From an uncultured Candidatus Saccharibacteria bacterium (GTDB taxonomy: Bacteria > Patescibacteriota > Saccharimonadia > Saccharimonadales > CAYVSP01): a DNA stretch of 64,000 bases. The notes under the pieces are model-generated. The model made no database searches. It was not told the origin of the DNA and saw nothing but the letters and a program-made list of their open reading frames with translations. Shown here one piece after another: positions 1-64,000 of this stretch. The stretch lies in assembly GCA_964584265.1 (NCBI GenBank), contig CAZOZI010000003.1, forward strand, positions 20,619 to 84,618, read 5' to 3'. The first letter of the stretch is position 1. Each line of letters begins with the position of its first letter. Position numbers and translations under genes: made by a program.

Positions 1-729
1 ATTGATAGCCGTGGTTGGGCAGTTAAAAATGTTAACATTAATCTTAACAATGAGCCGTCCTATGCTACTCAAACAGATGTAACTGATCGGTTAATTGATA
101 TTTCGACGCTACCTCAGGAAGTGTCTGGTATTGATGTAGCGCCAGCCGATGACATGCTTGACCCCGATAATAATCCAGTCGCCCAACACCTAGATCAAAT
201 GATTAATGTATCGACTCAGGAACATCGTCAACAGCTTGTAAGTCAGGTCGAGAAGCTCCGTAAGCTGCCAGCAGACAATTCTCAAGCAGATGAACCATCG
301 CAGTCATCAGACCCACAGGACTTATGGTTTATGCAAAGCCAGCAGCAAATGCCACGATTAAATAGTTCTGGTGTTCAAACTTCAGTTCCATCTGCGCAAG
401 ACCAAACAGCCACCACAAACGCACCAATACCTCTGACCAAGCAAGAAGAGCAAGCTTTATTAGCCCAATTGCACCCCAATAAAACATCTCCTAGCGCCGC
501 CTATGGGCACATGAAAGTCATTGACCCCAGTGGCAACTCGACGTCCAAGAACAAAACGCAGGGTAGCGTGCCAAGTAGTTCGCCACTAACCCCTACAACC
601 AACCCAGCTGACCCCGCATTACTTGGACTTGCCAACAATAACGATCTCAATGTGGCGACCATCGCCCGTCAAGCTCACAAAACAAATAATGATGAGCCGT
701 CCGATGAGGTGGTTATCCCGTTACGATAG
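1..729 (+). CDS. hypothetical low-complexity (Q/P/S/N-rich) protein, 5' end outside the window
   Basis: Frame 1 is open from nt 1 to the stop at 727-729. The ORF-track entry 121..729 is only the part after an internal GTG. No recognisable domain. First gene of the T4SS-like cluster. Confidence 0.5.
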   Translation: MDSRGWAVKNVNINLNNEPSYATQTDVTDRLIDISTLPQEVSGIDVAPADDMLDPDNNPVAQHLDQMINVSTQEHRQQLVSQVEKLRKLPADNSQADEPSQSSDPQDLWFMQSQQQMPRLNSSGVQTSVPSAQDQTATTNAPIPLTKQEEQALLAQLHPNKTSPSAAYGHMKVIDPSGNSTSKNKTQGSVPSSSPLTPTTNPADPALLGLANNNDLNVATIARQAHKTNNDEPSDEVVIPLR

Positions 730-818
730 CATGGTTTACAGCTTCCCGCTTGAGGTTATTTCGTCTATACTTAAATGTACACAGTAACCCCTAACTAAAA
801 GGTGGGCTGAGTTTATTT

Positions 819-1724
819 ATGGATCCGTCTCTACCAAATCAAAACCTTAATGATGTTAATTCTGCCACGCGTGGTGATGTTCCTTTAGGTGCACCTGCAC
901 CGAGCACCTTCCAGCAACCTCAACCACCTGCGACTGCTCAAGTGCAAGCACCCGGTGTAGTAACTCCCGCAAAGCAGCTTGTCGCCAATCCGCGTGTCAA
1001 CCCTAATAGCACCCAAAACGCGCTGGAGATTGCTGAAATCCGTGACGGAATTGTTATCATGGAAGACGGCTCATTCCGCTGTGTTGTCATGGTCAAATCT
1101 ATCAATTTTGACCTGATGAGCCCACAAGAACGGGATGCTGTTGAGTTTAGCTACCAAGGATTCTTAAATTCACTGTACTTTCCTATTCAGATTTTTATGC
1201 GCTCGCAAAAAGTTGACTTGCAGACATACATTGGTAAGCTCGACAAAATCCGTTCCGAACATGATAATATGCTGCTCGCACTTCTGATGGACGACTATAT
1301 TACCTTCATTGACAATTTGGCTGCCCAGACCAACATTATGGACAAACGTTTTTACGTAGTTATCCCTTTCTTCCCAGTTCTTGACGCTCAACGAGCTATT
1401 ACAGCCAGCAAAAATTTGTTTACCGGCGTGTTTAGCTTGCTCAAGAATAAACAGCAACACGTCATTATTAATGAAGCCAATCTGGCCAAAGCCAAAGATG
1501 AACTACGCAATCGGGTGCAGGCAGTTTTGGGTGGACTTATGCAGTCTGGCATCCAGGGTTTGCCACTTGATACACAGGAACTGATTGAGCTGTATTATGA
1601 CACCTACAACCCAGACACCGCTACTCGTCAACAACTTAAGAATTTCGAGGATATGGCCACGCCAGTAGTCACAAAAGGCCAAGGCTCGGCAAGGCAGCCA
1701 AACCTAGATAGAGAGTTGCAGTGA
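819..1724 (+). CDS. hypothetical soluble protein of the T4SS-like cluster
   Basis: 301-aa ORF with a P/Q-rich N-terminus followed by a globular part (EIRDGIVIMEDGSFRCVVMVKSINFDLMSPQERD...). By eye this resembles the non-ATPase N-terminal region of VirB4/TraC-type proteins. No TM segment. The function is not established. Confidence 0.55.
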   Translation: MDPSLPNQNLNDVNSATRGDVPLGAPAPSTFQQPQPPATAQVQAPGVVTPAKQLVANPRVNPNSTQNALEIAEIRDGIVIMEDGSFRCVVMVKSINFDLMSPQERDAVEFSYQGFLNSLYFPIQIFMRSQKVDLQTYIGKLDKIRSEHDNMLLALLMDDYITFIDNLAAQTNIMDKRFYVVIPFFPVLDAQRAITASKNLFTGVFSLLKNKQQHVIINEANLAKAKDELRNRVQAVLGGLMQSGIQGLPLDTQELIELYYDTYNPDTATRQQLKNFEDMATPVVTKGQGSARQPNLDRELQ

Positions 1725-1761
1725 AAAAACTTTCTAGCGATATTTTTGGAGGAAGTATCTG

Positions 1762-3711
1762 ATGGCACTGTTTGGTAAGAAGAAACCACAGCTTGATCCT
1801 GTTGCCATTGCACAAGCCCAACGTGCCCGCGAAGAGCAAGAAGTAAGTGCTGCTTTTCAAAAAGGTATCACAGCGCTTCGCGACTTTATTGCCCCAAGTT
1901 CGCTGGCTTTTGAAGGTTCGCATTTTCAACTAGGCACCCGCTATGCTCGCACCTACTATGTATACGGCTACCCGAGGCAGATATTTACGGGTTGGCTAAG
2001 TAGTATGATCAATCTTGATGAGGTTGTGGATTTATCTATGTTTATTTATCCCGTAGAGAGCCAGGTTGTATTAGAAAATTTGCGCAAAAAAGTAACCCAG
2101 CTAGAGGCAGGTCTGCAGATTGACGCTGAAAAAGGTCGCGTTCGTGATCCGGGTAAACAGGCTGCTATCGTAGACGCCGAAGAAATGCGCGACAAACTGC
2201 AAGTTGGCGAAGAGCGCTTTTTCCGTTTTGGCTTATATTTTACTCTTTACGCTTCATCAATGGATGAGCTGGAATTTGTTGGTCATAAGGTCGAGTCCAT
2301 CTTGGGTCAACAGCTCATATACTCCAAGCCAGCTAGTAGCCAACAAGAACAGGGCTTTAATAGCACGGTGCCGCAATTTACTGATCAGCTGCAAATCAGG
2401 CGCAATATGAACACCGGAGCACTCAGTACCAGTTTTCCATTCACGTCAGCTGATTTGACGCAGGATAATGGCATCTTATATGGCATAAACATGCATAATT
2501 CTGGATTGGTTATTTTTGACCGTTTCAGTCTGGAAAATGGTAATTCGGTCGTTTTTGCGAAATCCGGTGCCGGTAAATCATTTGCCGTAAAACTTGAAGC
2601 ACTTCGCAGCCTGATGTTTGGCACAGAAATCTTTGTGGTTGACCCAGAAAATGAGTATGAACGCATGGCGGAAGCAGTCGGTGGTGCTTATGTGCGGTTG
2701 AGCTTAAATTCGGCAACACGAATCAACCCATTTGATTTGCCAAAAGTAGTCGATACGGAGGAAGCCGACAATGCGCTGCGTAGTAATCTCATCACACTTC
2801 ATGGCCTACTCCGCCTCATGATGGGTGGCGCACAAACGCAGCTTATTGGCGGTAATGCTACGACCACACCTGCGCTAACCCCAGTTGAAGAGGCTGATTT
2901 AGATGCAGCATTGATAGACACTTATGCCAAAGCTGGTATAACCAATGATCCGCTTACGCATACCGGCATCCCACCAACCATTGCCGATCTATATGAGTCA
3001 CTGTTGCATATGGGCAACACCGGCCCCCAACTTGCTCAGAGACTACGTAAATATACAAGTGGTACGTTCGCTGGTATATTTTCCCAACAAAGCAATATTG
3101 ATATCAATAATCCATTGGTTGTTTTTAACATTAGAGACCTGGAAGATGAGTTGCGTCCAGTCGCTATGTATATTGTGCTGAACTATATATGGAACAAGAC
3201 CAAGACCGACCAGAAACGGCGGATTTTGGTGGTTGACGAGGCTTGGCAACTGATGAAATATGAAGATTCAGCTAACTTTTTGTTCTCTTTAGCCAAACGG
3301 GCTCGCAAATATAATCTCGGCATTACCACTATCACTCAGGACGTAGAAGACTTTATGGGTTCTCGCATGGGGCGCGCGATTGTTGCTAATGCCAGCATGC
3401 AACTGCTCTTGAAGCAGTCGCCCTCTGCTGTCGACATCTTAACTGATGTCTTTAAACTTACCAGTGAAGAACGCAAACGCCTTAGCAATTTTCCAATCGG
3501 GCAAGGGCTGTTCTTTGCTGGCCAGAATCATGTGCATGTGCAAATAACCGCGAGTCCAACTGAAATGAGTCTGATTACTACAAATCCAGCCCAAGTCCAG
3601 CAGTTAGCCCAATCTAGTCTGCAACCACAGCCTGGTCTGCAACCACAAGGTGAGGTCCCTCAACCGCAAGGTACAATTGATTTATCGAACAGGTTAACAC
3701 CGGGTGTCTAA
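1762..3711 (+). CDS. virB4: VirB4/TraE-like type IV secretion ATPase (Gram-positive type)
   Basis: 649 aa. The N-terminal region is typical of TraE/PrgJ-type VirB4 (YARTYYVYGYPRQIFTGWLS...). Walker A is AKSGAGKSF and Walker B is RRILVVDEAW. Q/P-rich C-terminal tail. Confidence 0.85.
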   Translation: MALFGKKKPQLDPVAIAQAQRAREEQEVSAAFQKGITALRDFIAPSSLAFEGSHFQLGTRYARTYYVYGYPRQIFTGWLSSMINLDEVVDLSMFIYPVESQVVLENLRKKVTQLEAGLQIDAEKGRVRDPGKQAAIVDAEEMRDKLQVGEERFFRFGLYFTLYASSMDELEFVGHKVESILGQQLIYSKPASSQQEQGFNSTVPQFTDQLQIRRNMNTGALSTSFPFTSADLTQDNGILYGINMHNSGLVIFDRFSLENGNSVVFAKSGAGKSFAVKLEALRSLMFGTEIFVVDPENEYERMAEAVGGAYVRLSLNSATRINPFDLPKVVDTEEADNALRSNLITLHGLLRLMMGGAQTQLIGGNATTTPALTPVEEADLDAALIDTYAKAGITNDPLTHTGIPPTIADLYESLLHMGNTGPQLAQRLRKYTSGTFAGIFSQQSNIDINNPLVVFNIRDLEDELRPVAMYIVLNYIWNKTKTDQKRRILVVDEAWQLMKYEDSANFLFSLAKRARKYNLGITTITQDVEDFMGSRMGRAIVANASMQLLLKQSPSAVDILTDVFKLTSEERKRLSNFPIGQGLFFAGQNHVHVQITASPTEMSLITTNPAQVQQLAQSSLQPQPGLQPQGEVPQPQGTIDLSNRLTPGV

Positions 3712-3752
3712 ATTGACCCAGAGTAAATGGATTTTAAGAAAAATAGCTCGCG

Positions 3753-6242
3753 TTGGCAAAGAGCTATAATACAAACAAATCAAAAGGACGTTTTGTGAGC
3801 GATGTCTACGATAAAGAATTAGAAAAGCAAGAAGAGGCTATTGCTCCGCGTGAGGCAGATGAGGAAGAACAAGGTGAACTTGACTCATTGGCCGAAAAAG
3901 GCGAAGACAAAGATGGCCAAGCTAAAGAACCAAGTGAAGGCGAAGAGAAAAAAGCCGATTATGGTGAAAGCGATAATGCTGGAGAGGCAGAGCCAAGCCT
4001 ATACAAACCAAGTAGAAGCAGATTTGGGACGGGCAGTCCTCGAGCCGCTCAACGAGTTAGGCGCACTTTGTTTATCGGTGGCCCGCTTGGCATTGTTGCC
4101 ATAATAGCCGTACTACTTATGATATTTGTCGGGCAGCTCAAAGCAGTGCATTTTGCGACCGTGCTACGTTCTGGTGGCTTTGCGACTTTTGAGCTAAGCA
4201 TGCGGCGCTTTTTCGCCGATGTCGAGTTTGATAAAACCGTTACAACCGCAGATAGCACTGGCCCGCTGGGCAATCGGCCCGACAGCAAGTTACTAAGGCG
4301 GTTAGTGACCGGCGATGATCCGCGTAGCGTGGCTCAGAAGCTGGGTCGCGAAGGTAGTCTGCAATATGTGAACGAAAACGGCGAGATAAAAGGCTTCCAG
4401 TTTGGCAGCGGAAACAGCGATATTATCAATTATGACGAAATAGCTCAGAGATTATTTACCAAAAATGCTGACCAACTAACTATAAGACAACGAATGACAT
4501 TACGAAAAAATGTGGTTGATGAAGTAAATGTGCGTATGGCTCAGCGCCTCGGAGAGGAGGGACGGTTTTTTAGAAACGATTTCTGGACGCAATTCCGTGA
4601 CATAACCGGTATCCGCATGAGTATTCCACGCCAGTTTATGAGGAGTCTTCTGGGCGAAAAACCAATTGAAGCGGAAACAAGTGTTCGACTCAATCAAGAG
4701 GAGAACATAGATGGGAGTGCAGGAGTTGACTCTGGTATAGACACAGTTAAAAAGACGACAGATGCGGTCAAGGCCGAGACTACAAACTCGATCAAGCTCG
4801 GCCAGCGCTTGCGTGACCCAACTATATACCGTACTGCCTTATCCAATGCTGGCATAAATCCTGATGTATTAACCGAAACAGTCGCTAAGGCCAGCCCCTA
4901 TGTACTGGTTGGCACGCTGTACTGCATTGGCCATGACCTTGGTGGAGTTGATCAGCGCATAAACCAGTCATTAGAAAAGCAAGCCGCGCGCTCCGCTTCA
5001 GACATACAAGTGACGAGCGAACAAATTATGGATGGCAAAAACGTAAATGCTGCCTTTGTGTCAGCGGCCAATGCTGATTACGATGGCGTCAAGGCGGCTG
5101 ATGGTAGCACGCTTATTCCCCCAGGGGAAGTTTCGCCTTACTACAAGGCCGCTACTGGCCAATCAATGAGCGGTGCTGACATGGATAGCCTTAAAGATAC
5201 TCCTTCAACTCATATTGAAACTCCGTTGGGTTACTTGGCTGATGTTGATACCATAATTAAAAATGCCATCTCTGCAGGTGCCGTTAACATACCCGGTATT
5301 GGAAAAATCATTAATAGCGGCTATGACGCCGCAATTGATAGTGCATGTGGCACAATTACTAACCCGGCTGCACAAACAGCTTTTGTATTGTTTGATGTGG
5401 CGGCCGCTGCTGCAAGTGGTGGCACAACTGCAGCCGCTACAGCCATGTTTAAGGCAGCAGTCTTTTTTGGTGGAGGTGCTTATGCCGGACAAGCTCTGCA
5501 GAGCTATGTAGAGAGTTTGTCTGGCACCGGCTTTGGGGGCGGCAAGTCGGGAGTTGACAAAGTTAATGCGGGAGGCGTATCTACAGATTACCTTAACGAG
5601 CAAAGCAATCGTGGCGTGGCAATGGGGCGGCCACTATCAAATGATGAGGCAGCCGCTACTAAAACCGCCGCTCTGATTGAAACGCACAAACAATTTCAAG
5701 ACCAGGCATGGCGCGACCGCTACTTTGCCATCAATAATCCTTACTCTCTAGTAGGCTCACTCAGCGCCTATTTCCCGTCATCGCTGGCCAGTCTTGGCAA
5801 CCGCCTAGCGGATAGTTTAAGTTCGTTACCCAAAACACTTGCCTCGTTTGTTGGTGGCCAACTAAGCGGCGGGCTAGTGCTCAATTTATTTAATGGTTCA
5901 CATCAACAAGTAGCCTATGCGGCTGACAGCGTAGACTTCCAGACCAAAGCGAACTTCTTTGGTGTGCAGCAATGGGGTTGGTCGCAAGAAGAAATAAACC
6001 AGATTGAGAGCAACCCAGACTTTGACTTTGCCAATAATGCCGCTTATGTAGAGGCTCGGCCGGACCTAGATGGGCGGTTTAGTAAGTGTTATAGCTCAAA
6101 CTCACTCTTAACTGACATTCCTTCCGGTTGTGATGCAGGTACATTGTCGCAACCCGATGCACTCCACTGGCGACTGTACAAAGTACATTCTTTTGTTGTC
6201 GACAACTTAAACCAGGATGTAACAAAAGATAATGGCAATTAA
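3753..6242 (+). CDS. large membrane protein of the T4SS-like cluster (possible VirB6/TcpH-like channel component)
   Basis: 829-aa ORF with a TTG start (a GTG a few codons downstream is an alternative). Acidic/lysine-rich N-terminus, a TM segment (LFIGGPLGIVAIIAVLLMIFVG) and a second Ala/Gly-rich hydrophobic block near residue 540. No motif I can name. The role is inferred from position only. Confidence 0.45.
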   Translation: MAKSYNTNKSKGRFVSDVYDKELEKQEEAIAPREADEEEQGELDSLAEKGEDKDGQAKEPSEGEEKKADYGESDNAGEAEPSLYKPSRSRFGTGSPRAAQRVRRTLFIGGPLGIVAIIAVLLMIFVGQLKAVHFATVLRSGGFATFELSMRRFFADVEFDKTVTTADSTGPLGNRPDSKLLRRLVTGDDPRSVAQKLGREGSLQYVNENGEIKGFQFGSGNSDIINYDEIAQRLFTKNADQLTIRQRMTLRKNVVDEVNVRMAQRLGEEGRFFRNDFWTQFRDITGIRMSIPRQFMRSLLGEKPIEAETSVRLNQEENIDGSAGVDSGIDTVKKTTDAVKAETTNSIKLGQRLRDPTIYRTALSNAGINPDVLTETVAKASPYVLVGTLYCIGHDLGGVDQRINQSLEKQAARSASDIQVTSEQIMDGKNVNAAFVSAANADYDGVKAADGSTLIPPGEVSPYYKAATGQSMSGADMDSLKDTPSTHIETPLGYLADVDTIIKNAISAGAVNIPGIGKIINSGYDAAIDSACGTITNPAAQTAFVLFDVAAAAASGGTTAAATAMFKAAVFFGGGAYAGQALQSYVESLSGTGFGGGKSGVDKVNAGGVSTDYLNEQSNRGVAMGRPLSNDEAAATKTAALIETHKQFQDQAWRDRYFAINNPYSLVGSLSAYFPSSLASLGNRLADSLSSLPKTLASFVGGQLSGGLVLNLFNGSHQQVAYAADSVDFQTKANFFGVQQWGWSQEEINQIESNPDFDFANNAAYVEARPDLDGRFSKCYSSNSLLTDIPSGCDAGTLSQPDALHWRLYKVHSFVVDNLNQDVTKDNGN

Positions 6243-8187
6243 AAAACGCCGTTACGTCAACCTCTTTAAGCGAATTCTCTATGTGTTCGGCGTGCTGTTA
6301 TTAGGTAGTTTGTTTTTAACAAAATCCGTCCTAGCAGAAGCACCATTACAGTACATTGACGGTAACTATGGTTTTTACTCGCCGGATCGGCAGACCTGCG
6401 GAAGTTCGCAAGCAAACACCACTATAAACCTTAACGACATTTCTACTAAGTACGGGTTGCACTCTGTTTTTACCAAGCAGGTGGGTGGCAATGTACTTGG
6501 CAGCGTCAACTCAGACCAATCACCCGGTTCAGTGGCTTCAGTTCTAAAACTTATCATAGCAGACGTATTCCTAAGCAAAAATCCGGATTTAACTAAAACA
6601 GTAACAGTTACTGCCCAAGAAAATTATTTTGGTGCTAGCGGTGGTGATGGATCACTGGTATCACCTAAAACTGGACAAAGTATTAGCCTAAAAGACGCGC
6701 TGGAACAAACTCTAAAATTTTCATCAGATACTAATGCTAACGTACTGATTGATGCGTCAGGCGGTCTACAGGCCGCTACCGATGCTGCACATGGTCTCGG
6801 CTACGGCAAAACTTCCATCTTGTCCTACTACAATGATGCGGGTGCCGCTACCATTGCGCCAAATGCAACAACCGTGACAGAACTTACAACTTCTATGGAA
6901 AAATATGCAACTAGCTCTGACCCTACCTACCAATCTGCTTACACTAACCTTAAAGAGGAAACAGTTAAATATGGTCTAAGCCCAGAGGCTAATAAATGGG
7001 GCGGGACGTCCAAGGTGACTGGGAATAGTGCTGTTTTTGCGGTTGGCTCGCTTCGCTACATTATTACCATGTATGTTGAGAAGGACTGGAAAGGTGATAC
7101 TAATGCAACTAATCCAGATAGTGGAGCAACGGTTATCAAAAATGCAACTAATGACATTTTGGGTTTGATTCAGGCTAACCCAAGTCAGGCCTCAACCAGC
7201 TCACAATGTTGTCAGTCCTCAACAAACATTGCTGGTTCAAATAACGCCGAGAAAGCATTCAATTATTACTTGGGCAAGGGTCTTTCGGCACTGCAGACAG
7301 CTGGGCTGGGAGGCAATCTGCAAATAGAGTCTGGGTTTGACCCTACTGCCTACTACCCGGGAGGGCATACTGATAACCCAAGCCCGAGCAGTGCTTTTGG
7401 TTTAGTCCAGTGGTTAGGAGGCAGGCAAACAGCTCTGCGTGACTTTGCTAACAGTGCCAATAAACCAATAACAGACCTCGGCGTTCAGTTAGACTTCTCG
7501 TGGCAAGAATTAACTACTTCATATAAAGATAGTGTGCTTGGTCCGTTGCAACAATCTACTGATTTGGCAAGTGCTGTGCATATTGTGAATCAATACTACG
7601 AAGGTAGTGGTGTTGATGATGGCCCACGTTTAAGTGCGGCTCAAGACCTGCTTACTAAATATGGTTCAAACACTAGCCCAACTTCTGGTACCGGCCCCGC
7701 CCCAACCAGCAGCTCCTGTGGGTCATCGGGAGTGATCGCTGGCGGGTTTGCTTTCCCGGTCGATATCCAAATTTACCATGACCACCCCGATTGGTTTACG
7801 AAGCCTCATCATGATTATCCGGCCGATGACATTCCGGTGCCAACTGGTACGGCAGTTTATTCGATTTCAGCCGGTACCATAATATCGGCACCGACCGGAG
7901 GCGATTGCGGCACGGGTGTGGAAATCGATGCCGGAAGCGGCATACATTTTATCTACTGCCACGGCGAAGATGGTGGAGCGGTGGATGGAGCTCATCAGGG
8001 GGATATAGTTACAGCTGGGCAGCTTATTATGCATACTGACAATACCGGGCATACTACTGGTCCGCACCTGCATGTTGGTATTAGAATAAACGGTACCAAC
8101 TATTGTCCTCAAACCTTTTTGGTAGGAATTGCTAACGGTTCGCCCCCCGATATAACTAAATTGCCAACTAGTGGCTGTACTTATTAA
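6232..8187 (+). CDS. secreted three-domain peptidoglycan hydrolase (class-A beta-lactamase/PBP-like serine hydrolase + lysozyme-like domain + M23 metallopeptidase)
   Basis: Signal/TM segment at the N-terminus. SxxK (SVLK), an SDN-like motif (SSDTNANVLID) and a KTG-like motif (NKWGGT) mark the first domain. GNLQIESGF...AFGLVQWLGGR is typical of phage-tail-lysozyme-type domains. The C-terminal M23 motifs are HHDYPADDIPVPTGTAVYS and GHTTGPHLHVGIR. Confidence 0.75.
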   Translation: MAIKKRRYVNLFKRILYVFGVLLLGSLFLTKSVLAEAPLQYIDGNYGFYSPDRQTCGSSQANTTINLNDISTKYGLHSVFTKQVGGNVLGSVNSDQSPGSVASVLKLIIADVFLSKNPDLTKTVTVTAQENYFGASGGDGSLVSPKTGQSISLKDALEQTLKFSSDTNANVLIDASGGLQAATDAAHGLGYGKTSILSYYNDAGAATIAPNATTVTELTTSMEKYATSSDPTYQSAYTNLKEETVKYGLSPEANKWGGTSKVTGNSAVFAVGSLRYIITMYVEKDWKGDTNATNPDSGATVIKNATNDILGLIQANPSQASTSSQCCQSSTNIAGSNNAEKAFNYYLGKGLSALQTAGLGGNLQIESGFDPTAYYPGGHTDNPSPSSAFGLVQWLGGRQTALRDFANSANKPITDLGVQLDFSWQELTTSYKDSVLGPLQQSTDLASAVHIVNQYYEGSGVDDGPRLSAAQDLLTKYGSNTSPTSGTGPAPTSSSCGSSGVIAGGFAFPVDIQIYHDHPDWFTKPHHDYPADDIPVPTGTAVYSISAGTIISAPTGGDCGTGVEIDAGSGIHFIYCHGEDGGAVDGAHQGDIVTAGQLIMHTDNTGHTTGPHLHVGIRINGTNYCPQTFLVGIANGSPPDITKLPTSGCTY

Positions 8188-8208
8188 GCGTACAGTAAGG
8201 AGGAGTAA

Positions 8209-9717
8209 ATGGAAGGATACAAGATCGTACAGTTTTTAAAGCACCATATTCGCCTCCTACTTGTATTAACACTACTATTAATAATTACATTTGTGATTAT
8301 GCGTCATGGTTTTGTGACCATTGAAGTAACTGGGTCACCTCAAGACAATAGCCCTTTCAGTTACAAACTCCTAAATCAAAGCACTCAAAAGACAACTGAG
8401 ATTAAAACTACGGCAACAAAAGTTAGAAAGCTAGTAGCTAAAGCCGATTATGAGGTTTTAGTAACAAAAAACGGTGGTAGTTCATTTTCGGTGGTCAAAT
8501 CACCAGGTTGGTTACATAGCAAACACATTAGTATTAGTTTAAAGCTCCAGAAAGCCCGCCAATTTGTGGGCGATAACCCAGCTCCGTGCATGTACTATAT
8601 TGATAAGCTGTACTCATTAGCGTGCGGTGGCACAGTGAAATCCATAAGCGTACATGTGCCCGCTAACGAGCATCAACCAACTTATGTAACAAAAAACACC
8701 CGAGGGCCGGATGGTTCGCTCGAAGCTATTGTAAAAACAACAGGCAGTAATTTTGCGATTGTTAATACAGGGCTAAACCATGCCGCATTTTCTCTTAACA
8801 ACGGATTGGCCCTTACGAATGGTGTCGTTTTGCAGGAACTTGCTAGTAATCAAACGTATTCTTTTGCAGCCTTTAAACAGGGTTTTATTGCCTACGATTC
8901 CACACTAACGAGTGTGCTGTATTTTTCTTCACCAAGCGCTAAACCAGCCACGTTTTCTCTGCAATCATCTGTCAATAACTTAAAACCATCCTTACTATCT
9001 GTTGGTGGTGACACTATTGTGGTAGTTTACTCCAATGCTGTTATCGGCGAAGACCCCAATAAGCCAAATAGTTCTGCCGTTAGAAATGAAGTCGTGATAT
9101 ATCCTGCAAAGGGAAACTCTCGAAGTTATAGACTAGATAAGAAAATTTTTACCGATGTTGAAATATGTGGTACTCAAAAACTGTGTTTCTTAAGCAATAA
9201 AGTGGTATACGTCTACGACACTAGTGTTCCTAAACCTAGGTTACTGTTTACCATACAACAAGCAAACAGTATTGACGACGTGGCTGGGCAACTCTTGATT
9301 GCACGGGACTCTGATTTACTAACTGTCGACGTGGATGCACAGCACGGCTCCGAAGCTTATAGCTTTGGTGGTTACCAGCAGTGTGGAAGCCAGAATGAGG
9401 GAAATGATTATTTGCTATGTGTCGTTAACGGTCGTTCTAAAAAAGTGGCTTTAAAACTTGACTGGGCTAATAACAACTCCGACAGTATTGACCAAAAAAT
9501 TGCCGAGCTAGAAAAACTGACTAGTATAAATAATATTTCAATTAATGGCGCATATATATTTATCTCACCGGCTGTTCCTCTTACATTCAGCCAGAGTAGC
9601 GGGCAATACACTTATGACCCTGTAGCTAAAGCAAAAGCGACTAATGAGATCGGAAACGCAATTGCTAAGATCGGAATCGATAGGAATGTTTACAAAATCA
9701 TTAATACGGTACGTTAG
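8209..9717 (+). CDS. hypothetical membrane-anchored protein (single N-terminal TM, beta-rich ectodomain)
   Basis: 502-aa ORF with SD AAGGAGGAG upstream and an N-terminal TM (LLLVLTLLLIITFVIM). No recognisable domain. Last gene of the plus-strand T4SS-like block. Confidence 0.6.
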   Translation: MEGYKIVQFLKHHIRLLLVLTLLLIITFVIMRHGFVTIEVTGSPQDNSPFSYKLLNQSTQKTTEIKTTATKVRKLVAKADYEVLVTKNGGSSFSVVKSPGWLHSKHISISLKLQKARQFVGDNPAPCMYYIDKLYSLACGGTVKSISVHVPANEHQPTYVTKNTRGPDGSLEAIVKTTGSNFAIVNTGLNHAAFSLNNGLALTNGVVLQELASNQTYSFAAFKQGFIAYDSTLTSVLYFSSPSAKPATFSLQSSVNNLKPSLLSVGGDTIVVVYSNAVIGEDPNKPNSSAVRNEVVIYPAKGNSRSYRLDKKIFTDVEICGTQKLCFLSNKVVYVYDTSVPKPRLLFTIQQANSIDDVAGQLLIARDSDLLTVDVDAQHGSEAYSFGGYQQCGSQNEGNDYLLCVVNGRSKKVALKLDWANNNSDSIDQKIAELEKLTSINNISINGAYIFISPAVPLTFSQSSGQYTYDPVAKAKATNEIGNAIAKIGIDRNVYKIINTVR

Positions 9718-9726
9718 GCCGCATTG

Positions 9727-10782
9727 CTATTGTATAGGGATAATATTGTGTTTGCCCATGAAGTGCTGCACAACAACGTCCGCGTCAGTTGTCGTAATAA
9801 ATGATTGATGATCTTGTAGTATCTTAGTTAGAGCGCGCCTGCGGGAGCCATCAAGCTCGCTAAAGACATCGTCAAGCAGTAATAAGGGCGGCTGTTGGCG
9901 ACTTTGTTCAATTAGTTGAAGCTCCAGCAGCTTGAGCGCTAGTAGCACCGTACGCGTCTCACCGCGGGAGGCGCTTGTACCTGCTGGTTTGCCTCTAAGA
10001 AAAACAACTAAATCATCGCGGTGTGGCCCAAGCGAAGTAAAACCACGCGCAATATCAACTTCGAGGTCTTTCTCAAGGTGGTGCAGCAACTGGCTGCTGT
10101 AGTGCGCTAGATTGCAGGTTGTTTCGTAGTGAAGCTCAATGCTGTGGCGTTTAGTAGCCAGGCGACTGTAGTGCTTGCTGATTGCTTGGTTGAAGTTGGC
10201 AATCAACTTTTGGCGTTCAGTGGCAATTTGCCCTCCGAGTTCGCTGAGTCGTACATTCCACGCAAATAGTTGTTTGCTGGCAGCTGGCCTACCTTTTTTA
10301 AGTAAAGCATTCCTCTGCGCCAGTGTGCGTTTGTATTGGCTCCGCAAGCGACTATAGCCACTAACAGTCTGTTCAATTAAATCGTCAACAAAGTTACGAC
10401 GCATTTCTGGTGGGCCTTGCAGTAACTGCATGTGGCTCGGCTCAAACAATACGACCGGAATTGTCTGATTTAGGGGAAGACGCGAAAAATGGTGGCCATC
10501 AATTTCAAACTGCCTCGCGACTTTGTCATTATCGTGTACTAGTTTAACAACTCGTTTGTGAGCTTCTGTGTGGATGTTCAAGCGCGCCCACTTTGCTTTG
10601 AACGCAATTAAATCAGCGTCCTTAGCCCGGTATGAGCGTCCTGTGCAGCCAACCATAATGGCCTCAAGCAAGTTGGTTTTGCCGCTAGCATTCGGCCCCA
10701 CAATGATATTCACGCCCCTCTCAAATTCAAAAGACTCGTCGCGATATGAACGGAAGTGTTGCACACGTAAATCGGTGATCAT
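9727..10782 (-). CDS. recF: DNA replication and repair protein RecF
   Basis: MITDLRVQHFRSYRD..., Walker A GPNASGKTNLLEAI, C-terminal LLLLDDVFSELD. Sits in the dnaA-dnaN-recF synteny. Confidence 0.93.
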   Translation of the reverse strand: MITDLRVQHFRSYRDESFEFERGVNIIVGPNASGKTNLLEAIMVGCTGRSYRAKDADLIAFKAKWARLNIHTEAHKRVVKLVHDNDKVARQFEIDGHHFSRLPLNQTIPVVLFEPSHMQLLQGPPEMRRNFVDDLIEQTVSGYSRLRSQYKRTLAQRNALLKKGRPAASKQLFAWNVRLSELGGQIATERQKLIANFNQAISKHYSRLATKRHSIELHYETTCNLAHYSSQLLHHLEKDLEVDIARGFTSLGPHRDDLVVFLRGKPAGTSASRGETRTVLLALKLLELQLIEQSRQQPPLLLLDDVFSELDGSRRRALTKILQDHQSFITTTDADVVVQHFMGKHNIIPIQ

Positions 10783-10803
10783 TACCGTCTACAGTATAGT
10801 GGC

Positions 10804-11907
10804 TTAGCTTTTGAGTGGCATTATCAAATGAAGATAGTCTGGGTCATCTTTGCTTTTTAGTACGCATGGTTCAAGTTTGCCATTGAAACACAAACTAACC
10901 TCTTCTGTGCTTAAGGCTTGTAAGCCATCAAGCAAATAACGAGAATTTAGTGTGATATCGCCATCACCTTTGATGGTGGCTTGGGCAGAGGCTGTGTTTT
11001 CACCAAGCTGCGAGGCAATTGCGCGGATACTAACGGTTTGGTTATTTTCTTGCACTTTTATGGTGATGCTGCCAGCGCTCTCGCGAGCAAATAAACTGGA
11101 TACTTTGGTGATGTTCATAAGTTCTGTTCGTTTTAGGGTTGCGGTCGTAGTAAAAGAGTTGGGGATTAGTTTGCGGTAATCTGGGTATTTGCCTTCTAGT
11201 AGCCTTGTGACTAACTCAATGTCGCCTGTTTTAAAGCGTACTTGTTGTTCATCATACATAACATCCACTGTGTCGTTTTCGGCAACAGGCGATTCACCAA
11301 TAATTCGCAGTAATTCCTGCATAGCTGTGGCCGGCAACAAAAACGGTCCTATGCTTGGTGTTTTGCCGAGGGCTTTTTCTGCTAACCTGTAACTATCAGT
11401 GGCTACTATGAATTGTTTACCTTGGGTGAAATGTATATATACACCAGTGAGTACCGGCCGTGCCTCATCGTTTGAAGCTGCAAAAATAACCTGTTGAAAC
11501 GCTCGCTTGAGCACGCCAGCAGATATTGATCCTTGTTCCCCTTTTGTGATGGCAGGCATAACAGGGAACTCATCGGCAGCCACACCATTAATTGTTGACT
11601 GGTATGAGTCAGCAGAAATGTGCAGTTTGTTTTCTTCTACACTTAGTTCAATAATGCCACTTGGCAGACTGTTGACAAACTCCTGCATAAGCCTGGCTGG
11701 GACCGTTATACTACCTTCTTTACTAACTTTTGAGCCAATGTTGTGAGTGATAGCTATATCAAGATTAGTCGCTGCTACACTCAAGCGGTTTTTGACTGTT
11801 TTGATAAGAACATTTGAAAGAATTGGCAATGTGCTGCGACTATTGGCAATGCGACTAACGCTCGAAAGGGCTTTGTTTAGGTTTTCCTGGGTTACTTGCA
11901 GCTTCAT
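10804..11907 (-). CDS. dnaN: DNA polymerase III beta sliding clamp
   Basis: 367 aa with a typical DnaN N-terminus (MKLQVTQENLNKALSSVSRIANSRSTLPILSNVLI). Located between dnaA and recF. Confidence 0.93.
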   Translation of the reverse strand: MKLQVTQENLNKALSSVSRIANSRSTLPILSNVLIKTVKNRLSVAATNLDIAITHNIGSKVSKEGSITVPARLMQEFVNSLPSGIIELSVEENKLHISADSYQSTINGVAADEFPVMPAITKGEQGSISAGVLKRAFQQVIFAASNDEARPVLTGVYIHFTQGKQFIVATDSYRLAEKALGKTPSIGPFLLPATAMQELLRIIGESPVAENDTVDVMYDEQQVRFKTGDIELVTRLLEGKYPDYRKLIPNSFTTTATLKRTELMNITKVSSLFARESAGSITIKVQENNQTVSIRAIASQLGENTASAQATIKGDGDITLNSRYLLDGLQALSTEEVSLCFNGKLEPCVLKSKDDPDYLHLIMPLKS

Positions 11908-12144
11908 ACAACTACTCCTAATTTATTTAGATAGTAATATTCATTATTAGCACTGTGGAAACTGTGTAAAACAACATCCTTACAAGTGATAAAAAAACAA
12001 AAGCCGGTGCATAAGGAGGTGCAAAAACTCTGAACAAGGCAGCGTATAAGTCGCAAACTTTCCCACACCCACAAAAATACTATTAGAAGATGTGTGTAAA
12101 AAAGGCTTCTTGTACACACCATATTCACATTCAGTACACAACTT
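11908..12144. promoter_or_regulatory. dnaA-dnaN spacer with DnaA-box-like 9-mers (second half of a bipartite origin)
   Basis: Adjacent boxes TGTGGAAAC (11954-62) and TGTGTAAAA (11963-71). Further boxes: TTTCCCACA (12059-67), TGTGTAAAA (12093-101) and TTGTACACA (12110-18). Each differs from TTATCCACA at 1-2 positions. Confidence 0.55.
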
Positions 12145-13509
12145 TTACGCATACAAACGCTCCTTTATTTCAGCAATGGCAGAGCGGATATCACTATCAA
12201 AAGCGGCCTCTCTCTCGATTTTTTCAACCGAATGAATAGCTGTGGTGTGGTCTTTGCGGCCGAGCTCCCTGGCAATTTTAGGGAAACTTAAATGAAGCTC
12301 GCTTCTTAGTATGTACATAGCAACTTGCCGCGGCACCACAATATCCTTGTCTCGTTTTGGCCCCAAAATATCATCAATGCCAATCTGGAAATGGCGAGCA
12401 GTTCGCTCGACAATCTGTTTAGCGCTCAGATGCTTTGGTCTGGTCTTATTATCACCAAGCAAACTAGTGGCAATTATCAAGTCTGGCTCAAGTCCTCGCA
12501 TTTCACAAAAAGCTAACAATTGATTTAGTGCGCCCTCAAGTTCACGAATATTTGTCTGGATATTAGTAGCCAGATATTCAACTACCGGTTGGGGCAGGGT
12601 AATTGAGTGGGCTGTTGCTTTAGATTGCACAATTGCGCAACGCGTCTCGAAATCAGGCACCTGCATATCAATACTCATACCCCAGGCAAAACGCGAACGC
12701 AGGCGTTCCTCCAGGGTTGGTATATCTTTTGGCGGTTTATCACTACTGATAATAATCTGTTTGTTAGCTTGATGTAGCGCATTAAAGGTGTGGAAGAATT
12801 CTTCCTGGGTCTTATCTTTGCCGGCTATAAATTGCATATCGTCAACGATCAAAACATCAGCGTTCCTATAATAGCTCGCAAAGTCAGTGTTCTTTTTGTA
12901 GCGAACTGCATCGATAAATTCTTGGACAAATTGTTCAGTTGAAATATAAACCACATGGGATTCTGGCTTACGCTGCATTAGTGCATTACCAACGGCTTGG
13001 ATAAGGTGCGTTTTACCAATCCCCACACCGCCATATATAAAAAGGGGGTTGTATTTTGTACCAGGGCTTTGGGCTACTGCTTGGCAAGCCGCATACGCCA
13101 GCTCACTCCCTGATCCAACTATGAAATTATCAAAAGTATAGCGTTCATTAAGACCCTGGCGGTAGCTATGAGTAAGTGTACTCATCGGCCGATCGGCTGA
13201 GCCCTTACGTGTTATCTGGCCCAAAATAACGGTTTCGTCTTCGGTCTTTTTGGAGCTAACGATAGCTGAGTGAATTTTGAACTCAATGCGGTCTGGCGTT
13301 ACCCCGTTCTTGGCCAGGGTATCACTAATCAGCTGGTTAAATTTACGCTCCATTTGCTGCTTGATGAAAACGTTCGGCACACCAATAACCAGTACGTTAT
13401 CTTTGTAACGGAGTAGTCGTGTGTTTTTAAACCATGTTACGAAACTGGCTCTTGAAACCGAAAGTTCAATTTCACCCAATACCGCCTGCCACAAACTATC
13501 ATCTTGCAT
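12145..13509 (-). CDS. dnaA: chromosomal replication initiator DnaA
   Basis: 454 aa. AAA+ Walker A GGVGIGKTHL, Walker B LIVDDMQF, and a C-terminal DNA-binding signature (GRKDHTTAIHSVEKI). Confidence 0.96.
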   Translation of the reverse strand: MQDDSLWQAVLGEIELSVSRASFVTWFKNTRLLRYKDNVLVIGVPNVFIKQQMERKFNQLISDTLAKNGVTPDRIEFKIHSAIVSSKKTEDETVILGQITRKGSADRPMSTLTHSYRQGLNERYTFDNFIVGSGSELAYAACQAVAQSPGTKYNPLFIYGGVGIGKTHLIQAVGNALMQRKPESHVVYISTEQFVQEFIDAVRYKKNTDFASYYRNADVLIVDDMQFIAGKDKTQEEFFHTFNALHQANKQIIISSDKPPKDIPTLEERLRSRFAWGMSIDMQVPDFETRCAIVQSKATAHSITLPQPVVEYLATNIQTNIRELEGALNQLLAFCEMRGLEPDLIIATSLLGDNKTRPKHLSAKQIVERTARHFQIGIDDILGPKRDKDIVVPRQVAMYILRSELHLSFPKIARELGRKDHTTAIHSVEKIEREAAFDSDIRSAIAEIKERLYA

Positions 13510-13739
13510 GTGTGTTCACGTACCCTCACTACATTGTTTACAGAACTATACAGTAAGTATGCGGAGTTTTCCACAGGGTAACTAAGACAATATTTACTAA
13601 CCAAAAAATAAAGCGAGCCCAGATGGAAGTTATGCACACAGCAAATTCATATCTGTAAAAATGTGGAAAATGTTTTCGATTCCGTGGAAAACTTGCTAGG
13701 ATTAGGGGGTAAGCATTGTTAATTTCACTAAAGGGAACT
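13510..13739. promoter_or_regulatory. oriC-type DnaA-box cluster with divergent dnaA / rpmH promoters
   Basis: TTTTCCACA (13567-75), TTATGCACA (13630-38), TGTGGAAAA (13662-70) and CGTGGAAAA (13683-91), in an AT-rich spacer between dnaA and rpmH. Confidence 0.65.
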
Positions 13740-13877
13740 ATGCCCAAAAGAACATTCCAACCAAAAAAACGACAGCGCGCCAAAGAGCATGGTTTTATGA
13801 AGCGTATGAGCTCGCGAGCTGGTCGCAAAGTGTTGAACCGCCGACGCAATAAAGAACGTACTAAACTATCCGCTTAA
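13740..13877 (+). CDS. rpmH: 50S ribosomal protein L34
   Basis: Not in the ORF track because it is under 60 aa. My translation is [45 protein letters not shown], a canonical L34 sequence. Located immediately upstream of rnpA. Confidence 0.95.
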
Positions 13878-13901
13878 GTCTTTAACCACTATAATCCAAC
13901 C

Positions 13902-14252
13902 ATGATCGCAAGAAGACACCGCTTCCACGGCTATAATGCCTTGAGGCATGTGTACCAACATGGTCGGCAGGTGCGTGGGACCGATAGTTCGCTAAAAGTG
14001 TTGTCTAATGAAAGGCGCCACGACTATCGCCTGGCAGTAGTTGTTAGCCGTAAGGTAAATAAATCAGCAGTGGTGCGCAATAGAATCCGCCGACGCATTT
14101 ATGAATTGGTGCGAGCGGAGGAAGCCAACATACTCGAATCTTTTGATATGGTATTTACGGTTTACAGTGACCATATAGCTGCATTGACACCAAGCCAACT
14201 TCATACGCTAGTTCAAAACCAGCTTAAACAAGCCGGGGTCATAAAAAAGTAG
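13902..14252 (+). CDS. rnpA: ribonuclease P protein component
   Basis: 116-aa basic protein (RLAVVVSRKVNKSAVVRNRIRRRIYE), in the conserved rpmH-rnpA-yidC order. Confidence 0.9.
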   Translation: MIARRHRFHGYNALRHVYQHGRQVRGTDSSLKVLSNERRHDYRLAVVVSRKVNKSAVVRNRIRRRIYELVRAEEANILESFDMVFTVYSDHIAALTPSQLHTLVQNQLKQAGVIKK

Positions 14253-14405
14253 ATTTGAGATTACTCTTACGCTTTGAGGGCAGCACTGGCGCCGCTATAA
14301 TTTGGTTGGTAAAGGAAGATTATATGCCGAGCCCAGACCAGCAATCCTTAAAACAGATAGCTGAAATGGCTCGAGGCTATATAATAAGACACTAAAGGAG
14401 AACCC

Positions 14406-15341
14406 ATGTTTACGACCCTAATTGTACGGCCGATATTTAATCTTCTGGTTCTAATCTATGCTCTACTGCCTGGCCATAACTTCGGACTGTCCATCATTAT
14501 ATTCACCATAGTCATACGCCTGCTCATGTGGCCACTAGTTAAAAAGCAGCTCCACCAAGCCAGGGTGATGCGCCAGATTCAGCCAGAACTCAAACGCATT
14601 AAAGCTGCCGCAAAGGGCAATCGACAGCAAGAGTCGGCGATGCTCATGGAACTTTACAAGGAACGAGGCATTAGCCCGTTTGCCAGCATCGGTGTGCTTT
14701 TGTTGCAATTGCCAATCTTGATTGGTCTATATAGCGGTTTGCGGCGTATTGTCGTTAATCCACATACTATTATTACTTTTTCATACCCCTTTGTACGCCA
14801 CTTGGTCTGGCTACAAATACTAGCCGGCGATATTCATCATTTTGATCCAACGCTATTAGGGGTAGTGGATTTGACGCGGGCCGCTATAAATAAGGGCGGT
14901 GGTATTTACTGGCCGGCCATGTTCCTGGTTATCGGCAGTGCCGCGGCTCAGTATTTCCAGAGTAAGCAACTCATGCCGCAGAGTAAAGACCAGCGCAAAT
15001 TGAGACATATTCTGAAAGATGCTGGTAAGGGCGAACAGGCAGATCAAACTGAAGTTAATGCAGCTGTAGGCAGGAGCACACGCTTTTTAATCCCGGCTAT
15101 GATTTTTCTCTTCACAGTCAATCTAGCATCAGCCCTGTCTTTGTACTGGCTCGTGAGCGGCGTAACTGCCTACTTGCAACAAGCCAGAGTACTTAAGCGT
15201 GATGAGGCCGAATTGGAAGCAGCTGCCGACCGACCTAGCCGCAAACAAGTAATTGAAGGCGAAGTTATACAAAAAAAATCATCACCGGGTAGTCGTGGTA
15301 AAAAGACATCAAAAGCCAAACGCAAAAAGAGGCGCGCTTAA
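14406..15341 (+). CDS. yidC: membrane protein insertase YidC (short, Gram-positive-type)
   Basis: 311 aa, multi-TM, with the conserved PLVKKQ...MRQIQPELKRI and LYKERGISPF motifs and a basic C-terminal tail. Confidence 0.9.
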   Translation: MFTTLIVRPIFNLLVLIYALLPGHNFGLSIIIFTIVIRLLMWPLVKKQLHQARVMRQIQPELKRIKAAAKGNRQQESAMLMELYKERGISPFASIGVLLLQLPILIGLYSGLRRIVVNPHTIITFSYPFVRHLVWLQILAGDIHHFDPTLLGVVDLTRAAINKGGGIYWPAMFLVIGSAAAQYFQSKQLMPQSKDQRKLRHILKDAGKGEQADQTEVNAAVGRSTRFLIPAMIFLFTVNLASALSLYWLVSGVTAYLQQARVLKRDEAELEAAADRPSRKQVIEGEVIQKKSSPGSRGKKTSKAKRKKRRA

Positions 15342-15826
15342 TGGATGATGCTATTGTGTACGCCAAAAAGTATTTAGAAGACCTTCTTTCGTTTTTTGGG
15401 CTCAATACTGATGTGTATGCTACGACTAGCGATGATGAAGTAATTGAACTGGATGTACCAAGCACACATTTGAACGGCTTTTTAATTGGCCAGCGTGGCG
15501 AGACAATGCGCGCTTTGCAATTTATGGTCAGCAACGCACTTAAAAATAATGGATACGACATTGTCCGCGTCAATATTGATGTGGCAGAATACAAAAAAGG
15601 CAGGGCACAGCGGCTAGAACATACGGCCCAAGATTGGGTGCAACACGTTAAAACTAGCGGGGAACCAATGCATTTAAAGCCTATGCATGCTGCCGACCGT
15701 AGAACTATCCACAAGATGGCCACAGGAGCTGGGTTGAGCACTGAATCAGTTGGCGAAGGGCCTGAGCGCCATGTAGTTCTTAAACCGGACGACGACAATC
15801 AGTCTTCTGTTGATGAAGAGGAATGA
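15341..15826 (+). CDS. jag: Jag/KhpB-type RNA-binding protein (KH + R3H domains)
   Basis: 161 aa. GFLIGQRGETMRALQ is KH-like, and C-terminal AADRRTIHKMA...GEGPERHVVLKP is R3H. ATG overlaps the yidC stop (TAATG). Confidence 0.85.
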   Translation: MDDAIVYAKKYLEDLLSFFGLNTDVYATTSDDEVIELDVPSTHLNGFLIGQRGETMRALQFMVSNALKNNGYDIVRVNIDVAEYKKGRAQRLEHTAQDWVQHVKTSGEPMHLKPMHAADRRTIHKMATGAGLSTESVGEGPERHVVLKPDDDNQSSVDEEE

Positions 15827-16929
15827 GCAACGCGTTCGCCCAGAACGGCTTTATAAACATCTAGTGTTTGCCTGGCGGTTCGTTCCCACGAATAACTTTT
15901 GACGACTAAGCTACCTTTGACGACTAGTTTTTGAGCTAGCTTAGGATCAGCCAATACATCATTGATTTTTGCTGCCATGTCGCCTACGTCCAGTGGGTCA
16001 AAATAGTGTGCAGCGTCTTTGTAAATTTCGGGCAGACAGGTCGCATTGCTTGATATAACGGGGCAGCCAGCGGCCATTGCTTCAAGCCCAGGCAGACCAA
16101 ATCCCTCGCTTAAAGAGGGGAAGACATATGCCTTGGCATGTTCATACAACCATCGTAGCTCACCCTCGGTTACAAAATCAGTAAAGAAAACTCCGGGGAC
16201 CCCTTCTGCATCTACCAGCTTTTGTAGCTTACGGTAGTTGGCATCAAGCTTACCCGCCAGTACCAAAGTCAAATTAAAGTGGGTCTCTTTGAGAAGCGCA
16301 AAAGCCTCAACCAAACGCTCTAAGTTCTTATGTGAAAATGGTCGCCCTACGTACATAATGTAATCTTTGTGCTCCAGCAACTTCATAGGCTCTGGCGGCA
16401 CTGTAATTTTGTCAGCCCCCAGAAGGGTCACGGTAATTTTGCGGCTGTTAATCCGGGCAAATCTAGCTACGTCATCTTTGACGAATTGACTAAAAGTTAG
16501 TAGAGCAGTCGATTTGTGGGCCACCAGCCAATTTACGAGTTTATAGACCTGCTGTTTGAGCGTATATAGTAACCAATTCTTGCTGGGATTTCGAAAGCGC
16601 GTGGTTGTCAGGTCGTTCATGGTAGTCACTACCTTGCCGCGGTACAAAACCGGCTGCTGCACCATATCAAAATGCACTAGATCTGGCTTTAACTTATTGA
16701 GCTGACGTAGCAAGTCAATTTGCTCAGCGAAAGTAAATTCTTTATAAGGGCATTCCAGCTTTTTGAATTTCTTATTAGTTGGCGTCCAACTATCCATGTC
16801 TTTTGGCTTGAGTAGTACCGTGTAGTTGTGGGTATGGTCAATTTGCTGCAGATAATGCAGCAGGCGCTCTACATAACGCCCTGAGCTTGTTCTTAGCTCA
16901 CGCGCGTCAATCACAATTTTAGAGCTCAC
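15799..16929 (-). CDS. glycosyltransferase family 1 (GT4-type)
   Basis: FPSLSEGFGLPGLEAMAAGCPVISS motif. The track start is TTG 16935, but SD AAGGAG (16944-16939) is 9 nt from GTG 16929, so I prefer that start. The 3' end overlaps jag convergently by 28 nt. Confidence 0.85.
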   Translation of the reverse strand: MSSKIVIDARELRTSSGRYVERLLHYLQQIDHTHNYTVLLKPKDMDSWTPTNKKFKKLECPYKEFTFAEQIDLLRQLNKLKPDLVHFDMVQQPVLYRGKVVTTMNDLTTTRFRNPSKNWLLYTLKQQVYKLVNWLVAHKSTALLTFSQFVKDDVARFARINSRKITVTLLGADKITVPPEPMKLLEHKDYIMYVGRPFSHKNLERLVEAFALLKETHFNLTLVLAGKLDANYRKLQKLVDAEGVPGVFFTDFVTEGELRWLYEHAKAYVFPSLSEGFGLPGLEAMAAGCPVISSNATCLPEIYKDAAHYFDPLDVGDMAAKINDVLADPKLAQKLVVKGSLVVKSYSWERTARQTLDVYKAVLGERVAHSSSSTED

Positions 16930-17108
16930 TTCCAAGCGCTCCTTTCAGCCTCAACGATTGGATTAAGGGCCACAAAACTGATGCCGCTCGTCACCGTACA
17001 TTGCATGTACGCTTCCTCGCCTGATCTGTTTTGTGGTTCCTCCTCCAATCGCTTCGCAAGCGAAATGAGGCTTGGAAGTGAGCTCTGTGTCATATACGTA
17101 TGGTAGCA
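16921..17108 (-). promoter_or_regulatory. structured 5' leader of the GT1 gene with extended -10 promoter (TGCTACCAT) and a 17-bp start-codon-occluding helix
   Basis: AGAGCTCACTTCCAAGC (16921-37) is the perfect reverse complement of 17070-86. Nested helices are 16970-78/17028-36 (9 bp), 16995-17011 (7-bp hairpin) and 17049-63 (6-bp hairpin). TGCTACCAT lies on the minus strand at 17108-17100. Confidence 0.55.
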
Positions 17109-17159
17109 GAATTTCGCCCATCTGTTGTTTGATGCTAGAGTAAAATCAGAGGAAAACAT

Positions 17160-17957
17160 ATGGCAGAAGACACTCCCTCACCTTATGAAGCGCCACTGGA
17201 CTTACCTGGCGAGGAACAACCGTTGCGGCAGCCCACGCCGGCAAAGAAAAAGGGCCGAAGCAAGCTATTTTTAATCCTACTCGGTATTGTTTTATTAATC
17301 GTAGTGCTTGTTTTTGGGGCCATGGAGCTTTTTGGTAAAAAACCTGCGCCCAAGACGCCTGTAACTAATGGGCAATTCAGCTCAAACCCAACCATTCTTG
17401 CCCCGAACGATATTCCGAGCGTGAGCTCAACTAAAACCTTTACGGCCGAATCACTGGCAGTAACACTAACTTATCCGACAAACTGGACGGTGAGCGAAAA
17501 AGAGGGCGGCATAACCATAAAATCACCAAACTTTAATATTCAAACTAAAAACCAAGGCACACTGCCTGGCTACTTCCGGCTCTACATACGCCAGGGGGCA
17601 CGAACTGTTGACAGCAAATATATTGGCCGAGCCGTCGTGGTAAGCCCGACCGAAAAGCTGACGTACACACAACCAAACCCGAACCAGCGCAAAGACACTA
17701 ATCTATCGTTTTTCGGCTATGACACCAGCGATAACTTTGCATTCATGATGATAACCGGTAACTTTACGCTTAAAAAAGGCGATACGCTTGGCCCCAACTA
17801 TGGCAAAGAGGCGGATACCTACATTATTGCCGGTGGTTTCACCGCGGATAGCAACAAAGATGACTTAAGCTTTTATCAATTGGAATCAAATAATTTTCAG
17901 TCTTCCAGTGCCTATAAACAAGCAGTGGATATTATCAAATCACTCAAAGTTTCCTAA
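17160..17957 (+). CDS. hypothetical membrane-anchored extracytoplasmic protein
   Basis: 265 aa with SD AGAGGAAAA upstream. Proline/charged N-terminus, then one TM (LFLILLGIVLLIVVLVFGAM). No recognisable domain. Confidence 0.6.
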   Translation: MAEDTPSPYEAPLDLPGEEQPLRQPTPAKKKGRSKLFLILLGIVLLIVVLVFGAMELFGKKPAPKTPVTNGQFSSNPTILAPNDIPSVSSTKTFTAESLAVTLTYPTNWTVSEKEGGITIKSPNFNIQTKNQGTLPGYFRLYIRQGARTVDSKYIGRAVVVSPTEKLTYTQPNPNQRKDTNLSFFGYDTSDNFAFMMITGNFTLKKGDTLGPNYGKEADTYIIAGGFTADSNKDDLSFYQLESNNFQSSSAYKQAVDIIKSLKVS

Positions 17958-18019
17958 GAGTGCCCCGTCATTTGCTAAAATGGGTCTACTTGTAACAATA
18001 AATTGGAGAAAGAGCTTAG

Positions 18020-20191
<2,172 letters not shown>

Positions 20192-20208
<17 letters not shown>

Positions 20209-21406
20209 TGCCAACCCGCTGTATCACATCAAAAATCTGCTGAGCGGTCTTGTGCCAACTGAATTTTTTGGTTTGTTGCTTACCTTTAGCAATTAGTTCT
20301 GCCCGTAGCACCGGATCGGTTAAAACTTTTTCAATTGCTGGAGCGAGCGGTTCACCATTTTTGACCAAAATGGCCGCTTCACCAGCTACCTCGGGTATCG
20401 ATGAATTGTCATAAGCCACAACCGGGCACTCCAATTGCATGGCCTCTAAAATCGGCAACCCAAAACCTTCGTATAGACTAGGGAAGGGGAAAACGGCAGC
20501 TTCGCCGTACAGTACGCCAAGATCATCATCGGGCACAAAACCAGGTAGCAAAATATCTTTTGCCTCCTTGGGATGTTTAGCAAGTTCATCTGTCCAGCCA
20601 ACCGTTTTGAGGTCCCGCTTTAGGCTAAACTCCTTGCCAATCATTACCATTTTTAAGTCCGGGTGCTTTTGCTTGAGCGTAAAAAAGTCTCTGGCCAGTC
20701 CTTTAATGTTTTTGCGCAAATCTACGCCCCCCACATAAAGTAGGAATGGGTTATCGCCCAGCCCGTATTTACGGCGCACGCTTTTACGGCCGGCAGGCGT
20801 TGGCTTAGAAAAAGCTGTCTCTGAGCCAGCCAGCGGTGTGACGAATATGTCGTTGGAACGAGAACCATCAATATTAGTTAAATAATCATTTTTGGATGAT
20901 TTCGATAGAGCTACGATGGCCGTCGCAGAAGCGTAAGAGGCTAACATTTCGTTATAGAATTTACCCTGCACGGTTTCGCCGAACATCTGCTTATATTTTT
21001 TAATGCCCTTGAGTTTAGTAGATTCTTTTTCAATTCTGAAAAACAAAGGTATAAGATCGTGCAGACTGGCTACGGTCGGCACATTCTTGGGTATACCAAG
21101 CCACGGGTCGGCCTGAAAAAATACATCCACATCACCACGCTTAACGATAACTCTAACTTGCGGACGGGCCAGTGCACGAACGTACTTAACGGCCTTTATT
21201 TTATTTGCAGCCACAGAATGTATTTCATAACTCTCAAACAGACGTAGTACATCTTCAGGCAACTGGCTTTTTCTTTCAACAAAAAAAATAAAATGATGAT
21301 TTTTGGCCATAGGCGCTATCTCACGCAGCACGTTTTCTAGATATCTACCAATACCACGAAAGCGGTTTTGGTTTTGCAATGGCCTTAGGTCAATACCTAT
21401 TTTCAT
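20192..21406 (-). CDS. glycosyltransferase family 1 (GT4-type)
   Basis: FPSLYEGFGLPILEAMQLECPVVAY motif. 404 aa. Confidence 0.85.
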
Positions 21407-22305
21407 GACAAACGTTCCTTAGCAACAATTTGACGCCCGAATACTTGTCTGTACAAAGCGGCAATAATGCCAAGACAAAACAGCCAGCTTCTTCTTAGCC
21501 CAACCAGTCTTCCTCTACCTCGGCAATACTCTCGGTATTTTTTCCACAGCGCCGGTAGTAGATTCTTCAGCCGAACTGCCCGAAGCGTGAAGAACATTTC
21601 ATTTCGGTAAAACATAGGTGTATCCAGAATATCAGTATAGCTTTTGTTGCGTGTCCCGCCAGTGTGCGTAGCTAAATGAGTTAGAAAAGCACGTGGCTCA
21701 TAGAATATTTTCATACCAGCGCTTGTCATCTTCAAGGCTAGATTGCTTTCTTCTCGGAATGCATTGCCAAAAAAAAGGGTATTAAAACCACCAAGCTTGA
21801 GCGCACCCGCTACCTTTAGGGCACAATTACCACCGGGGAAAGCATTGGTATAACCAGCTTCGGTAGCCGTAAACACACCGTTTGAAACTGCGTATTTATC
21901 AAACCGCAGGACTTCTTTTTTTATAGGAAAGCCTTTTTGTAAGACTCTGCCTCCCACAGCACTAACTTCAGGATGTTCTTTAAATGCTTGCAGATGGTAT
22001 CTCACTAAATCTTTGCTGACTACAACATCATCATCTAGAAATAAAACGATCTGAGCACTAGTGCGACGTAAAGCAAAATTGCGTGCGGCTGGTAAGGATG
22101 GCGGATCAGCTAAGAAATATAGAAAACGAGGATCTTTTATTTCACCAATTGCCTTAGTAAATTCAGAAGAGTGATTGGGGCTTTGATCAACTATCATTAG
22201 TTCTAAATTTTGGTGAGATTGGTCCAAAATGCCATGAATAGTATCTAAGAGCACTCCTTCGCGCTTATATGTTGGTATTGCCACGCAGATGTCTGGATTA
22301 CTCAT
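21403..22305 (-). CDS. glycosyltransferase family 2
   Basis: N-terminal GT-A signature (ICVAIPTYKREGVLLDTIHGILDQ...VDQS) with DxD FLDDDVV. 4-nt overlap with the downstream gene. Confidence 0.8.
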   Translation of the reverse strand: MSNPDICVAIPTYKREGVLLDTIHGILDQSHQNLELMIVDQSPNHSSEFTKAIGEIKDPRFLYFLADPPSLPAARNFALRRTSAQIVLFLDDDVVVSKDLVRYHLQAFKEHPEVSAVGGRVLQKGFPIKKEVLRFDKYAVSNGVFTATEAGYTNAFPGGNCALKVAGALKLGGFNTLFFGNAFREESNLALKMTSAGMKIFYEPRAFLTHLATHTGGTRNKSYTDILDTPMFYRNEMFFTLRAVRLKNLLPALWKKYREYCRGRGRLVGLRRSWLFCLGIIAALYRQVFGRQIVAKERLS

Positions 22306-23239
22306 GGTAACCTTTTGCTTTACGCACTAATTTACCAGCTTTATTCCTATAGGTGTAAGGTGTGAGCAAGGTTGAGCGTAGCAAACGCAGCGCAAAGCCA
22401 TATTGGTTTTGTTGCCAAGCTTTATTAATGATATAGCTTCTGTTAGCTAATATGCGATCAATTCGTAGTTGCCCATCCGCTAATTTTTTATATTGTGCCA
22501 GTCGAATCTTTTTGCCCAAAGCAAGTCGTTCTTTTTCGTCCCATGCGAGAGCCTGAATTTCATAAATCTTCTGTAGCTGTAGCTTCTTATTAGACAAAGA
22601 AATACCAAGAGTATTTTCCCGGTAGACATAAAGTGGTTCATTAATATTAGCAAAGTCACCAAACTTACTTAAGCGTAGCCAAAGTTCATAATCCTCAGCC
22701 GGCCAGAAATCTTGCTTGTACATACCAACTTGTAAGGCAGCCTTTTTATTGAATATCACAGAACCATGCGCAAACGGTGATCGTAGTAATAATTCCTGTT
22801 TAAGTTCGGCTTCTGCCAAGAGCACATGGTGTTTGTGCCTAATACGACCACCGTTATCCATTACTTTCATAGAAGATCCAAGGACCACAGTATTTTTATG
22901 GTCTCCTAAAAAAAGCATCTGCTTTTCTAAACGGTCCGGCTCTGAGTAATCATCAGCATCCTGGCGTGCAATAAATGTGCCTTTTGCCTTTTTGATTCCC
23001 CGATTAAGCGAGGCTACCAAGCCTTGGTTATTTTGGGCTATGTTTATTACACGAGGGTCATCATAAGTGGCTAGAATCTCAGCTGTGTCATCAGTTGATC
23101 CATCATTTATAATAATGAACTCAAAATCTTTGTATGTTTGGTTTAAAATACTGTCAATTGCCTTACGGACATAACTAGCATCATTATAGACACCCATAAT
23201 TACACTTATTCGAGGCGTATTGCTCACAATTTTATCCAT
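22298..23239 (-). CDS. glycosyltransferase family 2
   Basis: ISVIMGVYNDASYVRKAIDSILNQTYKDFEFIIINDGSTDDT...RQDADDYS. Confidence 0.85.
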   Translation of the reverse strand: MDKIVSNTPRISVIMGVYNDASYVRKAIDSILNQTYKDFEFIIINDGSTDDTAEILATYDDPRVINIAQNNQGLVASLNRGIKKAKGTFIARQDADDYSEPDRLEKQMLFLGDHKNTVVLGSSMKVMDNGGRIRHKHHVLLAEAELKQELLLRSPFAHGSVIFNKKAALQVGMYKQDFWPAEDYELWLRLSKFGDFANINEPLYVYRENTLGISLSNKKLQLQKIYEIQALAWDEKERLALGKKIRLAQYKKLADGQLRIDRILANRSYIINKAWQQNQYGFALRLLRSTLLTPYTYRNKAGKLVRKAKGYHE

Positions 23240-24114
23240 TCCCGGGGGACTATTTTTATCTCCTGGTTGGCTTTTTTATCTTGGAACCATTGCTTTGGAG
23301 CAATCACAATCTTATTTGGATTTTCGTTAAGCCATGCACCCCACCAACTAAATGAACTATTGGCCAAAATGTCGTGTTTGCAATGCTTTACGACGCGCAT
23401 GTCATCTGATCCTAACTTATTTTCTACATAAGAAGTTGGGTAACCAAGATTCAGGTTTTGTTTGCACCAGGCAATGTCATTTGAGCAAACAAAAAGAGCA
23501 ATCTGCTTACGCCGGCTGCTCGGTAGTTTCTTGACAAGCAGACCCAAAGCCTTTTGGTAATAATACAAATCTTTTAGGCCATGGAAAGCTTTAGTCTGTG
23601 CGTTTTCGGCATAATCTCCACGCCTTATATGTAACCAAATTGATTCGGAATTTTGTATTTTGTTAATAAGCTCTTGGTTAGTTTTATTAGGAGCGCTAGA
23701 GGGTTCTAGTTCTTTGAGTAATTGCGGTCGAATGTCAGCAAAATAACCTTCATTTTGCCAATAACCAACTAAATACGAGTTATCAGGTAAAGATAAAACC
23801 TCTGGGTGGAACCCCAGACTTTTTTCATGATAGCTATACAGTGTTTTACCGGGTAATAATTTACTCAACAAACGTGGTTTGCGTTGAGTGGGCTGATTGG
23901 GATCAACAATATAGAAGCCTTTAAGATTAGTCGTATTGGCTTGTAGTGGGTAACAGCCCAGCTCGTATTCACGCTGTGAATCAACCTCTGCGACTTCTTT
24001 GAACCAACTCGTGTCAAGTAGTAGTTGAGTTTTATGTTGCATAGCGAGTCGGCGTCCTACAGCGTACTGGAACAGCTGATTACTATGACCACCCATTAGC
24101 CTTACAACAATCAT
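23224..24114 (-). CDS. alpha-1,2-fucosyltransferase (GT11)
   Basis: GT11 motifs MGGHSNQLFQYA, HIRRGDY and NSSFSWWGAWL. I place the start at MIVVRL (ATG 24114), which makes an ATGA overlap with the upstream stop, rather than the track start 24189. Confidence 0.85.
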   Translation of the reverse strand: MIVVRLMGGHSNQLFQYAVGRRLAMQHKTQLLLDTSWFKEVAEVDSQREYELGCYPLQANTTNLKGFYIVDPNQPTQRKPRLLSKLLPGKTLYSYHEKSLGFHPEVLSLPDNSYLVGYWQNEGYFADIRPQLLKELEPSSAPNKTNQELINKIQNSESIWLHIRRGDYAENAQTKAFHGLKDLYYYQKALGLLVKKLPSSRRKQIALFVCSNDIAWCKQNLNLGYPTSYVENKLGSDDMRVVKHCKHDILANSSFSWWGAWLNENPNKIVIAPKQWFQDKKANQEIKIVPREWIKL

Positions 24115-25307
24115 GATTTGCCAACCAATCTGTTGTAAAGATCTAAATAATCTTGAGTTAGCTTCTGCCAGGTATATTTTTGCTGCCATGCCTGGCGTCC
24201 ATGGCGGCCCAACACTTTACGACGCTTTGGGCTATAAATCAATCTCGCAATCTGCCAAAGCGTATCTTTAAGGTCAGCACGTACGCGACCGTTTTCCATC
24301 TCATGTGATTTAATAACGACGCCACCCCCAGTCCATTTAGCAATTTCTGCACTATTGCCAGCCGCTGTAGCCACAAAAGGAACCCCAGCCGCGTTGGCTT
24401 CAAACAGCACCAAAGGACTGGCTTCAATATTTGATAAAAATACAAATATATCGGCACACTTCAGTAGCTCGAGTACCTTGTTGCGCTTTGTGCCATCAAT
24501 CATAATCACTCTCTTACCCATAAATTTAGGATTGTTGTTTATGCGCTTGACCTGCGTTTTAAAAAGATCGTAGCTTCCTACCCCAGGAGTAATTGTACCG
24601 GCGCACACTAATGTAGCACGAGCCGGCAAGCGCTTAAAGATAGCTAAAAGCTCAGTGTGTCCTTTTTCCCCAGTGTAATTGGCTATTGTCATAAGCATAG
24701 TGCCTTTGACACCATATTTTTCCCTAATTTGCTTCTTTTCAGTGACAGTTTGTATATCTGCAAACTCATTCTCATCGGCACCGTTTGGAATTAGATGAAT
24801 ATTTTTAAGTTTGTGCTGCCGTGCAAAGTTAATATCTCGGTAATCATTAGACAAGTAAACACTTGCATCAAACTTTCTAAGGTAACCAGGCATATCCTTG
24901 AAATATTGTTTGTATATAGGATCATACAATGCAGAGTAGCCGCATGGGACGATAACCTTCTTGGCTTTAATCTTGTCCATAATTGGCAGCATTAAATCGG
25001 TTGTCCACTGCTGCGCGGCATAGGTCATAATGACATCAAAACCGCCGGTTATCAGAAAATCCTGGTATTTTTTTAGATCGCCGGTCAACCCCGTGACGAT
25101 GCTCATACCCTGTTGAGAGGTCGGCCGAATATCGAACTCGACGATCTTTACCCCATTATGCGTCAAACTTTTTCTATCCGTTAATTTGCGGGTAGCGACA
25201 TAAACATCGTGCCCAGCTTGGGCCATGCGCTCACTCAAATGCCTAACTACTTCGGGTGCTCCACTAATAGAAGGGTAGTATGATTCAACCGCGTGTAGTA
25301 TTTTCAT
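24111..25307 (-). CDS. glycosyltransferase family 1
   Basis: MKILHAVESYYPSISGAPEVVRHL..., then C-terminal EASPLVLFEANAAGVPFVAT. 398 aa. Confidence 0.8.
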   Translation of the reverse strand: MKILHAVESYYPSISGAPEVVRHLSERMAQAGHDVYVATRKLTDRKSLTHNGVKIVEFDIRPTSQQGMSIVTGLTGDLKKYQDFLITGGFDVIMTYAAQQWTTDLMLPIMDKIKAKKVIVPCGYSALYDPIYKQYFKDMPGYLRKFDASVYLSNDYRDINFARQHKLKNIHLIPNGADENEFADIQTVTEKKQIREKYGVKGTMLMTIANYTGEKGHTELLAIFKRLPARATLVCAGTITPGVGSYDLFKTQVKRINNNPKFMGKRVIMIDGTKRNKVLELLKCADIFVFLSNIEASPLVLFEANAAGVPFVATAAGNSAEIAKWTGGGVVIKSHEMENGRVRADLKDTLWQIARLIYSPKRRKVLGRHGRQAWQQKYTWQKLTQDYLDLYNRLVGKS

Positions 25308-27064
25308 GAGCGTACCTTTAGTTTAACAAGTGCTTTATGCAGACCTCGCTTTAAAACATCAAACAACACTCTAAGTGCGCGCACCGGTGCAATAAGTACC
25401 AGACCACTCCATGTGCACAAGAAAAATTTAAGCTTTTTGCGCCGCAACGACTCAAAGGCTATGTGGTAAAGCATATTCTTGTAAACGTCGACGACACTCG
25501 AAGCACTATGGGGCAGACGGGTATATTTTTTGTAATGCTTGCGAATAGTAAATGGTGATATAGGTGGTATTGGACTATTCCATAATTCCTCAACTAATTG
25601 ATCTCGTGAGCCGTGCTGGGTGGATTGCTTGGAGTGTGAAATGCTGGCAGGATTAAGCCGATATAAATAGAGACTTTCGGGCACGATTGCAAAACGCCAG
25701 TATGGTGCCAGTTGACGCCACAAATTATAGTCTTCGACGGCATGATAATTGTCGCTGTATAGGCCGGCTTCAATCAAGGCTTTCCGGCGGATTAGGGCTG
25801 AACCGTGACCAATCGGGTTGGTGTACAGCAGGCACAGATGAATATCTTCCGGCATAGTCGGCATTACGATCGTTATTGAAGGTTTATCTTCCAGATCGAC
25901 ATATGTAAAAAAGCTGCCCACTACAGCCAAACGCTCATCGCTTTTCATCAGGTCTAATTCTTTAGCAAAACGCTCCGGCTGAGAAATGTCATCACTGTCT
26001 TGTCGAGCTATAAAAGTACCACGTCCTAACTTAACACCTTGATTTAGTGAATAAACTAAGCCATGGTTGGTCTGGGGTAGAACCCGGACCCGTGGGTCTT
26101 TAATTTCCCACAGTTGTTTAAGTACCGGCTCAGTCGAACCGTCTTCGATAATGATGAATTCAAAATCTTTAAATGTTTGATTAAGAATACTATCGATTGC
26201 TCGTTGCAAGTACGTCTGGCTGTTATAGACGCTCATAACGACTGAAATGGCCGGATGGTCGCCACTTTCAACTTTGAGACGGCTCCAGTTTTCCTGCATG
26301 TCAGCCAGCTGCCTTTCAAGCTGTAAACGTTGCGACTTTTTAAGAGTGGAAAAATTCCAAAGCGTATTATATACATTGATAAGGCGCTCAACTGCCAGCA
26401 GAGCATCGGCTTGGGAAATATTGCCCTCATGCGTTCGGTAGTAGGCTAAATTTTTATCGATTGTTTTAACGCCACCAGGAAACGCCACCGCGATCCTAAG
26501 CCATAACTCATAATCCTCAACCGCTTTTAGTCCCTCCGACTCGTCAAAAAGTCCGACTGTCTCAAGAGCACTCCTTCTCACCATAGTAGTCAGCGTGCTG
26601 ACGCTATTCATCTTGAGCAGGTTGGAGAATTTTTCTACCTTTTTTAGGGCTTCAGAAGTTTCGATTCTTTTATTTGTCACCGAACCGTTCTGTTCCATGA
26701 TAACCGCGTGTCCGCAGCTCATTACTGTAGCCGGATTATCAAAAAGGGGGACTTGAGAGGCTAGTTTGTCAGGGAACCATTTGTCATCAGAGTCCTGGAA
26801 CGCTATCAGCTCCCCCTTAGCCTGTCTTATGCCGACATTCCGCGGTACGGCCGGTCGTCCGGACGGTTTGATTTTGATGTAAGTAACCTTTTCGCCGAAC
26901 TGCTTTAAGATTTCGGCGGTGTTATCGGATGAACCGTCATCCACGACAATAATTTCGGTTTCCCACTTGTTGTCTTGCTGCTCTAGCACGCTTTTTATTG
27001 CGTCAGCAATGTAGGCGGCACGATTATAGGTCGGGATGATTACGCTGACGCGTGGTTTAGCCAT
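25304..27064 (-). CDS. bifunctional glycosyltransferase with two GT2 (GT-A) domains
   Basis: Two complete GT2 signatures. The first is VSVIIPTYNRAAYI...VVDDGSSDNT...FQDSDD. The second is ISVVMSVYNSQTYL...IIEDGSTEP...RQDSDD. 586 aa. Confidence 0.85.
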   Translation of the reverse strand: MAKPRVSVIIPTYNRAAYIADAIKSVLEQQDNKWETEIIVVDDGSSDNTAEILKQFGEKVTYIKIKPSGRPAVPRNVGIRQAKGELIAFQDSDDKWFPDKLASQVPLFDNPATVMSCGHAVIMEQNGSVTNKRIETSEALKKVEKFSNLLKMNSVSTLTTMVRRSALETVGLFDESEGLKAVEDYELWLRIAVAFPGGVKTIDKNLAYYRTHEGNISQADALLAVERLINVYNTLWNFSTLKKSQRLQLERQLADMQENWSRLKVESGDHPAISVVMSVYNSQTYLQRAIDSILNQTFKDFEFIIIEDGSTEPVLKQLWEIKDPRVRVLPQTNHGLVYSLNQGVKLGRGTFIARQDSDDISQPERFAKELDLMKSDERLAVVGSFFTYVDLEDKPSITIVMPTMPEDIHLCLLYTNPIGHGSALIRRKALIEAGLYSDNYHAVEDYNLWRQLAPYWRFAIVPESLYLYRLNPASISHSKQSTQHGSRDQLVEELWNSPIPPISPFTIRKHYKKYTRLPHSASSVVDVYKNMLYHIAFESLRRKKLKFFLCTWSGLVLIAPVRALRVLFDVLKRGLHKALVKLKVRS

Positions 27065-27711
27065 TACTTCGCAATTGTTCTTTTTAGCTGTTGGTCAAAC
27101 TCACTCAACCATATATTGAGGAGTGACGTTTCAAACTCGCTGTCATTGACCGTAAAGCCGTTGAGATATTTCGTAGCTAGGGTGCGGGCTTTCTCGGCAT
27201 CAATTTCACCAAAGCCTTTGACGGCCTGGACAGTAATGTTGCGTGTGGCCAGGTAGACGGTCTTTTCAACCTTGACCTTTTTAAATCCTAACAATTTGCA
27301 GACCTCGCGGAAGGCATGCTCGGTCCAACCTTCGTAATGCGTCGCCCACGGCGCTTCGTTGGATCCGAAAATATGGCGCAAAGCTACCTTACGGTTGTGA
27401 TCAGACTCTTTTTTATCTAGCACTACTCGGGCACTTTCTTCAAAGTCTGGAACTTCAATATGAATTTTACCGCCGCGATTTAACCAGGAGTGCCATGACA
27501 CCAGCAATGCCAAAGCGATGTGTCTTGGGAAGTGTTCATAAGTATGGTGCAAGCGGACTTCTTCGATGCTTCTAGCTTTATAGCGTAGCTTTGTTAGATC
27601 GGCAAACTCATCTGCCACTGACTTTTCCTGAACAGTATGTTCAGTTAAAGGGAAGTCTATATTGACGTATCCTTCCAGATAAACCTGACCGCAACCAAGA
27701 TGTAGTTTCAC
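27064..27711 (-). CDS. class I SAM-dependent methyltransferase
   Basis: MKLHLGCGQVYLEGYVNIDFP... is the Methyltransf_11/23-style glycine-rich N-terminus. 215 aa, embedded in the GT operon. Confidence 0.7.
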   Translation of the reverse strand: MKLHLGCGQVYLEGYVNIDFPLTEHTVQEKSVADEFADLTKLRYKARSIEEVRLHHTYEHFPRHIALALLVSWHSWLNRGGKIHIEVPDFEESARVVLDKKESDHNRKVALRHIFGSNEAPWATHYEGWTEHAFREVCKLLGFKKVKVEKTVYLATRNITVQAVKGFGEIDAEKARTLATKYLNGFTVNDSEFETSLLNIWLSEFDQQLKRTIAK

Positions 27712-28520
27712 TTTCTAAGCCTTTCTAATAAGCTCTTTTTTTGCATCCAATATTTCTCTGCCGTCTTACCTGAATCGTTAAAAGGTTTTTCAATCCAATC
27801 ATTTTTTGGTTTGCCAAGATGTTTCCACCGCTTCTCGTATGTTGCCCAATCCTGCTTTTGCCTCTCCATATTTGTGGCCCTTACTTCACTGTTCGCATCA
27901 GAGAAGTGCTCAATGTATGAATCGGGCGAATCTATTGTGAGATAACCTGCTTCCCACATGCGCAAAGATAGATCGCCGTCAGCGTGGTAAAAAAACAGGT
28001 TTTCGGCATCAACATAATCCACTTTCTGTAAGGCTTCGCGGGTATACAAGCCATGATTGACGAACATTCTATCTCCCCATGCTAGTCCAACCCAGTATTT
28101 TTCTTGTTCCGGCCAGTTGCGCCAATAAAATGCTACGCCTCCTAATTTCTTGCCAGCTTTGATTTGCTTGTCAGCCAACGCGATACCATTTTTGATAGCA
28201 CCCGGAACTGCTAAACAGTCATCGCTGAGCATGCAGACATATTTGCCGCTGGCAGCGCGAAAGCCGAGATTCATAAAATAGCCCCAACTCTTGCGCTCAA
28301 TCGGTTTACCGTGCCATTCGCCCCGGTTGTGCTGGATAATACTAATGATATCTTTTTGGTCGGCTAACCAGACAATCGTGCCATCTGTTGAGCCTCCGTC
28401 AACCACAAAGATTTCAGAGGGGATATCTTCTATGTCTTTTCTCAGTGTCTCGAGTGTGGCTTGCAAAAACGGCAGGCGGTTATAGCTACCAATAACCACT
28501 GATACTACGGGCTTTTTCAT
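27708..28520 (-). CDS. glycosyltransferase family 2
   Basis: VSVVIGSYNRLPFLQATLETL...FVVDGGSTDGT...MLSDDCL. Confidence 0.8.
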   Translation of the reverse strand: MKKPVVSVVIGSYNRLPFLQATLETLRKDIEDIPSEIFVVDGGSTDGTIVWLADQKDIISIIQHNRGEWHGKPIERKSWGYFMNLGFRAASGKYVCMLSDDCLAVPGAIKNGIALADKQIKAGKKLGGVAFYWRNWPEQEKYWVGLAWGDRMFVNHGLYTREALQKVDYVDAENLFFYHADGDLSLRMWEAGYLTIDSPDSYIEHFSDANSEVRATNMERQKQDWATYEKRWKHLGKPKNDWIEKPFNDSGKTAEKYWMQKKSLLERLRK

Positions 28521-28637
28521 ATAGAGTTATTTTATCCTATTTACAGGATACTTACCGCTCAACTTTTAGTTTGGTGACATCATTTTTCAAATGTTCTATG
28601 TCACGATCGTCAAGTAGCCTAATCCCGAATTAATCTT

Positions 28638-29585
28638 TCATTCAAGCTTACTTAACCTTGACTGCTGATCTTTTGAAGCTTTTAAATAATGGATCACCGC
28701 AGTCAGGATGCCCCTAGATTGCATTCTTCGTTTATAGTTAAAGTCCGGATTATCAATTTCGCTGGCGGTTTGCTCGGGCGGATGGGTATAATCAACCTTT
28801 ATACTCGAGACGGTTAAACCTTTTTTCAAAGCCGTAAGGACAGGAAAGAATAGAGTATTTGCCCATGCCTCAGTATTAACCAGAGAGTGTGTTTTTGCTT
28901 CTCCTGGCTCAAACGCATAACGCTCCATAAAAAGTTTAATTAATCCGGGCTCATTACGAATGATTCGCGGCCCCATAAACATATCTAGTTCGGGCGCATC
29001 AGGTTTTATTAAGCCGGCTATCTGCGCAAGTCGGCTGAAAAGTCTATTACTCTTTTGCTCAAATTTGGCCTGTTCTTCTGGATAGGTGGAATAGCTATAA
29101 CTGGTTCTTTCCGGGATAACAATGTCGGCTTTGCCCTCCAGGATGGGCTGCGCTACAGCTGGAATAAGGTCACGGACTAAGGATATTTTTTCGGGCTCTG
29201 TTATGCAGATAACTTCTACGCCTGTCTGGGCAGCACTTTCTCGTATAGCTTGCCGTCGAGCCCCGCTCATGTGTTTTTCTTCTTGAGCCGAAACTCGCGC
29301 ACCCAAGCTTCTTGCGGTATCAATAAAGGACTGGGTACTACCACTGTCAACGACAACAACTTGATAGCCGTTCTCTGTAGCCGCTGCTATGGTTTCAAGA
29401 GCGAGATTCCCTCTTAATTGGTCAATGTTTTCTTCGATTGTGCCACCCTGGCGCCAGATCGGATAATAGGTAATAGTCGCAATAGCTACCCTGGAAGGGT
29501 TGGATAGTACCTCTTCTGAAATACTTTGTTCTTTGGGTAAGATGTTTACTTTTTCGCTGGCGGTTGGCTCGACATTGATTGACAT
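28638..29585 (-). CDS. GT-A-fold glycosyltransferase-like protein (family unassigned)
   Basis: VAIATITYYP...YQVVVVDSGS...ICITEPEK has a Rossmann-like GT-A layout without a canonical GT2 DxD. 315 aa. Confidence 0.4.
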   Translation of the reverse strand: MSINVEPTASEKVNILPKEQSISEEVLSNPSRVAIATITYYPIWRQGGTIEENIDQLRGNLALETIAAATENGYQVVVVDSGSTQSFIDTARSLGARVSAQEEKHMSGARRQAIRESAAQTGVEVICITEPEKISLVRDLIPAVAQPILEGKADIVIPERTSYSYSTYPEEQAKFEQKSNRLFSRLAQIAGLIKPDAPELDMFMGPRIIRNEPGLIKLFMERYAFEPGEAKTHSLVNTEAWANTLFFPVLTALKKGLTVSSIKVDYTHPPEQTASEIDNPDFNYKRRMQSRGILTAVIHYLKASKDQQSRLSKLE

Positions 29586-29629
29586 GGGACCTATATTATA
29601 TATGAAATAACCTATTCTTGCAAGTACTT

Positions 29630-30775
29630 CTATATTATGTAAAGGATAGCTTTATTGAGCTCTTTTCTAAAATATTCAGGCGAATGGTGGCGCATCGCTG
29701 TCTGGCGCGTCTTTTGAGATAGCACTGCTACCTGCTTTGGAGTTAGTTTAGCCATATGACGTACTGTTTTCTGAATGGTAAGTATACTGCAATCAGACAG
29801 AACCTTGCCGCATTCGCGCGTATCCAGCCGCGTTTCCTTTGAAACAATCGGTATCAGGCCCTGATTCATACACTCCACGACCGAACCGGCTTGCCCTTCA
29901 CTACAAGATGGCAAAATCACAAAGGCGCATTTGTCCATAACTTCATAAAATTCCGGTGTACGCATATTCACCTCACCAATGAGATGTATATTAGGCAGGT
30001 TTAACTCATGCTTAAAAACACTCAATACTTGTTCATCCAGGACTGTCACAATATATAGATGTTCATCCAGTTCTTTAAATGCATCAATCGCTAAATCTAA
30101 ACCTTTGTGAATATTGCCAGCCCCGGCAAAGAACAGGAAATTATGACGTGCATCTACGAAGTTTTTCTTCATTTTTTCAAAATGATTGTCCGGGTAGCTT
30201 GCATTATTAACGGTAATTACCTTTAGATTGGGAGGGTACGTTTCAGACATTGATGGATCACCCAACACAATAATACTGTCAGCAGCTTCGTTTACAGGAT
30301 CTTCAGATGCTTCAATGTAACGGTCGCGTGGTACTTCAACACCGTGGCGCTTTTTGAAATTAGTCCTGCGCTTATCTTCTTGCTCATTATTAAATTTCCA
30401 ATAACTGCCCGTTAGCCAGTGGATAATCTTGGGCTTTCCTAACAAATTAGGATAGATGTTTTGAAAGTTTTTGCCGCCATGGAAAACTACCAATTCATAG
30501 TCCTTTTCTGGCGTAAATGTCGCGTCATCCCAACTAATAATATCTACTTCATAATCCAGCTCATTCAAAACGCGTGCCCAGCTTCTGCCAATACCTTCAT
30601 TGCTAAATCGTACGGTTGGTTGACCACGCAATTCAGCGATAACCGTATGTGGTAAATATGCCAACAAGGCGCGTTTCTTGGGGGGGCGTTTGAGCCAGGT
30701 CTTGTATCCGAAAATGCGGGCTGGGTTATCTGTAATAGTCGGCGCTGTGGTTGGTGAATATCTTCGGAACAGCAT
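29630..30775 (-). CDS. glycosyltransferase family 1-like protein
   Basis: C-terminal half has the GT-B motif LPSCSEGQAGSVVECMNQGLIPIVS. The N-terminal half is atypical. 381 aa. Confidence 0.6.
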   Translation of the reverse strand: MLFRRYSPTTAPTITDNPARIFGYKTWLKRPPKKRALLAYLPHTVIAELRGQPTVRFSNEGIGRSWARVLNELDYEVDIISWDDATFTPEKDYELVVFHGGKNFQNIYPNLLGKPKIIHWLTGSYWKFNNEQEDKRRTNFKKRHGVEVPRDRYIEASEDPVNEAADSIIVLGDPSMSETYPPNLKVITVNNASYPDNHFEKMKKNFVDARHNFLFFAGAGNIHKGLDLAIDAFKELDEHLYIVTVLDEQVLSVFKHELNLPNIHLIGEVNMRTPEFYEVMDKCAFVILPSCSEGQAGSVVECMNQGLIPIVSKETRLDTRECGKVLSDCSILTIQKTVRHMAKLTPKQVAVLSQKTRQTAMRHHSPEYFRKELNKAILYII

Positions 30776-30776
30776 A

Positions 30777-31958
30777 CTAATGTTTTTCAGGCGAATTAAT
30801 TACCCCTAGCATGCGATCTGTATACGCAGCCCATGAAACAAACGGCGTCAATTTCTTATCTGCTCGCGCAGTAATTTTTTTAGTTTTCTCAGGGTGCTCG
30901 ATAATATCAGCAAGCGCTACAGCAACCTCTCTTGGGCTTCGGGGGTTTACAACCCATCCTGTTTGATGATGTTTAACAAGATCAGCCGCGCCAATATTAT
31001 TAGTAATGACAGCTGGTAGATGGGCAGCAATGGCTTCAAACACAGAGATACCCCATGTAAAACCATCGTTTATAAAAATAAAAACGTCGCTATTTGTGTA
31101 CAACTCAACCATCTCTTTGTCTGGCACATAGTTTTTAAACTCAACTGCATTCTGGACACCTTTATTTTTTGCTAATGTCTTCAGCTTTTGATAATAATTC
31201 GGGGATATATCCTGACGACCTACAATAATCACCTTGACTTGTAGTTGTTTCTTTTGAAGATATGGAATAGCAGAGATGAGGTCTTCGTAACGGCGATGCG
31301 GAAAGAGCACACCTACGGACAAAATCGTATAAGTTTCCTTTTTGTCATATGTACGCGTTTTAGCATACTGCTTAAAGGTATCGAGATCGGCACCGGCTGA
31401 TACGACGATAGCATTGCGGTGCAGAGTTTTCCGCACAAGCCGTTGGTTGTGCTCATCGTAGGTTACAAAATTGGTAACCGCTTTCAGCCCTTGACGAATT
31501 AATCCTACCCGAGATATAGCTTTCGTTGATTCCCGGAGCTTGGTTTTTAAAGTGCCGATCGTTTGTTTATAGACGCTCTTGATCTCAGGAGTGTAGTGCT
31601 TTAAGTGTTCGGGTAACTGATTATTGAGCATCCAGACCACCTTAGGCGGACGATGTTCTAGTAAAGCCACGCCAATCAGGCTGAGCTCGTCGTGAATAAT
31701 CAATGCATCAAGATCAGCGGCAATTTTAGCGGCTAATGCTTGATAAGCTGCGACCGGTCCGGCATTAGCCTGTTTAGCCGGCAAGCTAACGATATCTAAG
31801 GTTTTAATATCATCTGGGTAGCAATTTATTTTATCGACTTTAGGACTATAAATAATAACCTGATGGCCTTTATGGACGAGTGTTTGACTTAGGCGTATGA
31901 CAAGCTTCTGGTAGCCCCCACTTATTTCGAGATTGTTGACGAGCATGCCAATACGCAT
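30777..31958 (-). CDS. glycosyltransferase family 1
   Basis: MRIGMLVNNLEISGGYQKLV... I prefer this start (ATG 31958, a TGATG junction with the upstream stop) over the track start 31994. Confidence 0.8.
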   Translation of the reverse strand: MRIGMLVNNLEISGGYQKLVIRLSQTLVHKGHQVIIYSPKVDKINCYPDDIKTLDIVSLPAKQANAGPVAAYQALAAKIAADLDALIIHDELSLIGVALLEHRPPKVVWMLNNQLPEHLKHYTPEIKSVYKQTIGTLKTKLRESTKAISRVGLIRQGLKAVTNFVTYDEHNQRLVRKTLHRNAIVVSAGADLDTFKQYAKTRTYDKKETYTILSVGVLFPHRRYEDLISAIPYLQKKQLQVKVIIVGRQDISPNYYQKLKTLAKNKGVQNAVEFKNYVPDKEMVELYTNSDVFIFINDGFTWGISVFEAIAAHLPAVITNNIGAADLVKHHQTGWVVNPRSPREVAVALADIIEHPEKTKKITARADKKLTPFVSWAAYTDRMLGVINSPEKH

Positions 31959-32956
31959 CAGGTGATTCCTACTGCTCTCAAATCCTCCACCCAAGCATCG
32001 AGCAACTTAAGTTCTTCTTCGGGGACAATTTGAGCAGCATGCAATGCCTTATAAACGGCTACCATTTGTTCGGTTAAGTTGTCTGCTGAGATGGTCTGTA
32101 ATGTCTCTGTGGCAATATCGATTACCTGTTCACTGTGCAGATAAACCGGAATCTCTGATTCAAAATCCTTCAAATAATCATGCGGGTTACGTTTCTGGAC
32201 AACTGTTGCTGGACCAAAGCCCAGCTGCTTGCTTCGCTTCCATAGCAACGGCTGAGCCACTAGACCGCGCAAGATATCGGTGAAACGAAAAGTAACAAAA
32301 GCCGGCAGATACAAAAGAGAGAACACTTCTTTTTTAAAAATAGTGTTTTGAGAATTAAACGGACAAACCGTACCAGATGCCAACGCTAAAGGTTCATTTT
32401 TATTAAACGTAATTAGCTGGTTTTTAGTAAGACGGTAAATGGCATCTACATCAGGGTCTTCGTTTGCTAGAAATTGCCAAATTGCGACATCTGGTGTCGT
32501 CTCGGTCTCGCTAGCTTTCTCGGTATTGAGAATGCGATTGAGAGGAAAGCCGCGTGGCCAGATAAATTCTTTAGTAAAGTAGCTGTATATATTTACAAAT
32601 TTTTTGCCTGAAAGAGTTTGTAGCGTAGCTTCTTCGGGCAAAGCTGGCCAGTCTGCCAGCGGCTCATTATCATCATCAGAATCAGCAATAAGATCAGCAC
32701 CTTGGCTAATAGCATAAAGGTAACCGGTAATTTTCCGACAGTAGTGATTCCATGGCAAATGTTTAAGGACGTTATAACCAAGTTTTTCCTGTTGCTCCGG
32801 ACCGAGGTAAATTACGTTTTCCATTTGCCAGTTCGAGGGCGTTTTACGATCACCAACCACGATAAGCTGCCAGCCAGAAACAGCCGCGAAATTCTTAACA
32901 GCCTCAGTTGGCTCAAAAATAGATGTAATAATGATAAAACGCTTAGGTTCGGCCAT
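31958..32956 (-). CDS. STELLO-like (former DUF288) putative glycosyltransferase
   Basis: RFIIITSIFEPTEAVKNFAAVSGWQLIVVGDRKTPSNW matches my recollection of the DUF288/STELLO N-terminal pattern. Not verified. I prefer ATG 32956 over GTG 32986, which would overlap the upstream Wzt-like gene by 28 nt. Confidence 0.4.
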   Translation of the reverse strand: MAEPKRFIIITSIFEPTEAVKNFAAVSGWQLIVVGDRKTPSNWQMENVIYLGPEQQEKLGYNVLKHLPWNHYCRKITGYLYAISQGADLIADSDDDNEPLADWPALPEEATLQTLSGKKFVNIYSYFTKEFIWPRGFPLNRILNTEKASETETTPDVAIWQFLANEDPDVDAIYRLTKNQLITFNKNEPLALASGTVCPFNSQNTIFKKEVFSLLYLPAFVTFRFTDILRGLVAQPLLWKRSKQLGFGPATVVQKRNPHDYLKDFESEIPVYLHSEQVIDIATETLQTISADNLTEQMVAVYKALHAAQIVPEEELKLLDAWVEDLRAVGIT

Positions 32957-32958
32957 GC

Positions 32959-34212
32959 TCAAACTTCCTTTTTTGTAACGTGCCACTCAACTTTATTGGC
33001 TATATAACCCATATACTTGCCGCCAAAATATGTTGAGCGTACATCCTTTGTGTTCTGTCGTATTTTGAGCGGAATGTTCTCCCGCATGTCGTGTAATTGT
33101 TTGCCAGGAGCCTGTATAGAGACTCGAATATAAAATACACCTGGCACGAGATGGAAATGAGAAAAAGGAATCACAGCCCTATAAGTACCAGGCTCCAAAG
33201 TCTGGGTTGACCTGCGATAGTCGCTGTCGCTTGTCATAAATATAGCCTGGCCTTCATTGCTCAACACTTCAACGGCTACTACGCTGTGCTCAAGCGGTTC
33301 TTTGACTGTGTACTTCAGCTGTAGCTGCCAGGACTCATCTAGGTCCAAGGCTTCGACCTTCTCGCCCTCACCGTTCTGTATTTGAATGTCCCGTATCTGG
33401 GCCGCTTTTTTGGGGTTCTCCTCAAAATGCGTTTCAGCGACGGCTGGCATGTTTCGCGCCATGTACTGTTCAGTGGCAAACTCAGTCTCTCCGATATATT
33501 TGGCTTTGCCTTTTTCCAGAAACATTGCTCGATCACAGAGCTGTTTTACTACAGTCATACTGTGACTGACAAACAAGACCGTACGGCCGCTTCTGGCAAT
33601 CGAACTGATTCGTGACATACATTTCTTCTGAAATGAGGCGTCGCCAACCGCCAAGACTTCATCAATGATTAATACATCTGGTTCCAGATGGGCTGCGACT
33701 GCAAAAGCCAAGCGGACATACATGCCACTACTGTAGAATTTCACTGGGGTATCAAGGAATTTTTCAATCTCAGAAAATGCAACGATTTCATCAAACTTTT
33801 GTTCAATTTCACTGCGCCCCATGCCGAGCATTGATCCATTAAAGAATACGTTTTCTCGGCCAGTTAACTCTGGGTGAAAGCCGGTACCTACCTCCAACAT
33901 GCTGGCAACGCGGCCATGCATGACGATTTTGCCTTCTGTCGGATCAACTGTGCGCGATAAAATCTTAAGTAAGGTAGACTTTCCAGAACCATTTTTACCT
34001 ACGATACCGAACACCTCGCCTTTTTTTACATCAAACGAAATGTCTTTGAGGGCCCAGAAGGTTTCTTTTTGATCGTCCTCGTTTTTTGTAAAAGATTTTT
34101 TAAACAGAGCGGCAAAGTCATCTTTTAGTGTGCCATAACCAGCCTGTTGCTGGTGGCTAATCTTGTAGCTCTTGCTGATGTTTTCTACATGGATTACTGG
34201 TTCTTCGTTCAT
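32959..34212 (-). CDS. polysaccharide ABC exporter ATP-binding protein (Wzt/TagH type) with a C-terminal beta-rich extension
   Basis: Walker A GKNGSGKSTLLK, signature YSSGMYVRLAFA, Walker B VLIIDEVLAVGD. An extra domain of about 160 aa follows the NBD (417 aa in total), as in Wzt proteins that carry a glycan-binding domain. Confidence 0.85.
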   Translation of the reverse strand: MNEEPVIHVENISKSYKISHQQQAGYGTLKDDFAALFKKSFTKNEDDQKETFWALKDISFDVKKGEVFGIVGKNGSGKSTLLKILSRTVDPTEGKIVMHGRVASMLEVGTGFHPELTGRENVFFNGSMLGMGRSEIEQKFDEIVAFSEIEKFLDTPVKFYSSGMYVRLAFAVAAHLEPDVLIIDEVLAVGDASFQKKCMSRISSIARSGRTVLFVSHSMTVVKQLCDRAMFLEKGKAKYIGETEFATEQYMARNMPAVAETHFEENPKKAAQIRDIQIQNGEGEKVEALDLDESWQLQLKYTVKEPLEHSVVAVEVLSNEGQAIFMTSDSDYRRSTQTLEPGTYRAVIPFSHFHLVPGVFYIRVSIQAPGKQLHDMRENIPLKIRQNTKDVRSTYFGGKYMGYIANKVEWHVTKKEV

Positions 34213-35042
34213 ATTATGTCCGCAAAGTTCTTTTCAGTTTTGCTAAAGTACCAGACACCAATCGCCATAGCGACAATCGCTGATATAACCGATAAGAGAT
34301 TGCCAAGCCAATTTATTTGATCGCCAAAAAAGGCGGAGCGAATGGTAGTTATAGCGCCTGTTGCCGGGTTTAAGTATAGAAAAATTCGGAAGCGTTCCGG
34401 CACATATGTTATTGGGTAAATAACGGGAGTCATGAAGAGAAGTATTTGAGTTATAAATGGAAGTGCTGAGCGAACATCACGGTACTTGACATTGAGCGCG
34501 GCAAAGAAAATGCCAGCACCCAGTGCCCCCAATACTATTAATCCCAGGCAAGGTAAGAACAGGACAAACCCGAGCAAATGTGGTGGTACGCGGTAAATGA
34601 GTAGTAGTACAAAGAAAATCGACATTGCAAAAAACAGATCCACAACACTCAAAGCAGCAGCCGCAAAACAGGGAATGAGACGTGGGAAATAAATTTTAGT
34701 AATAAACCCTTGAGCAGCTACTAAGGAATTGGCAACCGTATTGATGGCGCTAGAAAAGCAATTCCAGAATACTAGTCCTAAATAGGCAAAAACAGCGTAA
34801 GGTATGGCAGCGTTACCGCTTTTGATACCGGCTACACGGTTGAAAAATAATGTGAATACGCCCGTAGCCAGAAATGGCTGCAGAATTGCCCAGCCAGCGC
34901 CTAGAGCAGTTTGTTTGTAGCGGACTTTAATATCGCGCCAGGCGAAGAAGTAAAATAACTCACGGAAAAGCCACAACTCACGAACACTAATGCTTTGGCG
35001 TTTATCGGCTTCTATGACAATGTCTTGGGTGACACTACGCAT
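34209..35042 (-). CDS. polysaccharide ABC exporter permease (ABC-2, Wzm/TagG type)
   Basis: 277 aa with 6 predicted TM segments and the N-terminal WRDIKVRYKQTALGAGWAILQP motif typical of ABC-2 type 1 exporters. 4-nt overlap with the ATPase gene. Confidence 0.88.
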   Translation of the reverse strand: MRSVTQDIVIEADKRQSISVRELWLFRELFYFFAWRDIKVRYKQTALGAGWAILQPFLATGVFTLFFNRVAGIKSGNAAIPYAVFAYLGLVFWNCFSSAINTVANSLVAAQGFITKIYFPRLIPCFAAAALSVVDLFFAMSIFFVLLLIYRVPPHLLGFVLFLPCLGLIVLGALGAGIFFAALNVKYRDVRSALPFITQILLFMTPVIYPITYVPERFRIFLYLNPATGAITTIRSAFFGDQINWLGNLLSVISAIVAMAIGVWYFSKTEKNFADII

Positions 35043-36105
35043 TAGTCTGCTCCTGGTACCAAGCTATGGTTCTCTCCAGCCCAGTTTTTAGATCAATCTT
35101 GTGATGCCAACCCAAAGCATTAATCTTATCCACACTAATTAGTTTGCGCATCGTGCCATCTGGCTTGGTTGGATCAAATTTGATACCACCATTAAAGTTA
35201 ATAATGTCTTTTATCATATGGGCTAACTCATCAATGGTAATATCACTGCCTGTGCCGACATTCAGATGAGTGTTGCGGATTTCTGTCATACCTTTTGAGA
35301 CATCGGCAAAATTGACATTATTCATCACGAATACGCAAGCCTCAGCCATATCATCAACATGTAAGAACTCGCGTCGTGGCTTACCAGTGCCCCAGACTTT
35401 TAGCATAACACCGTTACCGTTTTGCTCAATTCCATACTTGGCTAGCGCTTCCAGGATCTGTTGCTCGTTTTGCCCTTCTAAGCCAAGATTTTTAGCAATT
35501 GCTCCAAAGTTTTTATCTTCCAACCATTTGCATAGGATAGTCTTACGGATAAGCGCAGGCATAACGTGCGACTTTTCTAGGTCAAAATTATCATTTTCGC
35601 CATACAAGTTGGTCGGCATAACGGATAAATAGTTGGTGTCGTATTGAATGTTAAAACTCTCAATCAGTTTTATGCCGGCAATCTTTGCAATGGCGTACGG
35701 TTCGTTAGTATATTCTAGGGGACTAGTGAGCAGAGCGTCTTCACCCATTGGCTGAGACGCTTCTTTAGGGTAAATGCAGGTGCTCCCCAAAAATAGCAGT
35801 TTTTTGACGCCATGGCGGTGGCTAGCTCCAATCACACTATTTTGAATTTGGAGGTTATCAAAGATAAAGTCGGCCCGGTAGACGTTATTAGCCATAATAC
35901 CGCCAACCTTAGCGGCTGCCAGGAAAACATAATCTGGCTTGTACCCTTTAAAGAAAGTTGCCGTAGCCTGCTCATCGCGTAAATCTACTTCGTCTGAAGT
36001 CTTAAGAATAAAGTTGGTATAACCTTGAGCCTGCAATGTTCTGAGAATCGCACTGCCTACAAGCCCGGTATGACCGGCAACAAAAATCTTAGCGCTTTTA
36101 TCCAT
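35035..36105 (-). CDS. fcl: GDP-L-fucose synthase (GDP-4-keto-6-deoxymannose 3,5-epimerase/4-reductase)
   Basis: MDKSAKIFVAGHTGLVGSAILRTL..., LLFLGSTCIYPK and YAIAKIAG. I start at ATG 36105; the track start 36147 (GTG) adds 14 atypical residues. Confidence 0.9.
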   Translation of the reverse strand: MDKSAKIFVAGHTGLVGSAILRTLQAQGYTNFILKTSDEVDLRDEQATATFFKGYKPDYVFLAAAKVGGIMANNVYRADFIFDNLQIQNSVIGASHRHGVKKLLFLGSTCIYPKEASQPMGEDALLTSPLEYTNEPYAIAKIAGIKLIESFNIQYDTNYLSVMPTNLYGENDNFDLEKSHVMPALIRKTILCKWLEDKNFGAIAKNLGLEGQNEQQILEALAKYGIEQNGNGVMLKVWGTGKPRREFLHVDDMAEACVFVMNNVNFADVSKGMTEIRNTHLNVGTGSDITIDELAHMIKDIINFNGGIKFDPTKPDGTMRKLISVDKINALGWHHKIDLKTGLERTIAWYQEQTNA

Positions 36106-36204
36106 GAAATGTAGAAAAAGTATAACACGAACAGAGGTAAAACTCACCTAAGCTTTAAGTAACCAGGAAGCTAAATCTACCCATTCTTTATTACATGGAG
36201 CTAT

Positions 36205-38130
36205 CTATAATACGTTCACATAAACGTAAAAGCTAGGATCTGTGAACCACGTGACACCTTCAGCTACAAGGTTAAAGTATTCGTTTCTTGCTCCAGGGGT
36301 GCTCGGTGTGCGGGCGGTGAAGGTAAATGTGCCCTCACTGCCGGGGGGGACAACTGGTTCTATTAACTTCGCGGGGCGGGTATCACTTAGCCAGTTTGTG
36401 TAATACAGGCCACTGCCACGGTTCATCGGATTAGACGTACCAACGCGCACTGGGAAGTTGCCACTGTTATACCAAGCCATTTCGCCAGTATTTTTGGCTT
36501 TGAATGTGACATCAAACGTTTGATTACGCCCGATGTTTGGATTTCCTGTGCTTAGAGACGACCATACTGGTTGCCAAGCATAGGGTCGACCGTGCAAGTA
36601 CAAAGTAAGTCCGGGATCGTTAAACCAGTTTTGCCCTTCTGCAACCAGATTAAGCCGCTCGTAAAAATTGCCACCATAGGGCATATACACGCTGAACTGG
36701 AATGATGCCTGCGCACCTGGTGCCACTGATGTTTCGTTAAACTGGGTGATTCGGGTAGCACTTGGCCACTTACCGCCAACGGCATTACGTACGGCGCTAG
36801 CTCTGTCTGGGCCCCAAGTTGCCAGCCAAATGGGCGGATTGTTTTTAGTCCAAGTGGTGTTTCCAGTATTGGTGACCCACACGGTGAAGTCCTGTTGTGA
36901 GCCAGGATCCATGACACCGGTGCCGTTGCCATAACTTACACTGTTAACTTGCCACTGATAGGGGTTGTCAGTTACGACTGTGGTAGGACGAAAACCTGGC
37001 CAGGAGAACCACGTATAATTTTCAGCAACAAGATTTAGTGACTCGGCAAATGTACCTAGTAGTTGTGGATTAACTTGCCACTGGAAAGTCCCGACTTGAT
37101 TGGGCTGAACTACTGCTTCTTGCAACGTTGCAGGGCGAGTAGGAAATATAGCACTAGTGCGATTCTCTGGTTCATAAGTCCCTAACCGGATAGGGTGATC
37201 GCCGCTGTTATACCATGGTTGTCGGCCTACATTACGGGCTTTGAGCGTTAAAGTTTCGGTATAGCCCTTGGTAAGAACATTATCACCGCTGGAATAAGTG
37301 AAACTATCTATCAACCAAGCGTATTCAGAACCTATTGGACTGCCGAACCAATCCCAAAAATAGAGCCAGAAGTTGCGGTTGCCATAGGCGCTACAACTAT
37401 CACCGGTGCCATAGCCGGCGTTGAGGGCGGCCTGATTGGGCTGGTACGGGGTGTAGTTGTAGAGACCGGCGGTGGCGGCATTCTGTATAGTTACCGGGCT
37501 GGAGCCACAACCGGTATTAGGATTCCACAGTATATTTGAAGTACGGCCAGCGGCGTAGTTGACGTCGTTAGGGTTTTTGACATAGTACTGGAACACGCGA
37601 GCGGCATGGTAGACCTGATTGAAAAAGCCGTAATATTGCGAGTCGCAAACATTTTGGGAATCCGGGCAACCATAGCCGGTCGCTAGGGTGTACATATTAT
37701 TACTTGGCGCAGTCGAGGTTACCAAACCCTGCTCTTTTTGCAGTAACACAATCATGGCTTGAGGGTTCATATTACAGGCGGCCGTTACCAGTTTGATAAT
37801 GGTGGCAGCATTGTACTGGGCGCCGTTGCTACCATTGATGGTACTGCAATACGCGTCAGCGTTAATAGTTGGGATGGCTTGGCTATAGCCTTTTAGACAA
37901 GTCGGATTACTGCCGGTGCAGTTCGGTACCTTGCTGGTTAAAAATTGCTGAATAGCATCAGCGCTCATAGTATTAGGGTTAAAGAAGACCGAATCATCAA
38001 TAATGCGGGCGGCATTCCACTGGCTAGGCGAAACTGCACTGGCTTTGGGAGTGTGAAAATATAATGGAGTCAGTAGTGCTAGAGCGCTGACAAGCATAAC
38101 GCCTTTTATAATTAACTTGCGTAACATCAC
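36205..38130 (-). CDS. secreted protein: cysteine-containing N-terminal domain + three ~110-aa Ig-like repeats
   Basis: Signal peptide, then an N-terminal domain with LLQKEQGLVT...GYGCPD. Three repeats follow the pattern N(V/T)G...W(Y/T)N...(I/V)R(L/V)GT...G..(F/G)(Q/T)F...LNLVAE(G/N)..WF. Confidence 0.6.
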   Translation of the reverse strand: MMLRKLIIKGVMLVSALALLTPLYFHTPKASAVSPSQWNAARIIDDSVFFNPNTMSADAIQQFLTSKVPNCTGSNPTCLKGYSQAIPTINADAYCSTINGSNGAQYNAATIIKLVTAACNMNPQAMIVLLQKEQGLVTSTAPSNNMYTLATGYGCPDSQNVCDSQYYGFFNQVYHAARVFQYYVKNPNDVNYAAGRTSNILWNPNTGCGSSPVTIQNAATAGLYNYTPYQPNQAALNAGYGTGDSCSAYGNRNFWLYFWDWFGSPIGSEYAWLIDSFTYSSGDNVLTKGYTETLTLKARNVGRQPWYNSGDHPIRLGTYEPENRTSAIFPTRPATLQEAVVQPNQVGTFQWQVNPQLLGTFAESLNLVAENYTWFSWPGFRPTTVVTDNPYQWQVNSVSYGNGTGVMDPGSQQDFTVWVTNTGNTTWTKNNPPIWLATWGPDRASAVRNAVGGKWPSATRITQFNETSVAPGAQASFQFSVYMPYGGNFYERLNLVAEGQNWFNDPGLTLYLHGRPYAWQPVWSSLSTGNPNIGRNQTFDVTFKAKNTGEMAWYNSGNFPVRVGTSNPMNRGSGLYYTNWLSDTRPAKLIEPVVPPGSEGTFTFTARTPSTPGARNEYFNLVAEGVTWFTDPSFYVYVNVL

Positions 38131-38660
38131 TGAACCTCAAACGTAAACGGATCCGATGAACCAGCAGAGATGCCTGAGTTGTAGCTAACAACGACTGTCC
38201 AGGTGCCGCTAATGTTGAGCGGACCGTTCAGTGTCATTGGCCGGCAGTTTGTATTACTGACATTGGCAAAGGCCTGCGAGCTGGCGGTGACTTTATCGGC
38301 GCCGTGAGTAAATGTCGCGGTGCAGGTACCGCCGTCTTCTACAACTCCCGGTACATAGGCCCGAGCGCTGAATTTATCGGCGCTGGTAATGAATGGCTTG
38401 ACTGACTTCTTGGCGCCGGAATTGGTACTGTTCTGGCCAGAACCAGTTGTAGCCGGCGTGTCGTGGGCGGCGTTTTGCTGTTCTTGGGTCGGCGGATTCA
38501 AATCAACGTGCGGGGCCGGGTTAGTCGGTGCCTGGGTGGTTGTGCCGGAATTGTGCTGCCAGCGGTAAATGGCAAAGCTGGCTAAACCTATTAACAGCGC
38601 AATCAGAAGTAGGGGCAAAGGTTTCAGAAAGCGGCGCCAGGTTTTTCGTGATTTAGCCAT
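38127..38660 (-). CDS. hypothetical membrane-anchored protein
   Basis: 177 aa. N-terminal TM (PLPLLLIALLIGLASFAIY), a T/N/Q/P-rich linker and a small Cys-containing beta domain. The stop overlaps the start of the downstream secreted-protein gene. Confidence 0.6.
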   Translation of the reverse strand: MAKSRKTWRRFLKPLPLLLIALLIGLASFAIYRWQHNSGTTTQAPTNPAPHVDLNPPTQEQQNAAHDTPATTGSGQNSTNSGAKKSVKPFITSADKFSARAYVPGVVEDGGTCTATFTHGADKVTASSQAFANVSNTNCRPMTLNGPLNISGTWTVVVSYNSGISAGSSDPFTFEVQ

Positions 38661-38785
38661 ATCTTTATTTTACCAAGTTATACCAGCGATTATATCATAA
38701 AAACATAAGCATTACAATACTGCTACTTACGTGGTCTAATTGTAAAATTATAGATTCTTTGCACATTTAGAACAATAGATGGGCG

Positions 38786-39796
38786 TTATTTAGTCGTGAG
38801 CTTTTGCTGCCAGCGCCAGGTATCTTTGACAGCATCATCAATAGTTTTCTGGGTTTGCCAACCAAGTTCCTTTTCGGCTTTCTTTACAATAGCGTAGTAA
38901 GCAGCTGGATCACCGGCACGGCGGTGGCCTATTTTATATGGAACCTTGACTTTATTAACACGCTCAAATGTATTGATTAGTTCCATGACGCTAGTTGGTT
39001 GGCCTGTTCCAAGATTGTAAACAGCATAAGCGCCAGATTTTTGAACTAAATTCTGGAGCGCTGCAACATGAGCCTTGGCTAAGTCGACCACATGGACATA
39101 ATCCCGCTGACATGTTCCATCGGGCGTAGGATAGTCAGTGCCGAAGACGGTTAAAGGAGGTATTTGGCCAGTACATGCTTGTACTATTATTGGTAATAAG
39201 TTCTGAGGCTTGCCTTTTGGCAACTCACCGATTGAAGCTGAAGCGTGAGAACCAACCACGTTGAAATAACGCAGTGCAATACCCTTGAATTTTGGGTTGG
39301 CAATACAAGTGCCCTGTAAAATAATTTCATCCATACGCTTGCTCCACCCATAAGGCGAAACTGGTTCGCAGACCATATCCTCCGTAACTTTTTCGGTTGG
39401 CGGGTTGCCGTAGACAGCGGCACTGGACGAAAAAACAAAGTTATGGACTTTATGTTTCAGCAAAAATTGTAATAGCCCCACAAAACCGCTGACATTATTT
39501 TCATAATATTTAAGTGGCTGCTCAACGGATTCGGCGACGGTTTTAAAGGCAGCAATGTGAATTACGCCATCAATCTTATGCTCATCAAAAATTCTGGTCA
39601 GGAGCGTTTCGTCTTGATAATCACCTTCATAAAAAGGTATATCTACACCGACAATTTTTTTGATACCAGCCAGGACGCTTCGGTCGGAATTGCTGAGGTT
39701 ATCAATTATGACAGGTTGAAAACCAGCTTCATGCAGGGCCACCACAGTGTGTGAGCCAATAAACCCGGCGCCACCGGTTACTAGAATAATTTTCAT
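38786..39796 (-). CDS. galE: UDP-glucose 4-epimerase
   Basis: MKIILVTGGAGFIGSHT..., SPYGWSKRM (YxxxK), RDYVHVVDLA. 336 aa. Confidence 0.88.
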   Translation of the reverse strand: MKIILVTGGAGFIGSHTVVALHEAGFQPVIIDNLSNSDRSVLAGIKKIVGVDIPFYEGDYQDETLLTRIFDEHKIDGVIHIAAFKTVAESVEQPLKYYENNVSGFVGLLQFLLKHKVHNFVFSSSAAVYGNPPTEKVTEDMVCEPVSPYGWSKRMDEIILQGTCIANPKFKGIALRYFNVVGSHASASIGELPKGKPQNLLPIIVQACTGQIPPLTVFGTDYPTPDGTCQRDYVHVVDLAKAHVAALQNLVQKSGAYAVYNLGTGQPTSVMELINTFERVNKVKVPYKIGHRRAGDPAAYYAIVKKAEKELGWQTQKTIDDAVKDTWRWQQKLTTK

Positions 39797-40980
39797 ATCT
39801 TTTCCTGAATAAATGATCCCAACTTGCTGCGAAACATTTCTGGTCTGAACTGAGCGGTACTCCGGCTAATTGCGTAAGGGTCGTATTTTTTTGGATCAAA
39901 CTTCCTCAGAGCTTCAACTAGTGAACCAACTGTTAGTTGTTCAAAAAACTCACCGGTTTTGCCCGGCACTACATAATCAAGTGGTCCACCTGCTTTATAG
40001 GCAATGACTGGTGTTCCGGCGGCTATGGCCTCAACTCCTGTAATTCCAAAGTCCTCGACATTTGTCGGAAAAATAAAAGCCTCGGCTCTTTGAAAATCAA
40101 GTGGCATCTGTTCATCAGTTACGGTTGTTAGGAAAGTTACACCATGAGAACCTGCCAAGTCGCGCAACTTCTGGTGCTCAGGGCCAGTACCAATCACAGT
40201 TAAATGCTTACCAAGTTTGGCACAAGCTCTTATGGCAAGATCAAAACGTTTATAAGGAATTTGCCTTCCAGCAGTTACAAAGCCATGGCGGTCTTTCAGA
40301 GGTCCTTTTAATTTAAAACGTTCAACATCTACTGGCGGGTGTATTACAACTGCATCACGCCCATAGTATTTCTTGATTTGTTCTTTAATAAAGCTTGAAT
40401 TAGCAATCATAAAATCCGGTCGTTTAGAAGCCTTATAATCCCATTTTCTGAGAGGTGCAATTAGCAACTTAAGACCAAGCCTTGCGATTGGATCAAGCAC
40501 ACCAAAGCCGGGTGACTTAATATATTGCTCAAAGCGTCTCCAATAATAATGAGTCGGCGAGTGGCAGTAATTTATATGCAATGTGCCTTTGGGAACACGG
40601 ATGCCTTTAGCTTCCGCACTGGAACTGCTAATGACTAGATCGTAGCCCTTTAATTTGAGGCGGCTAAACCACCAAATTCTAAGCACTGGCAAAAATTTGC
40701 GCAGACTTGAAAATGGCCAGTGCTGCAAATAACCGGTCCTAACTTTACCGTCGAACTTTTTGCGTAGTTCACGGGTGCAACGTGACGTATAGATAGGTGC
40801 ATCAGGGAACATTTTGTGCAGCTCAAAGACTACTCGTTCGGCGCCGCCGCCTACTAACCAGTCATGTACAATCGCCACGCGCAAACTCCGAACCGCAGCG
40901 TCCTGCTCGCCAGTAGAACTAGCGACTCTGCCGCTGCTTTCATGTACACTACTTCGTTGCTGACTCCGCTGCTCGCTCAT
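39793..40980 (-). CDS. glycosyltransferase family 1
   Basis: VAIVHDWLVGGGAERVV... and PTNVEDFGITGVEAIAAGTPVIAY. 395 aa. Confidence 0.82.
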   Translation of the reverse strand: MSEQRSQQRSSVHESSGRVASSTGEQDAAVRSLRVAIVHDWLVGGGAERVVFELHKMFPDAPIYTSRCTRELRKKFDGKVRTGYLQHWPFSSLRKFLPVLRIWWFSRLKLKGYDLVISSSSAEAKGIRVPKGTLHINYCHSPTHYYWRRFEQYIKSPGFGVLDPIARLGLKLLIAPLRKWDYKASKRPDFMIANSSFIKEQIKKYYGRDAVVIHPPVDVERFKLKGPLKDRHGFVTAGRQIPYKRFDLAIRACAKLGKHLTVIGTGPEHQKLRDLAGSHGVTFLTTVTDEQMPLDFQRAEAFIFPTNVEDFGITGVEAIAAGTPVIAYKAGGPLDYVVPGKTGEFFEQLTVGSLVEALRKFDPKKYDPYAISRSTAQFRPEMFRSKLGSFIQEKI

Positions 40981-41064
40981 CGTACTATAGTGTACGCCTC
41001 ACTCCGCTGCTCGTCAGCGTCTTGTATTGCACATAACTTCGGAGTTTGCCTTGGGTCTTCTGCA

Positions 41065-42513
41065 TCACTGGGCACCCTCACCAGCGATGATAACGCGGAT
41101 AGTTTTGAGTAGAATCACAATATCGAACCAGAAACTCCAATTTTGGACATAATACATATCGAGTTTGCGCCGTTCGTCAAAGCTTATGCTTTTGCGACCC
41201 GAGACTTGCGCTAGCCCAGTGATACCGGATTTAACGCTCAAAATAGTATGCCTCTTTGCATAGACCTCCAGCTCATCAGGCACCAAAGCACGCGGTCCTA
41301 CTAAGCTCAAATCGCCTTTTAGGACATTAAATAGTTGCGGTAGCTCATCCAGACTGGTTTTTCGGAGGAACTTCCCGAGCCTGGTCAAGCGTGGATCGTT
41401 ACGCAAAAAATCGCCATTATCACGGAACTCTTTTATAAGCTCAGGCTTGCCCATTTTGGCAAAGCCTTCTTCTGGCGAACGCCCATTATAAGCCTTTTTA
41501 AGTGAGCGAAACTTGTAAACTCGAAAAGACTGATTAAAGCGAGTAAGCCGCGTTTGCCGGAAAAACACATCCCCTCCACTTAATAGTTCCGCAATTGATA
41601 TCAACAACAAGAAAGGTAAAGCAATTACTAGCAAGAGACCCCCTACTAGTAAGTCAAATAGACGCTTAACAATGCGCCCCCAACCAATCAGAGCAGTTTG
41701 ATGAACAGCTAGCACTGGCACGGCGGAGCGGAATAACTCTACCTGCAGTCTACCGACGAAAAGTTCAGTGTTACCTGGTACAAAACGGTAAGCTATGTGA
41801 TGCTCTTGGGCAAACGTCAACACCTCATTGTTCCTAGCGCTATTAGCATACAACTCAGTTTGCACGATGGCATGGATTTTACTATGGCCTATGCTGTCTA
41901 TGGCTCTATCAAACGATTGAAAAATCCTAAGGTGTACACCCGGTGGTATATGCTTGGGCTCTCCGACTACGCCAACAATTCTATAACCAGATTTTCTACT
42001 ATTTTGCAGCGAGCTAATAAGCTCATCAGTAATTTTGGTATCGCCGACTAAGAGGAGATTAGTGATACCGACTTCATAGTGGAAGAGGATCCTTCGCAGC
42101 AACCGCGCTAAATTGCGAAATATCAGTAGAAATAGAAAACTCAGGATAAATCCATAAACAGGCACAAGTTTGGCTGGGAAAATTACTTCGTTGGTGAAAA
42201 AGGCATAACTGAGTACAAATAATAGTCCTGCAAATGAACCGACAAATAGACGTCCGGCCTCAGCGAAACGTTTTTCGTAAATAGAACTGTTATAGAGACC
42301 CAAGAGGGCAAAAATGATTATCCAGAAGGGAACGAGCAAGAGAAAAATGGTTAGGTAGGTATGAGCATGCACCGGGTGAATAATAGTGCTGCTACCAAAG
42401 GTTAGGCCAAGACTGACGCGCAAAATGTAGGCGCCGACAAAAGCTAGCAAAAGAGACAAAAAATCGCCGATTAATAAGAACAAATTGTAAAGCAACGACG
42501 AGTTATTTTTCAT
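41065..42513 (-). CDS. initiating polyprenyl-phosphate sugar-1-phosphate transferase (WbaP/EpsB-type 'bacterial sugar transferase')
   Basis: N-terminal multi-TM region, then a C-terminal catalytic domain (KRLFDLLVGGLLLVIALPFLLL...RVYKFRSL...PQLFNVLKGDLSLVGPRA). I prefer the start at MKNNSS (42513). The track start 42597 would overlap the divergent gene. Confidence 0.85.
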   Translation of the reverse strand: MKNNSSLLYNLFLLIGDFLSLLLAFVGAYILRVSLGLTFGSSTIIHPVHAHTYLTIFLLLVPFWIIIFALLGLYNSSIYEKRFAEAGRLFVGSFAGLLFVLSYAFFTNEVIFPAKLVPVYGFILSFLFLLIFRNLARLLRRILFHYEVGITNLLLVGDTKITDELISSLQNSRKSGYRIVGVVGEPKHIPPGVHLRIFQSFDRAIDSIGHSKIHAIVQTELYANSARNNEVLTFAQEHHIAYRFVPGNTELFVGRLQVELFRSAVPVLAVHQTALIGWGRIVKRLFDLLVGGLLLVIALPFLLLISIAELLSGGDVFFRQTRLTRFNQSFRVYKFRSLKKAYNGRSPEEGFAKMGKPELIKEFRDNGDFLRNDPRLTRLGKFLRKTSLDELPQLFNVLKGDLSLVGPRALVPDELEVYAKRHTILSVKSGITGLAQVSGRKSISFDERRKLDMYYVQNWSFWFDIVILLKTIRVIIAGEGAQ

Positions 42514-42538
42514 AAGAGTATACTTAACTATAACATCT

Positions 42539-43912
42539 ATGAAATTGGTCAAGCAAAAGGCAAAACAAAGGACTGATTTTTTTTCAAGACTGACCAACTT
42601 CTCACTACAATGGGGAATTGTAGCTATTTTTGTAGTTGCACCGTTTTACGCACCACTTACTGTCTGGCTGGCCTCCCACGTGCAGCACTTTGACTTTTTG
42701 AAAATCTGGAAAGAAATTGCACTTACTGCGCTCGGCGTTATTTTGCTTATTTTTTCAGTAGCCCACTATAAACAAATTAAGAGCCTCTTTAGAGATAAGC
42801 TTTTTCTAAGCTTTTTTATGTATATTTGCCTTACATTAGTGGTTGGTGCATTCGATTTACTGAGTGGCCGGGTTGCCAGAGATGCAGTTATATATGGCCT
42901 ACTAATTAATGTACGATTAATTGGCTTTTTCGCCTTAACTTTTTTGTCAGTTGTTTTTAAGGAACTACACTTACGCTTTTCGTGGCGCAAATTAGTATTT
43001 ATTCCTGCTGGCTTGGTTATAATCTTCGGTCTTTTACAACTTACTGTCTTGCCAAAAGATGTTCTGACGCATATTGGTTATAGTAAGAACACAATTGTGC
43101 CATACCAGACTGTAGATAACCGGCCCGATTTTGTCCGTGTTCAATCAACCCTCCGAGGCCCGAATCCGCTTGGAGCCTATCTAACTCTGATTATTATATT
43201 AGCCACCTGTAGTCTATTGGCCGACAAAAAAGCTCGACACAGAAAACAGTGGGCGTTATTTATCATCGCGGCTGGCGTTGTGTTGTTTGGTACGTATTCT
43301 CGAAGTGCTTGGGTTGGGCTTGCTTTAGGTTTTGCTACTATTCTATTTGCTCGTTACCGACAAAAATTTTCCCGGGGCTTTCTTATTGCGTGCACAGTAC
43401 TTGGCGTAGTTGCATTTGGGACTCTCTTTGGCCTCAGGCATAACTATGCAGTTGAAAATGTTTTATTTCATTCGTCACAGCGTTCTAGTTCTGCCGAGAG
43501 TTCTAATGAGCAGCGTACTCGAGGTCTAGAAGGCGGAAGTCGTGACGTGCTAAACCAACCACTTGGTGGTGGTATTGGAAGTGCCGGGCCAGCTTCGCGC
43601 CGAAACGTTGGCAAACCCGCCCGGATTGCCGAGAATTACTTCCTGCAGATTGGGCAAGAAGTAGGCATTATTGGACTGGGACTCTTTTTAGTCATCAATA
43701 TCATTTTGTTAGCCAGATTCTGGGACCAGCGCACCACTGTCCTAGGTCTTGGTATGTTAGCTAGTTTGGTTGGCCTAACGTTTATAAACTTTGTGTCACA
43801 CGCTTGGACGGATGATACATTGGCGTATGTTTGGTGGGGTCTCGCCGGCATAGCCTTAGCACAACCTGTTATACTAAACAAAAAGCGAAAGCAGAATGAA
43901 ATGCGTACATAA
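42539..43912 (+). CDS. O-antigen ligase/polymerase-like membrane protein (Wzy_C family)
   Basis: 457 aa with about 10 or more TM segments. A central loop (GTYSRSAWVGLALGF) is typical of the O-antigen ligase family. Confidence 0.7.
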   Translation: MKLVKQKAKQRTDFFSRLTNFSLQWGIVAIFVVAPFYAPLTVWLASHVQHFDFLKIWKEIALTALGVILLIFSVAHYKQIKSLFRDKLFLSFFMYICLTLVVGAFDLLSGRVARDAVIYGLLINVRLIGFFALTFLSVVFKELHLRFSWRKLVFIPAGLVIIFGLLQLTVLPKDVLTHIGYSKNTIVPYQTVDNRPDFVRVQSTLRGPNPLGAYLTLIIILATCSLLADKKARHRKQWALFIIAAGVVLFGTYSRSAWVGLALGFATILFARYRQKFSRGFLIACTVLGVVAFGTLFGLRHNYAVENVLFHSSQRSSSAESSNEQRTRGLEGGSRDVLNQPLGGGIGSAGPASRRNVGKPARIAENYFLQIGQEVGIIGLGLFLVINIILLARFWDQRTTVLGLGMLASLVGLTFINFVSHAWTDDTLAYVWWGLAGIALAQPVILNKKRKQNEMRT

Positions 43913-44071
43913 CAATAGTTTGCGGCTTCGCACTTGGGTGCCAAACAAGGCGCTGGCGAAGCACAGAGAGAGCCGTACAAATGGTACGGTGATTGAGTAC
44001 TGGAGCCAGCAACGCAGGGTGGCGCCAAGAACACCAGCAGTGTTTCTGGCTCTGCCAGAAAGCAGTCTGGT

Positions 44072-44563
44072 GTGATGCGAAGATCGCAGCGTCGTGAAGT
44101 AACTAGATTTGTCGAGTACCTCATTAGTGGCGGGGCTTATTTTTGGTCGGGCTATCTAGCGTTCTTTGTAGGCGATAAGATTCTGCACCTAAATCTATGG
44201 TGGGCCAAGCTGGCAGCAAATATTTTTGGCTGGACTATTAACTATATATTGCAACGCTACTGGGTCTTTCGTAATCCAAAACTGGCCAAGCACAAAACAG
44301 AAGTTACCAGGCGTTACATCATAATTACATTAGTTGATTTCATGCTAGATTATCTGATTGTACGTTCGCTTAAGATGGTTGGCATTACGCCGTATATTGG
44401 ACAGTTCATATCGAGTGGCTTTTTTACTGGCTGGAATTATCTTTGGTATCGATTTTGGGTTTTCCCGGAGAAATTTACTAAGCGTCGTCGAGCCAAGGTT
44501 ACTACTTCTAGAATTGTTGCCCATAGGGCCCATGGCCATAGTGCTTATCAAAGTGTGAGGTAA
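44072..44563 (+). CDS. GtrA-family membrane protein
   Basis: 163 aa with 4 TM segments. FVEYLISGGAYFWSGY...RYWVF...WYRFWVF is typical of GtrA-like proteins. The start is GTG 44072 or ATG 44075. Confidence 0.8.
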   Translation: MMRRSQRREVTRFVEYLISGGAYFWSGYLAFFVGDKILHLNLWWAKLAANIFGWTINYILQRYWVFRNPKLAKHKTEVTRRYIIITLVDFMLDYLIVRSLKMVGITPYIGQFISSGFFTGWNYLWYRFWVFPEKFTKRRRAKVTTSRIVAHRAHGHSAYQSVR

Positions 44564-44565
44564 AT

Positions 44566-45033
44566 ATGGAAGATACAAAAACCATCCGTCCAACCAAGAA
44601 ACAAAAGGAACTGCTTAGTTTTATTGAGGCATTTATCACTCAACATGGCTACAGTCCATCACTGCGCGAAATTATGAGCGGTCTTAACTACAACTCAGTC
44701 GCAACCGTGGCGCTACACGTAAACAATCTTATAAAACGAGGCCATCTTATCAAACGAGACCACTCGGCTCGATCACTTGAGTTAACGCATAGTGCAGCTG
44801 GACAAACAACTCAGCTGAAAAGTAACATTATCAAACCATCTGAAGAAAAATGGCTAGTGCAAAAAGTTGAATTCTTTTTTAAGCAAGTTGAAGATAACCG
44901 TCAACTTGAACCGTCCAAATTAGACGAACTCTATGTATTAATTGGCGCGCTCAAGGTTCTAGGTTTGGAAGGTGCTGCTCAATCATTCATACCCCGCCTG
45001 AGCGTTTTAAAGAAACGACGCGGCGTAAAATAG
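44566..45033 (+). CDS. LexA-N-terminal-type winged-helix regulator lacking the S24 peptidase domain
   Basis: KKQKELLSFIEAFITQHGYSPSLREIMSGLNYNSVATVALHVNNLIKRGHLIKRD...RSLEL matches the LexA DNA-binding domain. The 70-aa C-terminus has no Ala-Gly cleavage site and no Ser/Lys dyad. Confidence 0.75.
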   Translation: MEDTKTIRPTKKQKELLSFIEAFITQHGYSPSLREIMSGLNYNSVATVALHVNNLIKRGHLIKRDHSARSLELTHSAAGQTTQLKSNIIKPSEEKWLVQKVEFFFKQVEDNRQLEPSKLDELYVLIGALKVLGLEGAAQSFIPRLSVLKKRRGVK

Positions 45034-45037
45034 CTCT

Positions 45038-45925
45038 ATGACTACTGCCATACATATTAATAAATTGACCAAGCTGTATGGCAAAGATGTAGGTGTTAGA
45101 AATGTTTCACTGGATATTTCCAGCGGGAGTATTTTTGGTTTTTTAGGCCCAAACGGCGCCGGTAAAACAACGACCATTAGTCTTCTGGTTGATTTAATTC
45201 GTCCTTCTTCTGGTGATATCAAAATCTTTGGATTGGATAGCGTGAGTTGTAGCCGCGAAATAAGACAACGCGTTGGTTATTTGGCTGGTGACATGGCACT
45301 TGATGAAAGTTTAAATGGCTGGCAACAACTTGCTTATTTTGGCAGTTTGCGCGGATCGTTCGAAAAAAAATATGTTCGCAAATTATCTGCTCGACTAGCA
45401 TGTAATCTGAATAGAAAGATAAGTACTTTATCTAGAGGTAACAAACAAAAGATAGGCTTAATCTCGGCGCTTATGCATCGTCCAGAGCTACTTATTTTAG
45501 ATGAGCCAACTAGTGGACTAGATCCTTTGGTGCAAGCTGAATTTAATACGTTATTGCTGGAGCATAAACAGCAAGGTAATACTGCTTTTATCTCTTCGCA
45601 TGTACTAAGTGAGGTCCAAGCCATTTGTGATGATGTAGCTTTCATACGAGCTGGCTCGGTTATTGCTCATACGCCGGTTAGGGAATTGGCGGCTGGTTTG
45701 CCCCAACAGGTGCAGATTAGCGGCGCGGATGCTGATCTAGCAAATGAGCTCAAAAAACTGAGCGGTTTTATGGTTCACGCTCAGACACAGCACACTATTA
45801 GCGGTAGTTTTGCAGGCGATATTAACAATTTATTGCGTCTACTTTCTAAACACAAAATCACCAATCTACACATGCATGAAGCCGATCTGGAAACAGTTTT
45901 TATGAAGTACTACGAGAAACAATGA
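45038..45925 (+). CDS. ABC transporter ATP-binding protein (ABC-2/BcrA-like subfamily)
   Basis: Walker A GPNGAGKTT, signature LSRGNKQKIGL, Walker B LLILDEPTSGLD. 295 aa. Confidence 0.88.
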   Translation: MTTAIHINKLTKLYGKDVGVRNVSLDISSGSIFGFLGPNGAGKTTTISLLVDLIRPSSGDIKIFGLDSVSCSREIRQRVGYLAGDMALDESLNGWQQLAYFGSLRGSFEKKYVRKLSARLACNLNRKISTLSRGNKQKIGLISALMHRPELLILDEPTSGLDPLVQAEFNTLLLEHKQQGNTAFISSHVLSEVQAICDDVAFIRAGSVIAHTPVRELAAGLPQQVQISGADADLANELKKLSGFMVHAQTQHTISGSFAGDINNLLRLLSKHKITNLHMHEADLETVFMKYYEKQ

Positions 45926-46722
45926 TGTTCAGTAGCATATTTTTAAAAACGATTTATGAAAAACGCTGGTTTATTATTGGCTGGAGCTTAGGTGCGGCGG
46001 CTATGGCTATGCTCACCTTTGCTTTTTACCCATCTTTCAAACAAGGTGGCTTTGATGAAGTGTTTAAAAATATTCCCAAGTCCTTGCAGTCTCTGGTGGG
46101 CGACCCAAGTAGCTATAAAACGGTACAAGGCTTTATTGGCCAGGAAATCTTTGCGCTCAGGATTCCGATGGTTACGCTTGTGATGGCCATAGTGCTTTTT
46201 ACGGGTCTGCTAGCTGGCGACGAAGACAAAGGTACATTGCAGACGCTGCTTGCACAACCGGTCTCACGCCGACGAGTGCTGAGTGAAAAATATCTGGCCG
46301 GAGCGACCATGAGTTTTGTAGTATGCGCAGCCACGAGCTTTGGTATTCTTCTCATAGTGCCCTTTATCCATGAACATGTAGTCACTGTGCGTTTAGCGCA
46401 AGCCACAGTTGGCGTTTGGCTATTAACATTATTGTTTGGCACGGTTGGCTTTGCGGTGGGTGCCATCACTGGCAAACGAGGTTTGGCCGGTGGTGTAGCG
46501 GGCTTAGTAACATTCGGTTCTTATCTTATTACGTCTCTAGTTGCCAATGTGAACGGTTTGAAGCCAATTGAAAAAATCTCACCATTTCATTATTACAATA
46601 ATCCGCTGATTGCTCGCTTTGGCATTGCGAGGCACGATGTGTTGATTCTTGGCTTGCCGACACTCATTTTGTTTATTGTTTCGTGGCTTATATTTAGTAG
46701 ACGTGATATCTATCAGCGCTAG
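45922..46722 (+). CDS. ABC-2 family transporter permease
   Basis: 266 aa with 6 TM segments. 4-nt overlap with the ATPase gene. Confidence 0.8.
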   Translation: MMFSSIFLKTIYEKRWFIIGWSLGAAAMAMLTFAFYPSFKQGGFDEVFKNIPKSLQSLVGDPSSYKTVQGFIGQEIFALRIPMVTLVMAIVLFTGLLAGDEDKGTLQTLLAQPVSRRRVLSEKYLAGATMSFVVCAATSFGILLIVPFIHEHVVTVRLAQATVGVWLLTLLFGTVGFAVGAITGKRGLAGGVAGLVTFGSYLITSLVANVNGLKPIEKISPFHYYNNPLIARFGIARHDVLILGLPTLILFIVSWLIFSRRDIYQR

Positions 46723-46739
46723 TCTATAATAGCTAGGCA

Positions 46740-47588
46740 GTGACATATTTTCAGGCTATCGTTATTGGACTTTTGCAAGGTGTAACCGAGCTTTTCCCGA
46801 TCTCCAGTCTTGGACATTCAGTTCTATTACCCGCCCTGCTTGGCTGGAGTGCGATTGTTACCAGTCAGACCTCCAGTGAATCTTTCTTTTTGGCCTTTTT
46901 AGTTGGGCTGCACGTGGCTACTGCTATCGCACTTCTTATTTTTTACCGCAAAAAGTGGGCAAAAATTATTGCCGGTTTTTTTAGGACCCTTAAAAACCGG
47001 CGAGCCGATACTTCCGATGAACGTTTAGCTTGGCTACTCATAATTGCGACTATTCCGGCCGGACTGACTGGTCTTATCTTTGAACACAAACTCCGCATTG
47101 TATTTGCAAAACCACTTGCCGCAGCAGTTTTTCTGACTATAAATGGTTTAATTCTTCTCGGCGGTGAATTATATCGCCGCCGTGCTTTGAAGCAATCTGC
47201 TAGACGCAGTTTAGCCAACTTGCAGTACCGCGAAGCTGGTGTGATTGGTATAGCACAAATATTTGCGCTATTTGCCGGTATTAGCCGATCCGGGATTACT
47301 ATGGTTGCCGGGCTAGTGCGCGGCCTAGACCATGAAGACGCTGCCAATTTCTCATTTTTGCTCGCTACGCCAATTATTTTAGCGGCTGGTGTCTATAAAC
47401 TACCTGACCTATTAGGCTCCAATGGCGCCGCGGTGCGCGGCCAAATTTTAGTCGGCAGTATAGCGGCCGGATTGGCAGCTTATTTTTCTGTCAAATTTTT
47501 GACAAAGTATTTCGAAACTAAAACGCTTACCCCATTTGCCATTTATTGCCTGGTTGTTGGTTTGATCATGATTGTTCATTTTGCTTGA
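46740..47588 (+). CDS. uppP: undecaprenyl-diphosphate phosphatase (UppP/BacA)
   Basis: GLLQGVTELFPISSLGHSVL and GISRSGITMVAGL motifs. 282 aa, GTG start. Confidence 0.9.
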   Translation: MTYFQAIVIGLLQGVTELFPISSLGHSVLLPALLGWSAIVTSQTSSESFFLAFLVGLHVATAIALLIFYRKKWAKIIAGFFRTLKNRRADTSDERLAWLLIIATIPAGLTGLIFEHKLRIVFAKPLAAAVFLTINGLILLGGELYRRRALKQSARRSLANLQYREAGVIGIAQIFALFAGISRSGITMVAGLVRGLDHEDAANFSFLLATPIILAAGVYKLPDLLGSNGAAVRGQILVGSIAAGLAAYFSVKFLTKYFETKTLTPFAIYCLVVGLIMIVHFA

Positions 47589-47635
47589 GCCTAGTTTATC
47601 AGCATAAAATTACTACACGTTTTTGCTGTGTGCTT

Positions 47636-47790
47636 ATGCTACGATTAACATACAAGTAAGTTAAAAATATAAAACGCTGGAAGTAGGTGAAATTCCTATA
47701 CTGTGCCGCAACGGTAAGCCGGTTAATCCGGACAAGTCCGAGTATAGCGTCAAAAGTCTCCCGAGCAGGAGCAAGCAACCTTTGTCTTTA
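47636..47790 (+). promoter_or_regulatory. candidate cobalamin-type (short, class-II-like) riboswitch aptamer with its promoter
   Basis: Extended -10 TGCTACGAT (47636-44). Core blocks GGAAGUAGGUGAAAUUCC, GCCGCAACGGUAA and AAGUCCGAG match my memory of the Cbl riboswitch core. P3-like pairing is ACGCU (47674-78) with AGCGU (47746-50). P4-like hairpin is GUAGG-UGAAAUU-CCUAU. Confidence 0.5.
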
Positions 47791-47818
47791 TCCTCGCTCG
47801 AGCAGCGAGGATTTTTAT
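47791..47818 (+). terminator. intrinsic terminator / SD-sequestering hairpin (expression platform)
   Basis: TCCTCGCT (47791-98), loop CGAGC, AGCGAGGA (47804-11), then TTTTTAT. The 3' arm contains the SD GAGGA of the ATG at 47817. Confidence 0.65.
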
Positions 47819-49226
47819 GGTCGATGCAGCCGAAATAGTGCATACATCTAGCTTAGAAACACACGAAGAATACGGTCGTTCGCTATCGGCTATTAGGAGC
47901 GCCGGACGACTGGCTTTAGAAGCAGCTTCTGTTAGTGAATACAGCCTATTGAACGGCGAAGTCTTTAATGAGTACGCCACCGCTGTCGCTGAAATGCTAA
48001 AAACCGATCCAGAATTTCGCGGTAAGCTCGATATTGATAATCGGCGGGAACATCAAATTATAGACGGCCAGGTCAGGAATGCTGATGGTGAAACAATGGT
48101 TCAGGTACTCAACAATGGCGCCAATATTACGACTAAGTTGGCCGAGTCCAACCCTGCCTATGAACATCAAGCCATCAGAGACAAGTGCGATATTGAGTTA
48201 GCTGAGAGAGTTGATGCTATGGCAGTCGGCAAAACGATGTGGGGGGTAAGCATGTATCCGAAAGAGGGACTGCATAGTCACCCAGATATTTATAAAAAGC
48301 GCTTTGGCTACAAAGAAGGCTTGGTATATATCCAGACCTATTACAAGGTTGATGAACACTCTATTCTCACCGGATCGTACTCTGTTGACGCTCATGACCC
48401 CGCAGCTTTGCGCCAGGTACTTGCCAGACACGGACTAAACATACCTGAAGCTATTTCTGACGACACTTGGCTAAGTTATTCTAAAGAGACAGAACTTACG
48501 AGCAATGAAGCTGACGAATTTGCTCGCTCTTTACGCAATGAGTTTTACCGGCTGATTGGCGCTACCGATTCGCGCTTTTCTATAAGCGAGTTTATGAAAG
48601 AATATGAGGTAATTATTCAGAGCATCTTCAATACGTATTATCCAGAACTTGCTAAAGCTACCTACTCTAAGCAAAGTAGCCCAGTTTTGCGAACCTTAGC
48701 GCAGTCCATACTCACCAAACGTATTCATGAACTAAAACCTGAAGTTGCTCACCAACTTAAGAGAGTAGCCCACTCGAGCCTGTTTGACGATGAATCTGCC
48801 AAAACAATGGATTCTATTATTCGTTACGCTGCCGTGGAAGAGCTACGCAAGCTGCTAAGTGGAGCAAACAGCCAAGATCTGGGTAAAAAACTACCCAGAT
48901 TTATGCCAAGTAATCTCTTACACCCAGCTTTTATTCATGAGCTTATGGCCAATAACTTGCAAGCCGGCATTTCGGCCGGCCGTTCTTATGGCGGCTGTCC
49001 TGGCAATATAGAACTAAGTAGTAATAAAGAATCCAATTTTAAACAAGAACTACTTGTTAACAATAGCCCAAGTCTCCAAGAAACGTATGGCGGCAAAGCT
49101 AGCGAAACTTTAAAATGCGTTACCTGCCCACTTTGCAATAAAGAAGGTGTTGATGCTCATATAACATACAATGGTAGTGAAAAAACTATAAAATGCAGTA
49201 GCTGCAAGCAGAGCAAGACATACTAA
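47817..49226 (+). CDS. hypothetical protein with a C-terminal CxxC...CxxC zinc ribbon
   Basis: 469-aa ORF with SD GAGGA. The C-terminus is CVTCPLCNKEGVDAHITYNGSEKTIKCSSCKQ. No family recognised. Confidence 0.6.
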   Translation: MVDAAEIVHTSSLETHEEYGRSLSAIRSAGRLALEAASVSEYSLLNGEVFNEYATAVAEMLKTDPEFRGKLDIDNRREHQIIDGQVRNADGETMVQVLNNGANITTKLAESNPAYEHQAIRDKCDIELAERVDAMAVGKTMWGVSMYPKEGLHSHPDIYKKRFGYKEGLVYIQTYYKVDEHSILTGSYSVDAHDPAALRQVLARHGLNIPEAISDDTWLSYSKETELTSNEADEFARSLRNEFYRLIGATDSRFSISEFMKEYEVIIQSIFNTYYPELAKATYSKQSSPVLRTLAQSILTKRIHELKPEVAHQLKRVAHSSLFDDESAKTMDSIIRYAAVEELRKLLSGANSQDLGKKLPRFMPSNLLHPAFIHELMANNLQAGISAGRSYGGCPGNIELSSNKESNFKQELLVNNSPSLQETYGGKASETLKCVTCPLCNKEGVDAHITYNGSEKTIKCSSCKQSKTY

Positions 49227-49231
49227 GAGTC

Positions 49232-49825
49232 ATGAAAAGAATCGGTATATTTAGCGGGACATTTGATCCTATACACAGTGGCCATGTAGCTTTTGCTAAA
49301 GAGGCTCAAAAAACGTGTCGACTCGACAGGATATTCTTTTTAATCGAGCCACGCCCGCGGCGCAAGCAAGGGGTCAAAGGCTTTGAGCATCGGTTGAAAA
49401 TGGTTCAACTGGCCTTAAAAGATGAACCTGCCTTAGGTGTTATCCAGCTTGAACACGCGCGATTTGATGCCGAGCGAACTCTACCGCTGCTGCAGGAGCG
49501 TTTTAAAGGTAGCCAGCTTTATATGCTCATGGGCGATGACATGTTACTGACCCACTTTATTGGCTGGCCCCATATAGAAGGCTTGATTAGTTCAGTTCAT
49601 TTTATAATTGGCGCAAGAGGATCAACCCAATCGGAATTAGCAAAGCATGTCAGGCAAATTGAGCATACTAAAGGCTTAAAGTTCAACTATTCTGTAATTA
49701 CAACTATCAAAACCGAAGTATCGTCCGTTTCGGTTCGCAGGCAGCTACGCAAAGGCTTGGACTGTCCGGATATTCATCCCGCGGTGGCACGTTACATTGC
49801 CCGGCATCGTCTGTACCATGCCTAA
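49232..49825 (+). CDS. nadD: nicotinate(-amide) mononucleotide adenylyltransferase
   Basis: GIFSGTFDPIHSGHVAFAKEA is the (H/T)xGH nucleotidyltransferase motif. The C-terminal VSSVSVRRQL corresponds to the ISSTxIR motif. 197 aa. Confidence 0.8.
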   Translation: MKRIGIFSGTFDPIHSGHVAFAKEAQKTCRLDRIFFLIEPRPRRKQGVKGFEHRLKMVQLALKDEPALGVIQLEHARFDAERTLPLLQERFKGSQLYMLMGDDMLLTHFIGWPHIEGLISSVHFIIGARGSTQSELAKHVRQIEHTKGLKFNYSVITTIKTEVSSVSVRRQLRKGLDCPDIHPAVARYIARHRLYHA

Positions 49826-51540
49826 TTGTTTGCGGCGGGTTGCGAGTCTGTTTCTAGCTCGTCCTCGTAATGAGTCTGTAAATAAGCCAGGTGTTTCTCG
49901 CGGAATTTTTTGAATTCACTCTTTTTGAGTCCGCTTTTGCGAATAAAAGCACCTATCTTTTCACTGCCAATATAGTGAGGGATTACCACGTAACTTGCTC
50001 CCAGCCCATATAGTTCAGCCGCTTCTTCAACCGTTTCGGCGTGCAAAATAAGCACTGCATGCTCGTTGATTTCGCCGATTAATTTAGTTAGGAACAGATT
50101 AGTTTCATGATCGCTGATAGTCGATACTATTAGCTTAACTTTATCCAGCCCAACTTCTTCCAGCAGCTCAATGTCAGCTACATCACCATAAACATAATTT
50201 ATCTGCTGGTGTTCGAGGATATCAATCACTTCTGGGTCATAGTCAACAACCACAAAAGGTCGTTTGAGGCTACGAAAGACCTTAACAAATTCGTGACCGC
50301 CTTTTTGATACCCAAATAGCATCATGTCAAAGTTATGTCGAGATTCATGCTCAAAATGGCGCCGCCGGCGTTCAAATAAACTCAAATCACGCTCAAATAG
50401 TTCAAATAATCGATCGGCGTACAAAATTAGATAGGCTGAGACGGCAATAGAAATAAGCGTTACAAATGTCAAAATGGCAACCAGATCATTTGATACCAAA
50501 CCCTGCTTATTTGCCAGCACGACAAAAACTAATGAAAATTCGCTGACTTGTGCCATCGCAATAGCTGTTTTAAAGCTAGTGCGTTTGGTATAGCCCATGA
50601 GGCCGATAATAATGAGTACGACTAGTGGCTTTAATACAATCACAATGAAACTGCCCACTAATATTGCTGGCAACAACAGTCCAATGTTTGTAAAGGTCAA
50701 ACGGGTGCCAAGCGCAATAAAGAAAACAACTATAAAAAAGTCCCTGAGTGGTCTAAGCCTGGCACTAATTTCTTGAGTATATGGCAGCGAAGCCAGAGCG
50801 ACACCGGCCAACAATGCGCCAATTTCCAAACTAAAACCAGTGAGTTCAAACAAGGCGGCAAAACCGAAACCCCAACCGAGCGCGAACAAAAACAACAGTT
50901 CCTGACTCGAAGCAATAAATTTATGTAGCTTGGGCAGGATTACGTTACCGATGAAGAGCAAAGGTATTGCTATGGCTGAACCTTTTACAATCAGCCACGC
51001 AAGCTGCACGATTGAAAAACCACCTTCTTTGGCTTGAGCTGTCACAAAAAGTAGCGCAATGGCCGCTAGAACGTCTTGAATAATTAGCATACCGGTGGCA
51101 ATTTTGCCGTACAATCTGGACTGTTCTTTTTTGTCAGCCAGCAATTTCAAAATAATAATGGTGCTCGAAAAGGCCAGAGCTACTCCAAGGAATAGTGACT
51201 CAGAGCTGCTAAAACCAAGCAGCAAACCACATGCCCAACCAAGCGCAGTACTTATAGCTACTTGCAACAAGCCAGCCGCTGCCGCTACCTTACCAACTTC
51301 TTTGATAACGCGCGGATTTAGCCCTAGCCCAATGATGAATAACAGTAGAGCAATGCCTATGCTGGAAAAAACTTCAATAGTATCAGGTGTATTAATCCAG
51401 TGCAGCATAGCTGGTCCCACTATCACCCCGGTCAGAATATGCCCAATAATCAGAGGCTGTTTAAGTAGGCGCATAACAATAGATATGCTTGCTGCCAGCG
51501 CGATAATTAGACTGAGTTCAGAAAATATTGAAGCGTGCAT
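49822..51540 (-). CDS. cation:proton antiporter (CPA2/Kef-type) with a C-terminal RCK/TrkA-N domain
   Basis: 572 aa. About 12 TM segments of the Na+/H+ exchanger fold, then a Rossmann-like MMLFGYQKGGHEFVKVF...VVVDYDPEV. Confidence 0.82.
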   Translation of the reverse strand: MHASIFSELSLIIALAASISIVMRLLKQPLIIGHILTGVIVGPAMLHWINTPDTIEVFSSIGIALLLFIIGLGLNPRVIKEVGKVAAAAGLLQVAISTALGWACGLLLGFSSSESLFLGVALAFSSTIIILKLLADKKEQSRLYGKIATGMLIIQDVLAAIALLFVTAQAKEGGFSIVQLAWLIVKGSAIAIPLLFIGNVILPKLHKFIASSQELLFLFALGWGFGFAALFELTGFSLEIGALLAGVALASLPYTQEISARLRPLRDFFIVVFFIALGTRLTFTNIGLLLPAILVGSFIVIVLKPLVVLIIIGLMGYTKRTSFKTAIAMAQVSEFSLVFVVLANKQGLVSNDLVAILTFVTLISIAVSAYLILYADRLFELFERDLSLFERRRRHFEHESRHNFDMMLFGYQKGGHEFVKVFRSLKRPFVVVDYDPEVIDILEHQQINYVYGDVADIELLEEVGLDKVKLIVSTISDHETNLFLTKLIGEINEHAVLILHAETVEEAAELYGLGASYVVIPHYIGSEKIGAFIRKSGLKKSEFKKFREKHLAYLQTHYEDELETDSQPAANN

Positions 51541-51591
51541 GTTTGTGTTTTAGGCAATTCCTAAGTATATTTTAACTAAAGAATAACGTTT

Positions 51592-52128
51592 ATGCTAGAA
51601 AACCTACCACCTATTCTGAATCCGCACTCTTCGCACGAGGAGAATATAGATAATCGTCGGCGTGCGATTACTAGCTATAAAGCAAAGGCGGACGCCAAAC
51701 GCACTGCTACAGAAAAATTTGCTGACTGGATGACAATAAAGTTCGGCACTATTCTTTTCTTGGGAGTTAATGCTATATGGTTTTTTGCATGGATTGTCAT
51801 TAATAAGGGGTGGATACCGGGCATTAAACCATTTGATCCATTTCCATTTGGTTTACTGACTATGATTGTTTCACTGGAAGCTATTTTTTTGGCGATCATT
51901 GTTCTGATTTCCCAAAATCGTGAAGCTCGGATTGGCGAGGTAAGAGAAGAGATTGAGCTACAGATTAGTACAATAGCTGAGGGAGAGGTAACCAAAATCA
52001 TTAAGTTGTTGAGTATTATGCTTGAAAAGCAAGGCGTCGATATTGAAAAAGATCCCGAACTGCAAAAAATGTTAAAACCAATCAACAGTGTCGAAATTGA
52101 ACACAAATTGGAAAAAGAACTTAACTGA
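51592..52128 (+). CDS. DUF1003 family membrane protein
   Basis: FADWMTIKFGTILFLGVNAIWFFAWIVIN...FDPFPFGLLTMIVSLEAIFLAIIVLISQNR is the characteristic DUF1003 pattern. Confidence 0.75.
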   Translation: MLENLPPILNPHSSHEENIDNRRRAITSYKAKADAKRTATEKFADWMTIKFGTILFLGVNAIWFFAWIVINKGWIPGIKPFDPFPFGLLTMIVSLEAIFLAIIVLISQNREARIGEVREEIELQISTIAEGEVTKIIKLLSIMLEKQGVDIEKDPELQKMLKPINSVEIEHKLEKELN

Positions 52129-52358
52129 TTTTAACTGTTGACAACCAAAAGCGTTTTGCGCTACCATAAATGCACTTCAGTTAGTCGTCGGTGATGCGAG
52201 CATCGCGGCGAGGAAGATAAAAATTTAATCCAGAACCTTTTCCTGAACGGAGCAGTCTGTAATCAGATTGCGAAGTGTCAAGTAAAAGGGGCTTGGACCA
52301 CAAATAAAAAAAGTAAGGCAAGTTGAGGGATTTGCTTTGCCAAAGGGAGGGTGGGCGC

Positions 52359-52457
52359 ATGGCTACGCTCGTAAAAATAAAAATCTATCAAAATAGGGGA
52401 AGTATCGTGGAAGTAAAAATTCGACGACCAAAATGGGCAGAATATATCAGGTATTAG
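52359..52457 (+). CDS. possible 32-aa small protein (MATLVKIKIYQNRGSIVEVKIRRPKWAEYIRY)
   Basis: ATG is preceded by GGGAGGG (52345-51) at 7-nt spacing. The stop is immediately followed by the GC-rich hairpin. No homology known to me. Confidence 0.2.
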   Translation: MATLVKIKIYQNRGSIVEVKIRRPKWAEYIRY

Positions 52458-52534
52458 CCGCGCTCCGCTGGCTTATGAGAGGGGCACATCCCCTCTCATC
52501 GCGCGGCGCACAGTAGTAGATACTGATGCTCCGG

Positions 52535-52563
52535 CTCTCTCCCCTGAGAGAGTTTTTTGTTTG
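52535..52563 (+). terminator. intrinsic terminator
   Basis: CTCTCTC (52535-41), loop CCCT, GAGAGAG (52546-52), then TTTTTTGTTT. Confidence 0.7.
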
Positions 52564-52594
52564 CAACAAAAACCGTTTATTCTTTTTCCAAAAA

Positions 52595-52780
52595 CTATTT
52601 ATGCTTTTTTGAGGGCTTGTGGTAAGAAACTAATGAACCAATCAAGATTAAACCACCGAAAAACGAAAAAAGTATAGAAAGGTTCCATAAAGCTGCTTGC
52701 TCAGTTGAACCACTTAACGCAAAACCAAAAGCCGCTAGGATTACTAGTACCAGACCAATTATCCAAAGATATTGTTTCAT
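52595..52780 (-). CDS. small two-TM membrane protein
   Basis: 61 aa with two hydrophobic helices (IIGLVLVILAAFGFAL and ILFSFFGGLILIGSLV). Lies downstream of the dsbA-like gene on the same strand. Confidence 0.5.
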   Translation of the reverse strand: MKQYLWIIGLVLVILAAFGFALSGSTEQAALWNLSILFSFFGGLILIGSLVSYHKPSKKHK

Positions 52781-52809
52781 AATTTTATTTTAGCACTACA
52801 GTGAAATTT

Positions 52810-53454
52810 TTATTGACCAGTTTTTGCTTTTATAGCGTTGTCGAGGAGTTTTGCAAAGCTAGCGTAGTCTTGAGGATTCTGGTCAATCTTTTTGCCATCG
52901 AGCACAAAAGTCGGTGTGGAATTAGCGCCAATTGCTTGCCCAGCCTTAATGTCAGCGTTAATGATGTCATTAACCTCACTACTGGCTGAATCTTTGCGGA
53001 ACTGGTCAAGGTTAAGATTCAGCTGGGTTGCGTAATCTTCAAAGAAAATGTTTGGATTGGGCGCAGTGGTCCAGCTTTGCTGGCTTTCGTAGAGTTTATC
53101 GTGCATCTCAAAGAATTTACCCTGTTTGGCGGCAGCCTCGGCAGCTCGGTGCGCGGCAAAGGCATTTTGGTGAATTTGGCTGAGTGGAAAATTACGGAAC
53201 TGAAAGGTTATTTTATCGCTATAGTTAGTCTCCAGCTGTTTAATAACGGGGTAATAGGCACCGCAAGCTGGGCATTGAAAATCGCCGTATTCAAGCAACA
53301 CAACACCGCTGTTGCCTGTATAACGTATGTGATTAGTCGGCTGCGCGCTGCCGGCTGCCGGCGCACTCGCCTTGTTTCGTGTTACCCAAAAAACACCACC
53401 TAAGAGCACAACAATTCCGACAAGTATTAGCAAAAATCTCTTGCTCATAGACAC
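52810..53454 (-). CDS. DsbA-family thiol:disulfide oxidoreductase (membrane-anchored)
   Basis: N-terminal TM, then a thioredoxin fold with the CPAC active site (YGDFQCPACGAYYP). 214 aa. Confidence 0.82.
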   Translation of the reverse strand: MSMSKRFLLILVGIVVLLGGVFWVTRNKASAPAAGSAQPTNHIRYTGNSGVVLLEYGDFQCPACGAYYPVIKQLETNYSDKITFQFRNFPLSQIHQNAFAAHRAAEAAAKQGKFFEMHDKLYESQQSWTTAPNPNIFFEDYATQLNLNLDQFRKDSASSEVNDIINADIKAGQAIGANSTPTFVLDGKKIDQNPQDYASFAKLLDNAIKAKTGQ

Positions 53455-53506
53455 ATACTATATCATTTTCATAAGGTTTAGCGGAGCTTGCTGATATTAT
53501 GGAAGC

Positions 53507-54559
53507 ATGATGCTCGTGTTTAGCTTGCTACTGGTGTGTGCTACTCTGCTGACTATTTCACTGGAAAAAGCCTATTACCGCGTAAGTACCAAAGAGCTCA
53601 AGCGCCGCGCCCGCGAGGGAGACATTTTTGCAGCAGGATTATACAAAGCCGCTGGTTATGGAACCAGTTTACGCTTATTACTGTGGACGTTGATTGGCAT
53701 TAGCGCAGCGGGCTTTTTTGTGGTTATTAGTAATTCCGTGTCGTCTTGGGCGGCGTTCTTAATGTCCAGTTTTCTTGTCTGGTTTGGCTTTGCCTGGTTG
53801 CCAAACAGCCACGCCCAAGCATTAAGCTCTCGTCTAGCCAAATGGCTTGCGCCGTTTCTCGGTTGGGTACTAAATCGGTTGCATCCGTTGCTTGATTGGC
53901 TGGCCAGACTTATAAAACGTTTTCGCCCACTGCACTTTCATAGCGGGCTATATAGAAAAGAAGATCTACTTGAACTGCTTAATCAACAAGCCAGCCAAGC
54001 CGATAATCGCATGACCAAACAGGAATTGGACATTGCCTCGCATGCTCTGCAGTTTGGCAATAAAGTTGTACGCGACATTATGGTGCCGCGGCGGGCGGTC
54101 AAAGTTGTTAACGTCAAAGACACCGTTGGGCCGATTCTTATAAATGAACTGCACGAAAGTGGCCATTCGCGCTTTCCGGTTTACGAGGGCAAAAAAGATA
54201 ACATTGTTGGCACACTATATTTGCATGATCTAGTTGGGCTGAAGGCTGAAGGCGCTGTTAAAGAAGTTATGCAAAAAAAGGCTTATTACGTGCATGAAGA
54301 ACAATCTCTTTATGATGTTTTGCAGGCTAGCCTTAGAACTCACCACCAACTATTTGTGGTTGTGAATGGTTTTGAGGAATTTGTGGGTGTTATTGGCATG
54401 GAGGATGTTGTAGAGCAAATAATTGGTGAACCGATTCTGGATGAGTTTGATCGCTACGAAGATCTTCGAGCGGTGGCGCAGCGCAGCGCTAAAGCTGAAC
54501 ATAAAGAACATGATGAACCAGAAAAAGCTACCTCTGAAACACCTGAGGTGCTAGAATAA
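53507..54559 (+). CDS. CNNM/DUF21 + CBS-pair transporter-like protein (HlyC/CorC family, no CorC_HlyC tail)
   Basis: Four N-terminal TM segments, then a CBS pair (VRDIMVPRRAV...RFPVYEGKKDNIVG...VVNGFEEFVGVIGMEDVVEQI). Confidence 0.8.
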   Translation: MMLVFSLLLVCATLLTISLEKAYYRVSTKELKRRAREGDIFAAGLYKAAGYGTSLRLLLWTLIGISAAGFFVVISNSVSSWAAFLMSSFLVWFGFAWLPNSHAQALSSRLAKWLAPFLGWVLNRLHPLLDWLARLIKRFRPLHFHSGLYRKEDLLELLNQQASQADNRMTKQELDIASHALQFGNKVVRDIMVPRRAVKVVNVKDTVGPILINELHESGHSRFPVYEGKKDNIVGTLYLHDLVGLKAEGAVKEVMQKKAYYVHEEQSLYDVLQASLRTHHQLFVVVNGFEEFVGVIGMEDVVEQIIGEPILDEFDRYEDLRAVAQRSAKAEHKEHDEPEKATSETPEVLE

Positions 54560-54564
54560 GCCGC

Positions 54565-55890
54565 ATGAGTCGAACTCTTGCGCGGGACATTAAAGACCAC
54601 ATTGGCAAAAAAATCCTCATTCAAGGCTGGCTGCATAAAAAGCGGCTGCTTGGCGGCTTAACTTTTATTAATGTGCGCGACCGCAGTGGTTTGGTGCAAG
54701 TTGTGGTTGAAGATCGTAGCGAAGTTGAAAAACTGCGCGGTATGCAGATTGGCACAATTCTAGCCATTGAAGGTAGCGTTGAGGAAGAACCACGCGCGCC
54801 GGGTGGTGCCGAAATCCACGAACCAAAAATAGAAGTGCAAATTAGAGTAACAGAAGAATCGCCAATTGAGATTGACAAGCCACTAAGCCATAAAAGCGAG
54901 CACTTAGACACGCTTTTAGATAACCGGCCAATAGCACTACGCAATCTTGGTGAGCAGGCTATTTTTAAAGTTCAAGCTAAAGTACTGGAGGCTTTCCGGG
55001 AGTTTTTTGCCCAGAACGACTTTACTGAAATGAATAGCCCGAAACTTTTGGCTGAGGCAACTGAAGGCGGCGCCGAGGTTTTCAAACTGGACTATTTTGG
55101 CAAAACCGCCACGCTGGCACAATCCGCACAGTTTTATAAACAAATGATGGTTGGCGTTTTTGAGCGGGTGTTTGAAACCAACCCGACTTATCGGGCCGAG
55201 CCTAGCGCCACCACACGGCATATGACCGAGTACATCACGATTGATGCCGAAATAGGGTTTATAGAATTTGAAGAGCTGCTCAACACTGCCGGCGAGTGTT
55301 TGCTCTACATTCTTCACAAAGTTCAAAAAGACTGCAAAGCTGAGTTAAAACTGTGGGATGATCCAGAGTTCAAAGTTCCCGCAAAAACTGAGGGTATCCC
55401 TCGCATTACTATCCATGAAATACACGAGAAGTTCTATCAAGCTAACAAAGAAGACCACCGTGAAGAAGATGACTTAGCACCAGCTGAAGAACGCTGGATT
55501 TGTGAGTGGACCAAAAAAGAAAAGGGCAGCGAAGCCGTTTTCGTTACTGGCTGGCCTAGTGGCAGTAAGACCTTTAAGTTTTATCACCGTAAAAACGAAG
55601 AGCATCCTGAAATTGCCGACCGTGCAGATCTACTCTTCCGCGGAGTTGAGATTGCTACGCTCAGCATGCGTGAGCATCGCTATGATCGTTTGGTTGGTCA
55701 GCTCAAAGGCATGGGTGGCGATCCCAAAAATCCAGGCTTTGCACCACTGTTAAGCATTTATAAATATGGCATGCCACCACATGGCGGCTGGGGTTGGGGT
55801 CTTGAGCGCACAGTGGAGAAAATCCTGAACCTAAATAGCGTAAAAGAAGCCACACTCTTCCCACGCGACATTAACCGTCTAACACCGTAA
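54565..55890 (+). CDS. aspS: aspartyl-tRNA synthetase, archaeal/type-2 form
   Basis: 441 aa. N-terminal OB fold (ILIQGWLHKKRLLGGLTFINVRDRSG), class II motifs (YRAEPSATTRHMTEY; GGWGWGLERTVE) and a C-terminal FPRDINRLTP typical of the short AspRS type. Confidence 0.85.
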   Translation: MSRTLARDIKDHIGKKILIQGWLHKKRLLGGLTFINVRDRSGLVQVVVEDRSEVEKLRGMQIGTILAIEGSVEEEPRAPGGAEIHEPKIEVQIRVTEESPIEIDKPLSHKSEHLDTLLDNRPIALRNLGEQAIFKVQAKVLEAFREFFAQNDFTEMNSPKLLAEATEGGAEVFKLDYFGKTATLAQSAQFYKQMMVGVFERVFETNPTYRAEPSATTRHMTEYITIDAEIGFIEFEELLNTAGECLLYILHKVQKDCKAELKLWDDPEFKVPAKTEGIPRITIHEIHEKFYQANKEDHREEDDLAPAEERWICEWTKKEKGSEAVFVTGWPSGSKTFKFYHRKNEEHPEIADRADLLFRGVEIATLSMREHRYDRLVGQLKGMGGDPKNPGFAPLLSIYKYGMPPHGGWGWGLERTVEKILNLNSVKEATLFPRDINRLTP

Positions 55891-55893
55891 CTC

Positions 55894-55985
55894 TGCTACA
55901 ATATCTTCGATGCGGTGACCGAGAATAGGTGGTAGCCCGCAAGGCTACATACGGTAGTGTCATGACTGCCCCGCATCTCCATATT
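55894..55985 (+). promoter_or_regulatory. conserved promoter + three-way-junction RNA leader, copy A (candidate novel riboswitch)
   Basis: TGCTACAAT (55894-902). P1 is 55909-15/55971-77, P2 is 55932-48 and P3 is 55953-70. 61/61 nt are identical to 60162-60222. Confidence 0.6.
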
Positions 55986-56951
55986 ATGACAGCACAAGAA
56001 TACGTACTATCTACACTAAAAAAGCTGGCTGAACCAATCAGTATGGAGGATATTGGTAACACACCAATTGAAGATGCAATTTTTGCTAAGGTTATGTCAA
56101 AAAAGTTCCGAAAAGTCAAAGCTGACGGAACTGTCATAGCTGTCACTAAAAAAGCCATAGCCCATTCAGTAAAAAACAATAAGCCCATAATTGTTAATGT
56201 AATCTTTGGCGGTAACAAACTTTGGCACTTTGATGAATCACCAGAAATCGATTGGGCAGAGCTATTTGTAACTACTTACTTGCTGCGCTGGATGAAGTCT
56301 ATTGCAAGCGTCTATAAACCTGGAGCATACCTAGAATATTTCTCAGAGGACGTTGTATTGGAAAATATGAACAATCTTCCTCGTGCAGAAACAGACCAAT
56401 ACAGCGAAACCTTTAAAACAATGCTTAATTGGCTCCAAGCTTATATACCTTCTGGCGTTTCCGTTGGTTATAAACGATATGGGGATGAGTACAACGATGT
56501 TTCAGAATATCTAGCAGAACTTGAAGTTGCGAAAGCTAAAGTTTTGAAAGAATTGGGAGGCAAACTACCTACACTTAATGAACATCAAAAGGAAGCGACT
56601 GAATTAAATGTCAGATTAAAACCTGGCCAGACGGATGATCCCTTATGGCGCGAAAAAGCTGAATTAATCCATCAAAGCATTGAACGAACAGAGACAATGG
56701 AACGTTACATTAACGATACAACAATGATTCCATCCTGTCCGACCTATTTTCCGGGCTGTATAGCTACGGGTAGTACAAAAAAATCATACGCAAAATTCTG
56801 GGTTGCTGTTGGTGCGCTTGAACATGCGGGCGATAGTTATAATGAACTTGTGCTAACGCCCAAACAACTTGAATCAGCAAAGTTCAATTGGGAAGACGTC
56901 AACATTAAAGGCTTAAAAGGCAAGAACTTCAAACGTGTGCGGATTCTATAA
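55929..56951 (+). CDS. uncharacterised conserved protein, paralog A
   Basis: Maximal ORF from GTG 55929. In-frame ATGs at 55962 and 55986 (MTAQEY...) are equally or more plausible starts, because 55929-55985 overlaps the conserved RNA structure. Homologous over its full length to 60197..61234. Confidence 0.7.
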   Translation: MVARKATYGSVMTAPHLHIMTAQEYVLSTLKKLAEPISMEDIGNTPIEDAIFAKVMSKKFRKVKADGTVIAVTKKAIAHSVKNNKPIIVNVIFGGNKLWHFDESPEIDWAELFVTTYLLRWMKSIASVYKPGAYLEYFSEDVVLENMNNLPRAETDQYSETFKTMLNWLQAYIPSGVSVGYKRYGDEYNDVSEYLAELEVAKAKVLKELGGKLPTLNEHQKEATELNVRLKPGQTDDPLWREKAELIHQSIERTETMERYINDTTMIPSCPTYFPGCIATGSTKKSYAKFWVAVGALEHAGDSYNELVLTPKQLESAKFNWEDVNIKGLKGKNFKRVRIL

Positions 56952-56960
56952 GGCGAAACC

Positions 56961-57953
56961 ATGAAAGTTAAAATTGCTGACATTAAGACAAGAATGAGTC
57001 AAGTACTAGCAGACAAGGGCTACACTAAGGATGACATTGAATTTCTGATTGAAATGTATCTGGGTGGTGAACTGCGCGGGCACACTAGTCACGGACTGGC
57101 CGCTTTCCCAGGTTTTATAAAACAGGACTTTTCTAATTTACCTAAACCAAAAGTAATAAAATCAACAAATTCATTATTTATGACTGATGCCAAATCTAAT
57201 CCCGGTGCCGTCGTAGGTAAGCAAGCAGCCGATGAAGCAATCAAGCGAGCAAAAAAAGAAATTGTGGGGACAGCTATTATTAAAAACATGGACGGATGGC
57301 TAAGGCCAGGTGCTATTGCAGAATACATTGCCGACAAAGGCTTTTTGGCATTAGTTACAAATGACGGCGGCGGAACTTCGATTGCGCCACCTGGTGGTTT
57401 TGATCCAACTGTTGGAACAAATCCGATTGCGTATGCTTTCCCAACTGATGATATTAGTTTAGTGGTAGACATGGCGACATCTAAGCGGGCTTGGGGCCAG
57501 GTACGTTTGGCCAAAAAATTTAATCGTAACCTTCCGGCTGATACTTTCTATAACGACAAAGGTGAAGTTACGCACGAACCTGATGCCGCTTACTCAGTTA
57601 AATCATTCGGTGACTATAAAGGTTTTGCCTTAGCGCTGTTCGTTGAAATCCTTTGTGGCTCATTGATCGGCAAGGAAATGATGCGTCGTAGTAATGTAGG
57701 GAGTAGCTTTCAGGCTAAGTACTTCCCTAGAGGCGCTTTTATTATGGTTATTGATCCAGCTCAAACCTATAACTTGGCGAAATTTAAACAAGAAACAACC
57801 GAAGGTATTAACAAAATTAAGTCAACTCAGAGTCTAAAAGGTCAACAGATCAGAATCCCAGGCGAAGAAGCGGGCAAACTTCGCGCACAGAGGCTAAGAG
57901 CCGGTTTTGTTGAAGTGCCCCACGAAGTCTGGGAAGAAATCAGAGGTTTATAG
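56961..57953 (+). CDS. Ldh_2 family (malate/L-lactate/sulfolactate-type) NAD(P)-dependent oxidoreductase
   Basis: FLIEMYLGGELRGHTSHGLAAFPGFI... and GTNPIAYAFP fit the type-2 Ldh family. 330 aa. Substrate unknown. Confidence 0.75.
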   Translation: MKVKIADIKTRMSQVLADKGYTKDDIEFLIEMYLGGELRGHTSHGLAAFPGFIKQDFSNLPKPKVIKSTNSLFMTDAKSNPGAVVGKQAADEAIKRAKKEIVGTAIIKNMDGWLRPGAIAEYIADKGFLALVTNDGGGTSIAPPGGFDPTVGTNPIAYAFPTDDISLVVDMATSKRAWGQVRLAKKFNRNLPADTFYNDKGEVTHEPDAAYSVKSFGDYKGFALALFVEILCGSLIGKEMMRRSNVGSSFQAKYFPRGAFIMVIDPAQTYNLAKFKQETTEGINKIKSTQSLKGQQIRIPGEEAGKLRAQRLRAGFVEVPHEVWEEIRGL

Positions 57954-58039
57954 GCATGCAATTTGCAGTAATAGGAGTTTATGGAACGACGCAGAAAAAC
58001 CTTCGGAGGGCAAACCACAAAACGTGGTGAATTAGTATT

Positions 58040-58621
58040 ATGAAAAACGCCATTCTTGTGCCTGGAAGGCCGGATCGAGATGAGCACTATGATCCTAATG
58101 AGCCGTCAAACAGTAATAATCATTGGTTTCCTTGGCTTAGCAGACAACTTATATTGAAAGATATTCACACTGTAGCTGTTGAATTGCCGATGCCATTTAG
58201 TTCCCGTTATGATATCTGGAAAAAGGAATTTGAAAGATTTGATATAAATTCCGACACCATATTAGTAGGCCATAGTTGTGGCGGCGGTTTCTTGCTGCGT
58301 TGGCTTAGCGAGCATAAGAATGTAAATGTAGACAAAGTTATTCTTGTTGCTCCATGGATTAATCCTGATAATGATCCCTCGTCTGATACCGCAGATTTTT
58401 TTGACTTTAAGCTTGATGCAGATCTTGCCTCGAGGACAGCTGGTTTAGTAGTCTTCTCCTCAACAAATGATAGTGAACCAGTCAAAAAAACCGTAGAAAT
58501 TATTAAAGGGCAAGTCAGTAACGCAAAAATTATTGAATTCAAAAACAAAGGCCATTTTTGCAAGGAAGATTTAGGTACTGTAGAGTTCCCAGAATTGCTT
58601 GAAGAAGCTATAAAACGATAA
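58040..58621 (+). CDS. serine hydrolase, RBBP9/YdeN (alpha/beta hydrolase) family
   Basis: ILVPGRP...HWFPWLSRQL...ILVGHSCGGGFLLRWL...VILVAPW...NKGHF. 193 aa. Confidence 0.72.
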   Translation: MKNAILVPGRPDRDEHYDPNEPSNSNNHWFPWLSRQLILKDIHTVAVELPMPFSSRYDIWKKEFERFDINSDTILVGHSCGGGFLLRWLSEHKNVNVDKVILVAPWINPDNDPSSDTADFFDFKLDADLASRTAGLVVFSSTNDSEPVKKTVEIIKGQVSNAKIIEFKNKGHFCKEDLGTVEFPELLEEAIKR

Positions 58622-58630
58622 AGATTATTT

Positions 58631-59521
58631 ATGAATAGTAAAAAATATTCATCCGCTCCACTTGGCGCAAGTTTTATAGTCCTTTCATCGTTCTTTTATG
58701 CAAGCTACGGAATTTGGACAAGGCTCATGGGCAATTTCTTTGGTGGCTACACCGCTTCAGCATTTCGAAGTATTATGGTAATACTCTTACTATTACCACT
58801 AGCATTTATCTACCGCAAATTTGAAGCAGTTAAATTTAGAGATAACTGGCGATATTTGGCTGGCATGATTTTTGCATCGCTTTTTATTTGGGGTCCTCTT
58901 TACTATTCGATTTTGCACGCAGGAATAGGTATAAGTATTAGCATCAACTACGCCAGCTACGTTATTGGCGCGTTTTTCTTTGGTTGGCTGTTAGTTGGGG
59001 AACGATTTACTAGAATTAAATTATTTTCTGCTCTACTTGGAATCATAGGAATAGGTTTGGTGTTTTCGCCAAGTATTGCTGGCATTGGCTTGGCGGCTCT
59101 TATGGCTGCCGCTATAAGTGGTGTGGCCGCATCAGCCAATGTAGTAATTGCAAAGCAAATAAGATATAACGCCACTCAATCGACATTAGCTCTGTGGGCC
59201 GCATCCCTTATAGCTAACACAATAATGGCGCTGCTAGTTCGTGAGATGCATCCTGCAATTGGTTTACATATTCAATGGTTATATTTAGTTGCATTCAGCA
59301 TTGCATCCGTCATTGCAACCTGGACACTCATAGCAGGGTTAAAACTTATTGATGCGGGAGCCGCTGGCATTCTTGGTTTATTAGAGATTGTTTTTGCAGT
59401 AATATTCGGCGTAATATTCTTTAGTGAGCGACCTGGTCCAGAAGTGTTGGCGGGAGTGACAATCATTCTAGTTGCTGCTAGCATTCCTTATTTTCAGCAC
59501 TATAATAGCCAAAAGGCTTAA
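58631..59521 (+). CDS. EamA/DMT-superfamily transporter
   Basis: 296 aa, 10 TM segments, two EamA-like halves. Confidence 0.75.
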   Translation: MNSKKYSSAPLGASFIVLSSFFYASYGIWTRLMGNFFGGYTASAFRSIMVILLLLPLAFIYRKFEAVKFRDNWRYLAGMIFASLFIWGPLYYSILHAGIGISISINYASYVIGAFFFGWLLVGERFTRIKLFSALLGIIGIGLVFSPSIAGIGLAALMAAAISGVAASANVVIAKQIRYNATQSTLALWAASLIANTIMALLVREMHPAIGLHIQWLYLVAFSIASVIATWTLIAGLKLIDAGAAGILGLLEIVFAVIFGVIFFSERPGPEVLAGVTIILVAASIPYFQHYNSQKA

Positions 59522-59523
59522 TT

Positions 59524-60102
59524 ATGAAAGAAATACTGGGTGTTATTGCGGTTATTTTGGCTTTTGTAGCCTATATTCCTTATTATCGAGACATTTTAAA
59601 AGGCAAGACAAAGCCGCATATCTATAGCTGGTTTGTTTGGGGATTCATTACTGCAATTATATTTGCCTTGCAAGTTAAAGGCGGTGGTGGAGCCGGTGCA
59701 TGGGTAACGCTATCTGCTGCCATATTCTCGTTCATTGTTTTTTTCTTGGGTTTGAGAAATGGAGACAAAGATATTACTAGGTCAGACACCATATTCTTTA
59801 TGGCTGCACTTGCTGCTACAGGCGTCTGGGTTTTCGCAAAGGAGCCTACGCTATCAGTTATTCTATTGGTTACCATAGATATGCTTGGCTTTGCACCAAC
59901 AATCAGAAAATCATGGAACAAACCTAACGAGGAAACTCTATTTCTGTGGAGTTTGAACGGTTTTAGACACGGCTTAAGTATATTGGCGCTTCGCAGTTAT
60001 AATTTACTTACGCTTCTATATCCGTTGGTTTGGACGGTAGCTAACTTTTCATTTAGTTTAATGTTAATAACAAGAAGAAAAACACTTCGGTCTCATGAAT
60101 AA
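59524..60102 (+). CDS. hypothetical 6-7 TM membrane protein (weak PQ-loop-like N-terminus)
   Basis: 192 aa. FVAYIPYYRDILKGKTKPHIYSW loosely resembles PQ-loop repeats. Starts 2 nt after the EamA gene. Confidence 0.5.
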   Translation: MKEILGVIAVILAFVAYIPYYRDILKGKTKPHIYSWFVWGFITAIIFALQVKGGGGAGAWVTLSAAIFSFIVFFLGLRNGDKDITRSDTIFFMAALAATGVWVFAKEPTLSVILLVTIDMLGFAPTIRKSWNKPNEETLFLWSLNGFRHGLSILALRSYNLLTLLYPLVWTVANFSFSLMLITRRKTLRSHE

Positions 60103-60161
60103 GAAGATAAAAACAATTTCCGATAAGGCTGATTGATATAGATAACCCATGGTCTAACTCC

Positions 60162-60253
60162 TGCTACAATATCTTCGATGCGGTGACCGAGAATAGGTGG
60201 TAGCCCGCAAGGCTACATACGGCAGGTTCATGTCTGTCCCGCATCTCCATGTT
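60162..60253 (+). promoter_or_regulatory. conserved promoter + three-way-junction RNA leader, copy B
   Basis: TGCTACAAT (60162-70). P1 is 60177-83/60239-45, P2 is 60200-16 and P3 is 60221-38. All four stem substitutions relative to copy A preserve pairing. Confidence 0.6.
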
Positions 60254-61234
60254 ATGACTGCACAAGAGTATATCAATCAAAAACTTAAAGAACTTCATCT
60301 GCTTAGTGGATTAACTAAGCCTTCTAAAGACAGACTACCTGAGACAATTTTTAAGATTATTACTTCAAAGAAGTTCCGAAAATATTCAGCAACTCCAGAT
60401 TTATTGATTGCAATCAAAGATGCCATTCAAATAAACATTTCCAAAAATGAACCCATAAAATTTGTCTATCCGCATGGCATCTACAAGTTATGGCGTCTAG
60501 AGGAATCACCCGAAGCTGATTGGGCGGAGTTATTTACCTTTATGTATTACACAGCATGGCTTAAGAAAATTTGTGAGGTTTACGAACCTGGGGTTTGGTT
60601 TGACTTCTATGCGGATGACTTACTTGTACCTAAGATAAATAATATTCCATTAGAAGATGTTCGTGCTTACCAATTAAGCTATCAAAAAACACTGGATTTC
60701 CTTGAATCTTATCAACCGAAGAATTTCAAAATGACTATTACTACAGTTGGGAGCCAATTTGAGTCCGAAGAAGCTTTTTATACTAGGCTTGAAAAAGATA
60801 CTTTAAAACTTGCAAAAACACTTCCTGACGGCTTACCGAAACTAGATGATAAGCGAATAGCAACTATTGAGCTAAACTCACATGCATCTGATAAACAGAA
60901 GGAAGACCCAGAGTGGCGTGAAAAAGTTGCCCTTATTCATGATGCCTACTTGGCTTACACAAAACCTGAAACTAATTATCACTTCCAGCCCGAAAAGATT
61001 CGCGTGTTTGCAGCACAATTGTCTTCCAAAAATTATTTAGCTGTCGGAACTACTAAAGATTCAATTGCTAAATTCTGGGTTGGAGTGGGGGCCCTAAAAC
61101 CCACTGTGGATAGCTACAGACAAGTAATTCTTACACCTAGTCAGCTAGCAAAAAGTATTTTTGACTGGCAAAACATTGATATTGATAAGTTAGAAGGCAA
61201 AAATTTTAAGAAAATCAGGATCCTACGCGACTGA
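60197..61234 (+). CDS. uncharacterised conserved protein, paralog B
   Basis: Maximal ORF from GTG 60197, with alternative in-frame ATGs at 60230 and 60254. Shares SKKFRK, ESPExDWAELF, VYxPG, DPxWREK, AKFWVxVGAL and GKNFKxxRIL with paralog A. Confidence 0.7.
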   Translation: MVARKATYGRFMSVPHLHVMTAQEYINQKLKELHLLSGLTKPSKDRLPETIFKIITSKKFRKYSATPDLLIAIKDAIQINISKNEPIKFVYPHGIYKLWRLEESPEADWAELFTFMYYTAWLKKICEVYEPGVWFDFYADDLLVPKINNIPLEDVRAYQLSYQKTLDFLESYQPKNFKMTITTVGSQFESEEAFYTRLEKDTLKLAKTLPDGLPKLDDKRIATIELNSHASDKQKEDPEWREKVALIHDAYLAYTKPETNYHFQPEKIRVFAAQLSSKNYLAVGTTKDSIAKFWVGVGALKPTVDSYRQVILTPSQLAKSIFDWQNIDIDKLEGKNFKKIRILRD

Positions 61235-61291
61235 TACTATTGCCACAGCAAACGCTTGACGTGTTAAGTATCATGCTATACATTGGAAACA

Positions 61292-62278
61292 ATGAGTGAG
61301 TATGCATTTGAGGTAAACAATGTCGCCAAGTACTTTGACGAAGTCAAAGCGCTGGATGGCGTTAGTTTAAAAGCCGAAAAAGGCAAAATTTTTGGGCTTT
61401 TAGGTCCTAACGGTGCAGGCAAAACCACACTCGTTAATTTACTGAGTACCCTTTCTGAACCCACCAAAGGCAGTCTTAAAGTGCTTGGCGTGGACGTTGT
61501 AGAACATCCAGACAAAGTAAGGCAAATGATTGGTCTTGCTGGCCAGTTTGCGGCAGTTGACGAGTACCTAACTGGTGAAGAAAACCTCTACATGGTCGGG
61601 CGCCTGTACCATTTGAGCGCTGCTGAAGCCAGGCGGCGTACCAAAGATATTCTGGAAAAACTAAAACTGACCGAAGCTGCCAAGCGTCAGGCACGAACTT
61701 ATTCTGGAGGTATGCGTCGTAGACTAGATGTCGGTGCTTGCTTGGTTGGGCAACCGCAAATTCTTTATCTTGATGAACCGACGACCGGGCTTGATCCGAG
61801 CACACGCCTGGACCTATGGCGTATTATCCGCGAACTAGTAAAGCAGGGTACAACAATACTTCTTACTACCCAATATCTGGAAGAAGCCGATGAACTGGCT
61901 GACCACATTGCCGTGATTGACCGCGGTAAACTTATTGCCGAAGGTACCAGCCAACAACTTAAAGCCATGTTGGGCGGTGATGTCATTGAGTTTGAAATCG
62001 AGGATGCAGCAGACAAAGAACCAGCGCTTAAAGCAATTGCCAATGTCAGCAATAAGAAGGCTTCATATAACGAGGACGAAAGAAAAGTTACGGTACCAGT
62101 TGGTAGCCAAGGTTCCAAAAAACTGGCCGAAGTTGTGCGCGCGTTAGACCAAGCTAACATTGAACCCCATACACTGTCTTTGCACGAACCATCGCTTGAT
62201 GATGTGTTCTTGACCCTGACTGGCGCAAAAGCTTCCGAGGTGGCAACTGAAGTGAAAAAAAAGAGAGGACACAAATAA
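61292..62278 (+). CDS. ABC transporter ATP-binding protein (DrrA-like, ABC-2 exporter type)
   Basis: GLLGPNGAGKTT, YSGGMRRRLDV and ILYLDEPTTGLD. I prefer ATG 61292 over the track TTG 61283. A putative promoter TTGACG (61256-61), 17-nt spacer, TACATT (61279-84) would make this mRNA nearly leaderless. Confidence 0.85.
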   Translation: MSEYAFEVNNVAKYFDEVKALDGVSLKAEKGKIFGLLGPNGAGKTTLVNLLSTLSEPTKGSLKVLGVDVVEHPDKVRQMIGLAGQFAAVDEYLTGEENLYMVGRLYHLSAAEARRRTKDILEKLKLTEAAKRQARTYSGGMRRRLDVGACLVGQPQILYLDEPTTGLDPSTRLDLWRIIRELVKQGTTILLTTQYLEEADELADHIAVIDRGKLIAEGTSQQLKAMLGGDVIEFEIEDAADKEPALKAIANVSNKKASYNEDERKVTVPVGSQGSKKLAEVVRALDQANIEPHTLSLHEPSLDDVFLTLTGAKASEVATEVKKKRGHK

Positions 62279-63060
62279 TGGAAGGAATTCGTTATCAACT
62301 GAGCGATATCTGGGCAATTACTTGGCGCAACCTGCTTCGCTACGTCCGCCTGCCACAATTGATATTTTTCAGTGCAATCCAGCCAGTTATTTTCCTGACT
62401 TTGTTTAACTTTGTGTTTGGTGGAGCGCTGGGCCACGAAGGTGCTGCTCTGCACGGCAAGTACATTAACTATTTGCTGCCCGGCATAATGGTGCAGGTTA
62501 CGCTGTTTGGTGGGCTGCAAACTGGCATTGGACTAGCGCGTGATCTTAAAAGCGGCCTTGTTGATCGTTGGCGGAGCTTACCTATGAGCCGAGCAGCAGT
62601 GTTAGCAGGCAGAACTCTTGCAGATATGCTTCGAAATATCGTGGTGATTTGTATCATGATAGTGGTTGGTTATGTCTATGGCTTTCGTTTCTCCAACGAT
62701 ATTTTTCATGTAGTGTTGATGATAGCTGTGTTGGTCTTTTTCGGATTTGCCTTTTCATGGATATCGGCTTTCCTGGGTCTTGCAACTAAAGATGAGGAAA
62801 CAGCTCAATTGGCCGGTTTTGCTTTTGTTTTTCCGTTGGTATTTGCTAGCGCCGCTTTTGTAACCGTTCAGAGCATGGCAAGTTGGCTACAGCACTTTGC
62901 GCTCAACCAACCTGTTACGTTTGCGGCAAATTCAGCAAGATCTCTGGCGCTTGGCCAGCCCAGCAACGGTGCGATCTGGAAGATACTGCTCTGGTCCATT
63001 GGCATACTGGTAATATTTGTGCCGCTTTCTATATCACGCTACAAGCGCGCCACAAGCTAA
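62278..63060 (+). CDS. ABC-2 type exporter permease (DrrB-like)
   Basis: 260 aa with 6 TM segments. ATG overlaps the upstream stop (TAATG). Confidence 0.82.
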   Translation: MEGIRYQLSDIWAITWRNLLRYVRLPQLIFFSAIQPVIFLTLFNFVFGGALGHEGAALHGKYINYLLPGIMVQVTLFGGLQTGIGLARDLKSGLVDRWRSLPMSRAAVLAGRTLADMLRNIVVICIMIVVGYVYGFRFSNDIFHVVLMIAVLVFFGFAFSWISAFLGLATKDEETAQLAGFAFVFPLVFASAAFVTVQSMASWLQHFALNQPVTFAANSARSLALGQPSNGAIWKILLWSIGILVIFVPLSISRYKRATS

Positions 63061-63617
63061 GCAGCTGGCGGCAGAGCTGTTATATTAGCATCATTAAAAG
63101 GATAGCGCTGACGGTACGGTTCTTTAGAAAAAGCTGTGTACTCAAAAATATCCCTCAAACTAACCTGACCATAAAGAAAGTGGGGCACCCAGGTGCTGAC
63201 TAATTTGAAAGCGTCATCGCTTAATGGTATTAGACCAACTGGGTGGTCAGTATCTTTATCAAATTCGTCTAAATGTATATCAACAGTTATACGATACTCC
63301 CGGCGCAGTAGCTTTCGCACGGTTGTGCTAAATTCGCGATATGTATTAACTCTATCGAAATATATGTCGCCAAATTCAATTTCGCCGAGCTCCCAAGCCA
63401 CCTCACTTATTAGATCTTTGAAAGTTGGATTAATCGCGTGCGGGTTCTTCTTTTTGAGCTTGTCCCAGGCTCGTACAAATTTTTCATACTTTTTATAAGT
63501 ATCGGGGTTCAAACGATTGTATGGCGAGATTTGCTCTAAAGCCGCCGGGTAACACGTATCTGTGACTTGCCCAGTAACTCCAAGTGAAACATTACGGCGG
63601 TAACTAGCCATACTCAT
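63057..63617 (-). CDS. hypothetical protein
   Basis: 186-aa ORF, soluble, with no recognisable motif. Convergent 4-nt overlap with the permease gene. Confidence 0.5.
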   Translation of the reverse strand: MSMASYRRNVSLGVTGQVTDTCYPAALEQISPYNRLNPDTYKKYEKFVRAWDKLKKKNPHAINPTFKDLISEVAWELGEIEFGDIYFDRVNTYREFSTTVRKLLRREYRITVDIHLDEFDKDTDHPVGLIPLSDDAFKLVSTWVPHFLYGQVSLRDIFEYTAFSKEPYRQRYPFNDANITALPPAA

Positions 63618-63694
63618 TTATTTATACTGTAACATGGTTGTCAACAGAGATATTAATCAACCGCCAATGATTCGAAAATTGCTACAATAAAACA

Positions 63695-64000
63695 ATGAGA
63701 GTTTTAATTTTTGGCGACAGCATAACGTATGGCAAGGTAGACACTGAAGGTGGTTGGGTTGGTCGGTTGAGAAAAGACTTTGATAGAGAGGCTGCAAACA
63801 GCAATAGTCTAGATTTCCCAAACGTATACAACCAGGGAGTTTCCGGTGATACAGCCGAAGACATTTTGAAACGCTTAGACACGGAAGTAAAAGCACGGCT
63901 AGAAAAAGAAAATATCTTTATAATAGCTGTGGGTACCAACGACAGCTCCTTAAACAATGGCACGCCGCTCTATTCTGTAGAACAATTTCGAATAAACTTT
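63695..64000 (+). CDS. SGNH/GDSL hydrolase, 3' end outside the window
   Basis: Not in the ORF track because there is no stop within the window. My translation is MRVLIFGDSITYGK...NQGVSGDT...IIAVGTNDS, which gives SGNH blocks I-III. The ATG is 6 nt after TGCTACAAT (63680-88), so the mRNA is probably leaderless. Confidence 0.8.
   Translation, partial: MRVLIFGDSITYGKVDTEGGWVGRLRKDFDREAANSNSLDFPNVYNQGVSGDTAEDILKRLDTEVKARLEKENIFIIAVGTNDSSLNNGTPLYSVEQFRINF

Follow-up and report, generated by a model that had tools for sequence, protein, structure and literature searches.

A hairpin-forming palindromic element at the start of an ancestrally leaderless glycosyltransferase gene of Saccharibacteria: a probable insertion that would bury the translation start

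In an uncultured Candidatus Saccharibacteria bacterium, a palindromic element of 164–166 nt lies between the promoter and original start codon of a GT4-family glycosyltransferase gene and the remainder of its coding sequence. The reading that we favor, with a probability of roughly 60%, is that a hairpin-forming palindromic element was inserted into the start of a leaderless gene and buried its new translation start, leaving GT4 output silenced, coupled to an upstream open reading frame (uORF) and/or dependent on RNase III. The locus would then be a clean natural experiment, in which an insertion turned a leaderless gene into a leadered one: the new Shine-Dalgarno (SD) sequence and start codon would be derived from the element and locked in its hairpin, while the old leaderless AUG would survive as the start of the uORF. 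The features of the locus are collected in Table 1, in which positions refer to the whole stretch of DNA analyzed (64,000 nucleotides, hereafter the window).

Table 1. Features of the GT4 locus and related structured elements in the window.
Feature	Position	Strand	Remarks
GT4-family glycosyltransferase gene, 376 aa	15799..16929	-	GUG start, NCBI annotation (P0001)
Whole-length imperfect palindrome, family-1 element e	16921..17086	-	Based on fold; missing at 7 orthologous loci; homologous copy L026
Proximal (3′) arm of 17-bp repeat	16921..16937	-	Holds UUG 16935, GUG start 16929-16927, uORF stop UGA 16928-16926
Distal (5′) arm of 17-bp repeat	17070..17086	-	Begins 7 nt past retained ATG
55-codon uORF	16926..17093	-	From retained ancestral ATG 17093-17091 through entire element; UGA overlaps GT4 GUG (GUGA)
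SD-like AAGGAG	16939..16944	-	9 nt upstream of GUG; within element
TTGAGGCTG motif	16946..16954	-	Identical in L026 copy, equal spacing (30-31 nt past GACGAGC)
Apex module GCGAGGAAG-CGTACAT-GCA-ATGTACG-GTGACGAGC	16986..17020	-	7-bp apical hairpin 16995-17011
Promoter motif AATTCTGCTACCAT, conserved	17100..17113	-	Extended -10 TGCTACCAT at 17108-17100; 6 nt upstream of ATG 17093
Extended -10-like TGCTAGAGT of divergent 265-aa membrane-protein gene (17160-17957)	17133..17141	+	Outside element, unaffected
Family-2 Y-shaped element, ~155-175 nt	43921-44096 and 40949-41028		Also in L095, L096, L065

The initial annotation of this DNA, made from the sequence alone, drew attention to a pair of 17-bp exact reverse complements, AGAGCTCACTTCCAAGC and its partner, separated by 132 nt, and both arms are present where it placed them. 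Its estimate that such a repeat should arise by chance well under once per window agrees with an analytic expectation of about 7e-4 per window; AGAGCTCACTTCCAAGC with up to three mismatches has just two matches in the 64 kb, and two or more matches occurred in none of 100 shuffles. When the whole window was scanned, the pair was the top inverted repeat with a spacing below 300 nt, and the perfect 17-bp repeat is far above chance. The same region is found with 100% identity in an independent Logan assembly (L062, SRR9179562), so that the palindrome is not an artefact of metagenomic assembly. The two 17-bp arms form the outer stem of an imperfect palindrome of 166 nt, whose homology with a second copy described below indicates that the element proper probably spans 16922-17085 (GAGCTCAC...GTGAGCTC), flanked by CA (17087-17086) and TA (16921-16920). 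An element of this size has no coding capacity for a transposase, and only two frames are open through it, namely the 55-codon uORF and one frame on the plus strand, both without homologues.

The minus-strand RNA of 16900-17110 reaches -95.1 kcal/mol (z = -8.5), compared with -84.1 kcal/mol (z = -7.5) for the plus strand, and the palindrome RNA on the minus strand has a predicted fold energy of about -90 to -95 kcal/mol. The initial annotation had pictured a 17-bp clamp around separate local helices, a picture that gives way to a single imperfect palindrome over the whole 166 nt, the interior by itself folding at -55 kcal/mol (z = -5.5). Of the nested helices that it listed, those of 9 bp and 7 bp are part of the minimum free energy (MFE) structure but the UCGCUU/AAGCGA helix is not, and the GGAGGAGGA tract, said to be unpaired, is nearly all paired. 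The base of the MFE hairpin consists of 20 consecutive pairs and its overall shape is that of a near-continuous rod without an obvious ligand pocket; G-U pairs show no strand bias in the window copy (2 vs. 2).

As had been noted, AAGGAG ends 1 nt before the proximal arm and the UUG and GUG codons fall inside it. The proposal that the start codon is occluded is supported by the model: the GT4 GUG has an unpaired probability of about 0, and the predicted opening energy at the GT4 start is 28.2 kcal/mol vs. 4.6–18.0 kcal/mol at 35 other gene starts of the window. AAGGAG is largely paired as well: four of its positions have unpaired probabilities below 0.02, another has 0.29 and the remaining one about 1.0. 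The predicted hairpin would thus hide both the SD and the GUG start of GT4.

The origin of this arrangement is clarified by seven orthologous loci, whose GT4 products are 76–82% identical and none of which contains the palindrome. In the orthologues, 23–73 nt separate GT4 from the same divergent membrane-protein gene, vs. 230 nt in the window, and in all seven a -10-like element (TGCTACCAT or a variant) lies 6–9 nt upstream of the GT4 ATG or GTG, without an SD; its form is TGNTAnCAT in six and TACAAT in the seventh. The initial annotation had called TGCTACCAT a promoter element, and the occurrence of AATTCTGCTACCAT or a close variant at the orthologous loci backs that call. In the window, the -10 element situated 6 nt before ATG 17093 forms a layout of the leaderless type, as judged from sequence features only, and the same closeness of -10 and start codon recurs at many other genes of the window. 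A sigma-70 and terminator scan returned no canonical -35/-10 promoter, no terminator at the hairpin and no U-run after it on either strand. Since coding homology restarts at AAAATTGTGATTGAC, directly past the palindrome, and the orthologous loci are empty and leaderless, the palindrome is best read as an insertion specific to this lineage, placed between the ancestral ATG (17093) and approximately codon 3, and GT4 as an ancestrally leaderless gene. The exact length of the insert is constrained by the frame: only deletions of 3n+2 nt (158, 161, 164 or 167 nt) restore ATG 17093 in frame, whereas removing 164 nt together with a TA leaves it out of frame, and the target duplication is imperfect (CA/TA).

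These loci also bear on the proposal made in the initial annotation that the structure evolved as a cis-regulatory leader, i.e., a riboswitch, an RNA thermometer or a protein-operated gate controlling GT4 translation. The occlusion predicted by the model and the high significance of the fold are what would be expected of such a leader. However, the hairpin is present in none of the seven orthologous leaders, all of which are leaderless (an absence that the initial annotation had itself named as refuting), Rfam offers no match at E<=10, the rod has no obvious pocket for a ligand, and a homologue sits in a context that is not a leader. Opening the SD-to-start region is computed to cost 33 kcal/mol at 25 °C, 28 at 37 °C, 25 at 45 °C and still 14 at 75 °C, which makes the helix too strong to melt in the physiological range as a thermometer must. 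The comparison with orthologues has largely refuted the evolved-leader reading, which we regard as very improbable.

The second copy of the element lies in a related Saccharimonadales genome (L026/L095), in which a homologous palindrome of 165–169 nt occupies a different site, inserted directly 3′ of the stop codon of a neighboring membrane-protein gene and antisense to both flanking genes. Its flanks, TA|GAACTC...GAGTTC|TA, compare with CA|GAGCTC...GAGCTC|TA in the window; the TA...TA flanks of the L026 copy restore the TAG stop codon of its host gene. The termini are related (AGAGCTCAcTT vs. AGAACTCAtTT), the terminal repeat being 25 bp long and 96% identical in L026 vs. 17 bp and perfect in the window. 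Both copies have asymmetric motifs in common, in equal order and at equal spacing, and the apex module is the segment best conserved between them. Their alignment scores 16.5 vs. -17.4 ± 5.3 for shuffles (maximum 2.5 in 1000) and is good in one relative orientation only. The interval corresponding to the L026 site could not accommodate the element in the window, L024, L028, and L063, where it measures about 50–60 nt past the membrane-protein gene or the genes overlap, so presence and absence differ between relatives at both sites. On this comparison, the two palindromes are to be regarded as a small dispersed palindromic family (family 1) resembling the Correia, ERIC and MITE elements.

The family has two known members, one per genome. 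The initial annotation had stated that copies elsewhere would make the repeat a MITE; a homologous palindrome was indeed found at another site of a related genome, but the 64-kb window has no second copy. No further copy was detected in the rest of the window, by a search that included a sliding MFE scan, or in about 190 kb of related DNA. The coverage amounts to one copy in 64 kb, about 6% of an assumed genome of about 1 Mb, a size typical of Saccharibacteria, and one copy in the 21 kb of L095, and multiple copies per genome were not seen. The 10-nt terminus does not recur in the window above chance and no insertion sequence with matching ends was found there, nor did any of the about 57 window ORFs scanned have a Pfam match to a transposase, recombinase or invertase, about a dozen of them having no Pfam match at all.

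Perfect 17-bp inverted repeats around 132 bp next to glycan genes could also be the recombination sites of a phase-variable inverton beside a surface-glycan locus. Flipping the segment would place the uORF stop about 58 nt before the GUG, and inversion could thus toggle coupling. Such a switch has no need of an interior that is itself palindromic, however, and the promoter lies outside the repeats, a single orientation is seen in both assemblies, no invertase occurs among the ORFs scanned in the 64 kb, and the element is missing in relatives. We consider an inverton extremely unlikely.

Separate from the palindromes, a second family of structured elements (family 2), supported by covariation, is represented by two copies in the window and by members in related sequences (Table 1). 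Paired alignment cells amount to 91% in this family vs. 75.5% in shuffles (0/500 as high), 13 pairs are compensatory, and the outer stems vary. Family 2 has no match in Rfam. As a covariation-supported, Rfam-unmatched family found in several Saccharimonadales genomes, it is possibly the more valuable lead.

Several observations could suggest that the window palindrome is a functional structured RNA of a wider family that takes in both families 1 and 2, and that it was co-opted as a translational gate for GT4 under control in trans. In both family-1 copies the unpaired positions oppose purine to purine on one strand, the homologous one in each case (21/22 purine-purine vs. pyrimidine-pyrimidine), and this strand folds 11–25 kcal/mol better than its complement; the bias hints at a constraint at the RNA level, for which a plain DNA transposon would have no use. 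Across all six elements of families 1 and 2 examined, the more stable strand is likewise the homologous one, and five of the six are sense to the downstream gene. An apex motif, C[GA]TAC-loop-GTACGNTGA, is common to both families, local alignment of family-1 element e with family-2 element a gives z = 4.9 in the same orientation only, and the covariation of family 2 is strong. Against a functional RNA stand the seven orthologous GT4 leaders that lack the element, the antisense placement of the second family-1 copy relative to both neighbors, the lack of an Rfam family, and the fact that two palindromes are expected to show “compensatory” changes by construction. Moreover, the family-2 covariance model R1 scores only about 8 bits on family-1 elements e and f (ranks 4th of 14 and 10th of 17), i.e., background. 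Because R1 fails to separate family 1 from background, homology of the two families is not claimed. We judge recruitment as a functional RNA gate to be unlikely. Still more doubtful is the extended proposal that both families form one undescribed superfamily of dispersed, strand-specific RNA modules of Saccharimonadales with a protein-bound apex, the GT4 copy being a factor-operated gate. Under this superfamily reading, an apical hairpin, GAGG-CGUAC-loop-GUACG-NUGA, set in purine-rich internal loops may bind a trans-acting protein, and the modules may have been recruited repeatedly into the leaders of envelope-glycan and replication genes.

Database searches returned no described relative of the element. 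At gathering thresholds, Rfam 15 gave no match in the window and, at E<=10, only two chance-level matches in 16700-17300; ARAGORN predicted neither tRNA nor tmRNA. The exact 17-mer had 23 single matches in unrelated phyla among GTDB representatives, a set that excludes the source genome, which is about the chance level. The termini, as the pattern ACTTCCAAGC-N117-147-GCTTGGAAGT (10+10 nt), matched 31 loci in JGI metagenomes, none of them related by interior and one of them an unrelated MITE family with the same 10-mer by chance. In viral contigs, neither the termini pattern nor the core pattern was matched, and the 28 matches to CCACAAAAC...GTTTTGTGG were all unrelated; blastn against phage and plasmid collections gave no match. 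A comparison of the uORF peptide with 1.84 billion representatives yielded only one spurious repeat protein (P0121), and the open plus-strand frame had no word-sharing candidate. Identities as 6S RNA, SRP RNA, a hammerhead-like core, an attC site, a retron msd or an IS200/IS605 end were considered and rejected on account of the lack of Rfam signal, the wrong architecture or motif spacing, and the lack of a nearby reverse transcriptase, TnpB or integrase.

Insertion of a hairpin-forming palindrome, the reading favored here, would have acted on GT4 as follows. An element of about 164–166 nt would have entered the leaderless gene just behind its start codon, ahead of about the third codon. The old promoter would then transcribe the element, yielding an mRNA that starts at the old AUG and runs through the palindrome. 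By computation, this transcript folds into a hairpin (about -90 kcal/mol) in which the replacement start, AAGGAG-N9-GUG, is buried; both parts of that start come from the 3′ end of the element. The hairpin would be a by-product of the structure of the element rather than a sensor. Only two routes to GT4 would then be left. On the one hand, the 55-codon uORF could be translated by ribosomes that start at the leaderless AUG; these would unwind the hairpin on their way and re-initiate at the GUGA junction. On the other hand, RNase III could cut the perfect stem of about 20 bp, for which it is a plausible substrate on the modeled structure, and free the 3′ arm. The rnc gene is absent from the 64-kb window and is kept in at least 90% of CPR genomes (PMC12641178). 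If neither route operates, GT4 would be strongly down-regulated. Reduced, uORF-coupled expression is the outcome that we favor, although the uORF frame is open in 18% of interior shuffles, which makes it weak evidence alone and leaves coupling without statistical support.

The same shuffles are compatible with an insertion that is simply a disabling or neutral mutation, GT4 being effectively off and the uORF/GUGA geometry coincidental. With 28 kcal/mol needed to open it, the start would allow no independent initiation; the window holds many further GT4 and GT2 genes, and the 17-bp arms, being perfect, point to a recent event. The GT4 ORF is fully intact, full-length against its homologues and with conserved termini, but if the event is recent this says little. 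Also against a disabled gene stand the SD at ideal spacing and the GUG that the element brings, the left flank CA (a TA would give ATG ACA TAG and close the uORF) and the occurrence of the same allele in two assemblies. On balance, a disabled GT4 seems rather unlikely. The locus yields testable predictions on coupling through the uORF, on processing by RNase III and on initiation without a leader, in a phylum whose genetics is only now becoming possible, and it warns that, where striking 5′ hairpins adjoin glycan loci, orthologues should be checked before a riboswitch is called.

Neisseria, enterobacteria, pneumococci, and Rickettsia are all well known to carry small, mobile palindromic repeats by which 5′ regions are remodeled; none was found described in the literature for Saccharibacteria or the CPR. 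The proposed behavior of the GT4 start recalls uORF-coupled systems, such as AUGA/GUGA junctions and the ermC leader peptide, in that a start codon lies in a long-range helix, a uORF crosses this helix, and its stop overlaps the start. It differs from them in that the uORF is leaderless and would be an accidental product of the insertion, the coupling being putative. With the MITEs of the IS630/Tc1-mariner type, which duplicate TA, the element has in common its small non-coding nature, terminal inverted repeats, the TA...TA flanks of L026 and its occurrence at two sites in two genomes; it is set apart by the failure to find a cognate transposase, by the CA...TA flanks in the window and by its strand-specific purine mismatches.

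The Correia elements of Neisseria (CREE/NEMIS) are similar in architecture; no sequence similarity to them is known. They are of comparable size (153–157 bp vs. 164–166 bp here), have terminal inverted repeats and TA/CA flanks, and vary in presence and absence among related genomes. Correia termini are flanked by TA and occasionally by CA (PMC2649163), and a CREE can sit between a native promoter and its gene and thus form a hairpin in the mRNA, the mtrCDE CREE being cut by RNase III (PMC2649163, PMC10969869). On the other side, CREE reach 100–250 copies per genome vs. the two copies in two genomes known here, and the present element is palindromic over its full length and lies within the first codons of a leaderless ORF, to which it supplies an SD and a start codon. 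Whole-length imperfect palindromes of about 100–170 bp are found in the ERIC/IRU elements of enterobacteria and in the Rickettsia palindromic elements (RPE), transcribed copies of which affect the fate of mRNA (PMC10969869). The likeness is again one of architecture: these repeats sit in transcribed regions or ORFs, reduced genomes included. ERIC differs by its 30–700 copies per genome. RPE are inserted in frame and translated as part of the host protein, whereas the insert described here, of 3n+2 or 3n+1 nt, breaks the frame of GT4 and thereby forces a new start.

The 17-bp inverted repeat reported by the initial annotation at the start of the GT4 glycosyltransferase gene is exact, its arms (16921-16937 and 17070-17086) being perfect reverse complements with a 132-nt spacer. 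These arms are the sole matches to the 17-mer in the window at ≤3 mismatches (0/100 shuffles reach 2 matches) and form the strongest inverted repeat in all 64 kb among arms <300 nt apart; as had been estimated, chance is a poor explanation, a perfect 17-bp pair within 200 nt being expected ~7e-4 times per window. The two arms make up just the basal stem of a single imperfect palindrome that spans 16921-17086 and is centered at ~17003. Folding energies for 16900-17110 are -95.1 kcal/mol (z = -8.5) for minus-strand RNA and -84.1 kcal/mol (z = -7.5) for the plus strand; the 132-nt interior taken by itself reaches -55 kcal/mol (z = -5.5). The palindrome is not a MAG artefact, since L062, the Logan assembly of run SRR9179562, matches the region at 100% across 429 aligned bases. 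The annotated SD, UUG/GUG codons and -10 element are correctly placed, and the NCBI protein for the GT4 gene (P0001, 376 aa) begins at GUG 16929. Two details of the annotated structure were not recovered: the GGAGGAGGA tract, described as unpaired, is paired in the MFE, which also does not use the UCGCUU/AAGCGA helix.

Seven orthologous loci, retrieved via GT4 homologues 76-82% identical, are organized differently. In all seven, 23-73 nt separate the GT4 gene from the divergent membrane-protein gene, vs 230 nt in the window, and a -10-like element lies 6-9 nt 5' of an ATG or GTG that has no SD (identical AATTCTGCTACCAT in three; TGATACCAT, TGTTACCAT or TGCTAACAT in three; TACAAT in one), which, judged by sequence, is a leaderless arrangement. 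The proposal of a riboswitch or thermosensor, which called for conservation in orthologous leaders, founders on these seven short, leaderless loci. The window itself carries the identical AATTCTGCTACCAT (17113-17100), followed by 6 nt, an ATG (17093), 4 nt and the palindrome, directly 3' of which AAAATTGTGATTGAC encodes K-I-V-I-D, aligning with the relatives' N-termini M-(K/T/S)-(K/H)-I-V-I-D. The palindrome, with AATTCTGCTACCAT and the ATG before it and the K-I-V-I-D homology after it, is thus an insertion between the ancestral start codon and approximately codon 3. The insertion boundaries are approximate, the orthologous loci compared being without a close enough empty site; joining ATG 17093 to the GT4 frame requires the removal of 3n+2 nt, e.g., 158 (leaving AGAGCTCT), 164 or 167. 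Although the GT4 ORF remains intact, the insertion could be a recent event.

Many other window genes have TGnTAnnnT or TATAAT 6-10 nt 5' of the start codon and no SD (e.g., 5' of 53507, 54565, 28638-29585 (-), 63057-63617 (-) and 46740), and others have clear GGAG-type SDs. Since both occur among window genes, both modes appear native to the genome, and this survey suggests that leaderless mRNAs are frequent in this Saccharimonadales genome.

An inverted-repeat scan of the relatives found a 169-nt palindrome in L026 (GCA_964410205.1), with 25-nt arms that are 96% complementary and a plus strand that folds at -107.2 kcal/mol (z = -12.3). Its global alignment with the window palindrome scores 16.5, vs -17.4 ± 5.3 in palindrome-preserving shuffles (maximum 2.5 of 1000), and holds in one relative orientation only (-5.5 in the other). 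The termini are related (AGAGCTCAcTT in the window, AGAACTCAtTT in L026); further common features are GCGAGGAAGCGTAC and GCAAGGAGGCATAC, GTACGGTGACGAGC and GTACGTTGACGAGC, and, after another 30-31 nt, an identical TTGAGGCTG, whereas the internal stems diverge yet stay paired (e.g., CCACAAAAC/GTTTTGTGG vs CCAGCTGGC/GCCAGCTGG). The L026 copy lies directly 3' of the stop codon of the orthologous membrane-protein gene with flanks TA...TA, the duplicated TA and the element's first G restoring a TAG stop; the flanks of the window copy are CA...TA. At the place matching the L026 site, the window and the related loci L024, L028 and L063 have a gap of only ~50-60 nt or overlapping genes, and by this comparison the L026 copy is a lineage-specific insertion too.

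The initial annotation took multiple copies elsewhere in the genome as the mark of a MITE: a homologue does occupy another site in the related L026, but the window yielded no second copy. Nor was a further copy of this family (family 1) found in ~190 kb of related DNA, in GTDB representatives searched with the 17-mer, in JGI metagenomes searched with the 10+10-nt termini, in viral contigs, phages and plasmids, or by peptide searches with the element's open frames. JGI metagenome contigs did yield a MITE-like family (140-164 nt; clearly multi-copy; long terminal repeats TCCATAGCAACTACTTCCAAGCTAAAT...), but it is unrelated and surfaced solely through the 10-mer ACTTCCAAGC that it has in common with the window element. 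Transposase or recombinase domains had no match among the window ORFs scanned.

In both family-1 copies, a start codon faces outward at the same position of the 3' terminal repeat. Any suitably oriented insertion could thus bring in a start codon with the element end, although this may be a simple consequence of the terminal sequence CA(C/T).

Coordinates of the main features (window coordinates unless a locus is named)
Feature	Location	Strand	Score (bits)	Context
GT4 glycosyltransferase gene	15799-16929	-		divergent from 265-aa membrane-protein gene
Membrane-protein gene, 265 aa	17160-17957			then GDP-mannose dehydratase, then ~23-kb glycan locus
Outward start codon, window copy	16921-16929	-		GTG AGC TCT
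Outward start codon, L026 copy	L026 2127-2141	+		ATG AGT TCT
Family-2 copy	L095 (= L026) 17192-17271, full element 17167-17338		97.6	rpmH-dnaA spacer
Family-2 copy, arm only	40949-41028	-	94.4	leader of GT4 gene 39793-40980
Family-2 copy	43942-44020, full ~43921-44096	+	89.1	between wzy-like and lexA-like gene
Family-2 copy	L096 16641-16720, full about 16619-16792		75.7	after dnaN
Family-2 copy	L065 1440-1518, full about 1380-1535	-	47.5	after jag
Unrelated MITE-like family	L031, L033, L034, L042, L043, L045, L047, L050, L052, L057, L058			Ga0209780, Ga0209363, Ga0049094, Ga0066187

Across both family-1 copies, non-Watson-Crick positions comprise 21 purine-purine vs 1 pyrimidine-pyrimidine on the same homologous strand, which when folded is more stable than its complement by 11-25 kcal/mol and is GT4 sense in the window and antisense to both neighbors in L026. 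Such a purine-purine bias is not expected of a decaying DNA palindrome and would allow for a constraint acting on the single strand, whether RNA or ssDNA.

On a modelled mRNA starting at 17093, the annotated occlusion of the start codon is upheld, the GUG being paired with probability ~1 and most of the SD paired as well. Freeing the SD-to-+15 region at 37°C takes 28.2 kcal/mol, vs 4.6-18.0 for 35 other window gene starts, and ribosomes should hardly ever initiate independently at the GUG; even at 75°C, 14 kcal/mol is needed, which makes a thermometer implausible. From the retained leaderless AUG, a 55-codon uORF crosses the entire element up to a UGA that overlaps the GUG (GUGA), AAGGAG lying 9 nt before the GUG, and ribosomes translating this uORF would melt the hairpin and could re-initiate at the GUG. 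The geometry is only weakly non-random, as 18% of interior shuffles also keep the frame open and the prior for the frame relation is 1 in 3. A canonical TA left flank would give the uORF ATG ACA TAG; the observed CA yields the codon CAG and would fit selection for an open uORF. Alternatively, RNase III could cut the 5' arm away and leave the start accessible: the hairpin base, 20 consecutive base pairs in the predicted fold, would be a textbook substrate of this enzyme, whose gene rnc is kept by at least 90% of CPR genomes (PMC12641178).

A motif search seeded from the family-1 apex led to a different, Y-shaped element of ~155-175 nt (family 2), of which R1, a covariance model of the 80-nt arm, finds five copies (47-98 bits) at loci that differ from genome to genome. 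Covariation is strong: 91% of cells are paired vs 75.5% in shuffles (0/500), the arm has 13 pairs with compensatory changes (slid controls are 17-43% paired), and the full-length consensus has 59 pairs, 33 with compensatory changes, its outer stems being unrelated in sequence and always pairing. Family 2 has no Rfam match and no copy in 21 kb from a fourth relative, and may be an undescribed ncRNA or mobile structured element. Its conserved apex, GAGG-CGTAC-loop-GTACG-NTGA, resembles that of family 1, and local alignment to a family-2 element gives, in the same orientation only, z = 4.9 for the window palindrome and 3.2 for the L026 copy; R1 scores family-1 elements at background level, and the link between the families is suggestive, not established. 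In the GT4 gene 39793-40980 (-), the mechanical ORF start, ATG 40980, adds ~35 N-terminal residues (MSEQRSQQRSSVHESS...) before the usual RVAIVHDW, and this extension (region 40880-40980) overlaps the family-2 arm; translation probably starts ~100 nt further downstream, and the arm would then fall in a leader or inter-cistronic spacer. The L095 element adjoins DnaA-box-like sequences TTATCCACG and TTGTCCACA (flanks 17350-17420), which would place it inside or beside the presumptive oriC.

The window, which the names on homologues assign to a Saccharimonadales (Saccharibacteria, CPR) genome, also adjoins a replication-origin cluster: recF, dnaN and dnaA (-), then rnpA, yidC and jag/khpB (+). 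Upstream of these genes, a cluster at 1762-9717 (+) encodes a TraG/VirB4-like P-loop ATPase (1762-3711) and, at 6232-8187, a 651-aa protein with beta-lactamase-like, phage-tail-lysozyme and M23 peptidase domains; the cluster, flanked by large ORFs without Pfam match, may specify a type IV-like apparatus for secretion or attack. Elsewhere, a 110-nt direct repeat (55893-56002 and 60161-60270 (+), 93% identical, 4.3 kb apart) takes in a promoter-like motif, CTGCTACAAT, together with the 5' ends of a pair of paralogs without Pfam match (55929-56951 and 60197-61234).

The window element is MITE-like and only a candidate for the MITEs in the strict sense, membership of which would turn on copy number, target duplication and a cognate transposase. 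It is unusual in having apparently converted a leaderless gene into one led by a uORF and a hairpin, and in its CPR host lineage, for which the literature seems to be without a description of such elements. We rate it as a small palindromic dispersed repeat remodelling a 5' region, a kind already known. ERIC and RPE palindromes are near analogues (PMC2649163; PMC10969869), and the closest are Correia elements, which are of the same size class, have inverted repeats and TA flanks with occasional CA (PMC2649163), insert between promoter and gene, and form an mRNA hairpin that is cut by RNase III (PMC2649163; PMC10969869).
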